Below, one piece after another: positions 1 through 64,000 of a stretch of 64,000 nucleotides of DNA. The position numbers and the translations under genes were made by a program. The stretch is from Amphiscolops sp. MND2022 (lineage: Eukaryota), in contig OZ076419.1 of NCBI GenBank assembly GCA_964187785.1, positions 9,362,001-9,426,000 of the forward strand, read 5' to 3'. The notes below the pieces were generated by a model. That model was not told the DNA's origin and ran no database searches. It saw only the letters and a list, made by a program, of their open reading frames with translations. The number at the start of each line of letters is the position of its first letter. The stretch's first letter is position 1.

Positions 1-434
1 TCCTGGCTCTCGAGCTGGTGCTAAAATGTCTTTTTGTAAAAATGCTGAAGTTAGTAATATGCCTAAAGTAAGGTTGATCTTGAAAAACACGAAGTCGAGT
101 CCTTCCTACAAGACGCGATGTACTGGGCCCACAGCACGAAGATGAGAAGTGTTCCTGGACGAGGTCCTGTGATGCTAGACGGGGACAAGCCAGAAACCTG
201 GGGAGTGACGTAACGACGACCATGGGTGCATCGAACTTTTCAATACCAAAAATTCGTTCAAAAAAAGGTGGCCAGACATCATGTTCTGTCAAATGACCTG
301 TCAGACAAAAGAGGGCGAGTCGGAGTGAAAACGCCTCGCGAGGCAGCAAGCAAGGAGAACGCGACTAACAGCAAAAAAACGTGCCAAACGCTTTGACATC
401 TCAACATGGGCGATTTTTGTTGCATTTCCTGTAT

Positions 435-971
435 TTTTAGTCGGCGCTTTTCGAAGAAAAACGCAAACTATAGTAGTGACTTTTTTTAAGACCAACGAAC
501 TGACAGATTTTATAAATTTTATACTATTTTACTTAGTAAGTAAGCACTAACACTGCTGTCTGGCACTAACATTGTCTGGCACTAACACTAAACCACACTG
601 GCATAGAGGTTACGGCTTTTTGAGGTCTGCCAAGCGGAAGGACATGGGTTCGAGTCCCGCCCTTGACCAAATTTTTTTGTGTAGATGTTTTTCGGCTTTG
701 TGAGACTTTTTTTCGCAATTTTTTTAATGTCTCCGAAGGGTCCACCCTTCATTTTTTTCCTATTTTGCAAAAGAATGGATGTTGAAAAACAGCCAAAGGG
801 CCCCTTTTACATTTTTCGGTACAATGCGACTTACCAGAAACTTCAAAAAAATTCAAAAAATTTTTGGAAATTTTTTTGGGTACTGTAGAGGAGAGTACTT
901 GACACTTTGAAGTCCTTTTGCTATTTTTGAGCCTTAGATATGGCACCGACTTGGGCCGTTCCCGGCTTGTT
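435..971 (+). mobile_element. Non-autonomous Helentron-type (HINE/DINE-1-like) element, copy 1
   Basis: 5' subterminal repeat TAGTCGGCGC (438-447) after a T run, with a partial inverted copy nearby. The 3' inverted copy GGCACCGACT (942-951) is followed by a hairpin GCCG-TTCC-CGGC and CTTGTT. A short internal tandem TGTCTGGCACTAACA x2 is present. The same ends occur at 2952-3345 and 48551. Confidence 0.65.
599..657 (+). promoter_or_regulatory. tRNA-like Pol III internal promoter (A box and B box) inside the HINE-like element
   Basis: A-box-like TGGCATAGAGG (599-609) and B-box GGTTCGAGTCC (647-657). No complete cloverleaf; an internal T5 run is present. Confidence 0.5.
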
Positions 972-2951
972 AATAGTTGCCAGTCAAAGCAAAGTTTACA
1001 GACTGGCAGTTTACCAGGCCAAAAACAATAAATTGTTTCAAAAACGGCAAGCAAAGTGTTTTGCTTGGTTTTAGTTTTACTTGGTCAAAATCCAATATGG
1101 CTGCAGTATCGAGTTGGAAAGTTTCAAGTCCCATCTCATGTTTCGATCTTGAAATAGTGATACTTCTTAAGAGTATCTTGGTAAAAATCCGGAGATTCAT
1201 CGCAGCCAAGAGTCTCCTGTTGCATCTGTTGGTTCTTAGGGCTGTATACCTTAACTGCGATAGATACCTTTGTTACTCAGTTTCAGCATTTTGCGACTAC
1301 GAATGAATTCAACGTCTTTGAAATTTTTCGAAAATAGAAAAAACTTTGTTATGGTTTGCTGGATTATATTTTTCTTGTGAATTGTTTTGTAATAACTAAC
1401 ATTTTGTTTTCAATACCTCAACTTTTTGGGTAACTGGGAAACCAGGAATGTTCGTTTCGTAGCAGGTGCATACAGTGTAGTTATTTTATTCATGCAATAG
1501 TTTGCGGGATCGGTTTGCTTAAAATGGCAAATTATCAGTTTTGAATTCAAATTAATCACAGTTTTGGTTATTATCAAGTTCTCTATTGTCGAAGCTCGTA
1601 AGACCTTAGTTCCTCTAACACATTGCGAATGAAGCAAAAATGTATAACTGTGGAGATTACAAAACACTGTCATTAGATTGTGGGTAGGTTTCGTCTGGAT
1701 TCGTTTCAGAGGGGAAGGCCAATATTCTATGTTTAATTTCTCTAAAACAAATTGTAAAACAATACAGACATATTGTAATACACACCTAATTTTCAAACAG
1801 AAGAATCTTTGTTAATGCTGTAATCTGATTGGCTTAAATTTGAAATCAAATTGAATTCATATTGATACTTTTTTTGATAATTTTTCACATATTGACGATA
1901 ACCTCCCTACACATGAGCAATTAACAGATGCTGAAATTATGAATGAGGTGATACCAGAAGTTGTAGTATCGCTAAATTTCGGTCCCAGGTGCTTTATTTG
2001 TGAATATTCTCTCTTGTTAGTTCGGATTTTCAGAGATATTGTAATGTTTGACATGGCAGGTTCCTATTTCACATGATATTTCGTCAATATAATGCATTTT
2101 AGCTAATTGACGTTTTTGAACCTCGGAAGTATGTAGGAAGTCGTAGGAACCTTACGATTGGTTTTTACCTGCTTGTGGGGCGTATCCGGACTATGAGAGT
2201 GCCGGCACGTCGCCTCGGAGCTCTAACATGAGGAACATTGTCGATGTATGGCAAGTCCCCTAGGAGGTCATTTTGGGATAAAAACTGATGTTTAGATATG
2301 TGGTAAGACCATGGTCTCCTGTCAAAGCATCCTTTTTGCATAATTTTCGATTCGCATAATGACAGACACTGATGATTACATGACTAAGTGAACAACAATG
2401 AACTATTAACATTGTAAAAATGCTGAGGAAGTAGAATAGTTATGATAACTTTATTCTATGAAATAGTTTCTGTAGCCAGGTGGACCGAAGGTCCAATCCG
2501 GCAGATAAATATCACATGAGGCAGCATGCGACAGAAGGTTTCCGGTTTGTAATCAAGTCTTTTTGTTATAATATTTTCATCAATTTTCCAAAAAAATGGT
2601 GGTGGGGGAAAACAGAAAAGAGCCAAAGTTTTGTGTAGATACTCAGCGCGTTGTAGAATCGTGATTTGTTACCTACGGGTTTAACCATGTAATGGCGGAT
2701 CGGAACCGTTGTTTAAGCTACCTTCAAAATCCCACATTGGGTGATCTCACATGGCTCCTGAGTTTGATTCATTCTCTGATTCATTTTGAGGGTTTATTTA
2801 AACAATGTTAAAGCTATCATCGAAACCTTGTAGGCTTTGTGAGGCTTTGATTTCATGTTTTGCAGTCGAAAATTGTTGCAATACTACTCACAATATCACA
2901 TAGTTATAAAACCAGTTGGTTCACAAACAATGGAAAACCTATTGCTAGCTA

Positions 2952-3345
2952 ATTAGTCGGCGCTTTTAAATAAAAGAGCCCGACTATTACAGTCACTCGT
3001 TTTTTTCTTTAAGACAGACTCGAAGCGACGAAGGTTAAAATTAACGTTCAACTACTAAATACAGTACTAAACTACTGGACCGGCAAGGGCAAACGGGGAG
3101 CGCATTTAGGATAGTGCAAAGGGTCCCCCCTTTCAGTTACTCCATTTTTATCGTAAGATACAAAACAGGACGAGACTATAGGGTTTGAGAATTTTCGGCA
3201 CTATGAGACTGGCTCAAAATTCTTATTTTTCGATTTTTCTTTTTTTTCAAAAAACCCAAAGGGTCCCCTCTTTTACTATTTCAAAAAGTTTGAGCTTTTT
3301 GAGCTTTAGATATGGCGCCGACTTTAGACGTTCCCGTCTTGTTTT
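2952..3345 (+). mobile_element. Non-autonomous Helentron-type element, copy 2
   Basis: TAGTCGGCGC (2954-2963) with inverted partner CCGACTA (2980-2986). The 3' end reads GGCGCCGACTT + AGACG-TTCC-CGTCT hairpin + TGTT. Internal AAAGGGTCCCC and TTTTCGGCACTATGAGACT motifs are shared with copy 1. Confidence 0.65.
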
Positions 3346-4189
3346 CTTTTTACATCATTTCACATAAAACGCGGCATTCATTTCAAATGTTTTCATTGAT
3401 AGAATGATGTTTGAGACAATGCGAAAAAAATTGTCAATTGTTTGAGACGCGGCCTGTTTTCTCTCTAATTAAGCATCGATTGTACTTAAGCACTAACGAA
3501 ATCAGCTAGGCACTTAGGCTGGGAAATTGAAAAGGCCGCGTTTTAGATAGGCCAATATTCGATGTTTAATTTCTCCAAAACAAATTTGACAGCATTGGGA
3601 GAACAAAAGGTTTTAACCATTTATAGAACTTACAATCTCAAAAAATATCAAGGATAACATTTGATTCTCTCCATAAACGAGAAGATTGAAAACCCTAAAA
3701 TCTGAAAACTTAAAACTGAAAACCCTTCAAAAAAGCAATAGAATTGAAGTCGAACAGAAGCGGCAGAACGGAACAAGAACATCAGTTGGAACTTTGAAAG
3801 ACGTCCGTTTTTTATTGACGTCAAGAAAATGATCCTTCTCTAGGTTTTAACATACTTTCTCGCTAATTCGAATGCCCTGAGTTCAACAATGACAACGAGA
3901 AGTTGCTCAGACGTTCAAAACAATGATTTTGTTTATCCTATGATTTTATATATCCAACGGAAAACGGAAATAAAGTCTTGACACAGAGTTGTTCTTGTAT
4001 CTTTCTAGATCTAATACTGCAGCTCTGTTAGCGTACCATTAAAGTACTTAGTAATATACGCCATCGGAATCTTCAATTGAATGTATCATCAGAAATAACT
4101 CAGACTAAACAGTACCAAATAAACTGGTAAACTAACTGGTACTTTATTGCGACCAATCCATTTCTTTCCTTCAGTTCATTTCCCTTTAC

Positions 4190-4425
4190 CTTCTGTACTA
4201 ACCCCTACCGGTTCGATACTTCCTATCGGTACACATTTGTTCTACTGCACTAATCAGACTCACGTGCATTGACACACTTGTCGGTCAAACCTTCTTGTGA
4301 ACTAATCACACCAGTGATTCGACATCGTAGTCGGTAAATCACTTCCTTCTTCTGTACTAACCATAGACAAAAAGTGGTTTGACCCCATGTCGGTACATCT
4401 TTTCTACACTAACCAATACACTTTA
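4190..4425 (+). repeat. Degenerate ~50-57 bp tandem array with conserved anchors and variable middles
   Basis: About 5 units of CTTCT..ACTAA(C/T)C-(variable ~20-25 nt)-GTCGGTA. Confidence 0.5.
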
Positions 4426-4464
4426 ATGCACTATGGCATACACAAAGGAACGGTGAATTAAAAC

Positions 4465-6137
4465 CCATCGCATTTGCCAACCGCCACCTGAACGACGCCG
4501 AGAAAAAATATTCCGTCGGTGAACTGGAATTATTAGCAGTGGTCTGGGGCCTTGAACGATTTAGATTCCACCTACACAGAAAACAAGCTCAACTTTTCTG
4601 AGACCATTAGGCATTGGAATCACTACTTTAAAAAAAGTAACAAACAATACAGCGCCCGACTGCTACAGTGGCTAGACAGACGATTTATTTTCAAAATACA
4701 CCACTTTGAAAGAAATCAATTTCAGTAGCCGTTTTCCGACAAAATACTCAAAAACGGAGGAAAATTACGGTGAGGAAACTTGCAACGGTAGTTGGCCGTA
4801 TCGGACGAAGTTTCAACCAATCACGGACAAGACGGCAAGAATGCATGATACGCGCAAGCAAACAACAACCAATCAAGCAGCCAGCACACTCATCTTTAAC
4901 CTACTGCAAATAAATTTAGCTCCCCAAACATCAAGTATCTCCGTTCAAAAACGAGCTACAACAACAATAACCAACAAAACTCGGACAGATTTCCGAAGAA
5001 CGGTAAATTAAAAAACCATTGGGATGCAGACGACCAGATATTGAACATTATCATTCGAAGAGACAATTCTTCTGAAACAAGAGATCTCGTGGAAAAATGA
5101 TTGAACTGAAAAATCCGGCACGATGCAACGTCAGTGGCGCAAAAGTTGACGTCGATAACCGACCGACTATCTTGTTCAATCTGAAGGAATTGATAGCAAC
5201 CGGTGGATTCAGAAGAAACGAGCATCCCGACCCGAAAACACTGAAAGACGCGAGGACTGCTGAAAAAAAGAAGAAACAGCCACGGAGCGAGAAAGGCCAG
5301 TTCACAAGCACCGAATAATCGGCGGAAAAACCGATGGAACTCGACTTAATCATCGTGTCAAAAGAAGATGTTTACAACTGTTATCATAACAGCGACGAGA
5401 AACCATTCCATACAAATATCGAAGACGAAGTGCAGGTACTACCGAAGGAGATAAACTTCACTTCGGAGACAGGTATAAAGTCTGAACATATATATAACGA
5501 ACCGCACCAACCGGTGAGAAAAAAAAAGAAAATATCGCATACGCAGGAAAAATAACCATACGCAGGAAAAAAGCGAAAACTAGGCGGTGTACAATAATGA
5601 ACAAGTATTTTTTGATCGAAAACTACTAAAAACCTTTACGTATTACAGGAAAGCAGAACAACTAGCCGAGGACAAGCAGTAGTGAAGAGTCACAAAGCCG
5701 TTGTCCAGAGACAGTTTAAACCAAAAGGCGGTGCTATCATTCAGTCGGTAAACTTATTTGGTTGATGGGGTCCCTAATTGTAGGAAAGCCTTCTCCTTGT
5801 ACATGTTAATCGGGAATGGGTAGAGACACTATAATGAACGAACCTACTTCACAATATATTTTCATTAGTCGGTCTCAGAAAAGAGGTTGACAAATTAAAT
5901 TGCGAAAATCTTCGCAGCAGGGGATATCAAAATTTAATTGGACCAATTACATTGCCAATTAATTGCAATCAACTAATTGATTTTTGGCTTTTTACAATTA
6001 CAATTGATGGAATGAACGTTAGCCAATTAATTGCAATGTAAGTGTAAAAATTAATATGCTATAAACTGCTGTCCATCCATCCAGTCGATATAGCTTAAGC
6101 GATATAGCCAAAGTTACAATTGTAACTTGAAACGTCA
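4465..6137 (+). mobile_element. Decayed Ty3/Gypsy remnant (RNase H fragment, downstream pol debris, candidate PPT and LTR)
   Basis: 4465-4690 translates to FANRHLNDAEKKYSVGELELLAVVWGLERFRFHL...YSARL.QWLDR with stops, a Gypsy RNase H signature. Purine run AGAAAAGAGG (5877-5886) precedes a TGAC...GTCA segment (5888-6137) that may be an LTR. Confidence 0.65.
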
Positions 6138-6470
6138 AAGACTGAGTTGCAATATATGTGTACCAAGTTCCTTTTGCCAACCTCTATTATAGTAGAAAGA
6201 TTTTTTAGCCTTTGAACGATTTCAACGATTTCAGACAGGCGCTGAATCCTTCAAAAGGGTCCTATGTTTCAAGTATAGGATCTAATTTTTCTAGACATAC
6301 CGTTCTTCAAGTAATAATGGTCGCGGGCAGTTTTGAGTTTTATTAATTAAAATTATTTTCGAATTAATCTGAAAATTGTTTTTCTGGAACTGTTCGGTCG
6401 TTTGTTTGTACCAAAAATGCCCATATTTTACAGTAATAAGCTTTTTAAATTTTAGTTTTGACTCGGTTCG

Positions 6471-6778
6471 TGTTAGAGTTTAAGGTTGTTACTGATGTGT
6501 AACTAATGTTAATACTCTGCTTTCTTTAGGTAAGTAAAGAGCGAAGGCAAGAGTGTATTCTGACGTTGAAAGACCATGTGGCAAACATGTCGAGGCTTCG
6601 ACTACGAAGGTCTATGATGTTGCTGGTATACAATTTGGCAACATTTACAAACATTACTATAAACATAATAAACATAATTGTATTGTCAATCAACTGTCAA
6701 TTAGTTCAATTACTTGCTTTCTAGTTCTAATGTTCATTTGAGTTGCTTTCTTCTATGTTCTTTTGCTACCCTGCCACA
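6471..6778 (-). repeat. 3' LTR of element C
   Basis: Minus strand TGTGGCAG...CTAACA, preceded by the PPT and matching 10966-11267. Confidence 0.85.
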
Positions 6779-7779
6779 CTCCCCTTTGTTGATATCAGAC
6801 TCTGGCGTGATTAGCTCTTTCTGTAAATACTGAACGCAAAAATAGTAGTGTGCTGTGGGCTAGTTGTTTTTGCTGTAATTTCTCAGTTTGTTTCATCAGT
6901 GGATAGGCAGATGAGTTCTGGTGCTTTGTCGTTCTCTTCTTGTTGTACTTCGCAAATCAATAAAGGGTGTCCGAAGTAGTTGGGTGCAGTTCTGCTCCGT
7001 TGTGGTTGTTCTTTATTTGTGATTCGGCCACTCTTCATCTCCTCACTTTTTTCTTGTGTGTCTTGGGGTTCTTATTTGGGTTTTTCCCACGAGACTGTTG
7101 CTTTTAGTGTGTTTTGGTGTTTTCGTTTTCCCATTTGTTTTTGCTCCTCTTCTTCGCACTCATCTTCCATTAATTGTTCCCAATTTGCAAGTCTGTGGAA
7201 CAGCTTTGGTAGTTGCTTCTTCGTTTGTTGTTTGCCCTTTGTTTGTTTCTGTGTTTGCTTCGAAGTTGTTGCTTCGTTTAGTTCTGGGCCTTCACTGTGG
7301 TCGCTGTTTGTGCGCGGGCTACTTCGCGTTTGCTAAATCATTTGGTGTCCCGTTTGTTTCTTTCTTTCATCGTGATGGTGTGCTCGTCTCTTTTGTGAAG
7401 ACCCCTTTTCGTCTTTTGTAGGTGCTCGCCATCTTTGCCCCCGTGCTTTTTCTCTGACCATTATTTCAGAGTCTTGATCCGGTGGGAAGTTTCTCATCTC
7501 CAATTCGAATGTCTTGTTGTTTTCTGACACATTGTAGTTTTTCGATTTTGTAGTTATAATATCTTTTGAAGTAGTTAGTTTTCTTCCAATATAGTGTTCT
7601 GCCGTTGAAAAATTGTCATTCTTTTGAAGCGTTTCTTAGTGTGTATAGTAGTTCTGAGAGGCCCGTGTTATCTTTGTCTAGTGCTATTTTCTTGTTAGTG
7701 CGTAGTCGTTTGTTTTTTTTTAATTAACCTCTCACTTTACCGTTACCTCTATGATCTGTTATTGGGCACTTCACGTGTT

Positions 7780-7990
7780 TTATGCAGTATTCTCAAAAAA
7801 GTTTTTGATTCTTTTACTGGTAACTTCTGTTCCGGGATCTGTGAGAATTTGTCGTGGGATGCCGTTTTCGGCGATTAATCTTGTTAGGAATTCTAGTACT
7901 TTTTCAGTTGTGGGAGTTCTCTCTCTCAAAAATTTTGATTGTGTTAATCGTTCTGTTATTATTGGCTTGTGCACTCTTGCTTCGTTAGTC
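7780..7990 (-). pseudogene. Integrase core fragment of element C
   Basis: ..RERTPTTEKVLEFLTRLIAENGIPRQILTDPGT..: GIPxxIxTDxG integrase core motif; the rest is deleted. Confidence 0.7.
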
Positions 7991-8399
7991 GTTCCAACTT
8001 AATATGAACCATTGTCGTCCTCTGATTGTCCACTGAATTCTTGTGCTAAAATGCTATTCACATTATTTACATGATTCACAGTGAAACAGTTGTTCCACAG
8101 TTCTGCTGCTTTCACACTTTCTCCTTCAATTTGAGAAAGGTGTCTTAATAAGTAATCTGCTTTAACAATTGGTCGTCTTGGGGCGTGGAAGATTTCAAAA
8201 TCGAATGGTAGTAGACGATTAACTCATCGGGTTAATCGGTTTGAGTATGTTTTGTTGTTTTTATTACTTTTAAACACTGTTGCCAGTGCTTATGATCTGA
8301 TACAACTTGGAATTTAATTCCGTATAAGTAGTTTTTGAAAAGTTCTACTGCCCAGACAACAGCTAGTAGTTCCAATTTGTTTTTGGAATATTTATCTTT

Positions 8400-9330
8400 T
8401 AAGGGTGTTAAAAATCTTGACGCTAAGTGGATTGGTCTCCATCCTATTTCGTCCTTTTGTTGTAATACCGCGCCTAAGCCGGCATTACTGGCGTCACATA
8501 CTATTCTAAATGGGCTGCTTCTTTTGAAATGTCCAACCTCAGCAACTTTTGTATTTGTTTATCAATTTCCTTAAACCCTTTATCATGAATTTCTTCCATT
8601 TCCACGTTTGATCTTTCTTTGGTAGTGGTCGTAATTTATAGCATAGTTAAGCTAATTTAGGGATGAATCTATTCATCTGATTTACAGCTCCCAAATACGA
8701 CCTTAATTCTTTCAGAATCCTTGGTTTCAAGTTTTCCGTTATTGCTTGGACTCTTGAATTGACTGGGCTAAGTCCGGTCTGCGTTAGCTTGTTTCCGAGC
8801 CATTCGATATCATTTTGTGCGAAGTTGCACTTTTCCCCTTTCAGTCGTACGTTCGCTTATCTAGTCTTTCTAATACTTGTGTTACTGCTTTATAATGATT
8901 CTCTTCTGTTCCGTTCGTGACAACTAATATGTCGTCATGAAACAAGAACGTGTGTGGTAAATTTGCTAAATCGTTGTCCATTGCCTTCTGGAATTCAGTG
9001 GGCATTACCGTTAATCCGTAGAAACCTGTTATGAATCTGTTCCCGTCGTTTTTCCCCTACTATCTGAAACTTGCATTGTTTCGTAGTTTCTTCATCGAGT
9101 GGTACCTGTCCATATGCGTGTTGCATATCTAATGATGTATACCAGCCGTTTCCGTTGCTTGTTTTGTCTAGTTAATCCGCTACCATATCAATTAGATGCT
9201 CAAAATTTGGCGTCTGATATTCATCTTTTAATAATTCGTTGTTTTGTGCTCTTGCGTCAAGTGCTATTCTATACACATTTGTCGCGTTTCACAGTAAAAA
9301 CAACCGGTTGTAGGAATTGTTTATCTATTA
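8400..9330 (-). pseudogene. Reverse transcriptase / RNase H start of element C, frameshifted
   Basis: Minus-strand translation gives FYGLTVMPTEFQKAMD, a xDDILVV remnant (~8926-8945) and KCNFAQNDIEWLGNKLTQTGLSP..ELRSYLGAVNQMNRFIPKL. Confidence 0.8.
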
Positions 9331-9332
9331 CT

Positions 9333-10900
9333 TCAGTAACTTTTTCTGTATGACCTTCTTCTAATAGTCTTTCTACTTCCTTTTGGACTGTCTCTTGTGA
9401 TTGTATCGGACTTCTTCTTCCCTTTTTGTTTCGTTACTTTTAGTTCAGTTTTAAATTCTATTTTTACTTCGTGACCGTTTAGGCGTCGTTGTCTTGTGAA
9501 CAATGGTTTAAATTGTTCCTTTATTTCAGTTTGTTCGTTAGTTTCATTGTGAAAGTTTATTTTACTGTTATTACTTAATTCACTCGTTTTGTTTGGTTTA
9601 GCTTGTCGTTCCGATTTTGGATTAATTTTGTGAATAGCTGGTTTACCTTCTTTGTGATTGGGTGAGAAAAACTTGTCGTTGAAGGTGTTCAACCAATCAC
9701 GTCCAATTAGTGATTTTGTTCCCTTCTCTGCAACAAATATTCGAGCCTTTTGTAGTTTGCTGTTGCCAACTTCCAGTTGACAGAATATGTCTCCCAATAG
9801 GTTCAATTTCCGTCTGTTAAAGTCGGCGTATTCTTCATCACTGGGTGATTCTCGAATGAATAGCGTCTTTTTTCTTGACTTCTTTATCTCATCCACTCCA
9901 AAAGTCACTGGTGAACCAAAGTCCACCATTGGTGTGAATGGCTTGCTGTTTATCCGTCCTGCCATCGTAAATTGCCCATTTTTGTCACCAGTGATTGTTA
10001 GTACAATCTTTTCATCGTCTCTTATTGATTCATTGCCATCACTGCTATCATCCCATTCATCAATGCGTTGTATTTTTTGTGGTGCTCTAGCCACCTTCCA
10101 ATTTTTGACAAAACTTCCAGCACCTTTAGTTTGGCAGCATTTTGCAAAATGGTCTTTCTTTCCGAACTTCATGCAGGTTATTTCAATGGCTTTACCTTCT
10201 TTCAGGTGTTGGGGTGTAAATATTCATTTGCATCTGAAACTTCTTCGGTGGTCCCCATCTTTTGTTATTTAGATATACGTTGTTTCTTGCATTTACTTCG
10301 GTTTTGATTAGAGGCTTGTCCAGTTGGTCGAAGGATTGTTGCCGGATGGTTCCTTCTTCGTATGCTATTGCGAATCGGATATTTTCTGCCACTGTTGATT
10401 TTGGATCAGTACACAACTTTTGCTGGTCGTCCTTATTCATCATATTCACTATGAAGACGTACTTCACCAAACTTTCGGTAATTTGTCCAAAGTTACATTT
10501 TGCAGCTAGTCCATTTAACTCATTCCAAAACTGTCTGAGTGTTTCTCCTTCTTTTTTGTTTTCTGCTCAAAAACTTGAATCTTTCTAGAGTTACGTTTTT
10601 AGGTTTCCCGAAGCAATCGTTGCAGTTCTTGAGTAGATCAGTGAAGCTAATTCTGGCAATGTTGGTGTTTGGGAACTTGTCTGCAATTGTCTTGCGAGCT
10701 GCTGACACTAATGCCAAGTATAGAATACTAATTACTTTCTTTGCAGCTGGTATCTCGTCTAAATCCCCCAACAGGCTTTTGTCCTTCGTTCCAGTCGTTT
10801 TGTGAGCTCGTTGATTGAAATACAAATCTTTGCCATAAGAGCAACTTCAAATAAATCAAGCAATTTTCCCATTCTAACTGGGGTTGTTTTGAGGCTTCAC
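9333..10900 (-). pseudogene. gag-protease of element C, broken into several ORF pieces
   Basis: ORFs 10520-10825, 10192-10470 and 9333-10172 give a Mag-type gag (ERFKFLSRKQ, FWNELNGLAAKCNF), a CCHC remnant (GKKDHFAKCC) and a protease region (MVDFGSPVT...LIGRDWL). Confidence 0.75.
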
Positions 10901-10965
10901 GCCAAAAGCTTGGAAGTCCTGCGATTGCCTGTGATCCACCTGTCGAATGTTCGGATCGCAGCGCA

Positions 10966-11267
10966 TGTTTAAGGTTGTTACTGAAGTGTAACTAATGTTA
11001 ATACTCTGCTTTCTTTAGGTAAGTAAAGAGCGAAGGCAAGAATGTATTCTGACGTTGAAAGACCATGTGGCAAACGTGTCGAGGCTTCGACTACGAAGGT
11101 CTATAATGTTGCTGGTATACAATTTGGCAATATTTACAAACATTACTATAAACATAATAAACATAATTGTATTGTCAATCAACTGTCAATTAGTTCAATT
11201 ACTTGCTTTCTAGTTTTAATGTTCATATAAGTTTCTTTCTTCTATGTTCTTTTGCTGCCCTGCCACA
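10966..11267 (-). repeat. 5' LTR of element C
   Basis: Direct repeat of 6471-6778, about 6 nt shorter at the PBS side. Followed on the minus strand by a degenerate PBS-like TG-CGCTGCGA. Confidence 0.85.
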
Positions 11268-11334
11268 GTTCGTGAAGTTTCTTTCCTTCATTCTTAGCCA
11301 AAAAGGACTGTTCAATTTTAGAAAATACTTTCAA

Positions 11335-11640
11335 CATGGTCTAGAGGTTAGCATTTGCGTACTGCTTGCCTTAGCTTTGGAAACAGACGTGTTTTGTTTC
11401 GAATCCTCCACGGAACTAAATTTTCCACACTTTGTAAAAAGGAACAAGACCGAAGTGCCTTTTTACTTTTTTCGACACTCTGCGATATTTTTCAGAAAAG
11501 TTTAACATATTAAGTGCATCCAGGAATTTCAAAAATTCCGCCTGTTTATTTTACAAGTTCACGAAAATAAAAAACACACTGAACCAAAGGCGACCTTGTT
11601 TCTTTTCGGCACTGTGCGATTTTCATAGATCTTTTTATAT
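11335..11640 (+). repeat. Diverged fragment related to the tRNA-box-bearing HINE-like family
   Basis: TGGTCTAGAGGTTAGC (A-box-like) and GTTTCGAATCC (B-box-like), followed by TTTTTCGACACTCTGCGA and TTTTCGGCACTGTGCGA motifs like those in 435-971. Confidence 0.4.
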
Positions 11641-12488
11641 CGCCAGAGGGACACTTCTTCAATTTTTGTCGATGTATTCAGTTTGAAAAAACTGAATAAA
11701 TTGGGAAAAACTGACTACATGAGAAAAACATCTCAATATATTCATTGAAATTCAACTCCTTAAACAGAGAAAGGATGTAAACATTATTTGATGTTTGTTC
11801 CAAATTGAAGTTTTGAATAAAACAAACATTTTTCTACTCAAAGAACCTTTAAATGAGTGAAATTCCGTTTGCTCATACGATTAGTTAAAAGTCGCATTCC
11901 TTCTTTCCATTTTCTATCAAAAGAGTAAAAAGTTAAATTATCAGCAAATCTTGAAACACTACATTTGCAAAACAATGAAATTTTGTTCCAAAACTACTCA
12001 TATGCTTTTACATGTACATATTATCTCATTCCGCGCAAGTCTCATTGCAAAGCCAAACACTTCGGCACAAGGTTTTCAGAATCATTGTTTAACTAGTGGG
12101 TTAATTCTCAAAAATGATGATTCCCTATTAATTTTCCAACAGCAGAAAATTAATTCAAAAGGAAGAAAATTATTCATTCAGACATGAATCGTAAACACGG
12201 GTCAAAACGCGGTGCTTTAGAAAATCATCGCCTCAAAATGTTGCAAACTTTCTCAATTTTTAGTTTTAGGTGACACAAAAAGCACACGTTTTTGAAACTT
12301 TACACCTCAAATTTTTCATTGGCTGATGATTTCTTCCTACCTACAAAACTAGTAGCATTTTATGATGGCTTGGAGTAGCTTACAGTTACCTGTTATGCTC
12401 CTGTTTTGCTCGATTGCATTTTCTGTCGCCGGAAAACGTGAGTAAGAGTTAGTGACAAACTACAGATTGATTATCGGTTACTTCCCCC

Positions 12489-12775
12489 ATTCATAGCTCC
12501 GAAGACAAAATCGAGTGCCATTACTCCGAAAACTAATTTTAATTATCTGAGTTGAAGATAAATAGCAGCCCAAAAATGCTAATATATATACAGGCGCTGC
12601 AGCAAATTGTTAATATTGAGAAATCACCCAGGCAACTAAGGACATTGTCAGTGGGTGGGATGAAACACAAACAACCTGTCAATATTTTGCCAACTTGCGC
12701 GAATTTTACAATTGAAAATATTACGTTGGAAATTTCGGAGCTACAGCACTAGATTTTGAATTCGGAGCTATGAAT
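12489..12775. mobile_element. MITE-like element with 15-bp terminal inverted repeats
   Basis: ATTCATAGCTCCGAA (12489-12503) and TTCGGAGCTATGAAT (12761-12775). No clear TSD. Confidence 0.45.
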
Positions 12776-12847
12776 AGTCACCTCGACTACCATCATATTC
12801 TGATTATGGTCACACCATGAATAACTTCGCGCAAAGAATTTAATAGG

Positions 12848-14517
12848 TGTCATAATCACTATCCGTAGGTTCGTCATTGAGACGATTTCGGATTCGCTCA
12901 CTTTTCAGATTGTTTCTGGGATTTTCGTTTCGCAGAACTTCAGTATTCATTTCCGGTCTCTCGCCGGGACGTTCCATCCTCTTTGTGTCGTGTGTCCTGG
13001 CCCGGTCATCAAGGCATTTTGGATCTGGGGCAATACCTGACTGCTAATGGCGTCAGTAATTGCCCTTTGAATCTGAACACTAACACTGTTCATCATATCG
13101 TCCATCTGTCTAGATATTCTAGAACTTAGTTCACTTGACAACCTGTTAATCTCAAGTACAAGTTTTCTTCGTTGTTTTCAAAGAGGTTACTATTTACGTT
13201 CTCGGGTCTCCTTGCATGATTACTATTCACATTTTCATCCCTTTCAGAGTGTCTACTACCTAACATTATGTCTAGATTCTCCATATCTGAGAACATTTCT
13301 AGTCCTCTTGACTTTCTCTCTTTCTGTTGCTTTCTAGTAGTAGGCATGGAAGATTCAAGGTTGTGATACTTTATTGGTAATCAGGTTTGCAATCTATAAG
13401 AGCCTATCAATATTAACTGATCAAACTGAATTGTGTCCATCTCAGGACGAATACCGGTCTTCATACCTCTGGGAGGGCGACATTTGCAAATTTTACATAT
13501 TACGCGGGTAAAATAACATATCTAAAAAACGTGACATCAAACATTTCTCTAGTATTACACATTCCTTGGGAATCACAATAACAATATCTCTACCAAATAT
13601 TAGGATATCAGCCGCAACTTTGAACATTTTATTCTATGCTAACAAACACATTCATCTCAAGAATGTCAACAAATGTTTGATGCTATGTGCGGTATGTAAC
13701 ATTGGCACGTGACACCACGTGCGCTCTGCTGAATCAATCTAAGCACAAAATATATGATTACATGTATGAGCCCGTACAAGGCTATGGCTTTATCTAAATA
13801 ATATCTAATACTGCATTGAACAAAGTAGCCCGGGCCAAAACACTCTGGCGCAAATAATACAGCGTCTTGCACAATTGGGCCTGAACGGGCTAATTGCCTT
13901 ATTATCAAATAAGCGTCATCAAAGTTTGGTTAAATGTCCTTAACCGTATTTTTCTCATAGTATTAAATCTGAAGCAATTAAAGTTCTTCTTTCATTGGCG
14001 TAGTTATTTAGCATCAGTGTACTTATATTAATCAAACAAAAAAGAATGGTTGGTATCAAAGCATCAAATATATAAAACGACCGGAACCGGCCGTTTGACT
14101 AAAACAACAGGCAAGAGCTGAGAGATTACGTCAAAGGGACTTGTTAGGCCATTATGGAATGTACATTTTAGCACAACAAATACTGCGATCTGATTGGGCA
14201 AGGCTACGCGCTCAAGTAACGCTTCCGGAGTAGAGCGTTACATCACTTGAACGCGTTTCCTTTACTGCCGTATAGTTGTACTCTGCTTGCACTGTTTCAA
14301 TTCATACTTGGCATTTATCAACAAATTTCAACAACTTGATTTGAACTACCAAATCATACTTTTAACAGACTAATAATAATTGTGTATAAAACATAAAAAA
14401 CGTGATAATGTATGTGGCAAAAGTTTATTCTTAGTGTCAGTTTTAAAATATCGGCAAGTGCCGGGTACGGTCTCCTGTCCGGTCGTTGTGGTTGTGATTC
14501 GGCGGCAGCCTGCGACA
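12848..14517 (-). mobile_element. Solo LTR of the large Gypsy family (third, diverged subfamily)
   Basis: Minus strand starts TGTCGCAGGCTGCCGC like the LTR of element A and ends ATGACA. Flanks ATAGG/TTAGG form a 5-bp TSD with 1 mismatch. It carries frameshifted gag N-terminus MPTTRKQQKERKSRGLEMFSDMENLDIMLG (13126-13347) and SSELSSRISRQMDDMMNSVSVQIQRAI (12947-13141). No PBS or internal region. Confidence 0.85.
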
Positions 14518-16491
14518 TTAGGCCAACCAGATTTCTTAGTAAAAACATGATATGATTCATCATGTTTCATAGCGCCATGCATGACGTATTCACTGTCGGT
14601 GGTAACAAGTTGTTAGCTTAACGAATACTTTAAGAGACTACCGTTGTGACATGTGTTAGGTTGTACAGCTGAACTGTAATAAAGCCGAATAATTTTACAT
14701 CAGAACTCAATCGCAATGTTGATTGTTATTGTTCGCTCCGTCCGACAGTGAGCTTTGAATGATGCAACTATCGTGTAACTTTAAAGCGGTCCGAGTAAAT
14801 GAAAGTCGAGGTGGTAGTTTGCTTGGTATACCTGTGATACCGAGGGGTAGAGCGTTCGAGTCACGGACAGATCAACCATTTTAAGAATTTCATAAGCAAC
14901 AACTCTGCCTAAAAACCTGATTTTGCTAAGCAATTCTAGTTTACGGCAAGGCCAGTCCATGTGTACTTAAAGAGTCATCGGAATTGAAATCGGGTTAAAC
15001 ATTGAACAACGACGCACGGATTTTAGGGCAACGAATTTACAAATTTGAACGATTCGTGGAGGTTTTTGGAGAAAGAATTTTATTCCATTCCGGACATTCA
15101 AAGTTATTTGAATCCATCCCGAGACGGAATCGGGCCGTTCTCAAACATCAGGGCTATCCCACTAAATACTGACTTTCTTTTTGTTTCTGTCATCAGCTTC
15201 TAAAAAGTCTTTAGCGCTAATCTTTTTGTTATATCTACAAAAAACACTTTGTCCCGATTTCGTTTCTAGTTACTGTAAAAAAAGAGTGTATTAGCTTTCA
15301 TTTCTTCAGACTGTGTTTTATAGTTACGGAATTGAAGCTTCGTTCTGAAGTAGTTTGGCCAATTACAATTGAGAATTCAATCTTTTGATATAGCACTATT
15401 CGTCGTTAACCCTGTTTGGCTATAATCCATACCACTAGTTTGCTTATTTCCTCGAACAATGAGATTTGAGATCGGCTTTATAATCGATCTTCTTAAAGCT
15501 TGTTCGGTTATACTAAATCATAAGAGTCCCTCCCACCTCAGGAGAAATCTACCCATATGTCCTAAAATTCAAAACATTTATAAAAATTTTTCCAAAACCT
15601 GCCCAAAACTGTGAAAATAGCAGAAATGTTTTTTCACCTGATTTCACTTGATGCGCCAATCAAAATTGAAAGTTAGAGCAAGCAAGCAATTCTACTAAAT
15701 GATTGATAACGATGCTCAGCACATAGGGGGACGATTTCTGAATCACAGTACCGTATGTTTGATTTTATTTAACAACTACTAAAGCCGAAATGCCATTCTT
15801 ACAAAAACATAGCATGAGAAATCGTGTTTTCTACAAAAACAAAACATAACATAGAACATGGTATTCTCGGGTGTAAAACGTTGACGTCTTTGTGCGCATT
15901 TTAGACAGGGTATTGGATCTTGCGAAATATCGCATCCCACCTACGAAATGTACAAGGATTGCGTCTTCTTTAGGGTCTCAAAATTTCTGAAATCTTAAAA
16001 AGAATATTTTAGAAAATCTTGGGAACTCGTATTATCAATATACTTTTATATCTGAGATTTCCTAGTGTATCTGGCCGAAAGACAAAACAATTTTGTATTC
16101 TGACCGGAAGGATCAATTCTGACCCTGAAATCTCGTAATCTGAGCACCAGACTATAAAACCCATGGTACACTGGATTGTTTTCGGGAAGTGTGTGTTAGT
16201 GTTGGTGAATATTGACAGAATATAAAATTCTGGAATATTCCTCTGTTTTGTACTTTGACCACGATTTGGTGCAAATTAATCAGACTGAGATCTCAAATCT
16301 GACAGTCAAATGTTCTTTACATTTTAGAGTTGTTGCTTTTAGACTAGTTATTTGATTGTAATCGAAGGCTGGTGATAGAAGGTCGGTCGTTGAAGGGATT
16401 ACCAATTGATTGATAAATACCAATCTTTATTGATAAATTATCCTTCGAAGTTCAATACGTGGGAGTTTTTGGATTTTCTTGAACGTTTTTA

Positions 16492-16665
16492 CCCTAGTTG
16501 AAAAAATTCACATCTTTTGCAAAATTCTTACAAAAACTCTTGTAAGAAAATGCATTATTTGACACTAACTCTTACAAGATTCTTGCAAAATTTGCGATTT
16601 TCAGCTGAAAATGGTACAAAAAATGCATAAACCTTACAAAACTCTTACAAAATTTGCATTGTTCC
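16492..16665 (+). repeat. Fragment of a CCCTAG-ended MITE-like interspersed repeat
   Basis: Near-identical to 46159-46325; rich in TTCTTACAA / TTGTAAGAA motifs. Confidence 0.7.
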
Positions 16666-16794
16666 ACTAAAGGAAATTCTGGAAAAAAAGTCGCTCCTAA
16701 CCTATTAATCAGAAAAATTCATGCGAGCGATGAATGATACCATTTCCATACTCTCAACCTCAGCCTTTCGCAACAAAAGGATCCTATCTCTCTC

Positions 16795-16895
16795 AAAAAA
16801 GTTATTTTAGACGTTACTCTAGTGCAATACAGTGTTTTTAGATCTTATTCTACCAAAATACGGTGATTTTAGACGCTATTCTATCGAATAATTTT
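16795..16895 (+). repeat. Short patch of the 30-bp minisatellite
   Basis: About 3 units of GATTTTAGACGTTATTC..AAAATACGGT, the same as the 28436-29815 array. Confidence 0.7.
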
Positions 16896-17044
16896 TGTTT
16901 CTCAAAACTCAAACTGTTTCTCGCTCAACACTTGAAATTATGTAAAAAAAACACTGAAAATATCAAATAAAGTTATGTAATAAAGTCACATTCTTCAGTC
17001 GTCGCTGGCCAATTGAGAAGTTGTAAACTCTGACAGGGCTACAT

Positions 17045-20000
17045 TCGGCGTCCTGAAAAGTATTTGCAGTGGAAAAAGAACCGTGAGATGGATAAAACTT
17101 GAAAAAAATGTTATAACGAAAAAGGAACATTTTTTCCGATACATCAAAAATGTAATCAAGAGCTCAAAAACCCATTTCTTAGTCTGCGCTAGTGAATAAA
17201 GGAAACAGTACATTCTAGTTGCGCTATAAACGAATAATTGCAGTGAAAATCGCTCAAAGAAACATGAGAACCAAAGGAAACATCAACATTAAAGTCGAAT
17301 CAAACTTGAGGTCCAACGAAAAACAAGGTTTTTCCAACAGAAAAAAAACAACGTTTTTTGACTCTTCGCTCACCCATCCTGACCGTAGCAAATCAGAAGG
17401 GCTTCCCGAAGTGTATTTGCGAAGAAAAAACTACAGTGATATGGATAAAATTTGAAACAAAGGTTACAATGAAGTTGGAAATTTTTTTCAGATACACCAA
17501 AAATGTAATCAAGAGCTCAAAAAAACCCATTTCTTAGTCTGCGCTAGCCAAGTAAAAAACAGTACATTCTAGTAGCGCTATAAATGAATATTTGCAGTAA
17601 AAATCCTTCAAAGAAACTAGAAAAGCGAAAAAAGCACCAACATTAAAGTCGGATCAAACTTGAGGTTCAACGAAAAACAAAGATTTTCCAACAAAAAAAA
17701 ACGTTTTTGACTCTTCGCTCAGCAATCACAATTGTATCAAATCAGAAGAGCTTCCTGAAGTGTATTTGCATGAAAACAAGGACCGTCAGATAGATAAAAC
17801 TTGAAAGAAAAGTTATAACGAAGTGGGAACTTTTTTTCAGATACACCAAAAATGTATCACGAGATCAAAAAAACGCATTTCTTAATCTGCGTTTGCCAGG
17901 TAAGAAGCAGTACACTCTAGTAGCGCTATAAGCGAATAATTGCAGTAAAAATCCCTCAAAAAACATGAGAAGCAAAAGAAACACCAACATTGACGTCTGA
18001 TCAAACATGAGGTCCAAGAAAAAACGACGTTTTTGCAACAAAAAAAACAATGTTTCTGACTCTTCGCTCACCAATCGCGACCGTAGCAAATCAGAAGGGC
18101 TTCCTGAAGTGTGTTTGCAAAGAAAAAAGCACCGTGAGATAGAAAGGTTGAAAGAAAGGTTACAACGAAGTTGGAACACTTTTCAGATCCACCAGAAATA
18201 TTATCACGAGCTGAAAAACTTGCATTAATTATTCTGCGCTAGACAATTAAAAACAGTACATTCTAGTAGCAATATCAACGAGTAGGTGCAGTGGAAATCC
18301 CTCAAAAAAAACATGAAAACTCAAATAAACTCCAACATTGAAATCGGATCAAACATGATGTCCAACGAAAAACAATGTTTTTTTTGATGCAAAAACCTCG
18401 TTTTTGACTCTTCGCTCACCAATCGCAACCGTAGCAAATCAGAAGGGCTTCTCGAAGTGTATTTGCATGAAAAAAGCACTGTGAGTTGGATAAAACTTGA
18501 AAAATAGGTTATAACGAAGTAGTAACGTTTTCCAGATACACCAAAAATGAAATCACGAGATGTAAAAATCGCAGTTTTTATTCTACGCTAGCCAATTGAG
18601 AAACAGTGCACTCTAATAGCGATATCAACGAGTAATTGCAGTGAAAATCCCTCAAAAAAACATGAAAACCCAAACAAACACAAACATTTAAGTCAGACTA
18701 AACTTGAGGTCCAAAGAAAAACAAGGGTTTTCCATTTAAAAAGAAAACAATATTTGCCATTCTTCGCTATTCAATTGCTACCGTATCAAATAAGAAGGGC
18801 TTTCTGAAGTTTATTTGCATAAAAAAGCACCATAAAATAAATAAAACTTGAAAGGGAGGTTGAAACGGAGATGGAACATTTTTCATAATCACAAAAAGGT
18901 AATCACGAGCTCAAAAAAACAGCTTTTGGTCTGCGCTAGCCAAGTAAGAAACAGTACACTCTGGTAGCACGGTAAACGAGGAATTGTAGTGAAAAAAGAA
19001 ACATGAAAACACGAAGAAGCACTAAAATTAGAGTCGGATCAAACTTGAGGTGCCATGAAGAATAAGGTTTTTCCAACAAGAAACATTGTTTTCGAGTCTT
19101 CGCTAACCAATTGCGAACGTATCGAATAAGAAAGGCTCCCGGGAGGGTATTTATAGTGAAAAAGTTTTGTGAGTTAGATACATTCTAGTGGCGCGATAAA
19201 CGAGTAACTGCACTGAGAACTCCCCAAAGAAACTAGAAAACCCAAAGAAACACCAACATTTAGGTCGGATCAAACTTGGTCCAACGAAAAACAAGGTTTT
19301 TCGAATAAAAAAAAAAGATTTCCGAGTCTTCGCTCACCAATCGCGACCGTTCTAAATCAGAAGGGCTTCCTGAAGTGTATTTTCATGAAAAAAATACCGT
19401 GATATGGATAAAACTTGAAAGGGAGGTTATAAAGGAGTTGGAACATTTTTTCCGATACACCAAAAATGTAATCAAGAGCTCAAAAAACCCATTTCTTAGA
19501 CTGCGCTAGTCAATAAAGGAAACAGTACACTCTAGTTGCGCTATAAACGAATAATTGCAGTAAAAATTGCTCAAAGAAACATGAGAACCAAAAGAAACAC
19601 CAACATTAAAGTCGAATCAAACTTGAGGTCCGACGAAAAACAAGGTTTTTCCATAAAAAAACAAGGTTTTTTGACTCTTCGCTCAGCAATCGAAATTGTA
19701 GTAAAGTAGAAGGGCTTCCTGAAAGGTATTTACATTTAAAAAGCACCGTGAGAGAGATAAAACCCGGAAAAAAAATGATATAACGAAGTAGGAACATTTT
19801 TCCGATACACCAAAAAGGTAATCAAGAGCGCAAAAAAACCCATTTCTTAGTCTGCGCTAGCCAAGTAAAAAACAGTACATTCTAGTAGCGCTATAAAAGA
19901 AAAAATGCAGTAAAAATCTCTCAAAGAAACATGAGAACCAAAAGAAACACGAACATTAAAGTCTGGTCAAACTTGAGGTCCAACAAAAAACAAGGTTTTT

Positions 20001-23000
20001 CGAATAAAAAAAAACAACGTTTTCGACTCTTCGTTCACCAATCGCGACCGTTCCAAATCAGAAGGGCTTCTTGAAGTGTATTTGCATGAAAAAAAATACC
20101 ATGATATGGATAAAACTTGAAAGGGAGGTTATAAAGAAGTTGGAACATTTTTTTCCGAAACACCAAAATGTAATCAAGAGATCAAAAAAACCATTTCTTA
20201 GTCTGCGCTAGTCAAAAAAGGAAACAGTACACTCTAGTCGCGCTATAAACGAATAATTACAGTAAAAATCCCCCAAAGAAACATGAGAACCAAAAGAAAC
20301 ACTAGCATTAAAGTCGGGTCAAACTTGAGGTCCAACGAAAAAGTGAGTTTTTTCAATCAAAAAAACAATGTTTTTCGATTTTCGCCAACCAATTGCGAAC
20401 GTATCGACTGAAAAGGGCTTCCAGAAGGGTATTTGTAGTGAAAAAGCACCGATAAATGGATAATCCTTGAAAGATAATTATGAAGTTTATCTGTATAAAA
20501 AAGCACCATAAGATAGATAAAACTTGAAAGGGAGGTTATAACTGAGATGGAACATTTTTCAGAATCACAAAAAGGTAATCACGAGCTCAAAAAAACGGTT
20601 TTTATGCTGCGCTAGCCAAGTAAAAAACAGTACACTCTAGTAGCGCGATAAACGAGGAATTGTAATGAAAATACCTCAAAAAAAGCATGAAAACCCAAAG
20701 AAACAACAACATTAAAGTCTGATCAAACTTGTGGTCCAACAAAAAACAAGGATTTTCCAACACAAAAACGTTTTTGACTCCTCGTTCACCAATTGCGATC
20801 GTATGCAATCAAAAGGGCTTCCTGAAGTGCATTTGCATTTAAAAAGCACCGTGAGATAGATAAAACCCGAAAAAAAAGGTTATAACGAAGTAGTAACATT
20901 TTCCAGATACACCAAAAATGTAATCAAGAGCTCAAAAAACACATATCTTAGTCTGCGCTAGCCACGTAAAAAATAGTACATTCTAGTAGCGCTATAAATG
21001 AATAATTGCAGTGAAAATCCCTCAAAAAGAAACATGAGAACCAAAAGAAACACCAACATTAACGTCGGATCAAACTTGAGGTCCAACGAAAAACGAGGAT
21101 TTTCCAACAGAAAAAACAACGTTTTTTGACTCTTCGCTCAGCAATCGAAATCGTAGCAAATTAGTAGGGCTTCTGAAGTGTATATGCATATAAAAAGCAC
21201 CGTGAGATAGATAAAACCCGAAAAAAAATGTTTTAACGAAGTAGGAACATTTTTTCCGATACAACATAAGGGTTTTCAAGAGCTCAAAAAACCCATTTCT
21301 TAGTCTGCGCTAGCCAAGTAAAAAACAGTACATTCTAGTAGCGCTATAAATGAATAATTGCAGTGAAAATCCCTCAAAGAAACATGAGAACCAAAAGAAA
21401 CACCAACAATAAAGTCGAATCAAACTTGAGGTCCAACGAAAAACAAGGTTTTTCCAACAGAAAAAAAACAACGTTTTTGACTCTTCGCTCACCAATCGCA
21501 ACCGTAGCAAATCAAAAAGGCTTCCTGAAGTGTATTTGCATGGAAAAAAGCACCATGAGATAGATAAAACTCGAAAGGGAGATTATGACGGAGTTTGAAC
21601 GTTTTTCAGATACACAAAAAATGTAATCACGAGCTCGAAAGAATCACATTTTCCAAACTGCGCTAGACAAGTAAGGAACAGTACACTCTTGTAGCGCCAT
21701 GAACTAGTAATTGGAGTTAAAACTCCCTAAAAAAACTGGAAAAACCAGAAGAAACACCAATTTTGATGTCATCAAACTTGAGGTTCAACAAAAAATTGAC
21801 TTTTTCCAATAAAAAAAAATGTTTTCCGATCTTCGCCAACCAATTGCGAACATATCGACTGAGAAGTGCTTCCTGAAGAGTATTTGTAGTGAAAAAGCAA
21901 CAATGAATGGATAATCCTTAAAAGATAATTATGAAGTTTATCCGTACAAAAAAGCACCATAAGATAGATAAAACTTGAAAGGGAGGTTATAACGGAGATG
22001 GAACATTCTTCAGAATCACAAAAAGGTAATCACGAGCTCAAAAAAACTGTTTTTATGCTGCGCTAGCCAAGTTAAAAACAGTACACTCTAGTAGCGCGAT
22101 AAACGAGGAATTGTAATGAAAATACCTCCAAAAAGCATGAAAACCCAAAGAAACACCAACATTAATATCTGATCAAACTTGTGGTCCAACAAAAAACCAG
22201 GATTTTCCAACAAAAAAACGTTTTTGACTCTTCACTCAACAACTGCGATCATATCCAATCAAAAGGTCTTTCAGAAGTGTATTCGCATGAAAAAAGCACC
22301 GTAATATGGATAAAACATCAAAGAAATGTTACAACGAAGTTGGAACATTTTTTCAGATACACCGAAAATGTAATCAAGAGCCTGAAAAAACTATTTCTTA
22401 GTCTGCGCTAGCCAAGTAGGAAGCAGTGCACTCTAGTGGCGCTATATACGGATAATTGCAGTAAAAATCCCTCTCAAAGAAACATGAGAACCAAAAGAAA
22501 CACCAACATTAAAGTCGGACCAAGCTTGGTCCAACGAAAAACAAGAATTTTCCAACAGAAAAAAAACAACATTTTCGACTCTTTGCTCACTAATCGCAAC
22601 CGTAGCAAATCAGAAGGGCTTCCTGAAGTGTATTTGCAAAGAAAAAAGCACCGTGATATGGATAAAAATTGGAAGAAAGGTTATAATCAAGTTGGAACAT
22701 TTTTGAGATCCACCAAAAATGTGAACACGAGCTGAAAAATTGCATTCTTTATTCTGCGCATGCCAAGTAAGAAGCAGTGCACTCTAGTAGCGCTATAAAC
22801 GAATAATTGAGGGTAAAAATCTCTCAAAGAAACATGAGAACCAAAAGAAACACCAACATTAAAGTCTGGTCAAACTTGAGGTCCAACGAAAAACAAGGTT
22901 TTTCGAATAAAAAAAAACAACGTTTTCGACTCTTCGTTCACCAATTGCAACCGTTCCAAATCCGAAAGGCTTCCTGAAAAGTATTTGCAAAGAAAAAAGC

Positions 23001-23553
23001 ACCGTGAGATGGAAAAAAATTGGAAGAAATGTTATAATCAAGTTGGAACATTTTTGAGATCCACCAAAAATGTGAACACGAGCTGAAAAATTGCATTCTT
23101 CATTCTGCGCATGCCAAGTAAGAAGCAGTGCACTCTAGTAGCGCTATAAACGAATAATTGCAGTAAAAATCCCTCGAAGAAACATGAGAACCAAAAGAAA
23201 CACCAACATTAAAGTCGAATCAAATTTGAGGTCCAACGAAAAACAAGGTTTTTCCAACAGAAAAGAACGTTTTTTGACTCTTCGCTCAGCAATCGAAATC
23301 GTAGCAAATTAGAAGGGCTTCCTGAAGTGTATTTACATTCAAAAAGCACCGTGAGATAAATAAAACCCGAAATTGTTATAACGAAGTAGGAACATTTTTT
23401 CCGACACACCAAAAATGTAATTAAGAGCTCAAAAAACATTTCTTAGTCTGCGCTAGTCAAGAAAGAAAACGATACACTCCAGTCGCGCTATTAACGAATA
23501 ATTGCAGTAAAAATCCCTCAAAGAAACTAGAAAACCGGAAAAAGCACCAACAG
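17045..23553 (+). repeat. Satellite array, ~350-bp monomer, about 18-19 diverged copies
   Basis: Anchor TTCTTAGTCTGCGCTAG recurs at ~17176, 17531, 17879, 18228, 18577, 18925, 19495, 19845, 20196, 20600, 20946, 21298, 21655, 22055, 22396, 22748, 23100 and 23441. The short ORFs here are repeat artefacts. Confidence 0.95.
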
Positions 23554-23868
23554 AAGTTACCAAGTTTGAAATAAACATCTTTGATGCAATCGTTTTGAAC
23601 TGTTCAATTTTTTCTTCGACAAAGCTCTTTCTTGACGCTCAACTTGATTGGCAGCTTCCTTTGCGCTCAGATAGGCGTAACGGGAGTTGCCACAAATCCG
23701 AAGTACTGCCTCTGTAACAAACATTGGATAGTGGTGAGTGTTTTATGTTTGTGTTTTATGATGCATTTTGACTGGAAGCAAATTTTTGAACAAAAGATAG
23801 GTTCACGAAGGCAAGTGTAACCTTGTTCTTCGACAAAGACATCTCATTGTCATAAACAATCAACATTA

Positions 23869-24189
23869 CGATACATATGCCGCAAAAGTGAACTTTATCA
23901 TCCAGTGTAAAATGTATTTTCGTAAAACAAATGCGAACATTATTCTAGTCGAATAGTGCACCGTGTTCATCGCGGATTGTGATGCACAGTGTGATAGGAA
24001 ATTTCGCATGGTAAACATACAGCGTGATTGTGTAAAATAGTCATTTACTGTTTCATGATCACTACGCGTAACGCCTAATAACAGTGTAACGAGCAAAACA
24101 CGTAACGCGTCTTTAAAATAATAACGCGTTTTTATTGGCTGTTAATCGAACTAGCAAGATCTTGCTAGTTCGTGGCGGCATATGTATCG
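23869..24189. mobile_element. Tc1/mariner-type MITE (TA TSD, 15-bp TIR)
   Basis: TA|CGATACATATGCCGC ... GCGGCATATGTATCG|TA. Contains a perfect 26-bp palindrome at 24147-24172. Confidence 0.7.
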
Positions 24190-24241
24190 TATTGAATGAG
24201 AGTATTTTACCGGTTTTTCATGCTCGTCACGGAGATCTAAT

Positions 24242-24690
24242 CTAACCTTTGAAGATGTCTACGTCGCTTTTGGGGGCTGGGTTACGGTTTACATTGTTAT
24301 CTTTTATATTACTTTTCCTTGGTGAGAAACAGAGTGACTCCCTTTCCTCCCTAGTATGGATTGCCTTAGCCAAATGACGCCCCACCTCTTTATAGTTTCT
24401 TCGATCCCCTTGATACTGGAGCAAATCTTTTCCTTTATAAAAGAGAGTTGATTCGATGCGTTTAGGAAACAGCTCCATGGCGGCTGATTTCTTCTGAAAG
24501 ACAATACCTATGAAGCAAGGCAACAATTCAGAAGTTCCTTCAATTCATTAAACGACAAACTTTTTTCTTTAGAGTTTGATATGAAACTAGCATCTCGTTC
24601 CGAAACCTCAACTCCACCTCGTCACATCGCCTAAGACACTCTTCCAGGTCTTCCAAGCGCTTGTTCAGGTTTCTCAAGTTCGCCGCATGA
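24242..24690 (-). pseudogene. Coiled-coil plus BEN-like domain fragment
   Basis: Upstream frame NLRNLNKRLEDLEECLRRCDEVELRFRNEML (heptad-like), then DLLQYQGDRRNYKEVGRHLAKAIHTREERESLCFSPRK..RNPAPKSDVDIFK, resembling the first helices of BEN domains. Possible donor AAAG|GTTAG at the end. Confidence 0.4.
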
Positions 24691-24820
24691 AAAATTATCC
24701 CTGAGAAACTATGAACTCTGTTCGTAGTTCAAGGTGTTAATGAAAATTTGAAGAAACTAAAACTTACGAAATAGCTAAAACATGAGATATGAAAAAAAAT
24801 CAATTCCTTCAGCTTATAGA

Positions 24821-27296
24821 AACGGCCGAGAACAATCCTCAGACCAACTTTCAAAAAAGAACGTCAGTTTCTCCACCATTCAATAACGTCCTAGTTTTAC
24901 AACGGCCGAGGACTTTCCTCAGACCAGGTATGAGCGAAGTTGTCATTGATTGTTGATTGCACAAATGCGAAAGTCAGAACACGTAGTTCAAATCAGTATG
25001 AAATATATCCTTGTCGTAAAATCTAATTGTGTTCAAAACCCTCACTGACGATACTGGCCAAGAACGTTTTATCCAGGTTGGGCTTCAAAACGCACTTTCC
25101 GGAGATTTTTGACACGCTAAGTGTTTCCAGCTCGCTGAGTTCACCAAAAAGAAAAATTTGATTCACAGAAACATCGTCAGTTGGGCAAACTGAAAAGCTC
25201 TTATTCAGTGAAAATTGGCGGACAACAGCAATTGTTCTTCCCGAGCAGAGAGCGAAGACTTCCACTCGATAAAAAGCTAATTCTTTTGTCCACACCACAG
25301 CATTCGCCCAATTGTCATTCAATCTGGTATACGACAGTGAGTTGAAAACCAAACCTTCAGGGTTTTTCCAACGACCACTGAATGAAAAAGTATTTTCGAA
25401 ACGCAAGCAGAACTTCCGACAAACGTCCGGAACACTCGTTAAGGCGGCGAAGTTCGTCTCATTAGACATGTGAGTCGCCCCGTTGTTTGGCAAATCCTTC
25501 TGATTGGAATCTCATTGGAATTCTAATACTCAACTCAAGTCAAAACATCAAAATTGAATTTTCTTCATGCATATCAAACGGCCGAGAACATTCCCCTCAG
25601 ACCATGAAAAAAGTAAAGTCATAACTATAAATGCTATATAAAAAAAAGTGGGAAAGTTTTGAAACTCAGATTGGGGAAAAATTTAAAGTTCCGATGGGCT
25701 GCAAAACGGCCGAGGACAATCCTCAGACCAAGAGTAATGACATTCGGCATTTATTTCAAGCACAGATATGCCGTCGAAACAAAATAAATACAACTTCTCA
25801 CACAAAAATTGTTGTTTCCTGCAGACCGAAAAACAAACAAAAAACACAAGGACTGAAAGAAAAATGAACCATAATAGTTCAAACCTCATTGCAAAAACGA
25901 GGCTGCAAAGAGCAAAAGCGAAATGTCGAAAAGTTCGGTTTTTGTGAAATATTTATATGGAAGTAATTCACTTGTTTGCTGTGAACAACCTATCTCATTG
26001 GAATTCTAATACTCAACTCAAGTCAAAACACCAAACCTTTCTTCTAGTTTAGAATTCAAATTGCTGAGAACATTCCTCAGAACGATGGAAAAAACGTTGA
26101 AGTCATATTCATAAGTAGAGATGCAAAAACAAACCGACCAGTGGCAAACTTCCAGAGTTCAGAATGCAAAAATTTTTTTGAATAGCAGCACAACGGCCGA
26201 GGACAATCCTCTGACCAAGTATGATAACAGCAGGCAAAACTGAAAGTTGCAACTTCTCAGCAAAAATTATTAGTTTACTGTCTAGTAATTTAATAAACTA
26301 CAAATTTCCGCAAAACGAACCAAAACAGTTCATAAGTCAACGCAAAAACGAGGCTGAAGTGAGCATCAGCGAAATGTCGACAGAAAACTTCGGGATTGCA
26401 AATGTTTCATTCGGAATTTACCTCAGTGCAGGAAACAGCCGAACCCACTGATATGCCAATATTTAAATCGAGCCAAAACATCAAACCTTTTGTCTAGTTT
26501 AGAATTCAAATTGCTGAGAACATTCCTCAGAACGATGGAAAAAACGTTGATGTAATATTCATAAGTAGAGATGCAAAAACAAACCGACCAGTGGCAAACT
26601 TTCAGAGTTCAGAATGCAAAAATTTTTTCAAATTGCAGCACAACGGCCGAGGACAATCCTCTGACCAAGTATGATAACAGCAGGCAAAACTGAAAGTTGC
26701 AACTTCTCAGCAAAAATTATTAGTTTACTGTCTAGTATTTTATTAAACTACAAATTTCCGCAAAACGAACCAAAATAGTTCATAAGTCACCGCAAAAACG
26801 AGGCTGAAGTGAGCATCAGCGAAATGTCGACAGAAAACTTCGGGATTGCAAATGTTTCATTCGGAATTTACCTCAGTGCAGGAAACAGCCGAACCCACTG
26901 ATATGCCAATATTCAAATCGAGCCAAAACATCAAACCTTTTGTCTAGTTTTGAATTCAAATTGACGAGAACATTCCTCAGACCGATGGAAAAAACGTTGA
27001 TGTCATATTCATAAGATGCAAAAAACAAACCGACCAGTGACAAACTTTCAGGGCTCAGAATGGAAAGAACTTTTTGAATAGCAGCACAACGGCCGAGGAC
27101 AATCCTCAGACCAAGTATAACGATACCAGGCATATATTTTAGAGCACAAAATGGTCGTTCGATAGGAACTGAAGAACGTTCAAAGTGAACAAAAAATAGA
27201 AACCCAAAAAGTGAAGAAACCCACAACAGATGTCTAAAGGTTCAGATAAAATTTTGAAAGCAATCAGTAAAACGGCCGTGGACAATCCACAGACCA
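24821..27296 (+). repeat. Array of a ~26-bp hairpin motif AACGGCCGAGGACAATCCTCAGACCA, including a ~450-bp tandem triplication (26025-27120)
   Basis: Copies at 24821, 24901, 25577, 25705, ~26059, 26192, ~26509, 26642, ~26959, 27088 and 27270, plus an outlier at ~28145. Confidence 0.8.
25023..25493 (-). pseudogene. Probable C-terminal fragment of a CACTA/EnSpm-type transposase
   Basis: VFNSLSYTRL..N.AVVW..LAFYRVEVF..TIAVV...ETLSVSKISGKCVL..FLASIVSEGFEHN matches the xNSxxYxR..F..I..KC..FEH pattern I associate with animal EnSpm transposase C-termini. Recognised by eye only. Confidence 0.45.
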
Positions 27297-27394
27297 TATA
27301 CAAAAATGTAAAAGTTTAAAAGTGCAACGGAATTATTTGAAGACGACTTTTTGCCCGCTCAACAGCAATTACATGGAACATTGATTCATTAAAT

Positions 27395-27994
27395 TCATTC
27401 ATGCATTTCACGCCATCTTCTTTTAGAAGGACGATTTTTGCCACCACTCCTGTATTTGTTTGGCAAGTAACACAATGTATCCAGAGTTATGACATCTTGC
27501 ATGAGTTGAAGGAATTTCGCCTCAACCGTGTCATGAAGATGAATTTTCATCAACTGTTGTGCCGAAAAAGACCTACGAACAATTCGTTTCATATTGAGAT
27601 ATGTCAAGCCGACTGGTGTTATTTGCGGAAGGATATCCAAAAGAATTGTAACTGCGTCGGATCTTTGCAAATAGCAGAAGGCAACGACACCATAACTCAT
27701 TGCCTCCTGTAGTTGTGACTTGATTGCTGGCACAGAACTGCTGGCAGTGCTCTCAAAAACTGTCTCGAAACTAGACAAAGAGTTAGATATGAGATCGTGC
27801 CAAAGTATTACAGGGGCATCAGTATTGAAAGGATTTGTCTTCAGAACAGATAAAACATTTTTCTTCGACTTTTCGCGGTTGAAAGACAAGCCCGGAATCG
27901 CTTTTATACACAGGGAGTTGTAGGAATTCATTGAGAGATCATCGATATATCGGCTCAGCGATGAAGCAGCGAGAATATTAAACTTCACAAACAT
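27395..27994 (-). CDS. 199-aa ORF, possible degenerate SGNH/GDSL-esterase-like fold
   Basis: Open 199-codon frame in non-repetitive sequence. ILAASSLSR / AIPGLS / VILWHDLISNS / KIHL are spaced like SGNH blocks I, II, III and V but lack the canonical catalytic residues. Confidence 0.35.
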   Translation of the reverse strand: MFVKFNILAASSLSRYIDDLSMNSYNSLCIKAIPGLSFNREKSKKNVLSVLKTNPFNTDAPVILWHDLISNSLSSFETVFESTASSSVPAIKSQLQEAMSYGVVAFCYLQRSDAVTILLDILPQITPVGLTYLNMKRIVRRSFSAQQLMKIHLHDTVEAKFLQLMQDVITLDTLCYLPNKYRSGGKNRPSKRRWREMHE

Positions 27995-28435
27995 CCTAAT
28001 TATATGAAAAGACAGACTGTGTAAGTCATCAGACTAGAATATTTCAGAAACCATGAGATCTATATTGTTCGAGAAATACTGTATCGAATTCGAAAAACAA
28101 TGAAACAGCTGATTTAAAATGTATTTTGCAATTCGCAAACATGCGAGGCCGAGAAGAAAGCTCAGACCATGAGGGAATAATCAAGACTCGGATTTTTCTA
28201 AAAGATTGTTTTTCGTCTGAAAAATCATTCAACACAGAGGCGAAGCGGTGCTTCGCAACAAATGACGAAGACATCGATTCAATCGAATGCGTATATATTC
28301 AACAGTTCAACACTTATGCTGTGCAATCGGGAGGCTGCAGGTTCGAATCTCTCTGGGGTTTTGGCTTTATAATTTTAAAACCGTCAACTATAAATTTATC
28401 GCAGGAATCACCAAATAAATCCATACAAATAGTGA

Positions 28436-29815
28436 TGTTAGACGTTATTTTCATAAAAATATGGTGATTTTAGACGTTATTCCCAAAAAAGTGATTTCAG
28501 GCGTTACTCCTCAAAAATAATGAATTTAGACGTTATTCTATGAACAAACGGTGATTTCAGACGTTATTCCAGTAGAATACGGTGTTCTTAGATCTTATTC
28601 TACCAAAAAATAATTTTAGACGTTATTCCTCAAAAATACGGTGATTTTAGACGTTATTCCCAAAAAAGTGATTTCAGGCGTTACTCCTTAAAAATAATGA
28701 ATTTAGACGTTATTCTATGAACAAACGGTTATTTCAGACGTTATTCCATTAGAATACGGTGTTTTTAGATCTCATTCTACCAAAATACAGTGATTTTAGA
28801 CGTTATTCCACAAAAATACGGTGATTTTAGACGTTATTCCCAAAAAAGTGATTTCAGGCGTTATTCCTCAAAAATATTGAATTTAGACGTTATTCTATGA
28901 ACAAACGGTTATTTCAGACGTTATTCCAGTAGAATACGGTGTTCTTAGATCTTATTCTACCAAAAAATAATTTTAGACGTTATTCCTCAAAAATACGGTG
29001 ATTTTAGACGTTATTCCCAAAAAAGTGATTTCAGGCGTTACTCCTTAAAAATAATGAATTTAGACTTTATTCTATGAACAAACGGTTATTTCAGACGTTA
29101 TTTCATTAGAATACGGTGTTTTTAGATCTCATTCTACCAAAATACAAAGATTTTAGACGTTATTCCACAAAAATACGGTGATTTTAGACGTTATTCCCAA
29201 AAAAGTGATTTCAGGCGTTATTCCTCAAAAATATTGAATTTAGACATTATTCTATCAAAAAACTTTTATTAAAGACGTTATTCCAGTAGAATACGGTGTT
29301 TTTAGATGTTATTCTACCAAAATAAAGTGATTTTAGACGTTATTCCTCAAAAATACGGTGATTTTAGACGTTTTTCCCAAAAAAGTGATTTTAGGCATTA
29401 TTCCTCAAAAATAATGAATTTAGACGTTATTCTATCAACAAACTGTTATTTCAGACGTTATTCCAGTAGATTACGGTGTTTTTAGATCTTATTCTACCAA
29501 AATACAGTGATTTTAGACGTTATTCCACAAAAATACGGTGATTTTAGACGTTATTCCCAAAAAAGTGATTTCAGGCGTTATTCCTCAAAAATATTGAATT
29601 TAGACGTTATTCTATCAAAAAACGGTTATTATTCCAGTAGAATACGGTGTTTTTAGATGTTATTCTACCAAAATAAAGTGATTTTAGACGTTATTCCACA
29701 AAAATACGGTGATTTTAGAGGTTATTCCTAAAAAAGTGATTTTAGGCGTTATTCCTCAAAAATAGTGAATTTAGACCTTTTTTCACCAAAAAACGGTTAT
29801 TTTGGATCTTATTCC
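28436..29815 (+). repeat. 30-bp minisatellite with a 6-mer (177-180 bp) higher-order repeat
   Basis: Unit GATTTTAGACGTTATTC-N-AAAAATACGGT. The variant TCCCAAAAAAGTG recurs at 28481, 28658, 28838, 29015, 29195, 29375 and 29555. Confidence 0.95.
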
Positions 29816-29829
29816 AACAAAAATATGAA

Positions 29830-29940
29830 TCTAGACCATCTCCATCTAAAATTTCTGACAATCTTCCAAATTTGGACCATTTCCATCTAAAATTTCCGAC
29901 AATATTCCAAATTTGGACCATTTTCATCTAAAATTTATGA
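29830..29940 (+). repeat. Short ~41-bp tandem repeat (~2.5 units)
   Basis: GGACCATTTCCATCTAAAATTTCCGACAATATTCCAAATTT repeated. Confidence 0.75.
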
Positions 29941-30048
29941 AAATCTAACCTAAAAATTAAACACAAAGTCCTTTTTTCAAGCGGCTTCAGGAAACGCGGT
30001 ACCAAAAAGCGTCCTTGGTGCTAGCCGGGTCATTAATGTTACCCTGAT

Positions 30049-31806
30049 TGTCGCAGGCTGCCGCTTGCGATGGGACACGAATCACAACGACTACCAACGA
30101 GCAAGAAGCCGTACCAGGCACTTTACCCACATTTTAGGAGAATTATTCAAAACTTTCAGTAAAACTCACTGTTGTTTTATTACATTCATTATGTATTCGG
30201 ATTTTGGTTTTATACCGCAAAATGAATATTAGTCTGATTAATACCCGTGTTAGAATTCAAACGGTGATGATTATGTTTATATGATGAATTGTTTAGCAGT
30301 GACGTAATGTAATAAAGGCAAGTGTAAAGCTTAACGGATACGAGTTCAAGTGAACAAAACTCCAATTCCGGAGACGTCACTTGAGCTCATTCCGTCAGCC
30401 AATCATAACGCTCTATCCTGCTGTGCATTATACTGTCATATTTGTTTGGCCGTATACGGCCACTTGACGCTATACCTTATTTTGTAAGCGGACCAAAGGT
30501 AAATGGCCGGATTAGGCCATTCAAACTATTAGCTTATGTAATTGTTTAATTTGAGTATGCATGTTATTTAAAGTCATGTAGGATTATATTTGTATTTAGA
30601 AGGCGCTAATGGGGCTATTTAAACCCAATTGATGTAGTTGTGACCACCAGTCATGAAACTCTAAATACTAGTCCAGTGGACTAAACCGGTCACTTTAATT
30701 GGCTGGTACCTTTGTCAAATGGCCGAATTGGGCCACGCTCACCTTTTATTAGTGCATATAATTAGAGTTGCTACCTGATGAATTAGCCTGCGTGTGCAGG
30801 CACGTGCCTTAGATACCTCACATACCTGTTGACACAAATATTACTTGGAAGTGTCTGAACATGTATTTGCCTTGATGTTAATTGTTACGGGAATGCGGAC
30901 TAAACCGTCCCTCGTACTTTGAAGCTATCATGAGTATGTAATTGAGTACATTCTTCAGGAATTCTTCCGACCCTAAATTCCTGAATCACTTTGATGCAAT
31001 AGCTATTTTTCAATCCTCGTAAAATCTCATGATCCTTTAAAATATGTAAACATTTCAATAATATGTGGAAAATGTGAGTGTCATGCCTCAGGAGGTATAT
31101 ATATACACCCCCCTCCTGAGGGGACACAATTTGCTTTCTTTTCATAACGTTCAGTTCATTAATATTACCAGTTTTCCGAACTAATTCAATATTAACCTCG
31201 GACTTTCTTTCTAAATGCCTACTACTAGGAAACAGAAGAAAGCAAGGAAATCTAGAGAAGCAGAAATGCTATCAGACATTGAGAATTTGGATATTATGCT
31301 CGGAGGAAACCACTTTGATAGAAATGAGAGAAGTGAAAGTGTGAGTAGTAATCAGGCCGGTAGGCCAGAAAGCTTATTTGGAGATGAATTTGGAGATGAG
31401 AATGAGAATGAGTTCCCAAACCCGGGAAATAATGGACCTAGCCCAAATACCGAATTAGGCCAAAATTCAATCAGAGAGAGTTCAAGTGTTGAGATCAATA
31501 GACTGTCGAGTGAGTTAAATTCCCGTATATCTCGAGAGATGGATGAAATGATGAATAGCGTCAGTGTTCAGATTCAAAGGGCCATAAATGAGGCAATCAG
31601 TAGTCAAATTTTGCCTCAAATCCAAAATGCAGTTATGGCCGGGTCGGGACAGTTGACCAAAGAGAGATGGAACGTTCCGGCTGAGAGACCAGAAGGATAT
31701 TCCGAAGTGCTGCAAAACTTAGAACCTAGGAACAATTCTAAGAGTAAGCAGGCCAATGACCGTCTCAAAGTTGGATTCACAAGCACGAATTCTCGTGCTT
31801 ACGACA
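30049..31806 (+). repeat. 5' LTR of element A (1758 bp)
   Basis: Matches 43957-45716 with roughly a dozen substitutions and one 2-bp TA indel (by eye, ~99%). Confidence 0.95.
31086..31130 (+). promoter_or_regulatory. Candidate LTR core promoter: TATA-like run inside a 10-bp stem, followed by conserved GGACACAATT
   Basis: CCTCAGGAGG-TATATATATACACCCC-CCTCCTGAGG. The CCTGAG..GGACACAATT motif is also in the B LTRs and the solo LTR, about 85-100 nt before the gag ATG. Confidence 0.5.
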
Positions 31807-31818
31807 TGGTGACAGGAG
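31807..31818 (+). promoter_or_regulatory. Primer-binding site TGGTGACAGGAG
   Basis: Immediately follows the LTR end ACGACA; identical in B (62703-62714, minus strand). The priming tRNA cannot be identified without the host tRNA set. Confidence 0.85.
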
Positions 31819-32925
31819 AAAACGAATCTCCAATCGAAGTTCCTGAGTTTCTCACGGGACGAATGCCATCCACCAGTCATCTCAACAGATCAAATGATGA
31901 CCTTCCCCTGCTCGACACGACGATCCCGGCGCAAAAACGACCCGCTCTGGCACCAGAACAAGACCCGATCAACAGGCTAGCTGACGTCTTGACAAGTATG
32001 CAGAATCGCCCGACAGCCCAGCAACTCACAATCCGCCCAGTCAACTCAAACACTATGACGTTTGACGGCAAAAGTGAGAAGTTCGAGCTGTTTGAAGATT
32101 TATTCCATACGATGATCAAGATGCAGCCTGACATGACGGAACAAATGAAAATTAATCATTTTCATTCCTTGCTGAGAAAGAATGCACTCCAAACATTCAG
32201 AAACATCAGCACTGCAAATAGACAAACTCTTGAGGACGTACTCGTTATTTTCAGACGAAAATACGTCAAACCTGAATCACAGGCAACTGCCAAACATAAA
32301 TGGCACCGCGATCCTTCGATCCTAACACGACCAAATTGCCAGATTTTCTTGAGGAGCTCAATCAAGGAGCAGAAAAGGCCCTTGGAGACAATGCTCAGAA
32401 AATGATTGACAGTCTCCTATATGCCAAACTGCCACCAAAGCTCAAAAGATCAGTAAACATGGCTAGACTTGAGAATGGCTCGTACGATGAAATTGTCGCT
32501 CATCTAGAAAGAGAACTAGAATTGAATGCACTTGAAGAATCAGAAGACCTACCCATGGCGTCAATGACATCATCGGTCACGAAACCAAAAACTGTTCCTT
32601 CTAATACACAAATAAGTGATATTACGTGCAATTATTGTAAGGAAAAGGGCCACATGGTCAAAGATTGTGAAAAATTAAAAAAGAAAAAGGAAAAAGATGC
32701 CCAACAAGGCAAGACGACTCAGAAGAAGACCTATCCTAAATGTGGTACTTGTGGCAAGACGAACCATCCGGAGGAGAGATGTTGGCAAGGGGCAGGTGCG
32801 CACCTTAAACTTAAACGCACCAGACCAGAAGACTCGTCGGACAATGACCCCGACTCCAAAACCTTAAAATCGAACTACAGACCAGCATCTTCCAACAGCC
32901 AATCCTCATCAAGTAAAGATGAGTC

Positions 32926-32935
32926 AAAAAACTAG
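32926..32935 (+). promoter_or_regulatory. Programmed -1 ribosomal frameshift site A_AAA_AAC at the gag stop
   Basis: TCA AAA AAC TAG. The -1 frame (CTA at 32932) is open and in frame with the pol ATG at 33034. The same heptamer plus TAA is present in B (61588-61597). Confidence 0.85.
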
Positions 32936-33033
32936 CTTCGCCACGACTCCACTATGACCAACTAGTCTCTGTCCGACAATACATCAAATCGGACCCTCCA
33001 ACTAAAAACTTTCATAACTATCAGCAACAATTA

Positions 33034-36000
33034 ATGGGCTATCCTTCTGTTGTCTGGCAGCAGCAGATGGAAAAAGCTACCATTATTACTTACAATAATA
33101 CCCATTTGTTCCAGAAACCAATTCCTGTATGGGATCCTGATTACACATCTGCTTTCAATAGCCGATTCAGGCCCATTCCCTTGGTAGACGATTACAACCC
33201 TACCTACATAGACCCCGATTATGGACGAGATCCCTATTGGGACACGGAACTCTACAACCAAGATCTGCTACAATTCCAATACGTCATTGATGATATCGAA
33301 CTCTACAATAAATTAGCCCATGAAAATCCTCCAATCACCCACAACAAGAAAACTAGAGCATTGATTGAAACCTGGCAAATGAATGATGGCACAAGCCATC
33401 CGGTGTTCCCAAATCCCCTGGGGACCGAGACTACCGAAAACATGGAAGAAACAGTCCCACAGTCGCTATTAGATGAAAGTCAGTTCCAAAACGTTCTTAT
33501 TACCAGAGATGGTGAACCGGACTGCATACCCCTGTCCACCAACATAAATCTGAAATGCAAGAAACGCATGCTATATTTCCCCATGGATTTTGGGGAATTG
33601 ACCATAGACGGACTTATCGACACTGGTGCATTATCCAGTGCAATCCCAGAGATGGACCTCCGGAAAATCAGACTCTTATCGCCACAATCAGTAATCCGGG
33701 AAGGTCCGCCTCCAAACTTCCAGATAATGGTCGCAAATGGGCAACTAGAGACTCCCAAGAGTACAATAGAGCTCAAATTCGAAGTTGGTGACATAGAGTT
33801 CCATGAAATTTTTATAGTAATGGAACACTTGACAGGACCGATTATAGGACTGATGTTTCCACAGAGAAATCATACAGTACTGGACATGAGACAAGGAATA
33901 CTGAACTTTCCGTTCTTTTCAATGCAGCTCAAAACAGCTGATCATAAATACTCGAACGTGCTAGAGCCAATTCTAAACCCTACTGAAATAACCATTCCGC
34001 CAAACGACAGAGTCCTGATTAGGACCAATTCCTTCTTATACCCTGAAAACACGGTCACAGGAATTTTGCAACCGAGCGACCTTCTCCATGAAGAAGGCGA
34101 CATCACATTCTGTCCAGCCTTGGTCACCTTGAATGACGGCAATATATTGATACCGGTGAATAACTTCACAGACCACCCTTACAAGCTCAAAAAGGGACTC
34201 CATATTGCTAGTTTTTCAGTCATGACGCCAGAACAAATGAAATATGTCAAACCGGTAGACCCGGCATCAACCTGGCATTTGTTGCAAAACGACCAAGAGC
34301 AAGCAGCCCATTACGTCAGTAGCCTGATCAAGATGAACAAAAATTCACAAAACTCCGAAAACTACTGGTTCCCAACTCCGGAAAATCCAGGGAATCCAGA
34401 AGAACACACTCCAATCCAGAAAAGAATCCTCCGCGAACTACAAGCCCTACAGGACCTAGAATCCCTTGATCCCACGAAAGACGAGGAATCTAGGGGAAAA
34501 TTCTTGGGAAATTTTGATTGGAAAGACTCCACCCTAATCCTTGAAGAGAAAGCCAAAATTGAAGAAATGCTAGTGGAATTTCACGACATTTTTGCGAGAC
34601 ACAGATTTGATATAGGCATGAATGAGGAATTCAAGGTGAAATTGACGCCTAAGGACGATTCCCCAGCCTATAGCCAAAGCCTCCCTGCGCCAATAAACTT
34701 GAAAGAGGACATATTAGTCGAATTAGCCATGCTCCATAAATATGGCATAATAACTACTTTACCGTTCTCGAAATACGCCAGCCCAATATTCGCGCAAAAG
34801 AAACCAAATGGGAAACTGAGACTTCTGGTTGACTTGAGAAAAATCAACAACCTAATCTCTGATGATTATATAAACAATAACCACCCAGTCAGTACCTTAG
34901 TTGATGCCGCTCAACACTTAGCGGGGAAAAAACTGTTCTGTAAATTAGACTGTTCACAGGCATACCACTGCCTGCCGATGGCTGACCAGCGATCAATTGA
35001 AATGTTGGCCTTCAATTTCGCCAGCCGCACATTTGCCTACAGACGATTGGCACAAGGCCTTAGTAGGGCGCTGTCCGCATTCTCCAGTTTCATGAGGGAA
35101 TACCTCGACAAAGTCATAAAAGCGGATCAGTGTGCCCAGTACGTGGACGATATCGGCATCGCAGCCAACGACGCTGACCATCTCATTGCTAACCTAAGAG
35201 CAACTTTCAAATGCATTCAGGAAGCAGGCCTTAAATTGACGATGCACAAGTGTCATTTTGGTGCCACAGAAATTGATTTCCTCGGACGAACGATTACTCC
35301 ACAAGGCGTCAAACCCCAACGGCAGAACGTTCAGAATTTTCTAGAAAAAACCAAATTTCCAAAGTCGAAAAAGGTTTTGCAAAGATATTTGGGTTTCCTG
35401 AACTACTACCGAAACTACGTCCCAAGACTGTCCGAACGCCTTGCTCCATTCTACAAGATGCTGAAAAGTGACGAAAAAGTCCTAGTATCAAGAGAATTGG
35501 TACAGCAATTTGAGGAAATCAACCGAGCTCTGGACAAATGTTGCGACTTAGCCTTACAACAACCCATTCCTAACAAGCAGATTGCACTCATGACAGATGC
35601 AAGTTTCGGAGCTGCAGGATACGCAGTACTCATTGAAGATGACCCGAGTCAGAAATTCACGTCAATCCGCAAATCATATGCACCGGTCGCTTATGGTTCA
35701 AAAACCTTCACCCCAGCCCAGATAAAGATGTCAATTTATGCAAAAGAATTTCTTGCGATTTATTTCGCATTCAAAGAATTTGGGCATATTTTTTGGGGAG
35801 CGCCGAAACCGGTCATAATTCTAACCGACAACAAAGCCGTAACAAGATTCTTTCAGACGAAAGTCGTACCCCCAGCTCTGTGGAATGCATGCGACTATGT
35901 AATTCAGGTCAATTTTGTCATTGCGCACATCCCAGGAGCACAGAATACGGCAGCGGATTACTTGTCCCGATTGGAAGCAGACCCAAAGGACAAATTAGTA

Positions 36001-38139
36001 ATGAAAATCCGAGAAGATGTACAAACGTTGCCAATAGAAATAAACGTCCAATCAGCAGGAGTCTCACAGGAAGAGCATATCTTCTACACCAACGACGACG
36101 ATGAGACTGAAGAACAATATTGGGCGAGAAAAGAAGCAATCAGGAAAAATCCTGTAATCGAAGACCCTACAGTTACAATACAAACTCTTTCCACTAATTT
36201 AGCCAAACAACAACCTGAAATACAAGTCCGATTGAGGAAAACAAACCAGATAATTATTAAGCAATCCAAGGATGCAGTATTACAACACTTGAAGGCGAAA
36301 CTCCTTCATGAAGACTACTCAGAAAACATACTGCAACAGGACGCTCGGTACAGGCATTATGCTAACAATCTGGAACGAATTGTCATCAAAGAAGACATCC
36401 TCACAAGGCAATATTTTGATGAAAAAGGGAATTTAAAGTACCACCAAATCCTTCTCCCGCAACATTTGCTGCAGGAATTACTCCAGTCCTTACACGGGAC
36501 AGCTCACAACCATCCGGGTATTTCAAAAATGCTGCAGGAGATCAGACAGAGGTATTACTACCCTAACATGGCGAAATATGTTAAAAAGTGGGTAGAAGGG
36601 TTCGAACAATGCGCAAAGGACAAACGAGTCCCAAATGCAACAATCACGCCCGAGCTACTTAACTTGCCGGAATGGGACCTTGGACCCGAAGACGCAATGC
36701 AAATTGACTTATTGCCGAACCTTCCCCCAAGTGGAGGATATGAAAATGTATTAACCGCGATTGATGTCTTTTCTCGATATTTGTTTGCATATCCGCTCAC
36801 AGATGCATCAGCGATCAATGTAGCCAAAGCACTCATTGATATTATGACCAAACATTCCTACTTACCGACGACGCTCATTACGGACAAAGGAACTGCCTTC
36901 ACTTCCACGATTATTGCAAAAATTACCCAAGTTTTAGGAATTACCCTAAAATGTGCAACGACAAAGCACCCGCAAACTATCGGGAAATTGGAGCGCACAC
37001 ATGCCTCATTGAAAACAAACTTGAAAATGGCATGTGGGGAATATCGCCGACAATGGCACAAATACTTGCCATTAGCAGTTCTGAACCACAATACTAGTTA
37101 TCATGCCAGTATCGGATGTGAACCGACAAGAGTGTTCCATGGAAGAAGCCCATACAACATCTTGGATCACAAGCTTGGAACAAATCCAAACGAGCAAATC
37201 CATCCGACTACTGAATTCGCAGAAGAAATCCAAAATCGGACAAAGCTCCTTATCGACAAGACGAAGCAAAACATCATGCAGTCATATATCAAATATAAGG
37301 AGTATTACGATCGAAAAGCCAAAGCCGCCCCACTCAAGGAGGGCGATTACTGTTTTGTATTACAGCCAAAAGCGGATCACCAAGGATCCAAAATTCCCTT
37401 CAGAGATTATCGATGGGTTGGACCATTCATAGTCCAGAAAGCTTTACCTAATGAGAACTACATCGTCCGCAGACTTAATACGAATAAAACGCAGATCTTG
37501 CATCGAATTCGTCTCAAAAAGTTCGTTCCTAATCAGCCGCTCGAGGACAATTTTCGAGAAGAGAGATTGCAGCCGGACGAAGACATAATCATTCCACAGG
37601 ACGACTTATACGTAATAACGTGGGACACAAATTTTGGCGAACAGCTAGCTACACGAGGCAGCGAGCCGATTCCGGCTAGCTTGACGAATGGCGAACGGCC
37701 GAACACGGCACAAGCGAATACAAGTGATGCAAGCGAGAATGAAAGTGATTACATAATCACGACTGATTGTCCGAATGACGTCAACGACGCACCACGCAGT
37801 AGAAATGAAGAAATGGAAAATGACGTCAGCAATGCTAATGAAGCTAATGAAGCAAATGAAAATGAAAACCCTGATTGGCCAAATCCGGCCGTTCCCCCAA
37901 AGAATCAAGAAAAATCTCTGCCGAATACGGCTGAAGGATTGAAAAATGACAAAAACTTTCCAGAAAGAAATTCGATCAATGAAAGCGATGCACAAAAGTC
38001 TCCAAAAAGGGGGGACGATATTATCGTGCCCGAAATATCAGAAAATGATGCTAGAAATGAAAGTCTGAGCCCTAGAGGAGGGAAATATAATCTCAGGCCC
38101 AATCCTAATCCAAACTATTCAGAAGACTTCAGATACTAA
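33034..38139 (+). CDS. pol: pol polyprotein (1701 aa from the first ATG; true start is the frameshift at 32932): protease, dUTPase-like insert, RT, RNase H, integrase
   Basis: LIDTGA (33619); YVDD (35140); LMTDAS RNase H; integrase H-x-H..C (one Cys replaced by Phe, EGFEQC); core QIDLL..AIDVFSRY..TDKGTAF..LER; GPF motif RWVGPFIV. Confidence 0.97.
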   Translation: MGYPSVVWQQQMEKATIITYNNTHLFQKPIPVWDPDYTSAFNSRFRPIPLVDDYNPTYIDPDYGRDPYWDTELYNQDLLQFQYVIDDIELYNKLAHENPPITHNKKTRALIETWQMNDGTSHPVFPNPLGTETTENMEETVPQSLLDESQFQNVLITRDGEPDCIPLSTNINLKCKKRMLYFPMDFGELTIDGLIDTGALSSAIPEMDLRKIRLLSPQSVIREGPPPNFQIMVANGQLETPKSTIELKFEVGDIEFHEIFIVMEHLTGPIIGLMFPQRNHTVLDMRQGILNFPFFSMQLKTADHKYSNVLEPILNPTEITIPPNDRVLIRTNSFLYPENTVTGILQPSDLLHEEGDITFCPALVTLNDGNILIPVNNFTDHPYKLKKGLHIASFSVMTPEQMKYVKPVDPASTWHLLQNDQEQAAHYVSSLIKMNKNSQNSENYWFPTPENPGNPEEHTPIQKRILRELQALQDLESLDPTKDEESRGKFLGNFDWKDSTLILEEKAKIEEMLVEFHDIFARHRFDIGMNEEFKVKLTPKDDSPAYSQSLPAPINLKEDILVELAMLHKYGIITTLPFSKYASPIFAQKKPNGKLRLLVDLRKINNLISDDYINNNHPVSTLVDAAQHLAGKKLFCKLDCSQAYHCLPMADQRSIEMLAFNFASRTFAYRRLAQGLSRALSAFSSFMREYLDKVIKADQCAQYVDDIGIAANDADHLIANLRATFKCIQEAGLKLTMHKCHFGATEIDFLGRTITPQGVKPQRQNVQNFLEKTKFPKSKKVLQRYLGFLNYYRNYVPRLSERLAPFYKMLKSDEKVLVSRELVQQFEEINRALDKCCDLALQQPIPNKQIALMTDASFGAAGYAVLIEDDPSQKFTSIRKSYAPVAYGSKTFTPAQIKMSIYAKEFLAIYFAFKEFGHIFWGAPKPVIILTDNKAVTRFFQTKVVPPALWNACDYVIQVNFVIAHIPGAQNTAADYLSRLEADPKDKLVMKIREDVQTLPIEINVQSAGVSQEEHIFYTNDDDETEEQYWARKEAIRKNPVIEDPTVTIQTLSTNLAKQQPEIQVRLRKTNQIIIKQSKDAVLQHLKAKLLHEDYSENILQQDARYRHYANNLERIVIKEDILTRQYFDEKGNLKYHQILLPQHLLQELLQSLHGTAHNHPGISKMLQEIRQRYYYPNMAKYVKKWVEGFEQCAKDKRVPNATITPELLNLPEWDLGPEDAMQIDLLPNLPPSGGYENVLTAIDVFSRYLFAYPLTDASAINVAKALIDIMTKHSYLPTTLITDKGTAFTSTIIAKITQVLGITLKCATTKHPQTIGKLERTHASLKTNLKMACGEYRRQWHKYLPLAVLNHNTSYHASIGCEPTRVFHGRSPYNILDHKLGTNPNEQIHPTTEFAEEIQNRTKLLIDKTKQNIMQSYIKYKEYYDRKAKAAPLKEGDYCFVLQPKADHQGSKIPFRDYRWVGPFIVQKALPNENYIVRRLNTNKTQILHRIRLKKFVPNQPLEDNFREERLQPDEDIIIPQDDLYVITWDTNFGEQLATRGSEPIPASLTNGERPNTAQANTSDASENESDYIITTDCPNDVNDAPRSRNEEMENDVSNANEANEANENENPDWPNPAVPPKNQEKSLPNTAEGLKNDKNFPERNSINESDAQKSPKRGDDIIVPEISENDARNESLSPRGGKYNLRPNPNPNYSEDFRY

Positions 38140-38366
38140 GAATTGAATTTTCCCGGAAATGGGAATTCTTTTCTTTTAGCTTTGTTTTTCCAAGCCCCTC
38201 TGAGAACTTCTTTTGATTAAATACTGGGGCATTCCAAAGGATCCCTAATAAAGAATAAATATGGGATCAAATCATCAAGAAAACAAAGTAGAAATATAAA
38301 TACGGCAATAAAACAGAAGAAATTAACAAGTTTACAACATGGAAGTACATAAATACATATGTACAT

Positions 38367-41300
38367 TTACTCATTAGAACTTGATTGGGATCGTCTACCC
38401 GCTGTTGGAGAACTGGAAAATCCAACAAGGCTGCTGCTCTATGAGCTGCTCTATCAAATGATCTATGAGCCCTAAAAACTCATCTCGATAAATGAACTCA
38501 GCATCAACGGTTACCCAAGAACGAAGCTGGAATGTATTGTAGAGCAACTCGAAGTGACGTAAAGCAGAAGCAGGTGGTTGTTTGAATAACACAACAGGAT
38601 CGAAAGCAGCAAGTCCTTTGATGATGTGGGTGTTGAGCCCAGAATGCTTGTGTAATCCATCCAAAAGGTGGCCTATATACTTGAGTCCGTCTGTGATGAA
38701 CTCCTTCTGAAGTTCTTTGGCAGTCTTTTGAATAGCAGCCGCTTCGCTCTTCTTGCCCGAATGCAACCCCTCTGCCCTCTGTTTGCAAACGTGAGGAACT
38801 TTACTGGACAATCTGAGCCTGGTAAGGAAGTCGTCTCCGTCCATAAGGGTCCCGTCTGCTGATTTGAAAGAGAGCAAATCGAACCAAGAACCTTCGGCAG
38901 AGATTGTGTCCGCAGTGAATGCTCGAGAACAAATCCGATGTATGAAGCGGCTGGTCTCTCCACATACATAGAATGAGGCATCGCGGCGTTGGGCCAAGTT
39001 GACAGAGAACTGGATACGTCTACAAATACAAAACCATGCCCAAAATGGGATACTACCTCAACTTCTACACCTGACAATAGGTATACTAACAATCGTTGAC
39101 CAGCTTGGAGAAGAAATCCAACTTGATGGTGAGAAACTCATCACAAATGAGTGACCACTCGAAACTTTGCACCTGCAACAAAGAAATCAACTCAATGGGC
39201 ATTTGGTTGTCAGACCAAAGATGATCCACTACGGGGATTTAGGGATACTGTACATAGTGGTGCTACATGACAATTAAAGCGACGCAATTACTTACTCTAC
39301 CCCTCACGCCTTGTCCTTGTTGTCGAGGTGCATGTATTGTCAAAGACCTCTGTACAGCCTTCCATTCACGAATTAGTTCCAGACAGAGGACTGGCAAAGT
39401 CAATAGGTTCAACTTGCAGGTTCGTATACCCTAAACAAGACCTATGGTGTACTTACTATATCAATATCACTGATCCATAGCCCTCCACAACCTGAACCCG
39501 ATCAATACCCTACAGAAACCCGGATCATGCCTGTTCAGGGAAGAAAGAAATCACTTACATAGGATAATTCGGGACTCCGCATCGCCCATTCCTCCCTGAG
39601 AGAGCCTCCTAGAGAGATGACAAGCCCCCTTAACACTGAAAAGAAATCAATGTGTCCGAAGATAGAGCGACTGGACTTATGCATCAGAGTCTCTAAGGAA
39701 AATTGGCTGAATTGGAAACAGGACTGGACTCCCTTTGAGAAGTATTCCGATTGATCAACCACACGGATAAAATCGGCGGGACACCCAGAACTGGCGACTA
39801 TGTCCACTTTAGGCGAAATTGAGGACAACAACCGAGCCAGGGATCCCAATTCCCCGTTTAGATTTGGAGAAGGTAGCCCACTCCGACAGATGAAGACCCT
39901 GCATAAGGTGTTTTCCTTCCAAAACCGGACTGACATGAAGCGATAACTGCCCACGTCCTCGAACTCGAGCCCAAGGCATTGCTCCTTCGTGATGTGATTG
40001 GCTATGTCACCCAGAGCGCAGTTGAAGAAGTGTTGGAAAATGACCTGAAAAGGACATAAGGGAAATCAACTCCTGGATGTGACATAACCGCCTAAAACGG
40101 CAGCTTAACGATATGATACTTACAGAGAATCGCTCTGCACTCCAGTCAAAGTCACATAGTGCAGCCTGAAAGTCCGTGTATGAACTGACCCTCGTCCATA
40201 GATTCCGGAGAAGATCGCGAATCAGGCGTGACCAAGGGATCAGTTCTGCCTTTGATGAAGTCGTCATAAAAGGGGAATCGCTCCCCTATGTCAACTAATT
40301 CAGCATGTATGAAGCAAGGCATTTCTTTGGCCAACTCGAGCCTGTTCATGATTCGACCGTCTCGCCCTCTGACCCTATGTTGAACTTTCCCTGTGACTGG
40401 GTCTACGCTTTTCAAGTATTCATAGCGCCAGCGCTGGTCCTTGCGCAGATGTTTCTCAGTTCGGTGGTGACGAAGAATTTCCCCCGGGCCTTTGGAACGT
40501 ATGGAGAATTTCTTTTTACATATATGGCACCATACCATATGTGAATTGTGTAGCGGGTCTGCAGGTCCTGAGATAAAAGACCGGGTCCACCCAATTGTTG
40601 AGAAAAACTCTTCTCTCATTGGCACTCCTCGTCTCTTCACCCTTTTCTTCTTCTGAGGTTGTTTCTTCTTAGAGCCTGTATGGGTCTTTTCAGCAATGGC
40701 GTGATCCCTTACTTGCGACAAAGTTTCATCGAGACAATTGGCATCACTGGTATCAGGATTTTCCAGAGATCGACTAGAAGGCCCCGGTACTTCACTCGGA
40801 TCCTTAAGCATGGAAGTTCCTGCTCTGGCAAAGTTTTGCTCAATTAAAGCTAACTCCCCTGCACTGTCCGATTCCTCATGAAAGGACGTGTCACCTGATT
40901 CGGTTCCTCCACTCATTTCTGCGTCAGTCTGAGAATCATAGCGGACTGGGGTAGTGCACCCTTCGGAGCCACTATCTCCACTACTTGAAGGATAAGGCGT
41001 TTGTGCGCGCCTGAAAGTTTTGAATTGATCAGTCCGTGACTTGGACGTCGCTGGGGCTCCTTTCACTGCCGATACAACCATATGCTCCATCGTGTTATAA
41101 GACAAACTCACAGTCTCATTGGTGAGCACCCTAAGGAGGTGGTACAGCTGCGGTTCAGTAAGTGTTATTACGGGGTGACCCTGCGGCAAAGTAATGGGCT
41201 TGGCTTCTCCAAAATACTGTTTGAAAGTGGCTCTACTCCTTCCAGACAGGTTATGTAACTTGGGACCAGTGACCCCAAGCTGGGAGGAGGAAGTCCCAGG

Positions 41301-42182
41301 GACCTGTGGGTCCTGGATGCCAAAATCGGATTCCTGCGTCTCTTCTGCAACTGAGTCCATGCTTCTCAATGTGTCCCGGTAACCATACAAATCTATCTGT
41401 TGATCACTACTCTCGTTCAACTGGTCCAACTCACCATAGTCAGAGACGTATGTTGTCGCTGTGACTGTTCCAGGCAACGGGGGGGCATCGTGGACAGAGG
41501 AACTGTTGTCTTCGTCTTGCTGGAGGAATGACACCTTACTTGTCTCATTGGGAACTCCTTCAACAGGCAGCAATTCCGGCAAGGTTGCATCAGGAGGCCC
41601 AGCAATCTCAAGCCCTGATTCCAATTGAGACAAACTAACTGTGGGGACTGTGCAACTGGCGTGGGGTATTGGAGTGCTAGACCGGGTGATTGGCATGTCT
41701 GCAGACAACTCAGTGCCGTGGGAGGCCTTCACTGCGCCCTCTCGCCTAACTTCTACTTTTTCTTCCACTATCTCGTTAGACAACTGCGTTTTCTGCATAT
41801 GTTCGACCATCTCGTCTGCATACGCCGTAACGTCAATGTTACTGTCTACGCTATGTGGGGAGATGACCTCAGCAACTTGATCCTGGCCCGAACGTTCAGA
41901 TGATTGGGAATTGGAATTGAGTCCTTGAGACTCAACTGATGGACCTACTAGTGGGGGTAGGATCCTGGTAATCTGGGAAGAAGAAACCAATGGAGGAAAT
42001 GGAGGGGGAGAAGGAACCAAGTTTCGAGTTGTACCCGGAACGGGAACGGAATACATGGATGAAATAACTTCGGTGGGATTGGCGGAAGCAGGGTTGGTTG
42101 GTGTATGAGAATCATCTAAATTCTGGCGATCTAAACACAAAGAGATGAAATTTGGCGGTATGCTTCCTCGATAGAAATCCAT
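38367..42182 (-). pseudogene. Antisense spliced accessory gene of element A (disordered N-terminus, NLS, BED-like zinc finger, hAT-transposase-like body), damaged by deletions
   Basis: ORFs 40152-42242, 40007-40267, 39535-39954 and 38395-38997 are collinear and homologous with B ORFs at 52205-56349. Conserved start MDF(Y/F)xGSxPPNFI; introns at 40045-40123 and 39173-39295. Confidence 0.8.
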
Positions 42183-43253
42183 TTGCCGCGTCAGAAGACT
42201 TCCGGAAGCAGTCTTGAAAATTTGAATGAAACGTGCTATCACGTGTTCTCTGATGGAAACAGGAAGCGCTTAATGAACGAAATTTAGCCCTGATCAAGCC
42301 AAGTTAGTTCAAAATAAAAATCCAGACCAACCTGTATTCGAAGACATCCTGCTGAGATAATTGAATCCACTGAGGATCTACCCAAATTCGGATGAGAAAA
42401 TTGGGGATGATGGCCGGACTGGGACAACAGATGGGGAGGAGGCTCGGATGGCTACAGAGAATGAAGGAGAAGTCCACAACTGTTCTGGAGCCCCAGGTAG
42501 ATAAAAGGACTAGCAAAAGGTATAAGAATCGAGTATAAAGGAATTCGAATGGTAATGGTAGTACAAATGAAATAAATAAGCAATGGAAGAAATGAAAGTT
42601 AGAGATCGTGGCTGAAGGTTTACCAGACTAATTTTATTTGATTATCTACATATTTAAATCTGTACACGGAGTCTGCCAGCGAAATATACAGGGCGTATCT
42701 CGCTATTTACAACCTTGTTACAATTAGTGGCCGATTATGGCCGTTTACCCCAACTTATGTTGCCGTTTTGTTCAGTTTTCCTAGTTACCTTAGTTAGATT
42801 TTCGCCATTTTAGTTATTCAAACTTATTATTTTCCGCCATCTTTATTATTCATTTTTCCAAATTTATCGAAGCTCAAATTTGATTGGCTGAAGCCATTTC
42901 AGTGAGTTTCATCCGACAAGTGCCGTTAATTGCTATCAAGCTTGATGTTGATTACCCACTTGAAGTGGAATTATTTGTTGTTGTCAACTTAACACCTCTT
43001 CGCATACTCACTTGAGAGAGTGAGAAAGGGGGTTCCATTCCGAATTTCAAAGGACAAATAAGCCGCTGAGATATTCCATTCTAGAAAGTTTACGACGGAT
43101 CAGGGCGATTGACCATGGTCTCTCCCGCCGAAATGGAACTCCGGGAAAATAGCCTGAATTGGCCTGAAGAAAATTTTGACAAATTCATTCAACTTTGAAT
43201 CCTGCAAGCAACAAGTCGCTCTGCGAATCAACAAAATTGCAAAAAAGATAATA

Positions 43254-44045
43254 ATGGCTAAATTTAACTTAGCAAGAAAGCTTTTCGACTTAGAAGAATC
43301 GGACTCAGAAGCCTCCGTAAATTCAGTCATCTACCTATCGAGTGACGAGGAGGAAGACACCTCATCTACCTCATGGGATTCCGATTGGTCCACGGACACC
43401 GAGGCTATCATAGAGAGAATCGAGAGGGAAGTTAAGTCAAGCCCAATTTTGATCGCAGGTCGCAAGATGACTGTGGAGGGGCAGGCTACAGAATCAGCAG
43501 CTGGACCAAGTAATCTTCAAATGCGGCCGCCTTCGATTCCGAAATTGGGATTCAAACACTTTGACGAGAAACTCCTGTATGCGCCGATGAGGAAGGCAGA
43601 AAGAACCCGGATAGAACTTTGCAACACAATTCTACCAGTGTTGGAATCGCCGTTGTCTCCGCCCGAACATGAGAGAGGGCCGTCCCAAGACGTGCTCATG
43701 GAACAGCCAGTTAGCACCAGCTTCCACGCATCTTACCACATCCAACAAGTACAGCCGTATTCGGATCTTAGTAAACAGTTGGGCCGTGGATGTATGGTCT
43801 GTGGAAGATCAGTGGACGAAATTAAACAAGAGAAGGTGAATTGGTACATGAGCAGATCTACAACGCGCAGTGAACCGGCATACATAACGGACTTGAGGAG
43901 AGAGGCCTACGAAAATGGTCTACATGCCGGAAGTCTTCTTTTCCTAGCACCCGCAGTGTCGCAGGCTGCCGCTTGCGATGGGACACGAATCAATACGACT
44001 ACCAACGAGCAAGAAGCCGTACCAGGCACTTTACCCACATTTTAG
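43254..44045 (+). CDS. ORF3 of element A (~263 aa, unknown function), last ~29 codons inside U3
   Basis: Intact frame with a homologue intact in B (50348-51133). Acidic VIYLSSDEEED and WDSDWSTDTE blocks, plus FHASYHI..CMVC. Confidence 0.8.
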   Translation: MAKFNLARKLFDLEESDSEASVNSVIYLSSDEEEDTSSTSWDSDWSTDTEAIIERIEREVKSSPILIAGRKMTVEGQATESAAGPSNLQMRPPSIPKLGFKHFDEKLLYAPMRKAERTRIELCNTILPVLESPLSPPEHERGPSQDVLMEQPVSTSFHASYHIQQVQPYSDLSKQLGRGCMVCGRSVDEIKQEKVNWYMSRSTTRSEPAYITDLRREAYENGLHAGSLLFLAPAVSQAAACDGTRINTTTNEQEAVPGTLPTF

Positions 44046-45716
44046 GAGAATTATTCAAAACTTTCAGTAAAACTCACTGTTGTTTTATTACATTCATTAT
44101 GTATTCGGATTATGGTTTTATACCGCAAAATGAATATTAGTCTGATTAATACCCGTGTTAGAATTCAAACGGTGATGATTATGTTTATATGATGAATTGT
44201 TTAGCAGTGACGTAATGTAATAAAGGCAAGTGTAAAGCTTAACGGAAACGAGTTCAAGTGAACAAAACTCCAATTCCGGAGACGTCACTTGAGCTCATTC
44301 CGTCAGCCAATCAGAACGCTCTATCCTGCTGTGCATTATACTGTCATATTTGTTTGGCCGCATACGGCCACTTGACGCTATACCTTATTTTGTAAGCGGA
44401 CCAAAGGTAAATGGCCGGATTAGGCCATTCCAACTATTAGCTTATGTAATTGTTTAATTTGAGTATGCATGTTATTTAAAGTCATGTAGGATTGTATTTG
44501 TATTTAGAAGGCGCTAATGGGGCTATTTAAACCCAATTGATGTAGTTGTGACCACCAGTCATGAAACTCTAAATACTAGTCCAGTGGACTAAACCGGTCA
44601 CTTTAATTGGCTGGTACCTTTGTCAAATGGCCGAATTGGGCCACGCTCACCTTTTATTAGTGCATATAATTAGAGTTGCTACCTGATGAATTAGCCTGCG
44701 TGTGCAGGCACGTGCCTTAGATACCTCACATACCTGTTGACACAAATATTACTTTGAAGTGTCTGAACATGTATTTGCCTTGATGTTAATTGTTACGGGA
44801 ATGCGGACTAAACCGTCCCCCGTACTTTGAAGCTATCATGAGTATGTAATTGAGTACATTCTTCAGGAATTCTTCCGACCCTAAATTCCTGAATCACTTT
44901 GATGCAATAGCTATTTTTCAATCCTCGTAAAATCTCATGATCCTTTAAAATATGTAAACATTTCAATAATATGTGGAAAATGTGAGTGTCATGCCTCAGG
45001 AGGTATATATATATACACCCCCCTCCTGAGGGGACACAATTTGCTTTCTTTTCATAACGTTCAGTTCATTAATATTACCAGTTTTCCGAACTAATTCAAT
45101 ATTAACCTCGGACTTTCTTTCTAAATGCCTACTACTAGGAAACAGAAGAAAGCAAGGAAATCTAGAGAAGCAGAAATGCTATCAGACATTGAGAATTTGG
45201 ATATTATGCTCGGAGGAAACCACTTTGATAGAAATGAGAGAAGTGAAAGTGTGAATAGTAATCAGGCCGGTAGGCCAGAAAGCTTATTTGGAGATGAATT
45301 TGGAGATGAGAATGAGAATGAGTTCCCAAACCCGGGAAATAATGGACCTAGCCCAAATACCGAATTAGGCCAAAATTCAATCAGAGAGAGTTCAAGTGTT
45401 GAGATCAATAGACTGTCGAGTGAGTTAAATTCCCGTATATCTCGAGAGATGGATGAAATGATGAATAGCGTCAGTGTTCAGATTCAAAGGGCCATAAATG
45501 AGGCAATCAGTAGTCAAATTTTGCCTCAAATCCAAAATGCAGTTATGGCCGGGTCGGGACAGTTGACCAAAGAGAGATGGAACGTTCCGGCTGAGAGACC
45601 AGAAGGATATTCCGAAGTGCTGCAAAACTTAGAACCTAGGAACAATTCTAAGAGTAAGCAGGCCAATGACCGTCTCAAAGACGGATTCACAAGCACGAAT
45701 TCTCGTGCTTACGACA
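43957..45716 (+). repeat. 3' LTR of element A (1760 bp), including a 204-aa gag-N-terminus ORF (45125-45739) that runs into the flank
   Basis: Starts TGTCGCAGGCTGCC and ends ACGACA, followed by TSD CTGAT. Confidence 0.95.
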
Positions 45717-45769
45717 CTGATATAGATACAGACTTCTAATTCAGGTGTTATTCAAAAAAGACACAAAAT

Positions 45770-59500: not shown

Positions 59501-61597
59501 TTTGATGACTTTGTCGAGGTATTCACTCATGAAGCTCGAAAACGCGGACAGAGCCCGGCTAAGGCCTTGTGCCAAACGTCTGTTAGCAAATGTGCGACTG
59601 GCGAAGTTAAAGGCCAACATTTCAATCGATCGTTGGTCAGCCATCGGTAGGCAATAGTATGCCTGTGAGCAGTCTAATTTACAGAACAGTTTTTTGCCCG
59701 CTAAATGTTGGGCGGCGTCGACTAAAGTACTGACGGGGTGATTATTGTTTATGTAATCATCGGATATGAGGTTGTTGATTTTTCTCAAGTCAACCAAGAG
59801 TCTGAGTTTTCCGTTCAGTTTCTTTTGTGCGATTATTGGACTCGCATATTTCGAGAACGGTAGGGTGGTGATGATGCCATATTTGTGTAACATGGCCAGT
59901 TCGACTAAGATGTCCTCCTTCAGGTTGATAGGGGCTGGGAGGCTCTGACTATAGGCTGGGGAATTGTCCTTGGGTGTCAATTTCACCTTGAATTCTTCGT
60001 TCATGCCTATGTCAAATCTGTGTCGTGCAAATATATCATGGAATTCCACTTGTAAATCCTCAATTTTCTCCATTTCTTCAGAAGTAAGGGTGGAATCTTT
60101 CCAATCAAAGTTTTCTGGGAAATTTGCACGAGATTCTTCATCTTTGGTGGGATCGAGTGTCTCCAAGTCCTGTAAGGCCTGTAGTTTGCGTAGAATTCTT
60201 TTCTGGATGGGTGTGTGTTTCTCAGGGTTTCCAGGGTTTTCTGGGGTTGGGAACCAGTAATTTACGGAATTTTGAGGATTTCTGTTCGTCTTGATGAGGC
60301 TGCTGACATAATGGGCTGCCTGCTCTTGGTCATTTTGCGAAAAGTGCCAGGTTAAACCGGGTCTACCGGTTTGCCATATTTCATCTGTTCTGGCGTCATG
60401 ACTGAGAAATTGGCAATATGAAGTCCCTTTTCAAGTATATAAGGGTGTTCTGTGAATTTATTCATAGGTATCGATATACTGCCATCATTTAGAGTGACCA
60501 AGGCTGGACAAAATGTGATGTCGCTTTCTTCATGTAGGAGGTCGCTCGGTTGCAAAATCCCAGTAACCGCATTCTCAGGATAGAGTAAGGAATTGGTCCC
60601 AATTAGGACTCTATCGTTTGGCGGAATTGTTATCTCAGTGGGGTTGAGAATTGGTTCTAGTACGTTAGAATATTTGTGGTCAGCTGTTTAAAGCTGCATT
60701 GAAAAGAACGGGGAATTCAGGATTCCTCGTCTCATGTCCAAGACTGTATGATTTCTCTGAAGGAACATTAGTCCAATGATCGGTCCTGTCAAATGTTCCA
60801 TTACTATGAAGATTTCATGGAACTCAATGTCACCAACTTCGCATTTGAGCTCTATGGTACTCTTGGGAGTTTCCAGTTGCCCATTAGCGACCATGATTTG
60901 GAAGTTCGGAGGCGGACCCTCTCGGATAACATATTGTGGAGATAGAAGACGGATTTTCCGGAGGTCCATTTCAGGAATTGCACTGAAGAGGGCCCCAGTG
61001 TCTATGAGTCCAAAAATGGTCAGTTCCCCAATGTCCATTGGGAAATAAAGCATGCGTTTATCGCATTTGAGGTTTTTGTTGGTTGACAGGGGTATACAGT
61101 CTGGTTCACCGTCTTTGGTTATGAGTTCATTCTGGAATTGTTTCTCGTCTAACAGTGATTGTGGTATGGATTCGGTAGTGTTTTCAGGATTCTCGGTTCC
61201 CATGGGGTTTGAGAACACTGGGTGGTGTTGAATTGCCATCATCCTTGAATTGCAAGAGGTCCTGGTTATAAATGTCGGTGTCCCAATAAGGATCTCTGCC
61301 ATAGCCTGGGTCGATGTATGTTGGATTGTAATCATCGATCAGGGGAATGGGCCTGAACCGGGTTGTGAAGGTAGTTGTATAATCAGGATCCCAAAGAGGA
61401 ATTCGTTTCTGGAACAAATAGGTGTTATTGTAGGTAATGATGGTAGCTTTTTCCATCTGTTGCTGCCAGATAACAGAGGGATAGCCCATCAATTGCTGAT
61501 TGTATTGATGGAAGGTTTGCGTTGGAGTGTCCGATCTGATGTATTGTCGGACAGATATTAGTTCGTTGTATTGGATTCGTAGCGAAGTTAGTTTTTT
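56573..61597 (-). pseudogene. pol: pol of element B, multiply frameshifted
   Basis: Fragments with LIDTGA, QYVDD, LMTDAS, EGCEEC, QIDLLP..TDKGTAF, RWVGPFIV and the terminal YNLRPNPNPNYSEDFRY. Confidence 0.93.
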
Positions 61598-63300
61598 GAC
61601 TCATCGTTGGAAGATGAGGATTGGGAGCTTGATGATGTCTGCTTGTTCTGAGGTTTCTGAGCCTTTGGGTTGGGCTTATTGTCAGTTGAGTCCTCAGGCC
61701 TAGTGCGTTTGGGTTTAAGATGCGCACCTGCACCTTGCCAACATCTTTCTTCCGGCTGGTTCTTTTTGCCACAAGTGCCTCACCCCGGATATGTTTTCTG
61801 CTGAGTCGATTTGCCTTGTTGGGCATCTTTCTCTTTTTTCTTTTTCAATTTCTCACAGTCCCTGACCATGTGGCCTTTTTCCTTGCAGTAATTGCAAGTG
61901 ATGTCCGACATTTGCCCAGTGGTGAGAAGGGTTTTGGGCTTGGCGGATGAGGAAGTCATTGTTGCCATTGGTAGGTCGTCTGACTCCTCAAGGGCGTTAA
62001 GCTCCAGTTCTCTCTCCAAATGAGCGACTATCTCATCGTATGAGCTATTTTCCAATCTGGCCATATTGGCGGATCGTTTCAATTTTGGTGGCAGTTTTGC
62101 GTAACGCAAGCTGTCAATCATTTTCTGTGCATGGTCGCCAAACGCCTTTTCTGCCCCTTGATTTAATTCTTCAAGGAAATCAGGCAGTTTCATTGTATTG
62201 GGATCAAAGACAAGACGGTGCCATTTATGTTTGGCGGTTGTCTGTGATTCAGGTTTGACGTATTTTCGTCGGAAAATGACTAGTACGTCTTCGAGGGTTT
62301 GGCGATTTGTCGAAATGATGTTTTTGAACGTTTGGAGAGCATTTTTCCTCAATAGTGTATTAAAATGGTTAATTTTCTTTTGCTCAGTCATTTTTGGCTG
62401 CATCTTGATCATAGTGTGGAAGAGATCTTCGAACAGCTCAAATTTCTCACTTTTGCAATCGAAAGTCATGGTATTGGAGTTGACAGGGCGTATTGTGAGT
62501 TGTTGAGCTGTAGGTCCATTCTGCATCGTAGTCAAGACGTCGGCCAATCTGGTAATGGGGTCAGGATCTGCAGCTGTAGCGATTCTCTCATGCGCTGGGA
62601 TCGTCGTGTCAAGGTTGATGTCCTCATAGTACTGATTGAGATGAGTTCTTGATGGGATACGTCCTGTGAGAAACTCAGGAACCTGATTGGGAGATTCGTT
62701 GTCTCCTGTCACCATGTCATGAACATTTAGATCAGGGTAATCATTGTTTAACTCATTCTCATCCTGTTCATTTCTCAAGTTGTTCTTTGCGTTTAGGTTT
62801 CGCTGAACTTCGGAACTTAGTTCCGGTCTCTCAGACGGAACGTCCCATCCTTTTCTGGTCCCGTGTCCCGATCCGGCCATAATAACATTTTGGATCTGAG
62901 GAAGCACCTGAGTGCATATTGCATCACTTATGGCCCTTTGTATCTGGTCACTTAGCGAATTCATCATCTCGTCCATTCCTCGTGAAATGCGGGAATTTAA
63001 TTCGCTTGACAACATATTTATCTCAGCACTAGAATTACCAGTAACTGAATTGCAATCACATTCGGTATTTGTCCTAGAGTTAACATTTCTCTGGTTTCCA
63101 CCTATGTTCCCATCCTCATTTTCGGATTCATTGCTTGCAAAGCTTCTAGGTCTCCTGAGCAAATTACTATTCAAACTGCCTTCTCTTTCTCTAGTGTTAA
63201 AATGGTTCTCACCTAGCATGATATCTAAATTCTCGATGTCAGATAACATTTCCAGTCCTCTTTACTTCCTTGCCTTCTTCTGTTTTCTAGTGGTTGGCAT
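61588..63300 (-). pseudogene. gag: gag of element B with one premature stop (TGT>TGA at the second zinc knuckle, ~61780)
   Basis: ATG at 63300 (MPTTRKQKKARK) in frame with ORF 61780-63249. The frame continues past the TGA to ESKN-TAA at 61588. Confidence 0.9.
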
Positions 63301-64000
63301 TGAAACAGTTCCGAATTAAATAATAAATTAAACAACTCGGAAAACAACAGCGGAGCCGTTTGTTAATCAAACTTTACTAGTAGCGTCTCAAATGAATTGT
63401 GTCCCCCTCAGGCCCAGTATCAGTATATATACCCATGAGGGGGTGACATTCACATACTTCACATACTTCTAGTCAAGATTTATATCATATGAATTTGGTA
63501 CTCATGACACATTCCCATATTCTACATACATTGGGAATAATACAAGTAATATGTTGAAAGGTATTTAACATATACCGCAACTTCAAACAACACATCTAAT
63601 GAATTAGTATCATTCAAGTATCAACAAATATTAATATCCAAATATGGAATTTTGACATACCCAACTTCAGAGAGTATGCCGGCCTGCGCCGCCACACAAG
63701 CGAAATTGAGTTTGTTAGCGGATAAAAATACATGTAGTGTATAAAGATCACATCAACACTTGTCCTATTCGTCACAATGGCTTTAAATGTAGCATCTTCA
63801 AAATAGAACCAGATTTGACCAAATCCAAATCATTATGTTAAACTGCCAAGCAGCGCAAAAGTGGTTATTTAGCGCTGGGAACATAGCTATAATAGTATCA
63901 ATCAATTGCTAGCGTAATTAGTACATCATCATCATCTTTACTTGAAATGGCCGAAACCGTCCATTTGACCAAAGCACAGATTAAAACAATCATCTTTAAG
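62715..64000 (-). repeat. 5' LTR of element B (partial)
   Basis: Matches 48712-49998; followed on the minus strand by PBS TGGTGACAGGAG. Confidence 0.93.

What the first reader, a model, noticed from the sequence alone, without database searches (positions are those of the whole stretch)
30049..45716. A ~15.7-kb Gypsy family with a four-gene, bidirectional, virus-like genome plan
Seen in two independent, diverged copies (A and B): long LTRs coding at both ends, gag, -1 frameshift, pol, then ~5.8 kb holding an antisense spliced gene and a sense ORF3 arranged head to head. Neither accessory product has a signal peptide or transmembrane pattern, so neither looks like Env. Known: typical Gypsy elements have gag-pol with or without env; antisense accessory ORFs are described mainly in some plant Tat/Ogre-type elements. 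Inference: a complex metazoan retroelement with regulatory accessory proteins. I cannot confirm novelty without a search.
Basis: partly seen in the sequence, partly recalled or inferred. Interest (0 to 1): 0.88.

Follow-up and report, generated by a model that had tools for sequence, protein, structure and literature searches.

The report
Retrotransposon carrying a tamed DNA transposase
An abundant, recently active family of animal copy-and-paste jumping genes carries an extra backwards gene under strong selection, likely spliced, whose protein is predicted to be a disabled cut-and-paste transposase that the element likely reuses to control its own promoters.

Summary
Window 30049-45716 is a 15.7-kb Gypsy-type element with 1.76-kb LTRs (99% identical), a 5-bp TSD, a tRNA-Leu PBS, gag, an A_AAA_AAC slip site, pol, an antisense gene and a sense ORF3. 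It is no one-off: 20 of 20 copies picked by integrase alone carry the antisense gene, and a distant clade keeps the same plan. The antisense gene has five predicted exons (about 1,210-1,270 aa) with conserved GT-AG sites; both extra genes are under purifying selection. Its product has a C2H2 finger, then a predicted RNase H fold best covered by the Hermes hAT transposase (Z 7.0, middling), without the second catalytic Asp or the CxxH His. Sequence methods do not detect the hAT link. Spaced palindromes recur in U3 and between the head-to-head genes and differ between the two clades. Best reading: a dead DNA transposase domesticated by a retrotransposon as a DNA-binding regulator of itself (inferred; no RNA or binding data). 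The main clade also lacks a polypurine tract. Plant Retand/Grande elements carry antisense ORFs too; I found no animal, intron-bearing, hAT-like case in ten paper searches.

The parts
30044..30048 (.). Left 5-bp target-site duplication CTGAT (right copy 45717-45721)
30049..31806 (+). 5' LTR, 1758 bp, TG...CA; its 3' third encodes the first ~197 codons of gag
30346..30384 (.). Conserved inverted repeat TCAAGTGA...TCACTTGA in U3 (also 44254-44292; copy B 50085-50123)
30448..30734 (.). Three GGCC-N6-GGCC spaced palindromes in U3 (30448, 30505, 30721; repeated at 44356, 44413, 44629); candidate binding sites (inferred)
31094..31104 (+). TATA-like box upstream of the gag ATG (promoter role inferred)
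31215..32935 (+). gag (capsid-like region, two Cys/His knuckles); broken near 32,300 in this copy
31807..31818 (+). PBS TGGTGACAGGAG, complementary to the 3' end of a host tRNA-Leu(CAG); lies inside the gag frame
32926..32935 (+). A_AAA_AAC slip heptamer plus gag stop; pol in the -1 frame
32923..38139 (+). pol frame, 1738 aa, PR-RT-RH-IN
38395..39019 (-). Antisense exon 4 (about 390 aa in other copies, helical); broken and internally deleted in this copy
39091..39172 (-). Antisense exon 3, 82 nt (predicted)
   Evidence: intron-less relatives P0126, P0200
39559..40044 (-). Antisense exon 2, 162 codons; predicted RNase H-like core
40124..42130 (-). Antisense exon 1: long acidic low-complexity part, then CxxC...HxxxxxH finger and helical region
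42332..42347 (-). Antisense exon 0: ATG plus 13 nt before a conserved donor (predicted start)
42348..43253 (.). Region between the head-to-head genes, with one GGCC-N6-GGCC site (42729-42742) and other conserved motifs; likely bidirectional promoter (inferred)
43254..44045 (+). ORF3, 263 aa from its ATG: acidic N-terminus with SIM-like motif (label recalled), conserved His and CxxC; ends inside the 3' LTR
43948..43956 (+). Position of the expected PPT: CACCCGCAG, not purine-rich but fixed at synonymous sites
43957..45716 (+). 3' LTR
48712..64000 (-). Copy B, a diverged and decayed member with the same plan; its 5' LTR starts at about 64438, beyond the window

Best explanation
This is an abundant, recently active animal Gypsy lineage that stably carries two extra genes under purifying selection, of which the antisense one is likely spliced and is predicted to encode a catalytically dead, hAT-like DNA transposase that likely binds palindromic sites in the element's own LTR and internal promoter to keep it transcribed. 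Shown: the architecture, its spread over the family, selection on both extra genes, conserved GT-AG sites and conserved cis motifs. Inferred: a DNA transposon or a transposase-derived gene once landed antisense inside an ancestral element. Because the packaged RNA is the sense strand, antisense introns are not spliced out of it and so survive each round of copying. The transposase lost its cutting residues but kept its zinc finger and fold, and now acts as a sequence-specific activator or anti-silencer. ORF3, read from the same divergent promoter, would be a second nuclear helper, perhaps through SUMO binding (weakest step). Odds by step: splicing about 0.95; DDE-transposase origin about 0.7; catalytically dead if so about 0.85; self-directed regulator about 0.5.
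For: Spread: 1652 DNA and 6957 protein candidates in G000 (not copy numbers); 20 of 20 copies picked by integrase carry exons 2 and 4 antisense to pol; nine copies of a distant clade (exon 4 about 26-31% identical, integrase 81-83%) were fetched and show the same plan, one of them without its LTR pair or ORF3 resolved. Activity: exact 5-bp TSDs in 19 of 30 elements examined; about 115 of the 150 best integrase hits lie in unbroken pol frames of 1731 aa or more (counted by eye, biased to intact copies). Selection: synonymous sites near saturation (pS 0.76-0.84) against pN 0.15-0.29 in the conserved antisense exons and 0.24 in ORF3; dN/dS 0.03-0.12 in the few unsaturated pairs; shifted-frame controls 1.3-3.4. 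Splicing: donor 1 GT in 39 of 39 copies where the anchor was found (42 examined), exon 2 exactly 162 codons in 25 of 25 measurable; exon 0 donor in 44 of 45, ATG 16 nt before it in 42 of 45, phase-matched AG in 44 of 45 (51 examined); natural relatives P0126 and P0200 read exon 3 into exon 4 without the intron. Transposase origin: exon 2 model (pLDDT 71) has RNase H topology; Hermes chains give the longest structural matches, 102-136 residues, Z 6.9-7.0, best rmsd 2.7, ahead of integrases (about 80 residues), with the IS256/Mutator transposase ISCth4 next; for exon 4, 10 of the ten best Atlas hits with a family share the hAT family or clan, score 0.87. Dead enzyme: strand 1 has an invariant Glu (48 of 48), the end of strand 4 has no conserved acid, and the CxxH position reads CxxF (Hermes residues from PMC2533014 and PMC4763223, passages). 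Cis sites: GGCC-N(5-7)-GGCC 30 times in 11 of 11 main-clade U3s (0.05 expected) and 12 times in 11 of 12 internal regions (0.14 expected), 0 in the distant clade, whose U3s instead carry GGAC-N5-GTCC in 6 of 6. Precedent for dead transposases as sequence-specific regulators: bioRxiv 10.64898/2026.08.24.746577 (abstract and passages); VANC, PMC5735166 (abstract).
Against: No sequence-level link to hAT: no hAT Pfam family in 47 exon-4 proteins or 40 distant relatives, no match of exon profiles to hAT frames of the same genome by HMMER or hhalign, and zf-BED only at E 0.59 in 1 of 19. Z 7.0 is tied with an Argonaute (7.2) and integrases (6.9) and lies under the level the tool calls clear; Foldseek E for Hermes is 0.03; the Atlas score is under 0.9. 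The exon 4 model is poor (pLDDT 49), so the third catalytic position could not be placed. The catalytic mapping rests on topology and aligned ranges, not on a residue-level superposition. The motif-versus-protein change is one contrast between two clades, so it does not show co-evolution, and the sites may bind host factors. ORF3 and the antisense gene are exchanged between main-clade subfamilies (ORF3 94-97% identical while exon 2 is 58-66%), which argues against tight one-to-one specificity. No expression or binding data.
Confidence: 0.5

Rival explanations
1. The antisense gene is a captured host or unknown-virus gene with a generic RNase H-like fold, not a transposase, and serves some other step.
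For: No Pfam, HMMER or hhalign link to hAT; Argonaute and integrase tie with Hermes on Z.
Against: Hermes and ISCth4 alone cover the helix before strand 1 and the part after strand 5; finger-helix-core-long helical tail is the hAT order; the Atlas points to the hAT clan from a different exon. All 29 copies located by exon-4 searches and fetched lie beside pol of this lineage.
Confidence: 0.2
2. The protein is transposase-derived but works after transcription: it binds the cDNA or LTR in the pre-integration complex for nuclear entry or target choice.
For: Sites lie in U3, present on the cDNA; basic stretches at the ends of exons 1 and 4; this role is proposed for plant antisense ORFs (PMC7264820, passages).
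Against: The same site sits between the head-to-head genes and U3 sites lie about 300-700 bp inside the LTR, near promoter motifs; TSDs show no obvious target sequence.
Confidence: 0.15
3. The RNase H-like domain is still a nuclease with altered chemistry, for example making the plus-strand primer in an element that lacks a PPT.
For: No purine tract before the 3' LTR in 40 of 40 main-clade copies, yet the bases there are fixed; invariant Glu in strand 1, Cys near the second position in 40 of 48; Hermes D248C keeps some activity with Mn2+ (PMC2533014, passage).
Against: One acid only in the modelled core; the His of CxxH is missing; the distant clade has a 7-8 nt purine run and still keeps the gene; pol has its own RNase H.
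Confidence: 0.08
4. The two divergent genes are a toxin-antidote or other drive pair that favours carriers, unrelated to the replication cycle.
For: Two conserved genes head to head, dispensable for the core enzymes; very high copy load.
Against: ORF3 of one type is paired with at least five antisense types; no toxin-like domain found.
Confidence: 0.05

Closest known systems
[quoted passage not shown]
   Same: Gypsy-type; long pol-3' LTR region (2.9-6.6 kb in Retand, 5.8 kb here); antisense ORF in most copies; nuclear or DNA-binding role proposed; Retand's domain is named 'transposase 28'.
   Different: Animal host; no TRP28 Pfam hit; five predicted exons ('intron' does not occur in the main text of either paper); predicted whole hAT-like layout; second, sense gene from a shared divergent region; those papers state that plant aORFs show no similarity to other TEs.
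hAT transposases (Hermes; Tip100/ZMYM1/FAM200-type by the Atlas)
   Same: N-terminal Cys/His finger, helix, RNase H core and long helical region in the same order (predicted).
   Different: Second Asp and CxxH His absent, no hATC Pfam hit, about 500 aa acidic N-terminal extension, and the gene travels inside a retrotransposon.
TE-encoded sequence-specific regulators: Spm TnpA, VANDAL VANC, domesticated FAR1/MUG (bioRxiv 10.64898/2026.08.24.746577, PMC5735166)
   Same: Proposed working principle: a TE-encoded, in part transposase-derived protein binds short motifs in its own non-coding DNA; motifs change between related TEs.
   Different: Those serve DNA transposons or the host in plants; the preprint's main text holds no 'retrotransposon' or 'LTR'. 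Here the role is inferred only.
Complex retroviruses with antisense and U3-overlapping genes (HTLV-1 HBZ from PMC11963269; nef, sag and Ty1's LTR-overlapping gag recalled)
   Same: Antisense gene 3' of pol, gene overlapping U3, -1 frameshift, tRNA primer.
   Different: No env; RT is Gypsy/Ty3-like; accessory gene looks transposase-derived; the gag overlap with the LTR is about 197 codons.

Membership tests
Ty3/Gypsy LTR retrotransposon | LTRs with TG...CA ends and a short TSD | tested here: met
   (exact 5-bp TSD in 19 of 30 elements)
Ty3/Gypsy LTR retrotransposon | tRNA primer-binding site after the 5' LTR | tested here: met
   12-nt match to the end of a tRNA-Leu(CAG) gene of G000
Ty3/Gypsy LTR retrotransposon | pol order PR-RT-RH-IN | tested here: met
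Ty3/Gypsy LTR retrotransposon | RT falls in a named Gypsy clade | tested here: inconclusive
   Closest solved RTs are foamy virus, Ty3 and caulimovirus at E 1e-27 to 7e-26; no GyDB/Repbase references on hand for a tree
Ty3/Gypsy LTR retrotransposon | Polypurine tract before the 3' LTR | tested here: not met
   Longest purine run 2-6 nt and not adjacent in 40 main-clade copies; 7-8 nt run in 8 distant-clade copies
BEL/Pao | Pao-type Pfam domains in pol (criterion recalled) | tested here: not met
   No such family at E<=1; gag hits DUF1759 only below its cut-off
Env-bearing Gypsy (errantivirus) | Sense ORF3 with transmembrane anchor | tested here: not met
   ORF3 maximal hydropathy 0.6-1.47, no Pfam hit
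hAT transposase | N-terminal BED-type zinc finger | tested here: inconclusive
   CxxC...HxxxxxH conserved; zf-BED E 0.59 in 1 of 19
hAT transposase | RNase H core followed by a helical insertion | tested here: inconclusive
   Predicted RNase H topology; Hermes Z 7.0, 102-136 aligned, tied with other RNase H folds
hAT transposase | DDE triad and CxxH motif | tested here: not met
   Glu in strand 1, no acid at strand 4 end, CxxF; third position not locatable
hAT transposase | C-terminal dimerisation domain (PF05699) | tested here: not met
   0 of 47 and 0 of 40 proteins; genuine hATs of G000 do score
hAT transposase | Gene flanked by short TIRs and 8-bp TSD | not tested
   Only repeats of 40 nt or more were sought; none listed within the accessory region
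Retand/Tat antisense-aORF elements | [quoted passage not shown] | tested here: met
   20 of 20 integrase-picked copies
Retand/Tat antisense-aORF elements | TRP28 (PF04195) domain and plant host | tested here: not met
   No hit; host has Wnt genes

The most novel reading that the evidence does not exclude
A retrotransposon lineage has domesticated a class II transposase, introns included, as its own sequence-specific transactivator or anti-silencer; protein and target palindromes have diverged together between clades, ORF3 counters SUMO-dependent silencing, and the main clade primes its plus strand without a polypurine tract. This toolkit would help explain why the lineage has reached thousands of copies.
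Probability: 0.35. Interest if true: 0.9.

Novelty: new variant of a known kind. Interest (0 to 1): 0.75.

Why it matters
The origin and job of antisense extra ORFs in LTR retrotransposons are stated as unknown in PMC7264820 and PMC11963269, and insertion of another TE was set aside there for lack of similarity. This family offers a case where the origin is predicted (a DDE transposase) and the target sites are named, so the regulator idea can be tested directly with two clades as reciprocal controls. It would extend transposase domestication from hosts and DNA transposons to retrotransposons, and it shows a successful LTR lineage with no recognisable polypurine tract.

Tried and rejected
No RNA holder was listed, so no reads were laid; this is no evidence on expression. 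The two-chain fold of exon 2 with exon 4 gave no verdict. The exon 4 model was low-confidence and its fold searches uninformative. A search for longer (spliced or fused) relatives found none among 7986 candidates (weak). PDB sequence searches with exon profiles gave nothing. DUF4371 rang nowhere in G000 or the controls. HMMER and hhalign against 14 hAT frames of G000 scored no better than shuffled columns; a Tip100-type hAT query listed 30 matches, which I did not see fall on the known antisense-gene places but did not cross-check by script. The Atlas result for ORF3 was weak (recognition 1375; piggyBac-type hits likely reflect acidic composition). No stable hairpin follows the slip site (-2.5 to -8 kcal/mol over 60 nt); no Rfam match. 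Ten cluster look-ups gave no names. Three look-ups in earlier findings were empty. Rejected: one-off capture, chance antisense frames, Env, the long frame's own ATG as start (its first 17 codons fit an intron end). Paper searches (two were for Hermes residues) showed no description of this family; Repbase, Dfam, GyDB and most subscription papers were not searchable, and the repeat supplement of PMC9911081 was not read.
Full report
OBSERVATION. Self-comparison of the window shows two LTR pairs: 30049-31806 / 43957-45716 at 99.0% and 48712-49998 / 62715-64000 at 97.9%, the second on the minus strand and 80% identical to the first over pol. Copy A has TG...CA ends, the TSD CTGAT and the PBS TGGTGACAGGAG, which pairs with the 3' end of a tRNA-Leu(CAG) gene of G000 (1 of 4 loci was called a tRNA). 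gag begins inside the 5' LTR, pol holds PR, RT, RNase H and integrase in Gypsy order, and A_AAA_AAC plus stop ends gag in 26 of 26 copies where the anchor was found (31 examined), with pol in the -1 frame in 25. Copy A is damaged in gag and in the antisense gene and copy B throughout, so the plan was read from other copies.

A FAMILY, NOT A ONE-OFF. G000 is a 1.07-Gb animal genome (Wnt hits); the host was not identified. Searches returned 1652 candidates for the ORF3 region, 6957 for exon 4 and 24554 for the integrase core, of which only the best 40-150 are scored, so these are not copy numbers. I fetched 20 copies by ORF3-region DNA, 20 by exon 4 and 9 of a distant clade; these samples are biased toward having the region. 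As an unbiased check, every seventh of the best integrase hits was fetched: 20 of 20 carry exons 2 and 4 antisense to pol, 18 with an open 400-411 aa exon-4 frame and 2 not scored by my pattern; ORF3 was not within those stretches. Resolved elements are 15.5-16.5 kb, 19 of 30 with an exact 5-bp TSD and most LTR pairs 98-99.9% identical. The distant clade has integrase 81-83%, exon 2 35-43%, exon 4 26-31% and ORF3 31-39% identity to the main clade, so the plan is old. P0200 has no match above 31% in G000, so the family likely extends to another genome.

THE ANTISENSE GENE. Protein conservation stops at GT and resumes after pyrimidine-rich AG. Donor 1: GT in 39 of 39 anchored copies; acceptor 1: AG in 35 of 35; donor 2: GT in 31 of 31; acceptor 2: AG in 35 of 37; donor 3, 82 nt later: GT in 35 of 37 (42 examined). 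Intron 1 is 69-85 nt and intron 2 212-386 nt, while exon 2 is 162 codons in all 25 measurable copies. An extra 16-nt first exon is predicted: donor in 44 of 45, ATG at the fixed distance in 42, phase-matched acceptor in 44. Exon 1 is open and in the right phase in 20 of 44 copies. Two natural relatives read exon 3 into exon 4 without the intron. Among 14 diverged copies (near-identical pairs dropped) synonymous sites are near saturation while pN is 0.15 (finger region), 0.24 (exon 2), 0.29 (exon 4), 0.42 (acidic N-terminus) and 0.24 (ORF3); shifted frames give ratios of 1.3-3.4. Antisense orientation explains how introns persist, since the packaged sense RNA is not spliced at them (inference from established LTR replication).

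WHAT THE PROTEIN IS. Exon 1 ends in a conserved CxxC...HxxxxxH finger. Exon 2 folds (pLDDT 71, 95 sequences) as helix, three strands, helix, strand, helix, strand: an RNase H core. Hermes chains align over 102-136 residues (Z 6.9-7.0; model 1-109 on Hermes 153-265 at rmsd 2.7), ISCth4 over 98-102 (Z up to 6.8), integrases over about 80 (Z up to 6.9) and an Argonaute over 91 (Z 7.2); Foldseek gives Hermes the highest query TM-score listed (0.42) at E 0.03. Independently, the Atlas places exon 4 beside hAT, DUF4371 and FAM200 clusters at 0.87, a lead only. Against this, Pfam, HMMER and hhalign find no hAT link although genuine hATs abound in G000. Hermes needs D180, D248, E572 and the CxxH His (PMC2533014 and PMC4763223, passages). 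Here strand 1 has Glu in 48 of 48 rows, the end of strand 4 reads Ala-Cys-Ser-Gly in most, and the residue aligned with the end of the Hermes range is followed by Arg-Phe with no His. I read this as a dead DDE transposase of the hAT/Mutator group, hAT best (about 0.7).

CIS SITES. GGCC-N(5-7)-GGCC occurs 30 times in 11 of 11 main-clade U3 regions (0.05 expected from shuffles) and once or twice between the head-to-head genes in 11 of 12 (0.14 expected); one more lies near the pol end. The distant clade has none in 6 U3 and 4 internal regions, but GGAC-N5-GTCC in 6 of 6 U3s and GACC-N3-GGTC in 4 of 4 internal regions (found by ranking all spaced palindromes, without a shuffle control). This is a single contrast between kin groups. 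The internal region and first intron also keep motifs resembling YY1, CCAAT, ETS and E-box sites (labels recalled), which fits a bidirectional promoter.

ORF3 AND THE MISSING PPT. ORF3 has no family and no transmembrane stretch. It keeps a His, a CxxC and a later Cys, and a hydrophobic-acidic motif like a SUMO-interacting motif (label recalled) in 31 of 34 main-clade and 6 of 8 distant-clade frames. ORF3 and the antisense gene are swapped among main-clade subfamilies. No purine tract precedes the 3' LTR in 40 main-clade copies, yet the third codon positions there are fixed in 13-14 of 14 copies against about half at fourfold sites further off, which suggests an unusual primer or att signal; a T-rich box upstream of PPTs is known to matter elsewhere (PMC10085805, passage).

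MECHANISM AND COMPARISON. Best reading (0.5): the retrotransposon domesticated a DNA transposase as a self-directed DNA-binding regulator. Dead transposases acting as sequence-specific regulators are described for plant DNA transposons and hosts (bioRxiv 10.64898/2026.08.24.746577, abstract and passages; PMC5735166, abstract). Antisense ORFs of unknown origin are a hallmark of plant Retand/Grande and fungal Boty elements (PMC11963269, passages; PMC7264820, passages and sections 5-6). The element is a Gypsy by structure, except for the PPT; the gene is not a member of the working hAT family, since catalytic features were tested and not met, but is likely derived from one. Paper searches listed no animal element with an intron-bearing transposase-like antisense gene; for most listed papers I saw only the listing, PMC8220671, PMC13486581 and PMC9911081 as passages, and repeat databases could not be searched, so the family may exist there unannotated.

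VERDICT. Real, conserved and unusual: a new variant of a known kind, interest 0.75. Architecture and selection are shown; splicing is strongly inferred; transposase origin is probable; the regulatory role is a testable inference.

Noticed in passing
window ~12400-14517 (-): Solo-LTR-like piece of the same lineage: begins with the family's LTR start at 14517 and matches the LTR-borne gag part at 70-75%; no TSD found.
   Followed up: partly
window 17047-23552: Tandem array of a ~350-bp A-rich unit, about 18 copies at 75-90% identity.
   Followed up: no
window 28423-29852: Higher-order tandem array (31-bp subunits in 149/180-bp blocks) just left of copy A; a related 95-bp piece lies at 16787-16881.
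   Followed up: no
window 45790-47139: Inverted arms of ~228 bp (86%) between copies A and B, MITE-like; 46156-46326 also matches 16489-16659 at 98%.
   Followed up: no
window 25509-27148 and 6478-6778/10967-11267: A ~480-bp tandem repeat, and a 301-bp direct repeat at 97% around a T-rich stretch with domain-less frames.
   Followed up: no
G000:C8:35587798-35640385: Large tandem array of tRNA-Leu-like 3' ends with ~296-bp spacing; 847 matches genome-wide to the primer tRNA pattern.
   Followed up: no
L094-L099, L102: G000 holds several hAT transposon families with long open transposase frames of 419-697 aa.
   Followed up: partly
L022, L024, L030/L050, L040/L060: Rearranged or tandem copies with internal duplications or shared LTRs.
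   Followed up: no
pol versus accessory region across copies: RT is 98% identical with pS 0.52 where the accessory genes have saturated synonymous sites, which suggests frequent exchange of pol among subfamilies.
   Followed up: partly

Follow-up and report, generated by a model that had tools for sequence, protein, structure and literature searches.

A gypsy-type LTR retrotransposon clade with a predicted gag start deep within the LTR and a protein-coding U5

During reverse transcription of LTR retrotransposons, a tRNA primes minus-strand DNA that takes in all sequence lying 5' of the primer-binding site (PBS), and this material ends up in both LTRs. Accessory genes such as HIV nef and MMTV sag lie at the 3' end, in U3, so that both LTRs carry them as well. 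In Ty1, the gag start codon lies 40 bp before the LTR end and the frame reads through the PBS, according to the accessible text of PMC10512236 and PMC3522557. The Gag fragments Ty1 p22 and Drt2, as described in the available part of PMC10951436, act through the capsid C-terminal domain. Troyka elements combine CG..CG ends with a 3-bp target site duplication (TSD), LTRs of 100-400 bp and a longer zinc knuckle, CX2CX8-10HX4C (available part of PMC12440569). Cer1/CERV was considered as a precedent and rejected as a different case, judging by the accessible text of PMC10309623. Apart from Ty1, the literature surveyed, in which older and subscription papers and repeat databases were thinly covered, gave no precedent for a gag/LTR overlap as long as that described here, and the available portions of PMC3095310, PMC11302176, PMC8282616 and PMC7175516 contain no comparable overlap.

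The window analyzed here is a 64,000-nt stretch of AT-rich, eukaryote-like DNA from Amphiscolops sp. MND2022; an acoel worm as host would agree with the GC and LTR content given in PMC9911081. It holds two related LTR elements in opposite orientation, A on the plus strand and B on the minus strand, with pol regions about 80% alike (Table 1). The 5' and 3' LTRs of A differ at 15 of 1760 alignment columns. The repeats are true LTRs, with the right end of the 5' copy at 31806, because of their TG..CA ends and the TSDs found around A and in the flanks of solo LTR C. The box behind the TATA-like run is also present in solo LTR C, and transcription is predicted to start near 31128, about 1080 nt into the LTR. 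Neither AATAAA nor ATTAAA was found behind the TATA-like run of A. The putative PBS core may resemble the end of a leucine tRNA; a tRNA gene search of the window found none, and Rfam gave 0 matches for window positions 30000-46000.

Table 1. Positions of the features discussed, in window coordinates
Feature	Position	Strand	Remarks
Left TSD of A, CTGAT	30044-30048	+	same 5 nt repeated at 45717-45721
5' LTR of A	30049-31806	+	1758 nt, TG..CA
TATA-like run with conserved box about 20-35 nt behind	31096-31131	+	run at 31096-31105; arrangement common to A and B
gag of A, whole	31215-32935	+	frameshift near 32310 breaks this copy
197 gag codons within the LTR (predicted R-U5)	31215-31805	+	
Basic leader, residues 1-14	31215-31256	+	7 K/R, no D/E
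Long predicted helix, codons 83-142	31461-31640	+	hydrophobic stripe, period 3.85
In-frame ATG at the junction	31806-31808	+	last LTR base and first two PBS bases
PBS core, 12 nt	31807-31818	+	TGG start, no spacer after LTR; in-frame M-V-T-G-E; identical 12 nt in B
Slippery-type heptamer A-AAA-AAC and gag stop	32926-32935	+	in A and B; pol open in -1 frame
pol of A: protease, RT, RNase H, integrase, gypsy order	33034-38139	+	Pfam, comparison with solved RTs
Third ORF of A, 263 aa	43254-44045	+	last 89 nt in the U3 end of the 3' LTR
3' LTR of A	43957-45716	+	TG..CA
LTR-only ORF of A, 204 aa	45125-45739	+	197 gag codons and 7 flank codons
Right TSD of A, CTGAT	45717-45721	+	
3' LTR of B	48712-50436	-	gag frame from 49297; open from second ATG 49246
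Third ORF of B	50348-51133	-	
5' LTR of B	62715-64000	-	extends beyond window; gag ATG 63300; open from 63249 through PBS
Solo LTR C, A/B clade	12848-14517	-	1670 nt, flanks CCTAA/CCTAT (4/5 TSD match)

Pfam placed the protease of pol at residues 184-274, just below the cut-off, the RT at 589-754, RNase H at 824-948 and integrase at 1142-1313. Among solved structures, the RT of A is close to those of Ty3 and foamy virus. The protease–RT–RNase H–integrase order, TG..CA LTRs with a TSD in the 4-6 bp range, a two-lobe capsid and a CX2CX4HX4C knuckle are all as in Ty3/gypsy elements. Unlike these, A has a coding U5, a coding U3 start, no clear polypurine tract and a long antisense ORF. The A-AAA-AAC heptamer before the gag stop is likely a ribosomal frameshift site into pol. 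The pol of A falls in a cluster (P0005) of 1547 members at 90% identity; by this measure the family of A is a very high-copy, recently expanded one.

With Troyka, A shares the LTR organization and a gypsy-like domain order; nevertheless, identity with Troyka was rejected, as the ends, TSD, LTR length and knuckle described in the available text of PMC12440569 all differ. Gag of A begins in the 5' LTR and is read through the PBS as in Ty1. The overlap is nevertheless 592 nt, about 15 times longer, and includes a whole predicted domain, and A has gypsy rather than copia domain order and an LTR of 1.76 kb. The earlier note, which has Ty1 gag beginning a few codons inside its LTR, had called so long an overlap atypical; the accessible text of PMC10512236 gives 40 nt for Ty1. 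HIV nef and MMTV sag resemble the third ORF of A, whereas here it is the main structural gene that starts in R-U5.

The third ORF had no Pfam match. Comparison of A with B gave pN 0.21 and pS 0.90, indicating purifying selection, and the last 28 aligned codons, which lie within U3, are likewise constrained (pN 0.22, pS 0.80). As this ORF crosses the start of the 3' LTR and the first part of gag lies in the predicted R-U5, both LTR ends are coding. No polypurine tract adjoins the 3' LTR in either A (43877-43956, plus strand) or B (50437-50516, minus strand); the best 12-mer, about 50 nt upstream of the 3' LTR, has 11 purines in A and 9 in B, and the region is coding. A conserved pyrimidine-rich run that ends in CAG and is splice-acceptor-like was observed before the 3' LTR.

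The gag ATG at 31215 lies 592 nt upstream of the LTR end, directly behind an in-frame stop (TAA, 31212), and is the sole ATG from the TATA-like run up to the gag start. From there the frame continues for 197 codons and crosses the LTR/PBS junction as YD-MVTGE, bearing out for A the proposal that about 197 Gag codons lie in the LTR and read through the PBS. Because no spacer separates LTR and PBS, the last LTR base, A, is followed by the TG that opens the PBS, giving a Met codon. The base at -3 is T at the first ATG in A, B and C, and G at the ATG of codon 18. Codon 18 may be the main Gag start, and leaky scanning could possibly yield two Gag N-termini; M occupies this position in just 138 of 193 hits.

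Over 194 LTR codons, A and B differ with pN 0.253 and pS 0.603 (Fisher p 3e-12). The corresponding dN is 0.309 and dS 1.22, with dN/dS 0.25 (bootstrap 0.14-0.40), from this one pair of elements. The dS of the LTR codons is at the level of internal gag (1.24) and RT (1.22). Values of 0.73, 0.84, 1.15, 0.39 and 0.72 were obtained for the five other frames of the A/B alignment. By part, dN/dS is 0.07 for codons 1-17 and 0.10 for the helix codons 83-142, compared with 0.09 for internal gag, while residues 36-88 (0.86) show no constraint beyond an open frame. Across 35 codons, A and solo LTR C have 6, 5 and 18 differences at codon positions 1, 2 and 3, respectively. The LTR-coded gag codons are under purifying selection. 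A Gag initiated at the junction Met, with an upstream frame free of purifying selection, had been named in the earlier note as the outcome that would overturn its proposal; the upstream dN/dS of 0.25 is at odds with it. The DNA of further copies was sought with P0011 in metagenome, genome and viral contigs, and none was confirmed.

A search with the Gag of B gave 3150 proteins among 7999 candidates scored, the 120 best being ENA entries. Of these 120 best full-length homologues, 89 start with MPTTRK, and the [H/Y]D-MVTG junction is present in 115. The frame, the selection on it and the MPTTRK starts together support the claim that Gag begins deep in the LTR. Searching with the LTR-only protein gave 1046 short homologues among 1120 candidates; such a search returns open frames only, and whole frames are many among them. 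Among the 120 best, 104 break at the junction column, 7 run into gag and 9 fit neither pattern. The tails of the 104 comprise 100 distinct ones. In 104/104 cases the break is followed by one of the seven residues encoded by A-starting codons, as against 51/97 for the position thereafter. The first residue past the break is always of this type because the LTR ends in a terminal CA, so that the phase of the break marks the LTR end in proteins for which the DNA is not at hand.

The distant family P0284 has 53% identity over the capsid region, and BLASTP found no match between its N-terminal part and that of A. Its short forms number 7568 proteins among 7604 candidates. In the 120 best short matches, 114 reach the junction (residue 126), where 87 break, and 18 run on into internal gag. 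All 87 breaks are in the predicted phase (87/87, versus 34/87 for the next residue), 2 of the 87 being degenerate junction copies rather than flank. For the distant families, protein tails rather than DNA show where the LTR ends. Mean tail lengths of 20 and 39 codons, where about 15 are expected, are subject to bias from clustering and ranking. A basic N-terminus and the MVTG junction, at residue 114 to 194, are shared by representatives down to about 40% identity. Of 150 distant representatives, 19 have a residue ahead of MVTG, and it is D, H, N or Y in all 19. Across this large group the gag portion coded in the LTR covers some 125 to 200 codons. As read from these proteins, a gag start within the LTR is a clade-wide trait. 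In a separate observation, P0143 has the LTR-coded part of Gag joined directly to the U3-coded tail of the third ORF, an arrangement that a head-to-tail LTR junction or a deletion would give.

The fold of Gag was modeled on P0248, a natural full-length relative (mean pLDDT 57). The LTR part is predicted to contain a short helix at 17-28 and one long helix at 83-142, with disorder elsewhere. This matches the conserved helical segment described in the earlier note. The pLDDT of the long helix block is 79-92 over residues 91-140. The capsid (276-439) has two lobes and lies wholly outside the LTR part, which ends at residue 197 (195 in the model), about 80 residues before it. It resembles dArc1 (Z 10.1, rmsd 10.5, 154 aligned), PNMA2 (Z 9.7) and Arc (Z 9.3), with rmsd values of about 10.5. 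Foldseek gave a best E of 2.6e-3 for the capsid and none at or below 1e-3. Arc and PNMA proteins also carry an N-terminal helical part. A search of solved structures with the Gag sequence returned only weak zinc-knuckle and annexin rows.

The hydrophobic period of the long helix peaks at 3.85, a peak reached by 1 of 2000 shuffles. A canonical heptad coiled coil was rejected, the period being 3.85 and not 3.5, and the helix may instead belong to a right-handed bundle. In structural comparison its matches are a mixed set of long helices and coiled coils, at a non-specific level (Z about 6). Two copies of residues 86-146 modeled together scored 0.02 against a mark of 0.32, a value that carries no weight either way on self-association.

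The gag frame of B and its junction match those of A. Nevertheless, the statement that the same holds in B stands only in part, as both B LTRs have a TAA at codon 13 (63262-63264 and 49259-49261). The stop shared by the two LTRs shows that one template U5 was copied to both ends. From the second ATG, the B frames are open for 489 aa (5') and 188 aa (3') and the basic N-terminus is missing. An ORF of 190-205 aa with a basic N-terminus, proposed for both 3' LTRs, is thus found in A (204 aa) and not in B (188 aa, no basic N-terminus), that is, in one of the two. The TSD of B falls outside the window. In the LTR pair of B, 21 of 27 differences lie within about 200 nt of U3 (window ~63490-63690); this clustering suggests a conversion or recombination tract and an inflated LTR-based dating of B. 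Solo LTR C was overlooked in the earlier note; its gag-N frame, from 13347, ends after 73 codons. Only one of the three LTR-only copies in the window has a whole frame, the other two being damaged.

Taken as a whole, the observations are best explained by a coding-U5 gypsy-type clade in which the LTR holds the true 5' third of gag and the LTR-only frames are by-products, a reading that we consider probable with good confidence. Transcription would begin behind the TATA-like box, and about 85 nt later the first ATG would open Gag. The start near 31128 would give an R-U5 of about 680 nt that includes the 197 gag codons. The LTR-coded Gag is predicted to comprise, in order, a basic leader, a short helix, an acidic linker, a 60-residue amphipathic helix and a further linker. 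Beyond the LTR, the PBS would be read as M-V-T-G, followed by the capsid, two zinc knuckles and a -1 shift into pol. In full-length Gag the long helix is most likely an N-terminal assembly or targeting stalk. U5 is present in both LTRs because minus-strand DNA copies all that lies 5' of the PBS, and each 3' or solo LTR would inherit a promoter, a start codon and 197 codons running into random flank. The LTR-only ORFs are most simply seen as by-products of U5 copying; they would be conserved through selection on the 5' copy alone and decay after insertion. Because reverse transcription copies U5 into both LTRs, all the selection seen is already required by the role of the 5' LTR as the start of gag.

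Initiation at the junction ATG, with the upstream frame separate or non-functional, would fit the invariance of this ATG and the G at both its -3 and +4 positions. It would also account for the 8 of 27 MVTG motifs in distant representatives that are annotated as protein starts, and for the location of the capsid and zinc knuckles wholly downstream. Nevertheless, it is highly improbable: the upstream frame joins on in phase without a break and is subject to purifying selection, and the ATG is the automatic product of CA joined to TGG. In addition, 18 ATGs lie from 31215 to the junction, so scanning would rarely arrive there. The chance that the repeat is no LTR at all, but an internal duplication or a mis-assembly, is practically negligible. 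It draws on the sequence just ahead of the 3' repeat, where A and B each have 6 purines among the final 12 nt and no polypurine tract, and is countered by the TG..CA ends, the TSD of 5 bp, a solo copy flanked by a TSD of its own and the presence of two independent elements. The junction phase, 104/104 and 87/87 in database proteins, also opposes it, and the TSDs together with the phase test refute such an artefact.

The earlier note had further suggested that 3' and solo LTRs express a dominant-negative truncated Gag by analogy to Ty1 p22. Like p22 and Drt2, the product would be a truncated Gag able to meet full-length Gag in trans. According to the available part of PMC10951436, p22 and Drt2 are capsid C-terminal-domain fragments made from an internal transcript, whereas the fragment here is N-terminal and has neither a capsid nor a fixed C-terminus. 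The analogy does not carry over, as the fragment lacks the capsid domain through which p22 acts. A variant that avoids the capsid is that the product poisons assembly through pairing of the long helix with full-length Gag, the control scaling with LTR number. The predicted promoter, leader and start present in each LTR-only copy would allow for it, as would the 1046 short homologues in the database. The helix is moreover the best-conserved and best-predicted part of the LTR, its structural matches being those non-specific ones at Z about 6. We regard this variant as improbable. The capsid C-terminal contacts that p22 and Drt2 need (PMC10951436, available part) are missing from the fragment, its tails are arbitrary flank, and 2/3 of the LTR-only copies in the window are damaged. 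Furthermore, a pol cluster of 1547 members at 90% identity gives no hint of tight control, and the conservation is already explained by the 5' copy.

Returning to the favored by-product reading, the P0284 family offers a clue to how the overlap could lengthen. Here two or three copies of the junction unit stand in tandem. Among the 120 best short matches, 14 pass the first junction and break later; in 13 of these the break directly follows another copy of the LTR-end motif, as judged by eye. Repeated junction motifs are rare in the A/B family (1 of 240 proteins) and were found with a strict pattern in 2 of 150 representatives. The late breaks are most simply read as a shift of the LTR end by 9 to 28 codons into gag, brought about by priming at a later PBS copy. 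Tandem in-frame units of LTR-terminal CA plus PBS would serve as alternative priming sites; priming at a later copy would shift the earlier one into the LTR, and in this way the LTR end would probably move downstream and the overlap grow. In this clade the LTR end probably moves.

The reverse course, in which the LTR-coded N-terminal domain is new and the start codon moved up into a non-coding U5 rather than the LTR into gag, concerns the origin only and is compatible with the rest of the explanation. It is less likely, although it retains a real share of probability. For the LTR part, Pfam yielded nothing above cut-off and the Atlas nothing usable, and the length of this part, 114 to 197 codons, varies between distant families that can barely be aligned there. 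These points agree with a start that moved upstream, but a basic N-terminus is seen in 7/7 of the distant representatives inspected whose N-terminus is seemingly whole (residues 1-15 contain 4-8 K/R). Profile matches to P0252, P0259 and P0254, a faint profile match to the P0284 helix (E 0.03 among 10 sequences) and the later-copy LTR ends in 13 proteins likewise point away from it.

An LTR end that ratchets into gag could make each LTR a cassette of promoter and gene for the assembly helix of Gag, and could be combined with translation of thousands of solo and 3' LTRs as Gag-N/host fusions, acting as a helix-based, dose-dependent brake on particle assembly and as a source of new chimeric genes. 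This combined proposal is speculative and judged rather unlikely. If the fragments are translated, the clade would be a natural setting in which to ask if solo LTRs regulate their own family or give rise to new genes. The tandem junction copies provide a testable route for LTR boundary movement and LTR growth. The locus breaks the working rule that the LTR is regulatory and gag internal, as a third of gag lies in the LTR and the other LTR end is coding too. Annotation tools that split LTR from internal sequence would cut gag in two and label solo LTRs as host genes; short LTR-only proteins already number 1046 in the public protein set, plus 7568 for the sister family P0284.

Other features were noted in the window. 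A long antisense ORF, in pieces in both copies, lies between pol and the third ORF (A 38398-42269, minus strand; B ~52500-56350, plus strand). It is conserved and shows a synonymous excess in 3/3 pieces compared and a C2H2/BED-like motif, and it presumably resembles hAT transposases. Pfam gave this no support, and the Atlas, searched with one piece, gave only non-specific helical matches. At 6478-11267, 301-nt direct repeats 97% alike lie 4.5 kb apart. Between them, a minus-strand ORF has a faint aspartyl-protease match (E 0.05), and the region is probably another, short-LTR element. Tandem arrays occupy 17000-23600, 25900-27200 and 28400-29800, with units of about 350, 450 and 180 nt.

Follow-up and report, generated by a model that had tools for sequence, protein, structure and literature searches.

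An antisense gene with four conserved introns is predicted to be copied as part of Ty3/gypsy retrotransposons in Amphiscolops sp.

Ty3/gypsy LTR retrotransposons of Amphiscolops sp. MND2022 carry a gene antisense to pol. The comparison of its copies strongly supports a structure of five exons and four GT-AG introns, a predicted product of approximately 1,270-1,330 aa under purifying selection, and copying of the gene together with the element. Hundreds of copies are distributed across diverged subfamilies of this one genome, and their transcripts are predicted to be spliced. The window, i.e. the complete stretch of 64,000 nt that was analysed (contig OZ076419.1, positions 9,362,001 to 9,426,000), contains two elements, A and B, which are Ty3/gypsy LTR retrotransposons according to their LTR pairs and the pol order PR-RT-RNaseH-IN. 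In both, pol and the 3' region flank the antisense gene.

The 5' LTR of element A (30049..31806, + strand) has TG...CA ends and shares 98.98% identity with the 3' LTR (43957..45716, +), and the element is flanked by a CTGAT target duplication (30044-30048 and 45717-45721). The gag gene (31215..32935, +) starts within the 5' LTR, encodes zinc knuckles and is split over two frames; its Pfam matches, zf-CCHC and DUF1759, each lie under the curated cut-off. The pol gene (32923..38139, +) is an open frame of 1738 codons with the domains given above. At least 120 matches to pol are listed, all of them nameless ENA proteins. Beyond the antisense gene, an additional sense ORF (43254..44045, +; 264 aa from Met) extends into the 3' LTR and has no significant match in a Pfam scan. 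The order pol, antisense gene, extra ORF is found in the lineage. Element B (48712..64000, -) has a 5' LTR that continues past the window edge, and its LTR copies are 97.9% identical across 1287 nt. Its antisense gene (52205..56349, +) is broken.

The antisense gene of element A is encoded on the minus strand. Exon 1 (40124..42182, ATG at 42182) encodes, in this order, a Ser/Thr/Pro/acidic region of about 480-510 aa with short conserved blocks, a basic patch, a CxxC..H..H zinc finger and a helical part. It is followed by intron 1 (40045..40123; 79 nt, phase 0, TCT/GTAAGT..TTTCAG/GTC), exon 2 (39559..40044; 486 nt), which contains the RNase H-like core according to the model of a homologue, intron 2 (39431..39558; 128 nt, phase 0), exon 3 (39296..39430; 135 nt), intron 3 (39173..39295; 123 nt, phase 0, AGA/GTAAGT..TTGCAG/GTG), exon 4 (39091..39172; 82 nt) and intron 4 (39020..39090; 71 nt, phase 1). 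Exon 5 (38367..39019), with hAT dimerisation-like features, runs through the stop codon TAA at 38369-38367 and comprises 386 codons in most copies. Immediately past the stop, a conserved TGTA-rich motif precedes T/GT-rich sequence (38345..38365, -); we take both to be candidate 3'-end signals. Slightly upstream of the ATG, the conserved palindrome CTTCCGGAAG (42199..42208, -) and a candidate 42-nt 5'-UTR intron (42290..42331, -; CAG/GTTGGT..AACTAAC..ATCAG) are found, the latter with both ends kept across subfamilies.

Two of these introns had been named in the first-pass annotation, at 40123-40045 and 39295-39173 in element A (introns 1 and 3 here) and at 54137-54205 and 54930-55036 in element B. 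The coordinates are correct for both elements, as are the splice sites in A, and both introns are in phase 0 in A and B. A third intron of 28 nt (39558-39531), also suggested there, is rejected because the residual segment of 235 nt is out of frame and contains 6 stops. The same donor joined to an acceptor at 39431 yields the 128-nt intron instead and, behind it, the open and conserved exon of 135 nt, which is kept in all subfamilies; the counterpart intron in B is 54694-54794. The phase-1 intron 4 (A 39090-39020, B 55118-55187) is an addition to the annotation and completes the four introns of B, all on the + strand.

Exon lengths are nearly constant across 23 copies (exon 2, 486 nt in 18/23; exon 3, 135 nt in 23/23; exon 4, 82 nt in 21/23). 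Introns 1 to 4 range among copies from 69-229, 90-128, 82-126 and 66-71 nt, respectively. In 15 copies of the A family, GT-AG ends are present in 60/60 introns. An out-of-sample test was performed on 17 other diverged loci, for which exon lengths were set beforehand and positions were anchored by tblastn. GT..AG was found at 68/68 predicted introns, a count from which an 18th locus (L121) is excluded, its exon 4 having no anchor. The GT-AG pattern is therefore not due to chance. In 20 chosen copies, donors are mainly GTRAGT or GTTAGT, acceptors are rich in T before a final AG, and intron lengths are spread over all three frames (30/25/25 modulo 3). With GT..AG ends, an extended donor consensus and pyrimidine-rich acceptors, the segments have the features of U2-type introns. 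When spliced in silico, the cores are open across 755 codons in 17 of these 20 copies.

The first-pass annotation had proposed comparing exon dN/dS with intron divergence. Mean identity across copies is 0.64 in exons versus 0.35 within introns, and identity in exon 2 is 0.70/0.79/0.41 by codon position. Over 66 pairs of copies, pS is 0.79 and pN 0.22; the median dN/dS, computed on the 9 unsaturated pairs, is 0.046, i.e. approximately 0.05. Both window copies are damaged. In element A, exon 1 has lost a net 56 nt near 40216 and reaches its first stop after 676 codons, approximately 0.5 kb is missing from exon 5 near 38455, and the gene in element B contains frameshifts and stops. The proposal of a spliced gene of well over 1000 aa thus does not hold for the window itself, where neither copy codes for >1000 aa, but does hold for sister copies, among which a search for intact spliced frames found unbroken ones of 1,268-1,326 aa. 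Fixed exon lengths, kept splice sites, strong purifying selection and these unbroken frames bear out the earlier suggestion that the element maintains what appears to be a spliced antisense gene.

Intron-bearing sister copies are flanked by target duplications of 5 bp that differ from each other, which shows that the introns pass through retrotransposition. Both ends were located in 7 of 10 sister copies; an exact duplication of 5 bp, different in each case, is present in 6/7, and the seventh has one mismatch. That introns survive the RNA cycle, as had been proposed, is hence borne out by independent insertions that all retain them. Exact degenerate motifs for the spliced junctions 3 and 1, suited mainly to the closer subfamilies, gave 0 matches each, compared with 594 for the intron-retaining intron-3 acceptor motif; at these two probed junctions, no copy that precisely lacks the intron was found. 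One locus of this genome (C8) seemed to have lost intron 1, but it is a partial copy duplicated in tandem, and its 76-nt deletion is imprecise. Among distant homologues, 5/7 of those aligned run from exon 1 into exon 2 without extra residues but end at the intron-2 donor, and some subfamilies are in frame through intron 1, with frames of 847 aa. Two weak tests found no full-length spliced protein among long database proteins.

On the element's own strand, the intron segments read CT..AC rather than GT..AG. Antisense orientation thus probably hides the introns from splicing of the element RNA, which allows them to persist: the spliceosome would leave the CT..AC segments in the packaged RNA and reverse transcription would copy them. 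A separate antisense pre-mRNA, from a transcription unit of its own between pol and the second extra ORF, would be spliced and then translated. The antisense gene adjoins pol in convergent orientation in 38/38 stretches, which were chosen by presence of the antisense gene and not by pol. Identities of pol and antisense gene are correlated (Spearman 0.81, Mantel p 0.001), and both trees share one deep clade of 7 copies. Within the closer group, most of the pol tree lacks resolution and certain supported pairings disagree between the two trees.

Descent of the C-terminal ~750 aa from a hAT DNA transposase is moderately supported. A Foldseek search with the model (pLDDT 72) of P0229, a distant homologue of about 28-37% identity from outside the studied genome, placed the Hermes transposase at ranks 1-12 (best E 3.1e-4, TM ~0.2). 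The apparent likeness to Hermes (PDB 8edg, 8sjd, 4d1q) would comprise a zinc finger, a helical part, an RNase H-like core, a large helical insertion and a dimerisation-like end, in the same order. In VIA-align, Hermes has a Z of 6.2, lower than integrases and actin-fold proteins that have an RNase H-like core. For exon 5, hAT-dimerisation clusters account for 24/30 ESM Atlas matches (score 0.93), and a cluster resembling FAM200/GTF2IRD2, dead hAT derivatives that were compared alongside Hermes, scores 0.92; the shared-feature counts are 151 and 133, where same-family matches typically have 170. The zinc-finger/exon-2 part gave no usable ESM Atlas match. With a low-confidence model of exon 5 (pLDDT 40), Hermes is found at rank 2 over residues 288-576, in the expected order, and Foldseek on that model returned no match. 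Sequence-based searches were negative: Pfam scans of the antisense exons gave nothing significant (no hAT family, BED, PF05699 or PF04195), nor did a PDB sequence search with the protein or HMMER against 346 ORFs from 45 hAT-bearing stretches of the same genome. HHalign against the same genome's hAT ORFs gave probabilities of 0.4% and 0.1%, the second inside the shuffle range, and a PF14291 scan had no match anywhere, with controls likewise silent.

The zinc finger is conserved, with CxxC in 19-20/20 copies and the two His in 20/20. By motif reading, the catalytic DDE set appears lost, as does the full hAT signature with its CxxH motif and conserved Trp: at positions placed by eye in 20 copies, a Glu (20/20) stands in the first beta strand at about the first catalytic acid site in place of the first Asp, and the second Asp, the His of CxxH and the final Glu are unconserved. 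The protein further differs from hAT transposases in its ~480 aa of extra N-terminus, in that no 8-bp duplication is seen, and in being retrotransposon cargo with LTR ends. The simplest origin would be a hAT transposase that inserted in reverse orientation into an ancestor of the element.

On balance, the observations are best explained by an intron-bearing, hAT-derived antisense accessory gene that would act as a regulator of the element. The product could well be a nuclear, sequence-specific DNA-binding protein with this regulatory function, although here the balance tips slightly the other way. Its long acidic, disordered N-terminus would recruit host factors and thereby activate or de-silence the element's own promoters. 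Fresh insertions would decay freely, so that selection would act upon the copying of a lineage. A more specific history is offered tentatively: an intron-bearing hAT transposon inserted backwards in a gypsy element, and its domestication was the work of the retrotransposon rather than of the host. The inactive transposase would then have turned into a DNA-binding activator or anti-silencing factor, specific to its subfamily and needed by the element, and the exon-intron structure would have been kept through hundreds of reverse-transcription rounds while intron 1 was gained or lost.

The same gene and ancestry could instead serve integration, with the protein tethering or escorting the pre-integration complex to chromatin or shielding cDNA ends. 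Such a role would fit a fold resembling that of a transposase, with parts for DNA binding and dimerisation, encoded beside pol in all 38 stretches, but it is unlikely: the antisense protein diverges far faster (identity 0.37-0.93) than integrase (0.66-1.00), the 7 target duplications have no obvious common motif, and the long acidic N-terminus would suit a transcription factor better. Ranking below it, and rather improbable, is a spliced gene that is real yet not hAT-derived: it would have been captured from the host or encode a different protein with an RNase H fold, and its function would have nothing to do with DNA binding. RNase H-like cores are widespread and every sequence-profile test against hAT was negative; against this, two methods applied to separate parts indicate hAT in the correct order, a third gives weak support, and no gene copy lies outside an element among the 38 stretches. 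It is very improbable that the gene encodes a still-active transposase or nuclease providing a second, DNA-level route of movement. The invariant Glu near the first catalytic position is compatible with activity, but neither a conserved Asp past the fourth strand nor a conserved Glu in the C-terminal motif is present, and hAT transposases generate target-site duplications of 8 bp, whereas these insertions show LTR ends and 5-bp duplications. That the frame breaks are coding sequence in decay, sites of frameshifting or linkers joining separate small ORFs is scarcely credible, since the 847-aa frames across intron 1 in some subfamilies are outweighed by GT-AG at 68/68 introns, by exons of constant length, by introns whose lengths fall in all three frames, and by homologues from which exactly the intron-1 segment is missing.

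Retroelements that retain spliceosomal introns are known in the Penelope-like elements; these belong to another class, and no antisense cargo gene is known to account for their introns. In fungi, a gene located between pol and the 3' LTR, brtn, is reportedly spliced. It is an additional antisense gene that Boty-like Ty3/gypsy elements carry in Botrytis cinerea (Zhao et al. 2011, PMID 21802103; via PMC8365987, PMC4227169) and resembles the Amphiscolops gene in this respect. By description, its context is a fungal chromovirus, in contrast to the five exons, ~1,300 aa, hAT-like fold, further sense ORF and hundreds of copies described here. The plant elements Retand, Grande and RIRE2 have lineage-wide antisense ORFs lying between pol and their 3' LTR, a placement seen here in 38/38 stretches; the Grande ORF is driven by a promoter of its own and its product is nuclear, most Retand ORFs encode a Transposase_28 domain (PF04195), predicted to bind DNA, and a regulatory role has been proposed for the ORFs (PMC11963269, PMC7264820). 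PF04195 is, however, unmatched in the Amphiscolops gene. The word 'intron' is absent from both texts, and the 2020 review calls for a search for spliced antisense transcripts. The supplements of PMC11963269 may bear on introns of the plant ORFs. Deltaretroviral hbz and aph-2/3/4 are spliced antisense mRNAs encoding nuclear transcriptional regulators (PMC10186651), but they start in the 3' LTR and encode small bZIP-type products, while the gene described here starts ~1.8 kb inside the element and encodes an unrelated protein. Among the papers listed by searches of the open-access literature, none describes a gypsy element whose antisense gene has several introns or derives from hAT.

The antisense layout is thus known from fungal Boty brtn, plant antisense ORFs and the spliced HTLV hbz; the size, the four conserved introns, the hundreds of copies and the probable origin from a DNA transposon appear to be new. 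Standard repeat annotation would break such a gene into nameless fragments. As a rule, reverse transcription purges introns; the gene puts this to a natural test, with four introns still present in hundreds of copies from subfamilies that are saturated at synonymous sites. If the hAT ancestry is true, a retrotransposon has domesticated a DNA-transposon gene. What antisense accessory genes do in LTR retrotransposons is a question raised in PMC7264820 and PMC11963269. With a large conserved protein that probably has a DNA-binding domain, and with numerous diverged subfamilies inside a single genome, binding specificity could here be matched to element promoters.

Two Ty3/gypsy LTR retrotransposons, A and B, are located in the window (assembly size 1.07 Gb). 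The LTRs of element A (30049-31806 and 43957-45716, +) are 98.98% identical to each other, with TG..CA ends and a CTGAT target duplication. Its pol gene (32923-38139, +) has the domain order PR-RT-RNaseH-IN, and its gag starts inside the 5' LTR. As this start lies ~590 nt into the LTR and the frame crosses the primer-binding region (31215-31830), a 204-codon gag fragment is found within the 3' LTR copy (45125-45739). Element B is encoded on the minus strand, its pol being ~80% identical to that of A at the DNA level. Both elements carry a ~4 kb opposite-strand segment between pol and the 3' LTR, followed by a sense ORF. No obvious polypurine tract precedes the 3' LTR of A (43930-43957), a stretch that codes for this extra sense ORF. 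The window further contains a decayed LTR/gag fragment of the same family (12872-13347, 70-76% identity), satellite arrays at 17047-23552, 26008-27118 and 28427-29823 with periods of ~350, 450 and 180 bp, and two near-identical direct repeat pairs (6478-6778/10967-11267, 301 bp, 96.7%; 16489-16659/46156-46326, 171 bp, 97.7%).

The antisense gene in the opposite-strand segment, which is predicted to be spliced, is a real feature of these retrotransposons. Two introns proposed in the first-pass annotation, introns 1 and 3 here, are correctly placed in A (40123-40045, 39295-39173) and B (54137-54205, 54930-55036). A 28-nt intron also suggested there (A ~39531-39558) would leave 235 nt out of frame with six stops and was discarded; joining donor 39558 to acceptor 39431 gives an open 135-nt exon instead. 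With this corrected acceptor and a fourth intron, of phase 1, at A 39090-39020, the gene is composed of five coding exons.

In an aligned set of 23 copies (A, B, one A sister and 20 loci chosen in part because their open frames are long), exon 2 measures 486 nt in 18, exon 3 135 nt in all 23 and exon 4 82 nt in 21, and intron lengths vary widely. Mean identity among 12 representatives is 0.64 for exons versus 0.35 for intron interiors. Among the 80 introns of 20 copies selected as mostly intact, donors are GT in 79 (+5 G in 74), acceptors are AG in all 80 with a preceding T-rich tract, lengths modulo 3 are distributed 30/25/25, and the element strand reads CT..AC in 79. In distant subfamilies, whose identity is 57-90% in pol and falls to ~30% in exon 5, GT..AG is found at 68/68 introns of 17 loci, with exon lengths preset, positions anchored by tblastn and one locus excluded for a missing exon-4 anchor. 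The exact intron-3 acceptor motif has 594 genomic matches versus 0 for the reversed control; exact spliced motifs of junctions 3 and 1 have no match genome-wide. Splice sites are retained where intron 1 (L068, L078; to 229 nt) or intron 4 (L115, L124; to 156 nt) is enlarged. Several high-copy subfamilies (L061, L062 and further loci) have open frames of 847-910 aa across the zinc-finger region. Intron 1 of L061 and L062 is 75 nt long, stop-free and in frame, so that its retention would add 25 aa. At L109 (G000:C8:59338000-59347900), the gene is partly duplicated in tandem within one element, the second copy having a 76-nt deletion that spans the intron-1 acceptor.

Synonymous sites have reached saturation (mean pS 0.79, pN 0.22; 66 pairs), and dN/dS is 0.029-0.154 in the nine unsaturated pairs. 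Nine copies out of a biased pick of 21 have an intact spliced frame, of 1,268-1,290 aa. Among the 15 nearest copies of the A family, two have one (1,325-1,326 aa) and 13 are broken. The product of more than 1000 aa anticipated earlier would be encoded by sister copies (1,268-1,326 aa) and not by A or B: the gene of A runs into a stop after codon 676 and has lost ~0.5 kb from exon 5, and that of B is broken as well.

The introns are carried along by retrotransposition. All ten A sisters retain the four introns; both ends were located in seven, of which six have exact 5-bp target duplications, all distinct, and one has a duplication with a mismatch. The antisense gene adjoins pol convergently in 38/38 gene-bearing stretches, and identities of the two are correlated over 20 copies (Spearman 0.81, Mantel p 0.001). 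Both trees share a deep split. The closer group is mostly unresolved in the pol tree (160 columns), and its few pairings that differ from the antisense tree may reflect module swapping.

A search of 1.84 billion representatives yielded 740 homologous proteins at E<=0.001, seven of which were aligned over the intron-1 site. Five join exon 1 to exon 2 without an extra residue and terminate just beyond the intron-2 donor; one reads through an in-frame intron and one is ambiguous. The five confirm that the protein is contiguous across the predicted join, and they show a gain or loss of intron 1 in some lineage.

Ser, Thr, Pro, Glu and Asp abound in the N-terminal ~480-510 aa, which contain short conserved blocks and start with MD..GS.P in 19/21 loci. 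A basic patch and then a CxxC..H..H finger come next. Sequence searches of Pfam and PDB with the protein gave nothing, and neither HMMER nor HHalign matched it significantly to hAT ORFs of the same genome. P0229, a distant homologue, was modelled from 84 sequences (pLDDT 72), and the model contains an RNase H-like core. Hermes transposase occupies Foldseek ranks 1-12 (best E 3.1e-4, TM ~0.2) and aligns in VIA-align with Z 6.2 over 140 residues (model 165-353, chain 135-378), outscored by integrases and actin-fold proteins whose match is confined to the core. ESM Atlas matches of exon 5 fall into hAT-dimerisation clusters in 24 of 30 cases (0.93), and a FAM200/GTF2IRD2-like cluster is also matched. 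For the poor exon-5 model (pLDDT 40), Hermes 288-576 ranks second (Z 4.8), and Foldseek gives no match. The HMMER and HHalign results count against a hAT origin, but the protein is quite probably of hAT ancestry. With catalytic positions placed by eye, the first Asp is an invariant Glu, and the second Asp, the His and the final Glu are not conserved; since the catalytic residues are not kept, it should not, judging by these alignments, be classed as an active hAT transposase. Elsewhere in the genome, hAT transposase frames stay open over 597-697 aa (L153, L154, L155, L160, L161); some have near-identical copies, so hAT elements may have been recently active.

The flanks of the antisense gene hint at a transcription unit. 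Upstream of the antisense ATG, CTTCCGGAAG is conserved across subfamilies, as is a region with a candidate 42-nt 5'-UTR intron (42290-42331, -) that has a branch-point-like AACTAAC and ends, CAG/GT and TGAT(C)AG, near-conserved over 21 aligned upstream regions. CCAAT and repeated AAAATGGCG motifs occur in the closer group. Of 16 copies shown, 13 have TGTACATA directly after the stop (window 38345-38365, -), and all have TGTAC at most ~10 nt past it, then T/GT-rich sequence. TGTACATA resembles a Pumilio site or CFIm elements, and the flanking motifs may represent ETS, YY1 and 3'-end elements. The extra sense ORF (A 43254-44045, +; B 50348-51181, -) extends into the 3' LTR and is found in 35/38 stretches, once via the adjoining stretch. 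It has an acidic N-terminus and a CxxC motif; Pfam assigns no family, with a weak zf-C2H2_12 hit (E 0.23) in one copy. This ORF and the antisense gene have ~1 kb of conserved non-coding sequence in common, likely a divergent promoter.

The layout with an antisense accessory gene is already known from plant, deltaretroviral and fungal precedents. The brtn gene of Boty elements is reportedly spliced. Boty elements carry it in antisense (PMC8365987, PMC4227169), and deltaretroviruses produce spliced antisense mRNAs for nuclear regulators (PMC10186651). Plant Retand, Grande and RIRE2 elements have antisense genes, in Retand mostly with a Transposase_28 domain; introns are mentioned in neither of these sources (PMC11963269, PMC7264820). 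Rotifer and planarian elements have extra ORFs, but the portions consulted (PMC5408684, PMC6431247) mention no spliced antisense gene. The literature search found no five-exon, 1,300-aa, probably hAT-derived antisense gene carried by a family with hundreds of copies.

Most likely, the antisense gene runs backwards in the element's genomic RNA, so that its introns would be invisible to the spliceosome and copied by RT. An internal promoter would give rise to a separate antisense pre-mRNA and, after splicing, a nuclear protein. Fresh insertions decay, 13 of 15 A-family copies being broken, and lineages remain strongly constrained, which suggests that the protein helps the element's own copying. 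The main rival role is assistance in integration. Given what looks like a dead transposase, its DNA-binding parts and its long acidic N-terminus, the protein would best fit a role in activating the element's own promoters or countering their silencing.

Follow-up and report, generated by a model that had tools for sequence, protein, structure and literature searches.

Two related retrotransposons with divergent accessory genes

The DNA analysed here, a 64-kb stretch referred to below as the window, contains two LTR elements that are related and point in opposite directions, element A on the forward strand and element B on the reverse strand. Their features are as follows.

30049-45716 (+): element A; LTRs of 1.76 kb with ends TGTCG..CGACA
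30049..31806 (+): 5′ LTR of A, with the start of gag inside it at 31215
31807: primer-binding site TGGTGACAGG of element A, directly after the 5′ LTR
31215..32935 (+): gag of A, with zinc knuckles; one frame change splits the frame
32923..38139 (+): pol of A, in the PR-RT-RH-IN order of Ty3/gypsy, open
38395..42182 (-): spliced antisense gene of A, three coding exons; lower bound approximate
42183..43235: spacer between the divergent accessory genes, with a palindrome at 42729-42742 and an inverted CCAAT at 42883
43236..43253 (+): likely N-terminal extension of ORF3, peptide IAKKII, with an ATT start in the context C-AAA-ATT-G
43254..44045 (+): ORF3 of A from its first AUG, 263 aa, with evidence of selection
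43326..43355 (+): SIM-like motif VIYL-SSDEEE with CK2-type serines
43620..43976 (+): conserved C-terminal part of ORF3, with C123, SPxSPP, H162, C180-x2-C183, a predicted hairpin at residues 187-225 and C241
43942..43956 (+): plus-strand primer position, within ORF3; the sequence in A is C-rich (CCCGCAG)
43957..45716 (+): 3′ LTR of A, TGTCG...CGACA; its first 89 nt code for the end of ORF3
from beyond 64000 down to 48712 (-): element B
48712..50436 (-): 3′ LTR of B
50348..51151 (-): ORF3 of B, AUG at 51133 and likely ATT start at 51151; 261 aa from the AUG
52199..56349 (+): antisense gene of B, damaged in exon 1 (stops and frame changes, 6 in all) and in exon 3 (one frame change)
30448, 30505, 30721, 37877, 42729, 44356, 44413, 44629, 50005, 51651, 56822: GGCC-N6-GGCC sites

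The TG..CA ends of the LTRs, the target duplication (CTGAT), the primer-binding site and the PR-RT-RH-IN order of pol identify the carrier as a Ty3/gypsy LTR retrotransposon. The two LTRs of A are 99.1% alike; the 3′ LTR opens with TGTCGCAG at 43957 and matches the 5′ LTR at 30049. In relatives gag is a single frame of 560-590 codons. The start of A's gag lies about 590 nt into the 5′ LTR, and the gene reads through the primer-binding site (31215-31830); with ORF3 entering the 3′ LTR, the LTR is coding at both of its ends. A third related LTR remnant, at 12872-13347 and 14517 on the reverse strand, shares the TGTCGCAG end and also has a gag-like start. Satellite arrays lie beside element A at 17071-23552 and 28384-29852, with units of ~350 nt and ~31/178 nt.

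Between pol and the 3′ LTR stand two divergent accessory genes, and the spacer of about 1 kb that separates them is likely a two-way internal promoter, a putative assignment. In lentiviral nef and foamy-virus Tas/Bet, 3′ accessory ORFs likewise run across the polypurine tract into U3, and foamy accessory genes also use an internal promoter. The nef- or bel-like position proposed for ORF3 in an earlier note on this DNA is borne out by distant lineages, in which a candidate polypurine tract, a short G tract, lies inside ORF3 and directly before the LTR. In the clade of A and B the sequence before the 3′ LTR is CCCGCAG instead of a purine tract, and the site is synonymous-constrained in both elements. 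Plus-strand priming in this clade may be unusual.

ORF3 is a protein-coding gene under purifying selection

The earlier note had described ORF3 as an intact non-Env accessory frame at 43254-44045, ending 89 nt inside the LTR, with an open counterpart in B. All of this agrees with the sequence, in which every motif that it named is also present. The ORF3 of B is open and 66% identical to that of A. The argument that ORF3 is the only accessory ORF unbroken in both elements carries little weight: B's pol has 6 frame changes and 4 stops, and at that rate of damage a stretch of 783 nt would be expected to take 1.6 breaks, with P(0) = 0.21. The other accessory frames are not separate ORFs but three exons of one spliced antisense gene, which is damaged in both A and B.

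Better evidence comes from substitution patterns, for which all dN/dS values are Nei-Gojobori estimates. Between A and B the synonymous sites of ORF3 are saturated (pS 0.87) while pN is 0.21. Among 16 chosen subfamily pairs, which share branches and are not independent, ORF3 dN/dS is 0.04-0.25 in 12; three further pairs are saturated and one is near-identical (0.71 at dS 0.016). The dN/dS check suggested earlier, when made between subfamilies, comes out in favour of a gene. For pol, 12 of 13 pairs give a ratio of 0.01-0.09, and the remaining value, 0.26, comes from one short match. Variants shared within three subfamilies have non-synonymous to synonymous counts of 14:42, 12:39 and 31:40 against a neutral 3.3:1, with copies picked by similarity, a choice that favours intact ones. 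Near-identical copies of A's own subfamily give dN/dS of 0.67-1.1, which is uninformative because dS is ~0.01 and the mutations post-date insertion. Constraint at the DNA level is confined to codons 231-240, across the LTR edge (pS 0.19 versus 0.63-0.90 elsewhere), so that by this measure part of the conservation of ORF3 at the LTR junction acts on DNA. ORF3 is almost certainly a real protein-coding accessory gene under purifying selection. Its non-Env character also stands, given the dN/dS of 0.04-0.25 and the lack of a transmembrane stretch: the highest 19-residue hydropathy is 1.33 in A, and 1.6 is reached in 3 of 115 sequences. There is no furin site (R-x-K/R-R) in A.

ORF3 relatives share a gene order but exchange modules

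A search of the 1.07-Gb assembly returned 8008 first-look candidates; the 145 that were scored all matched. Database searches retrieved 189 and 190 ORF3-like proteins, with 372 clusters at 50% identity, and neither the 120 matches listed per homologue search nor the listed cluster members bear a name or a Pfam domain. Lineages of ORF3 that are only ~30% identical coexist in the same genome. One database relative has a best genome match of 40% and is therefore probably from another host, and two metagenome contigs carry further relatives. The order gag-pol, spliced antisense gene, ORF3 and LTR is common to relatives that are ~30% identical: pol, the three antisense exons and ORF3 follow one another at 12 of 13 distant loci, the remaining one being rearranged, and the LTR start, when checked against the 5′ LTR, was confirmed at six of the seven distant loci with upstream DNA. 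On these comparisons ORF3 stands for a family of proteins without a name, which has persisted in deeply diverged branches of a high-copy element. Two pairs of genome matches (L143/L144 and L055/L058) are tandem units of 2.6-2.9 kb, with one ORF3 copy each and >99% alike, and several further pairs resemble tandem ORF3 units.

Trees of ORF3, of the three antisense regions and of integrase contain the same three clades. Within single pairs (L100/L101, L102/L103, L099/element B), pol, the antisense gene and ORF3 differ strongly in dS; between L100 and L101, for instance, dS is 0.1 in ORF3 and saturated in antisense exon 1. Judged from these differences, module exchange is frequent, with breakpoints in the spacers. 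That ORF3 and the antisense gene recombine apart, as seen among close subfamilies, argues against tight one-to-one co-evolution of the two.

A likely non-AUG start of ORF3

Upstream of the first AUG, an in-frame peptide of the form I-A-K-K-hydrophobic-hydrophobic-x-x-R/K-F/Y/H is found in all three clades and in a metagenome contig (L187). The matching extension in B lies at 51151-51134. The Ile codon is ATT, ATA or ATC in 132 of the 135 loci that could be anchored (among 144 open ORF3 frames), and the anchor pattern ignores both this codon and its context. Among 20 representatives, all have A at -3 and 19 have G at +4, which makes a strong start context; one has an in-frame AUG further upstream. 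Over the six extension codons, identity by codon position is 0.77/0.95/0.44, a profile partly built in by the anchor, compared with 0.28/0.31/0.33 upstream. In-frame stops occur as near as three codons before the Ile codon. Splicing was rejected as a source of the upstream peptide, as four of the nine representatives with a close stop have no AG between the stop and the Ile codon. A frameshift into the ORF3 frame was likewise dismissed, the slippery run not being kept. The simplest reading, and probably the right one, is that initiation occurs at the AUH codon (ATT at 43236 in A), six codons before the AUG. A conserved non-AUG start of this kind would be missed by annotation tools.

The SIM-like motif

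SUMO-interacting motifs (SIMs) consist of a four-residue V/I/L core with a Ser/acidic tail, in parallel or anti-parallel orientation, and the motif is a loose one (PMC12751080, available text). A core of this kind with an acidic/Ser tail arises in 0.26% of shuffles of the whole ORF3 protein and in 1.1% of shuffles of its first 60 residues, 17 of which are D/E. Among relatives, 97 of 112 sequences have an acid-flanked SIM in one or the other orientation, compared with 4.0 expected from shuffles. By strict rules, site 1 alone is found in 67 of these 112 sequences, site 2 alone in 30, both in none and neither in 15, most of the latter being near misses. Site 1 is a V/I-V/I-x-I/L core before SSD(E/D), whereas site 2 is an acid-I-E/Q-V-I/L core ~20 residues downstream; they fit the parallel and anti-parallel patterns of the published description in its available text (PMC12751080). 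The ORF3 core has at least three hydrophobic residues out of four and acidic or phosphorylatable flanks, as in the definition of a SIM. In site 1 the hydrophobic positions are maintained, and the free position takes different residues (Y, C, I, W, N, V, D, L, S). The Ser-Ser pair persists in 75-76 of 76 distant relatives. By the model-based proxy the region is disordered, with pLDDT <50 at residues 21-43 and no secondary structure.

Site 2 is confined to one clade of 40 rows in a quick tree, where the SIM is reversed; the strict count finds the acid-I-E-V-I core in 30 of these 40, and most of the others are near misses. On this distribution the swap comprised a single loss and a single gain, and is suggestive but short of statistical proof. 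The tiny Fisher p-value of the swap is no real test because it stems from one evolutionary event. The SIM-like motif pointed out earlier is thus conserved across lineages that are ~30% identical, and one clade has a compensating second SIM. The phospho-SIMs of PML, DAXX, PIAS and ZNF451, as far as the available sources describe them, have the same four-residue V/I/L core and Ser/acidic tail in either orientation; for ORF3, known from sequence, the likeness is one of motif only. A SUMO gene, interrupted by one intron, is present in the host (L119, 1590-2321); no other locus in the genome matched its first exon. We consider it rather likely that ORF3 binds SUMO through this candidate SIM. Against this reading stand the looseness of SIMs as motifs and the commonness of acidic Ser-rich tails with a hydrophobic patch.

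Conserved Cys/His residues and predicted fold

Five residues of the C-terminal part are kept in distant relatives (n=79): C123 in 75 of 77, H162 in 79 of 79, C180 and C183 in 77 of 79, and C241 in 78 of 78. The zinc motif of the earlier note, H-x3-H followed by CxxC, loses the first of its two His. Both His of H-x3-H are present in 87 of 117 near relatives, so that H158 is lost in a quarter of these, and position 158 is mostly P/S/A in the 79 distant ones; an H-x3-H zinc finger is accordingly rejected, which leaves another set of five candidate ligands. On this conservation pattern we regard C123, H162, C180, C183 and C241 as candidate metal ligands. H139, W41 and W45 are not kept in distant relatives either, and the blocks WDSDWSTDTE and IEREVKSSPILIAGR, which had been taken as conserved, are specific to A's own clade. 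An RxL cyclin-docking motif, RKLF, found in 83 of 94 near relatives, was discarded, for only its Phe survives in distant lineages.

The full-length model of ORF3 is poor (pLDDT 52, pTM 0.24), with residues 21-43 and 62-91 unstructured. A model of residues 115-263 built with 115 sequences (pLDDT 64, pTM 0.40) contains a confident two-helix hairpin at 187-225, after the CxxC. Structure prediction, which had been proposed as a check, delivered this hairpin and no fold match that stood out. H162 and C241 fall in low-confidence parts, and a metal site is therefore absent from the model. Pfam returned nothing at cut-off for ORF3 alone or for alignments of 50 and 115 members; the best hint, zf-C2H2_12 (E 0.005; seen at E ≤1 in 15 of 50 members), lies below it. 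A PDB sequence search and Foldseek at E 0.001 against the PDB and a viral library, run with poor models, gave no match, and the best result of a wide fold search (Z 6.0) was a generic two-helix hairpin. Because the models are poor, this blank shows neither a new fold nor a lack of relatives. A language-model search placed piggyBac-derived proteins nearest to ORF3 (0.85-0.87), a further point against the SUMO-binding adaptor proposed below. The N-terminus of ORF3 is basic and then acidic, and no conserved nuclear localisation signal was identified in the protein.

The antisense gene and the palindromes

In young copies the exon frames of the antisense gene are open, at ~675, 180 and 400 codons (~1250 in total). 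In A, exon 1 is damaged towards its end, and exon 3 is damaged too; a further intron-containing copy lies at L097 3857-8087 (-). At the first junction, a loose pattern applied to 34 stretches found GT(A/T)AGT donors in 8 and pyrimidine-AG acceptors in ~20. Where it could be estimated, dN/dS of the antisense gene is 0.03-0.19, one misaligned 42-codon pair (0.56) being left out, and by these values the gene is under purifying selection in all three clades. Exon 1 encodes a C-x2-C..H-x4-H finger, which we take to be BED-like (C2H2/BED-like); Pfam gave nothing at cut-off for it. The last exon draws hAT dimerisation-domain clusters (0.88-0.90), which is a lead only.

The window contains 11 copies of GGCC-N(5-8)-GGCC versus 0.66 expected, all with a 6-nt spacer and all inside A or B. 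Element A has three in each LTR, one in the spacer and one near the end of pol (37877). Searches for spaced palindromes, whose counts are inflated by the relatedness of the elements and include some sites within coding sequence, ranked GGCC-N6-GGCC first in clade I (46 versus 0.7, in all 13 elements). In clade III the top rank went to GGAC-N5-GTCC (35 versus 0, in five of five); clade II has both types (15 and 17, in six of six). In three clade-I elements, the first 1.3 kb of the LTR is free of palindromes. An RNA hairpin is disfavoured as an explanation, given that mixed GGAC/GGCC half-sites would break pairing without compensation. We consider the palindromes to be candidate, clade-specific target sites.

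The trees do not single out one protein as the partner of the palindrome type, because all genes share the three clades. In a thin test, two of 89 columns of the finger track the type, against none for a control split, and one of 142 ORF3 columns does so, against six. The position just after the first His of the finger is basic in elements with the N6 palindrome and non-basic in those with N5. The palindromes, which point to sequence-specific control, suit the zinc-finger protein of the antisense gene no less than they suit ORF3, which makes ORF3 less likely to be a lone transactivator than the partner of a DNA binder.

Proposed function and alternatives

Our preferred reading, tentative and at somewhat under an even chance, is that ORF3 is a likely nuclear, mostly disordered SUMO-binding adaptor that, together with the antisense zinc-finger protein, would keep the element's promoters active against SUMO-dependent silencing. 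That ORF3 exerts nuclear control over the element's own transcription we consider an evenly balanced proposition. The direction of the effect, in favour of expression, is a more guarded suggestion, as a SIM could equally recruit repression. Under the adaptor reading, the 1-kb spacer would transcribe both accessory genes outward, and the AUH codon would yield ORF3 at a low rate, alongside a shorter AUG form. The SSD(E/D) run would be phosphorylated by CK2 and the SIM would dock on SUMO, while the BED-like antisense protein would sit as a dimer on the palindromes. The Cys/His-plus-hairpin domain would tie ORF3 to the antisense-protein complex, where the SIM could compete with or divert host SIM-bearing silencing factors. 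The full scheme would be a two-part, sequence-specific counter-silencing switch, in which a captured, intron-containing hAT-like finger gene marks the element via the palindromes and the non-AUG-started ORF3 jams SUMO silencing there; conceivable as it is, we judge it unlikely in its entirety.

Several other readings share part of this evidence. ORF3 could itself be a sequence-specific transactivator in the manner of foamy-virus Tas, with an acidic region and a Cys/His-hairpin dimer on the palindromes. The 17 D/E among 60 N-terminal residues, the conserved CxxC followed by a confident helical hairpin, and the overlap with U3, which like the spacer contains palindromes, would suit such a protein, but R215 is the sole C-terminal basic residue conserved across clades, no DNA-binding fold was matched, ORF3 columns track the palindrome type less often (1/142) than they track the control split (6), and a clear zinc finger is encoded next door; we find this improbable. 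An equally improbable reading turns ORF3 into a self-limiting repressor, whose SIM would bring SUMO-dependent silencing to cap copy number or to restrict expression to some cells. It draws on the same motif, on the recruitment of SetDB1-type repression by SUMO (10.1101/533091, available text) and on the weak non-AUG start, which would suit a tightly dosed regulator. Yet the family is very high in copy number, with thousands of first-look candidates, and none of the lineages examined has lost ORF3; a role that promotes copying fits this at least equally.

As a small, disordered and motif-rich protein with scattered Cys/His, placed across the polypurine tract and U3 as Nef is, ORF3 may instead act after transcription, and its free recombination against the antisense gene would be compatible with this. 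ORF3 would then remove a SUMO-modified restriction factor or help the cDNA complex to reach chromatin, in analogy to lentiviral Vpr, Vif and Nef or herpes ICP0. It lacks a RING or any other ligase domain as well as a glycine for myristoylation, most members contain a single SIM, and no sequence or fold likeness to these proteins emerged from Pfam, the PDB or the viral fold library, all of which gives the idea a low probability. Distinctly improbable is a reading of the SSD(E/D) block as a CK2 phospho-docking or histone-binding stretch for a non-SUMO partner, with an incidental hydrophobic core: the serines and acids do stay even where the core of site 1 is lost, but the clade without that core gained a separate acid-I-E-V-I core, as expected if selection keeps a SIM. 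Finally, an origin as a reduced Env or membrane protein, or a frame kept only by overlapping DNA signals, is largely refuted and very unlikely. The position is that of Env, residues 223-241 are mildly hydrophobic and codons 231-240 are constrained at the DNA level; the hydropathy values and the missing furin site of A speak against a membrane protein, and over the rest of the gene synonymous sites are saturated while amino acids are kept. What is established is that ORF3 is a gene under selection with a constant position in a cassette of two genes, together with the conservation of its SIM-like motif and five Cys/His residues and the presence of the clade-specific palindromes.

Comparison with known systems and significance

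The likeness of ORF3 to Nef, Tas and Bet is one of position only: Pfam, the PDB and the viral fold library, searched with poor models, gave no sequence or fold match, and ORF3 lacks a myristoylation site. For Ty3/gypsy elements, the available text of three reports describes additional ORFs in the stretch from pol to the 3′ LTR, namely, gene23 of plant Grande, RIRE2, TRP28 of Retand and the ORF3 types of bdelloid rotifers (PMC7264820, PMC11963269, PMC5408684). According to the same sources, the antisense gene of Grande has its own promoter and a nuclear product, and TRP28 is a predicted DNA binder. Like ORF3, these genes occupy the interval between pol and the 3′ LTR and are kept in most copies. 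The present cassette differs, as far as those accounts go, in its animal host, in having two divergent genes instead of one and in the introns of the antisense gene. ORF3 differs from the plant and bdelloid ORFs described there in being sense, in not being Env, GDSL or DEDDy, in overlapping the primer site and U3, and in matching no Pfam family at cut-off.

VANC proteins of the Arabidopsis VANDAL DNA transposons are anti-silencing factors associated with family-specific short motifs that differ between related families (PMC6719617, PMC5735166, available text). Both systems, to the extent covered there, combine an element-encoded accessory protein with family-specific short motifs enriched in the element, and the dominant type here changes between clades. 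Unlike VANC, the cassette belongs to a retrotransposon and not to a DNA transposon, and no sequence likeness was detected. Its motifs are dispersed spaced palindromes and not tandem arrays, and its DNA binder is probably the neighbouring gene, all of this being read here from DNA. In the literature covered we found no description of this cassette, nor of an accessory protein of a retrotransposon that carries a SIM; a prior annotation elsewhere is possible.

Few transposon-encoded counter-defence factors have been named, all of them in plants according to the available text of PMC6719617. SUMO is needed for piRNA-guided transposon silencing in Drosophila (10.1101/533091, available text), and a SUMO-reading retrotransposon protein would therefore offer direct access to the ways in which animal elements withstand or adjust silencing in the nucleus. 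The candidate target sites differ between clades, which makes swap experiments simple. On the evidence of its conservation, motif and setting, ORF3 is a real, unnamed accessory family with a plausible counter-silencing role. Even if the mechanism is wrong, the unnamed family, the clade-specific candidate sites and the likely, conserved non-AUG start stand; if it is true, the two-part switch would be the equivalent, in an animal retroelement, of VANC in plants.
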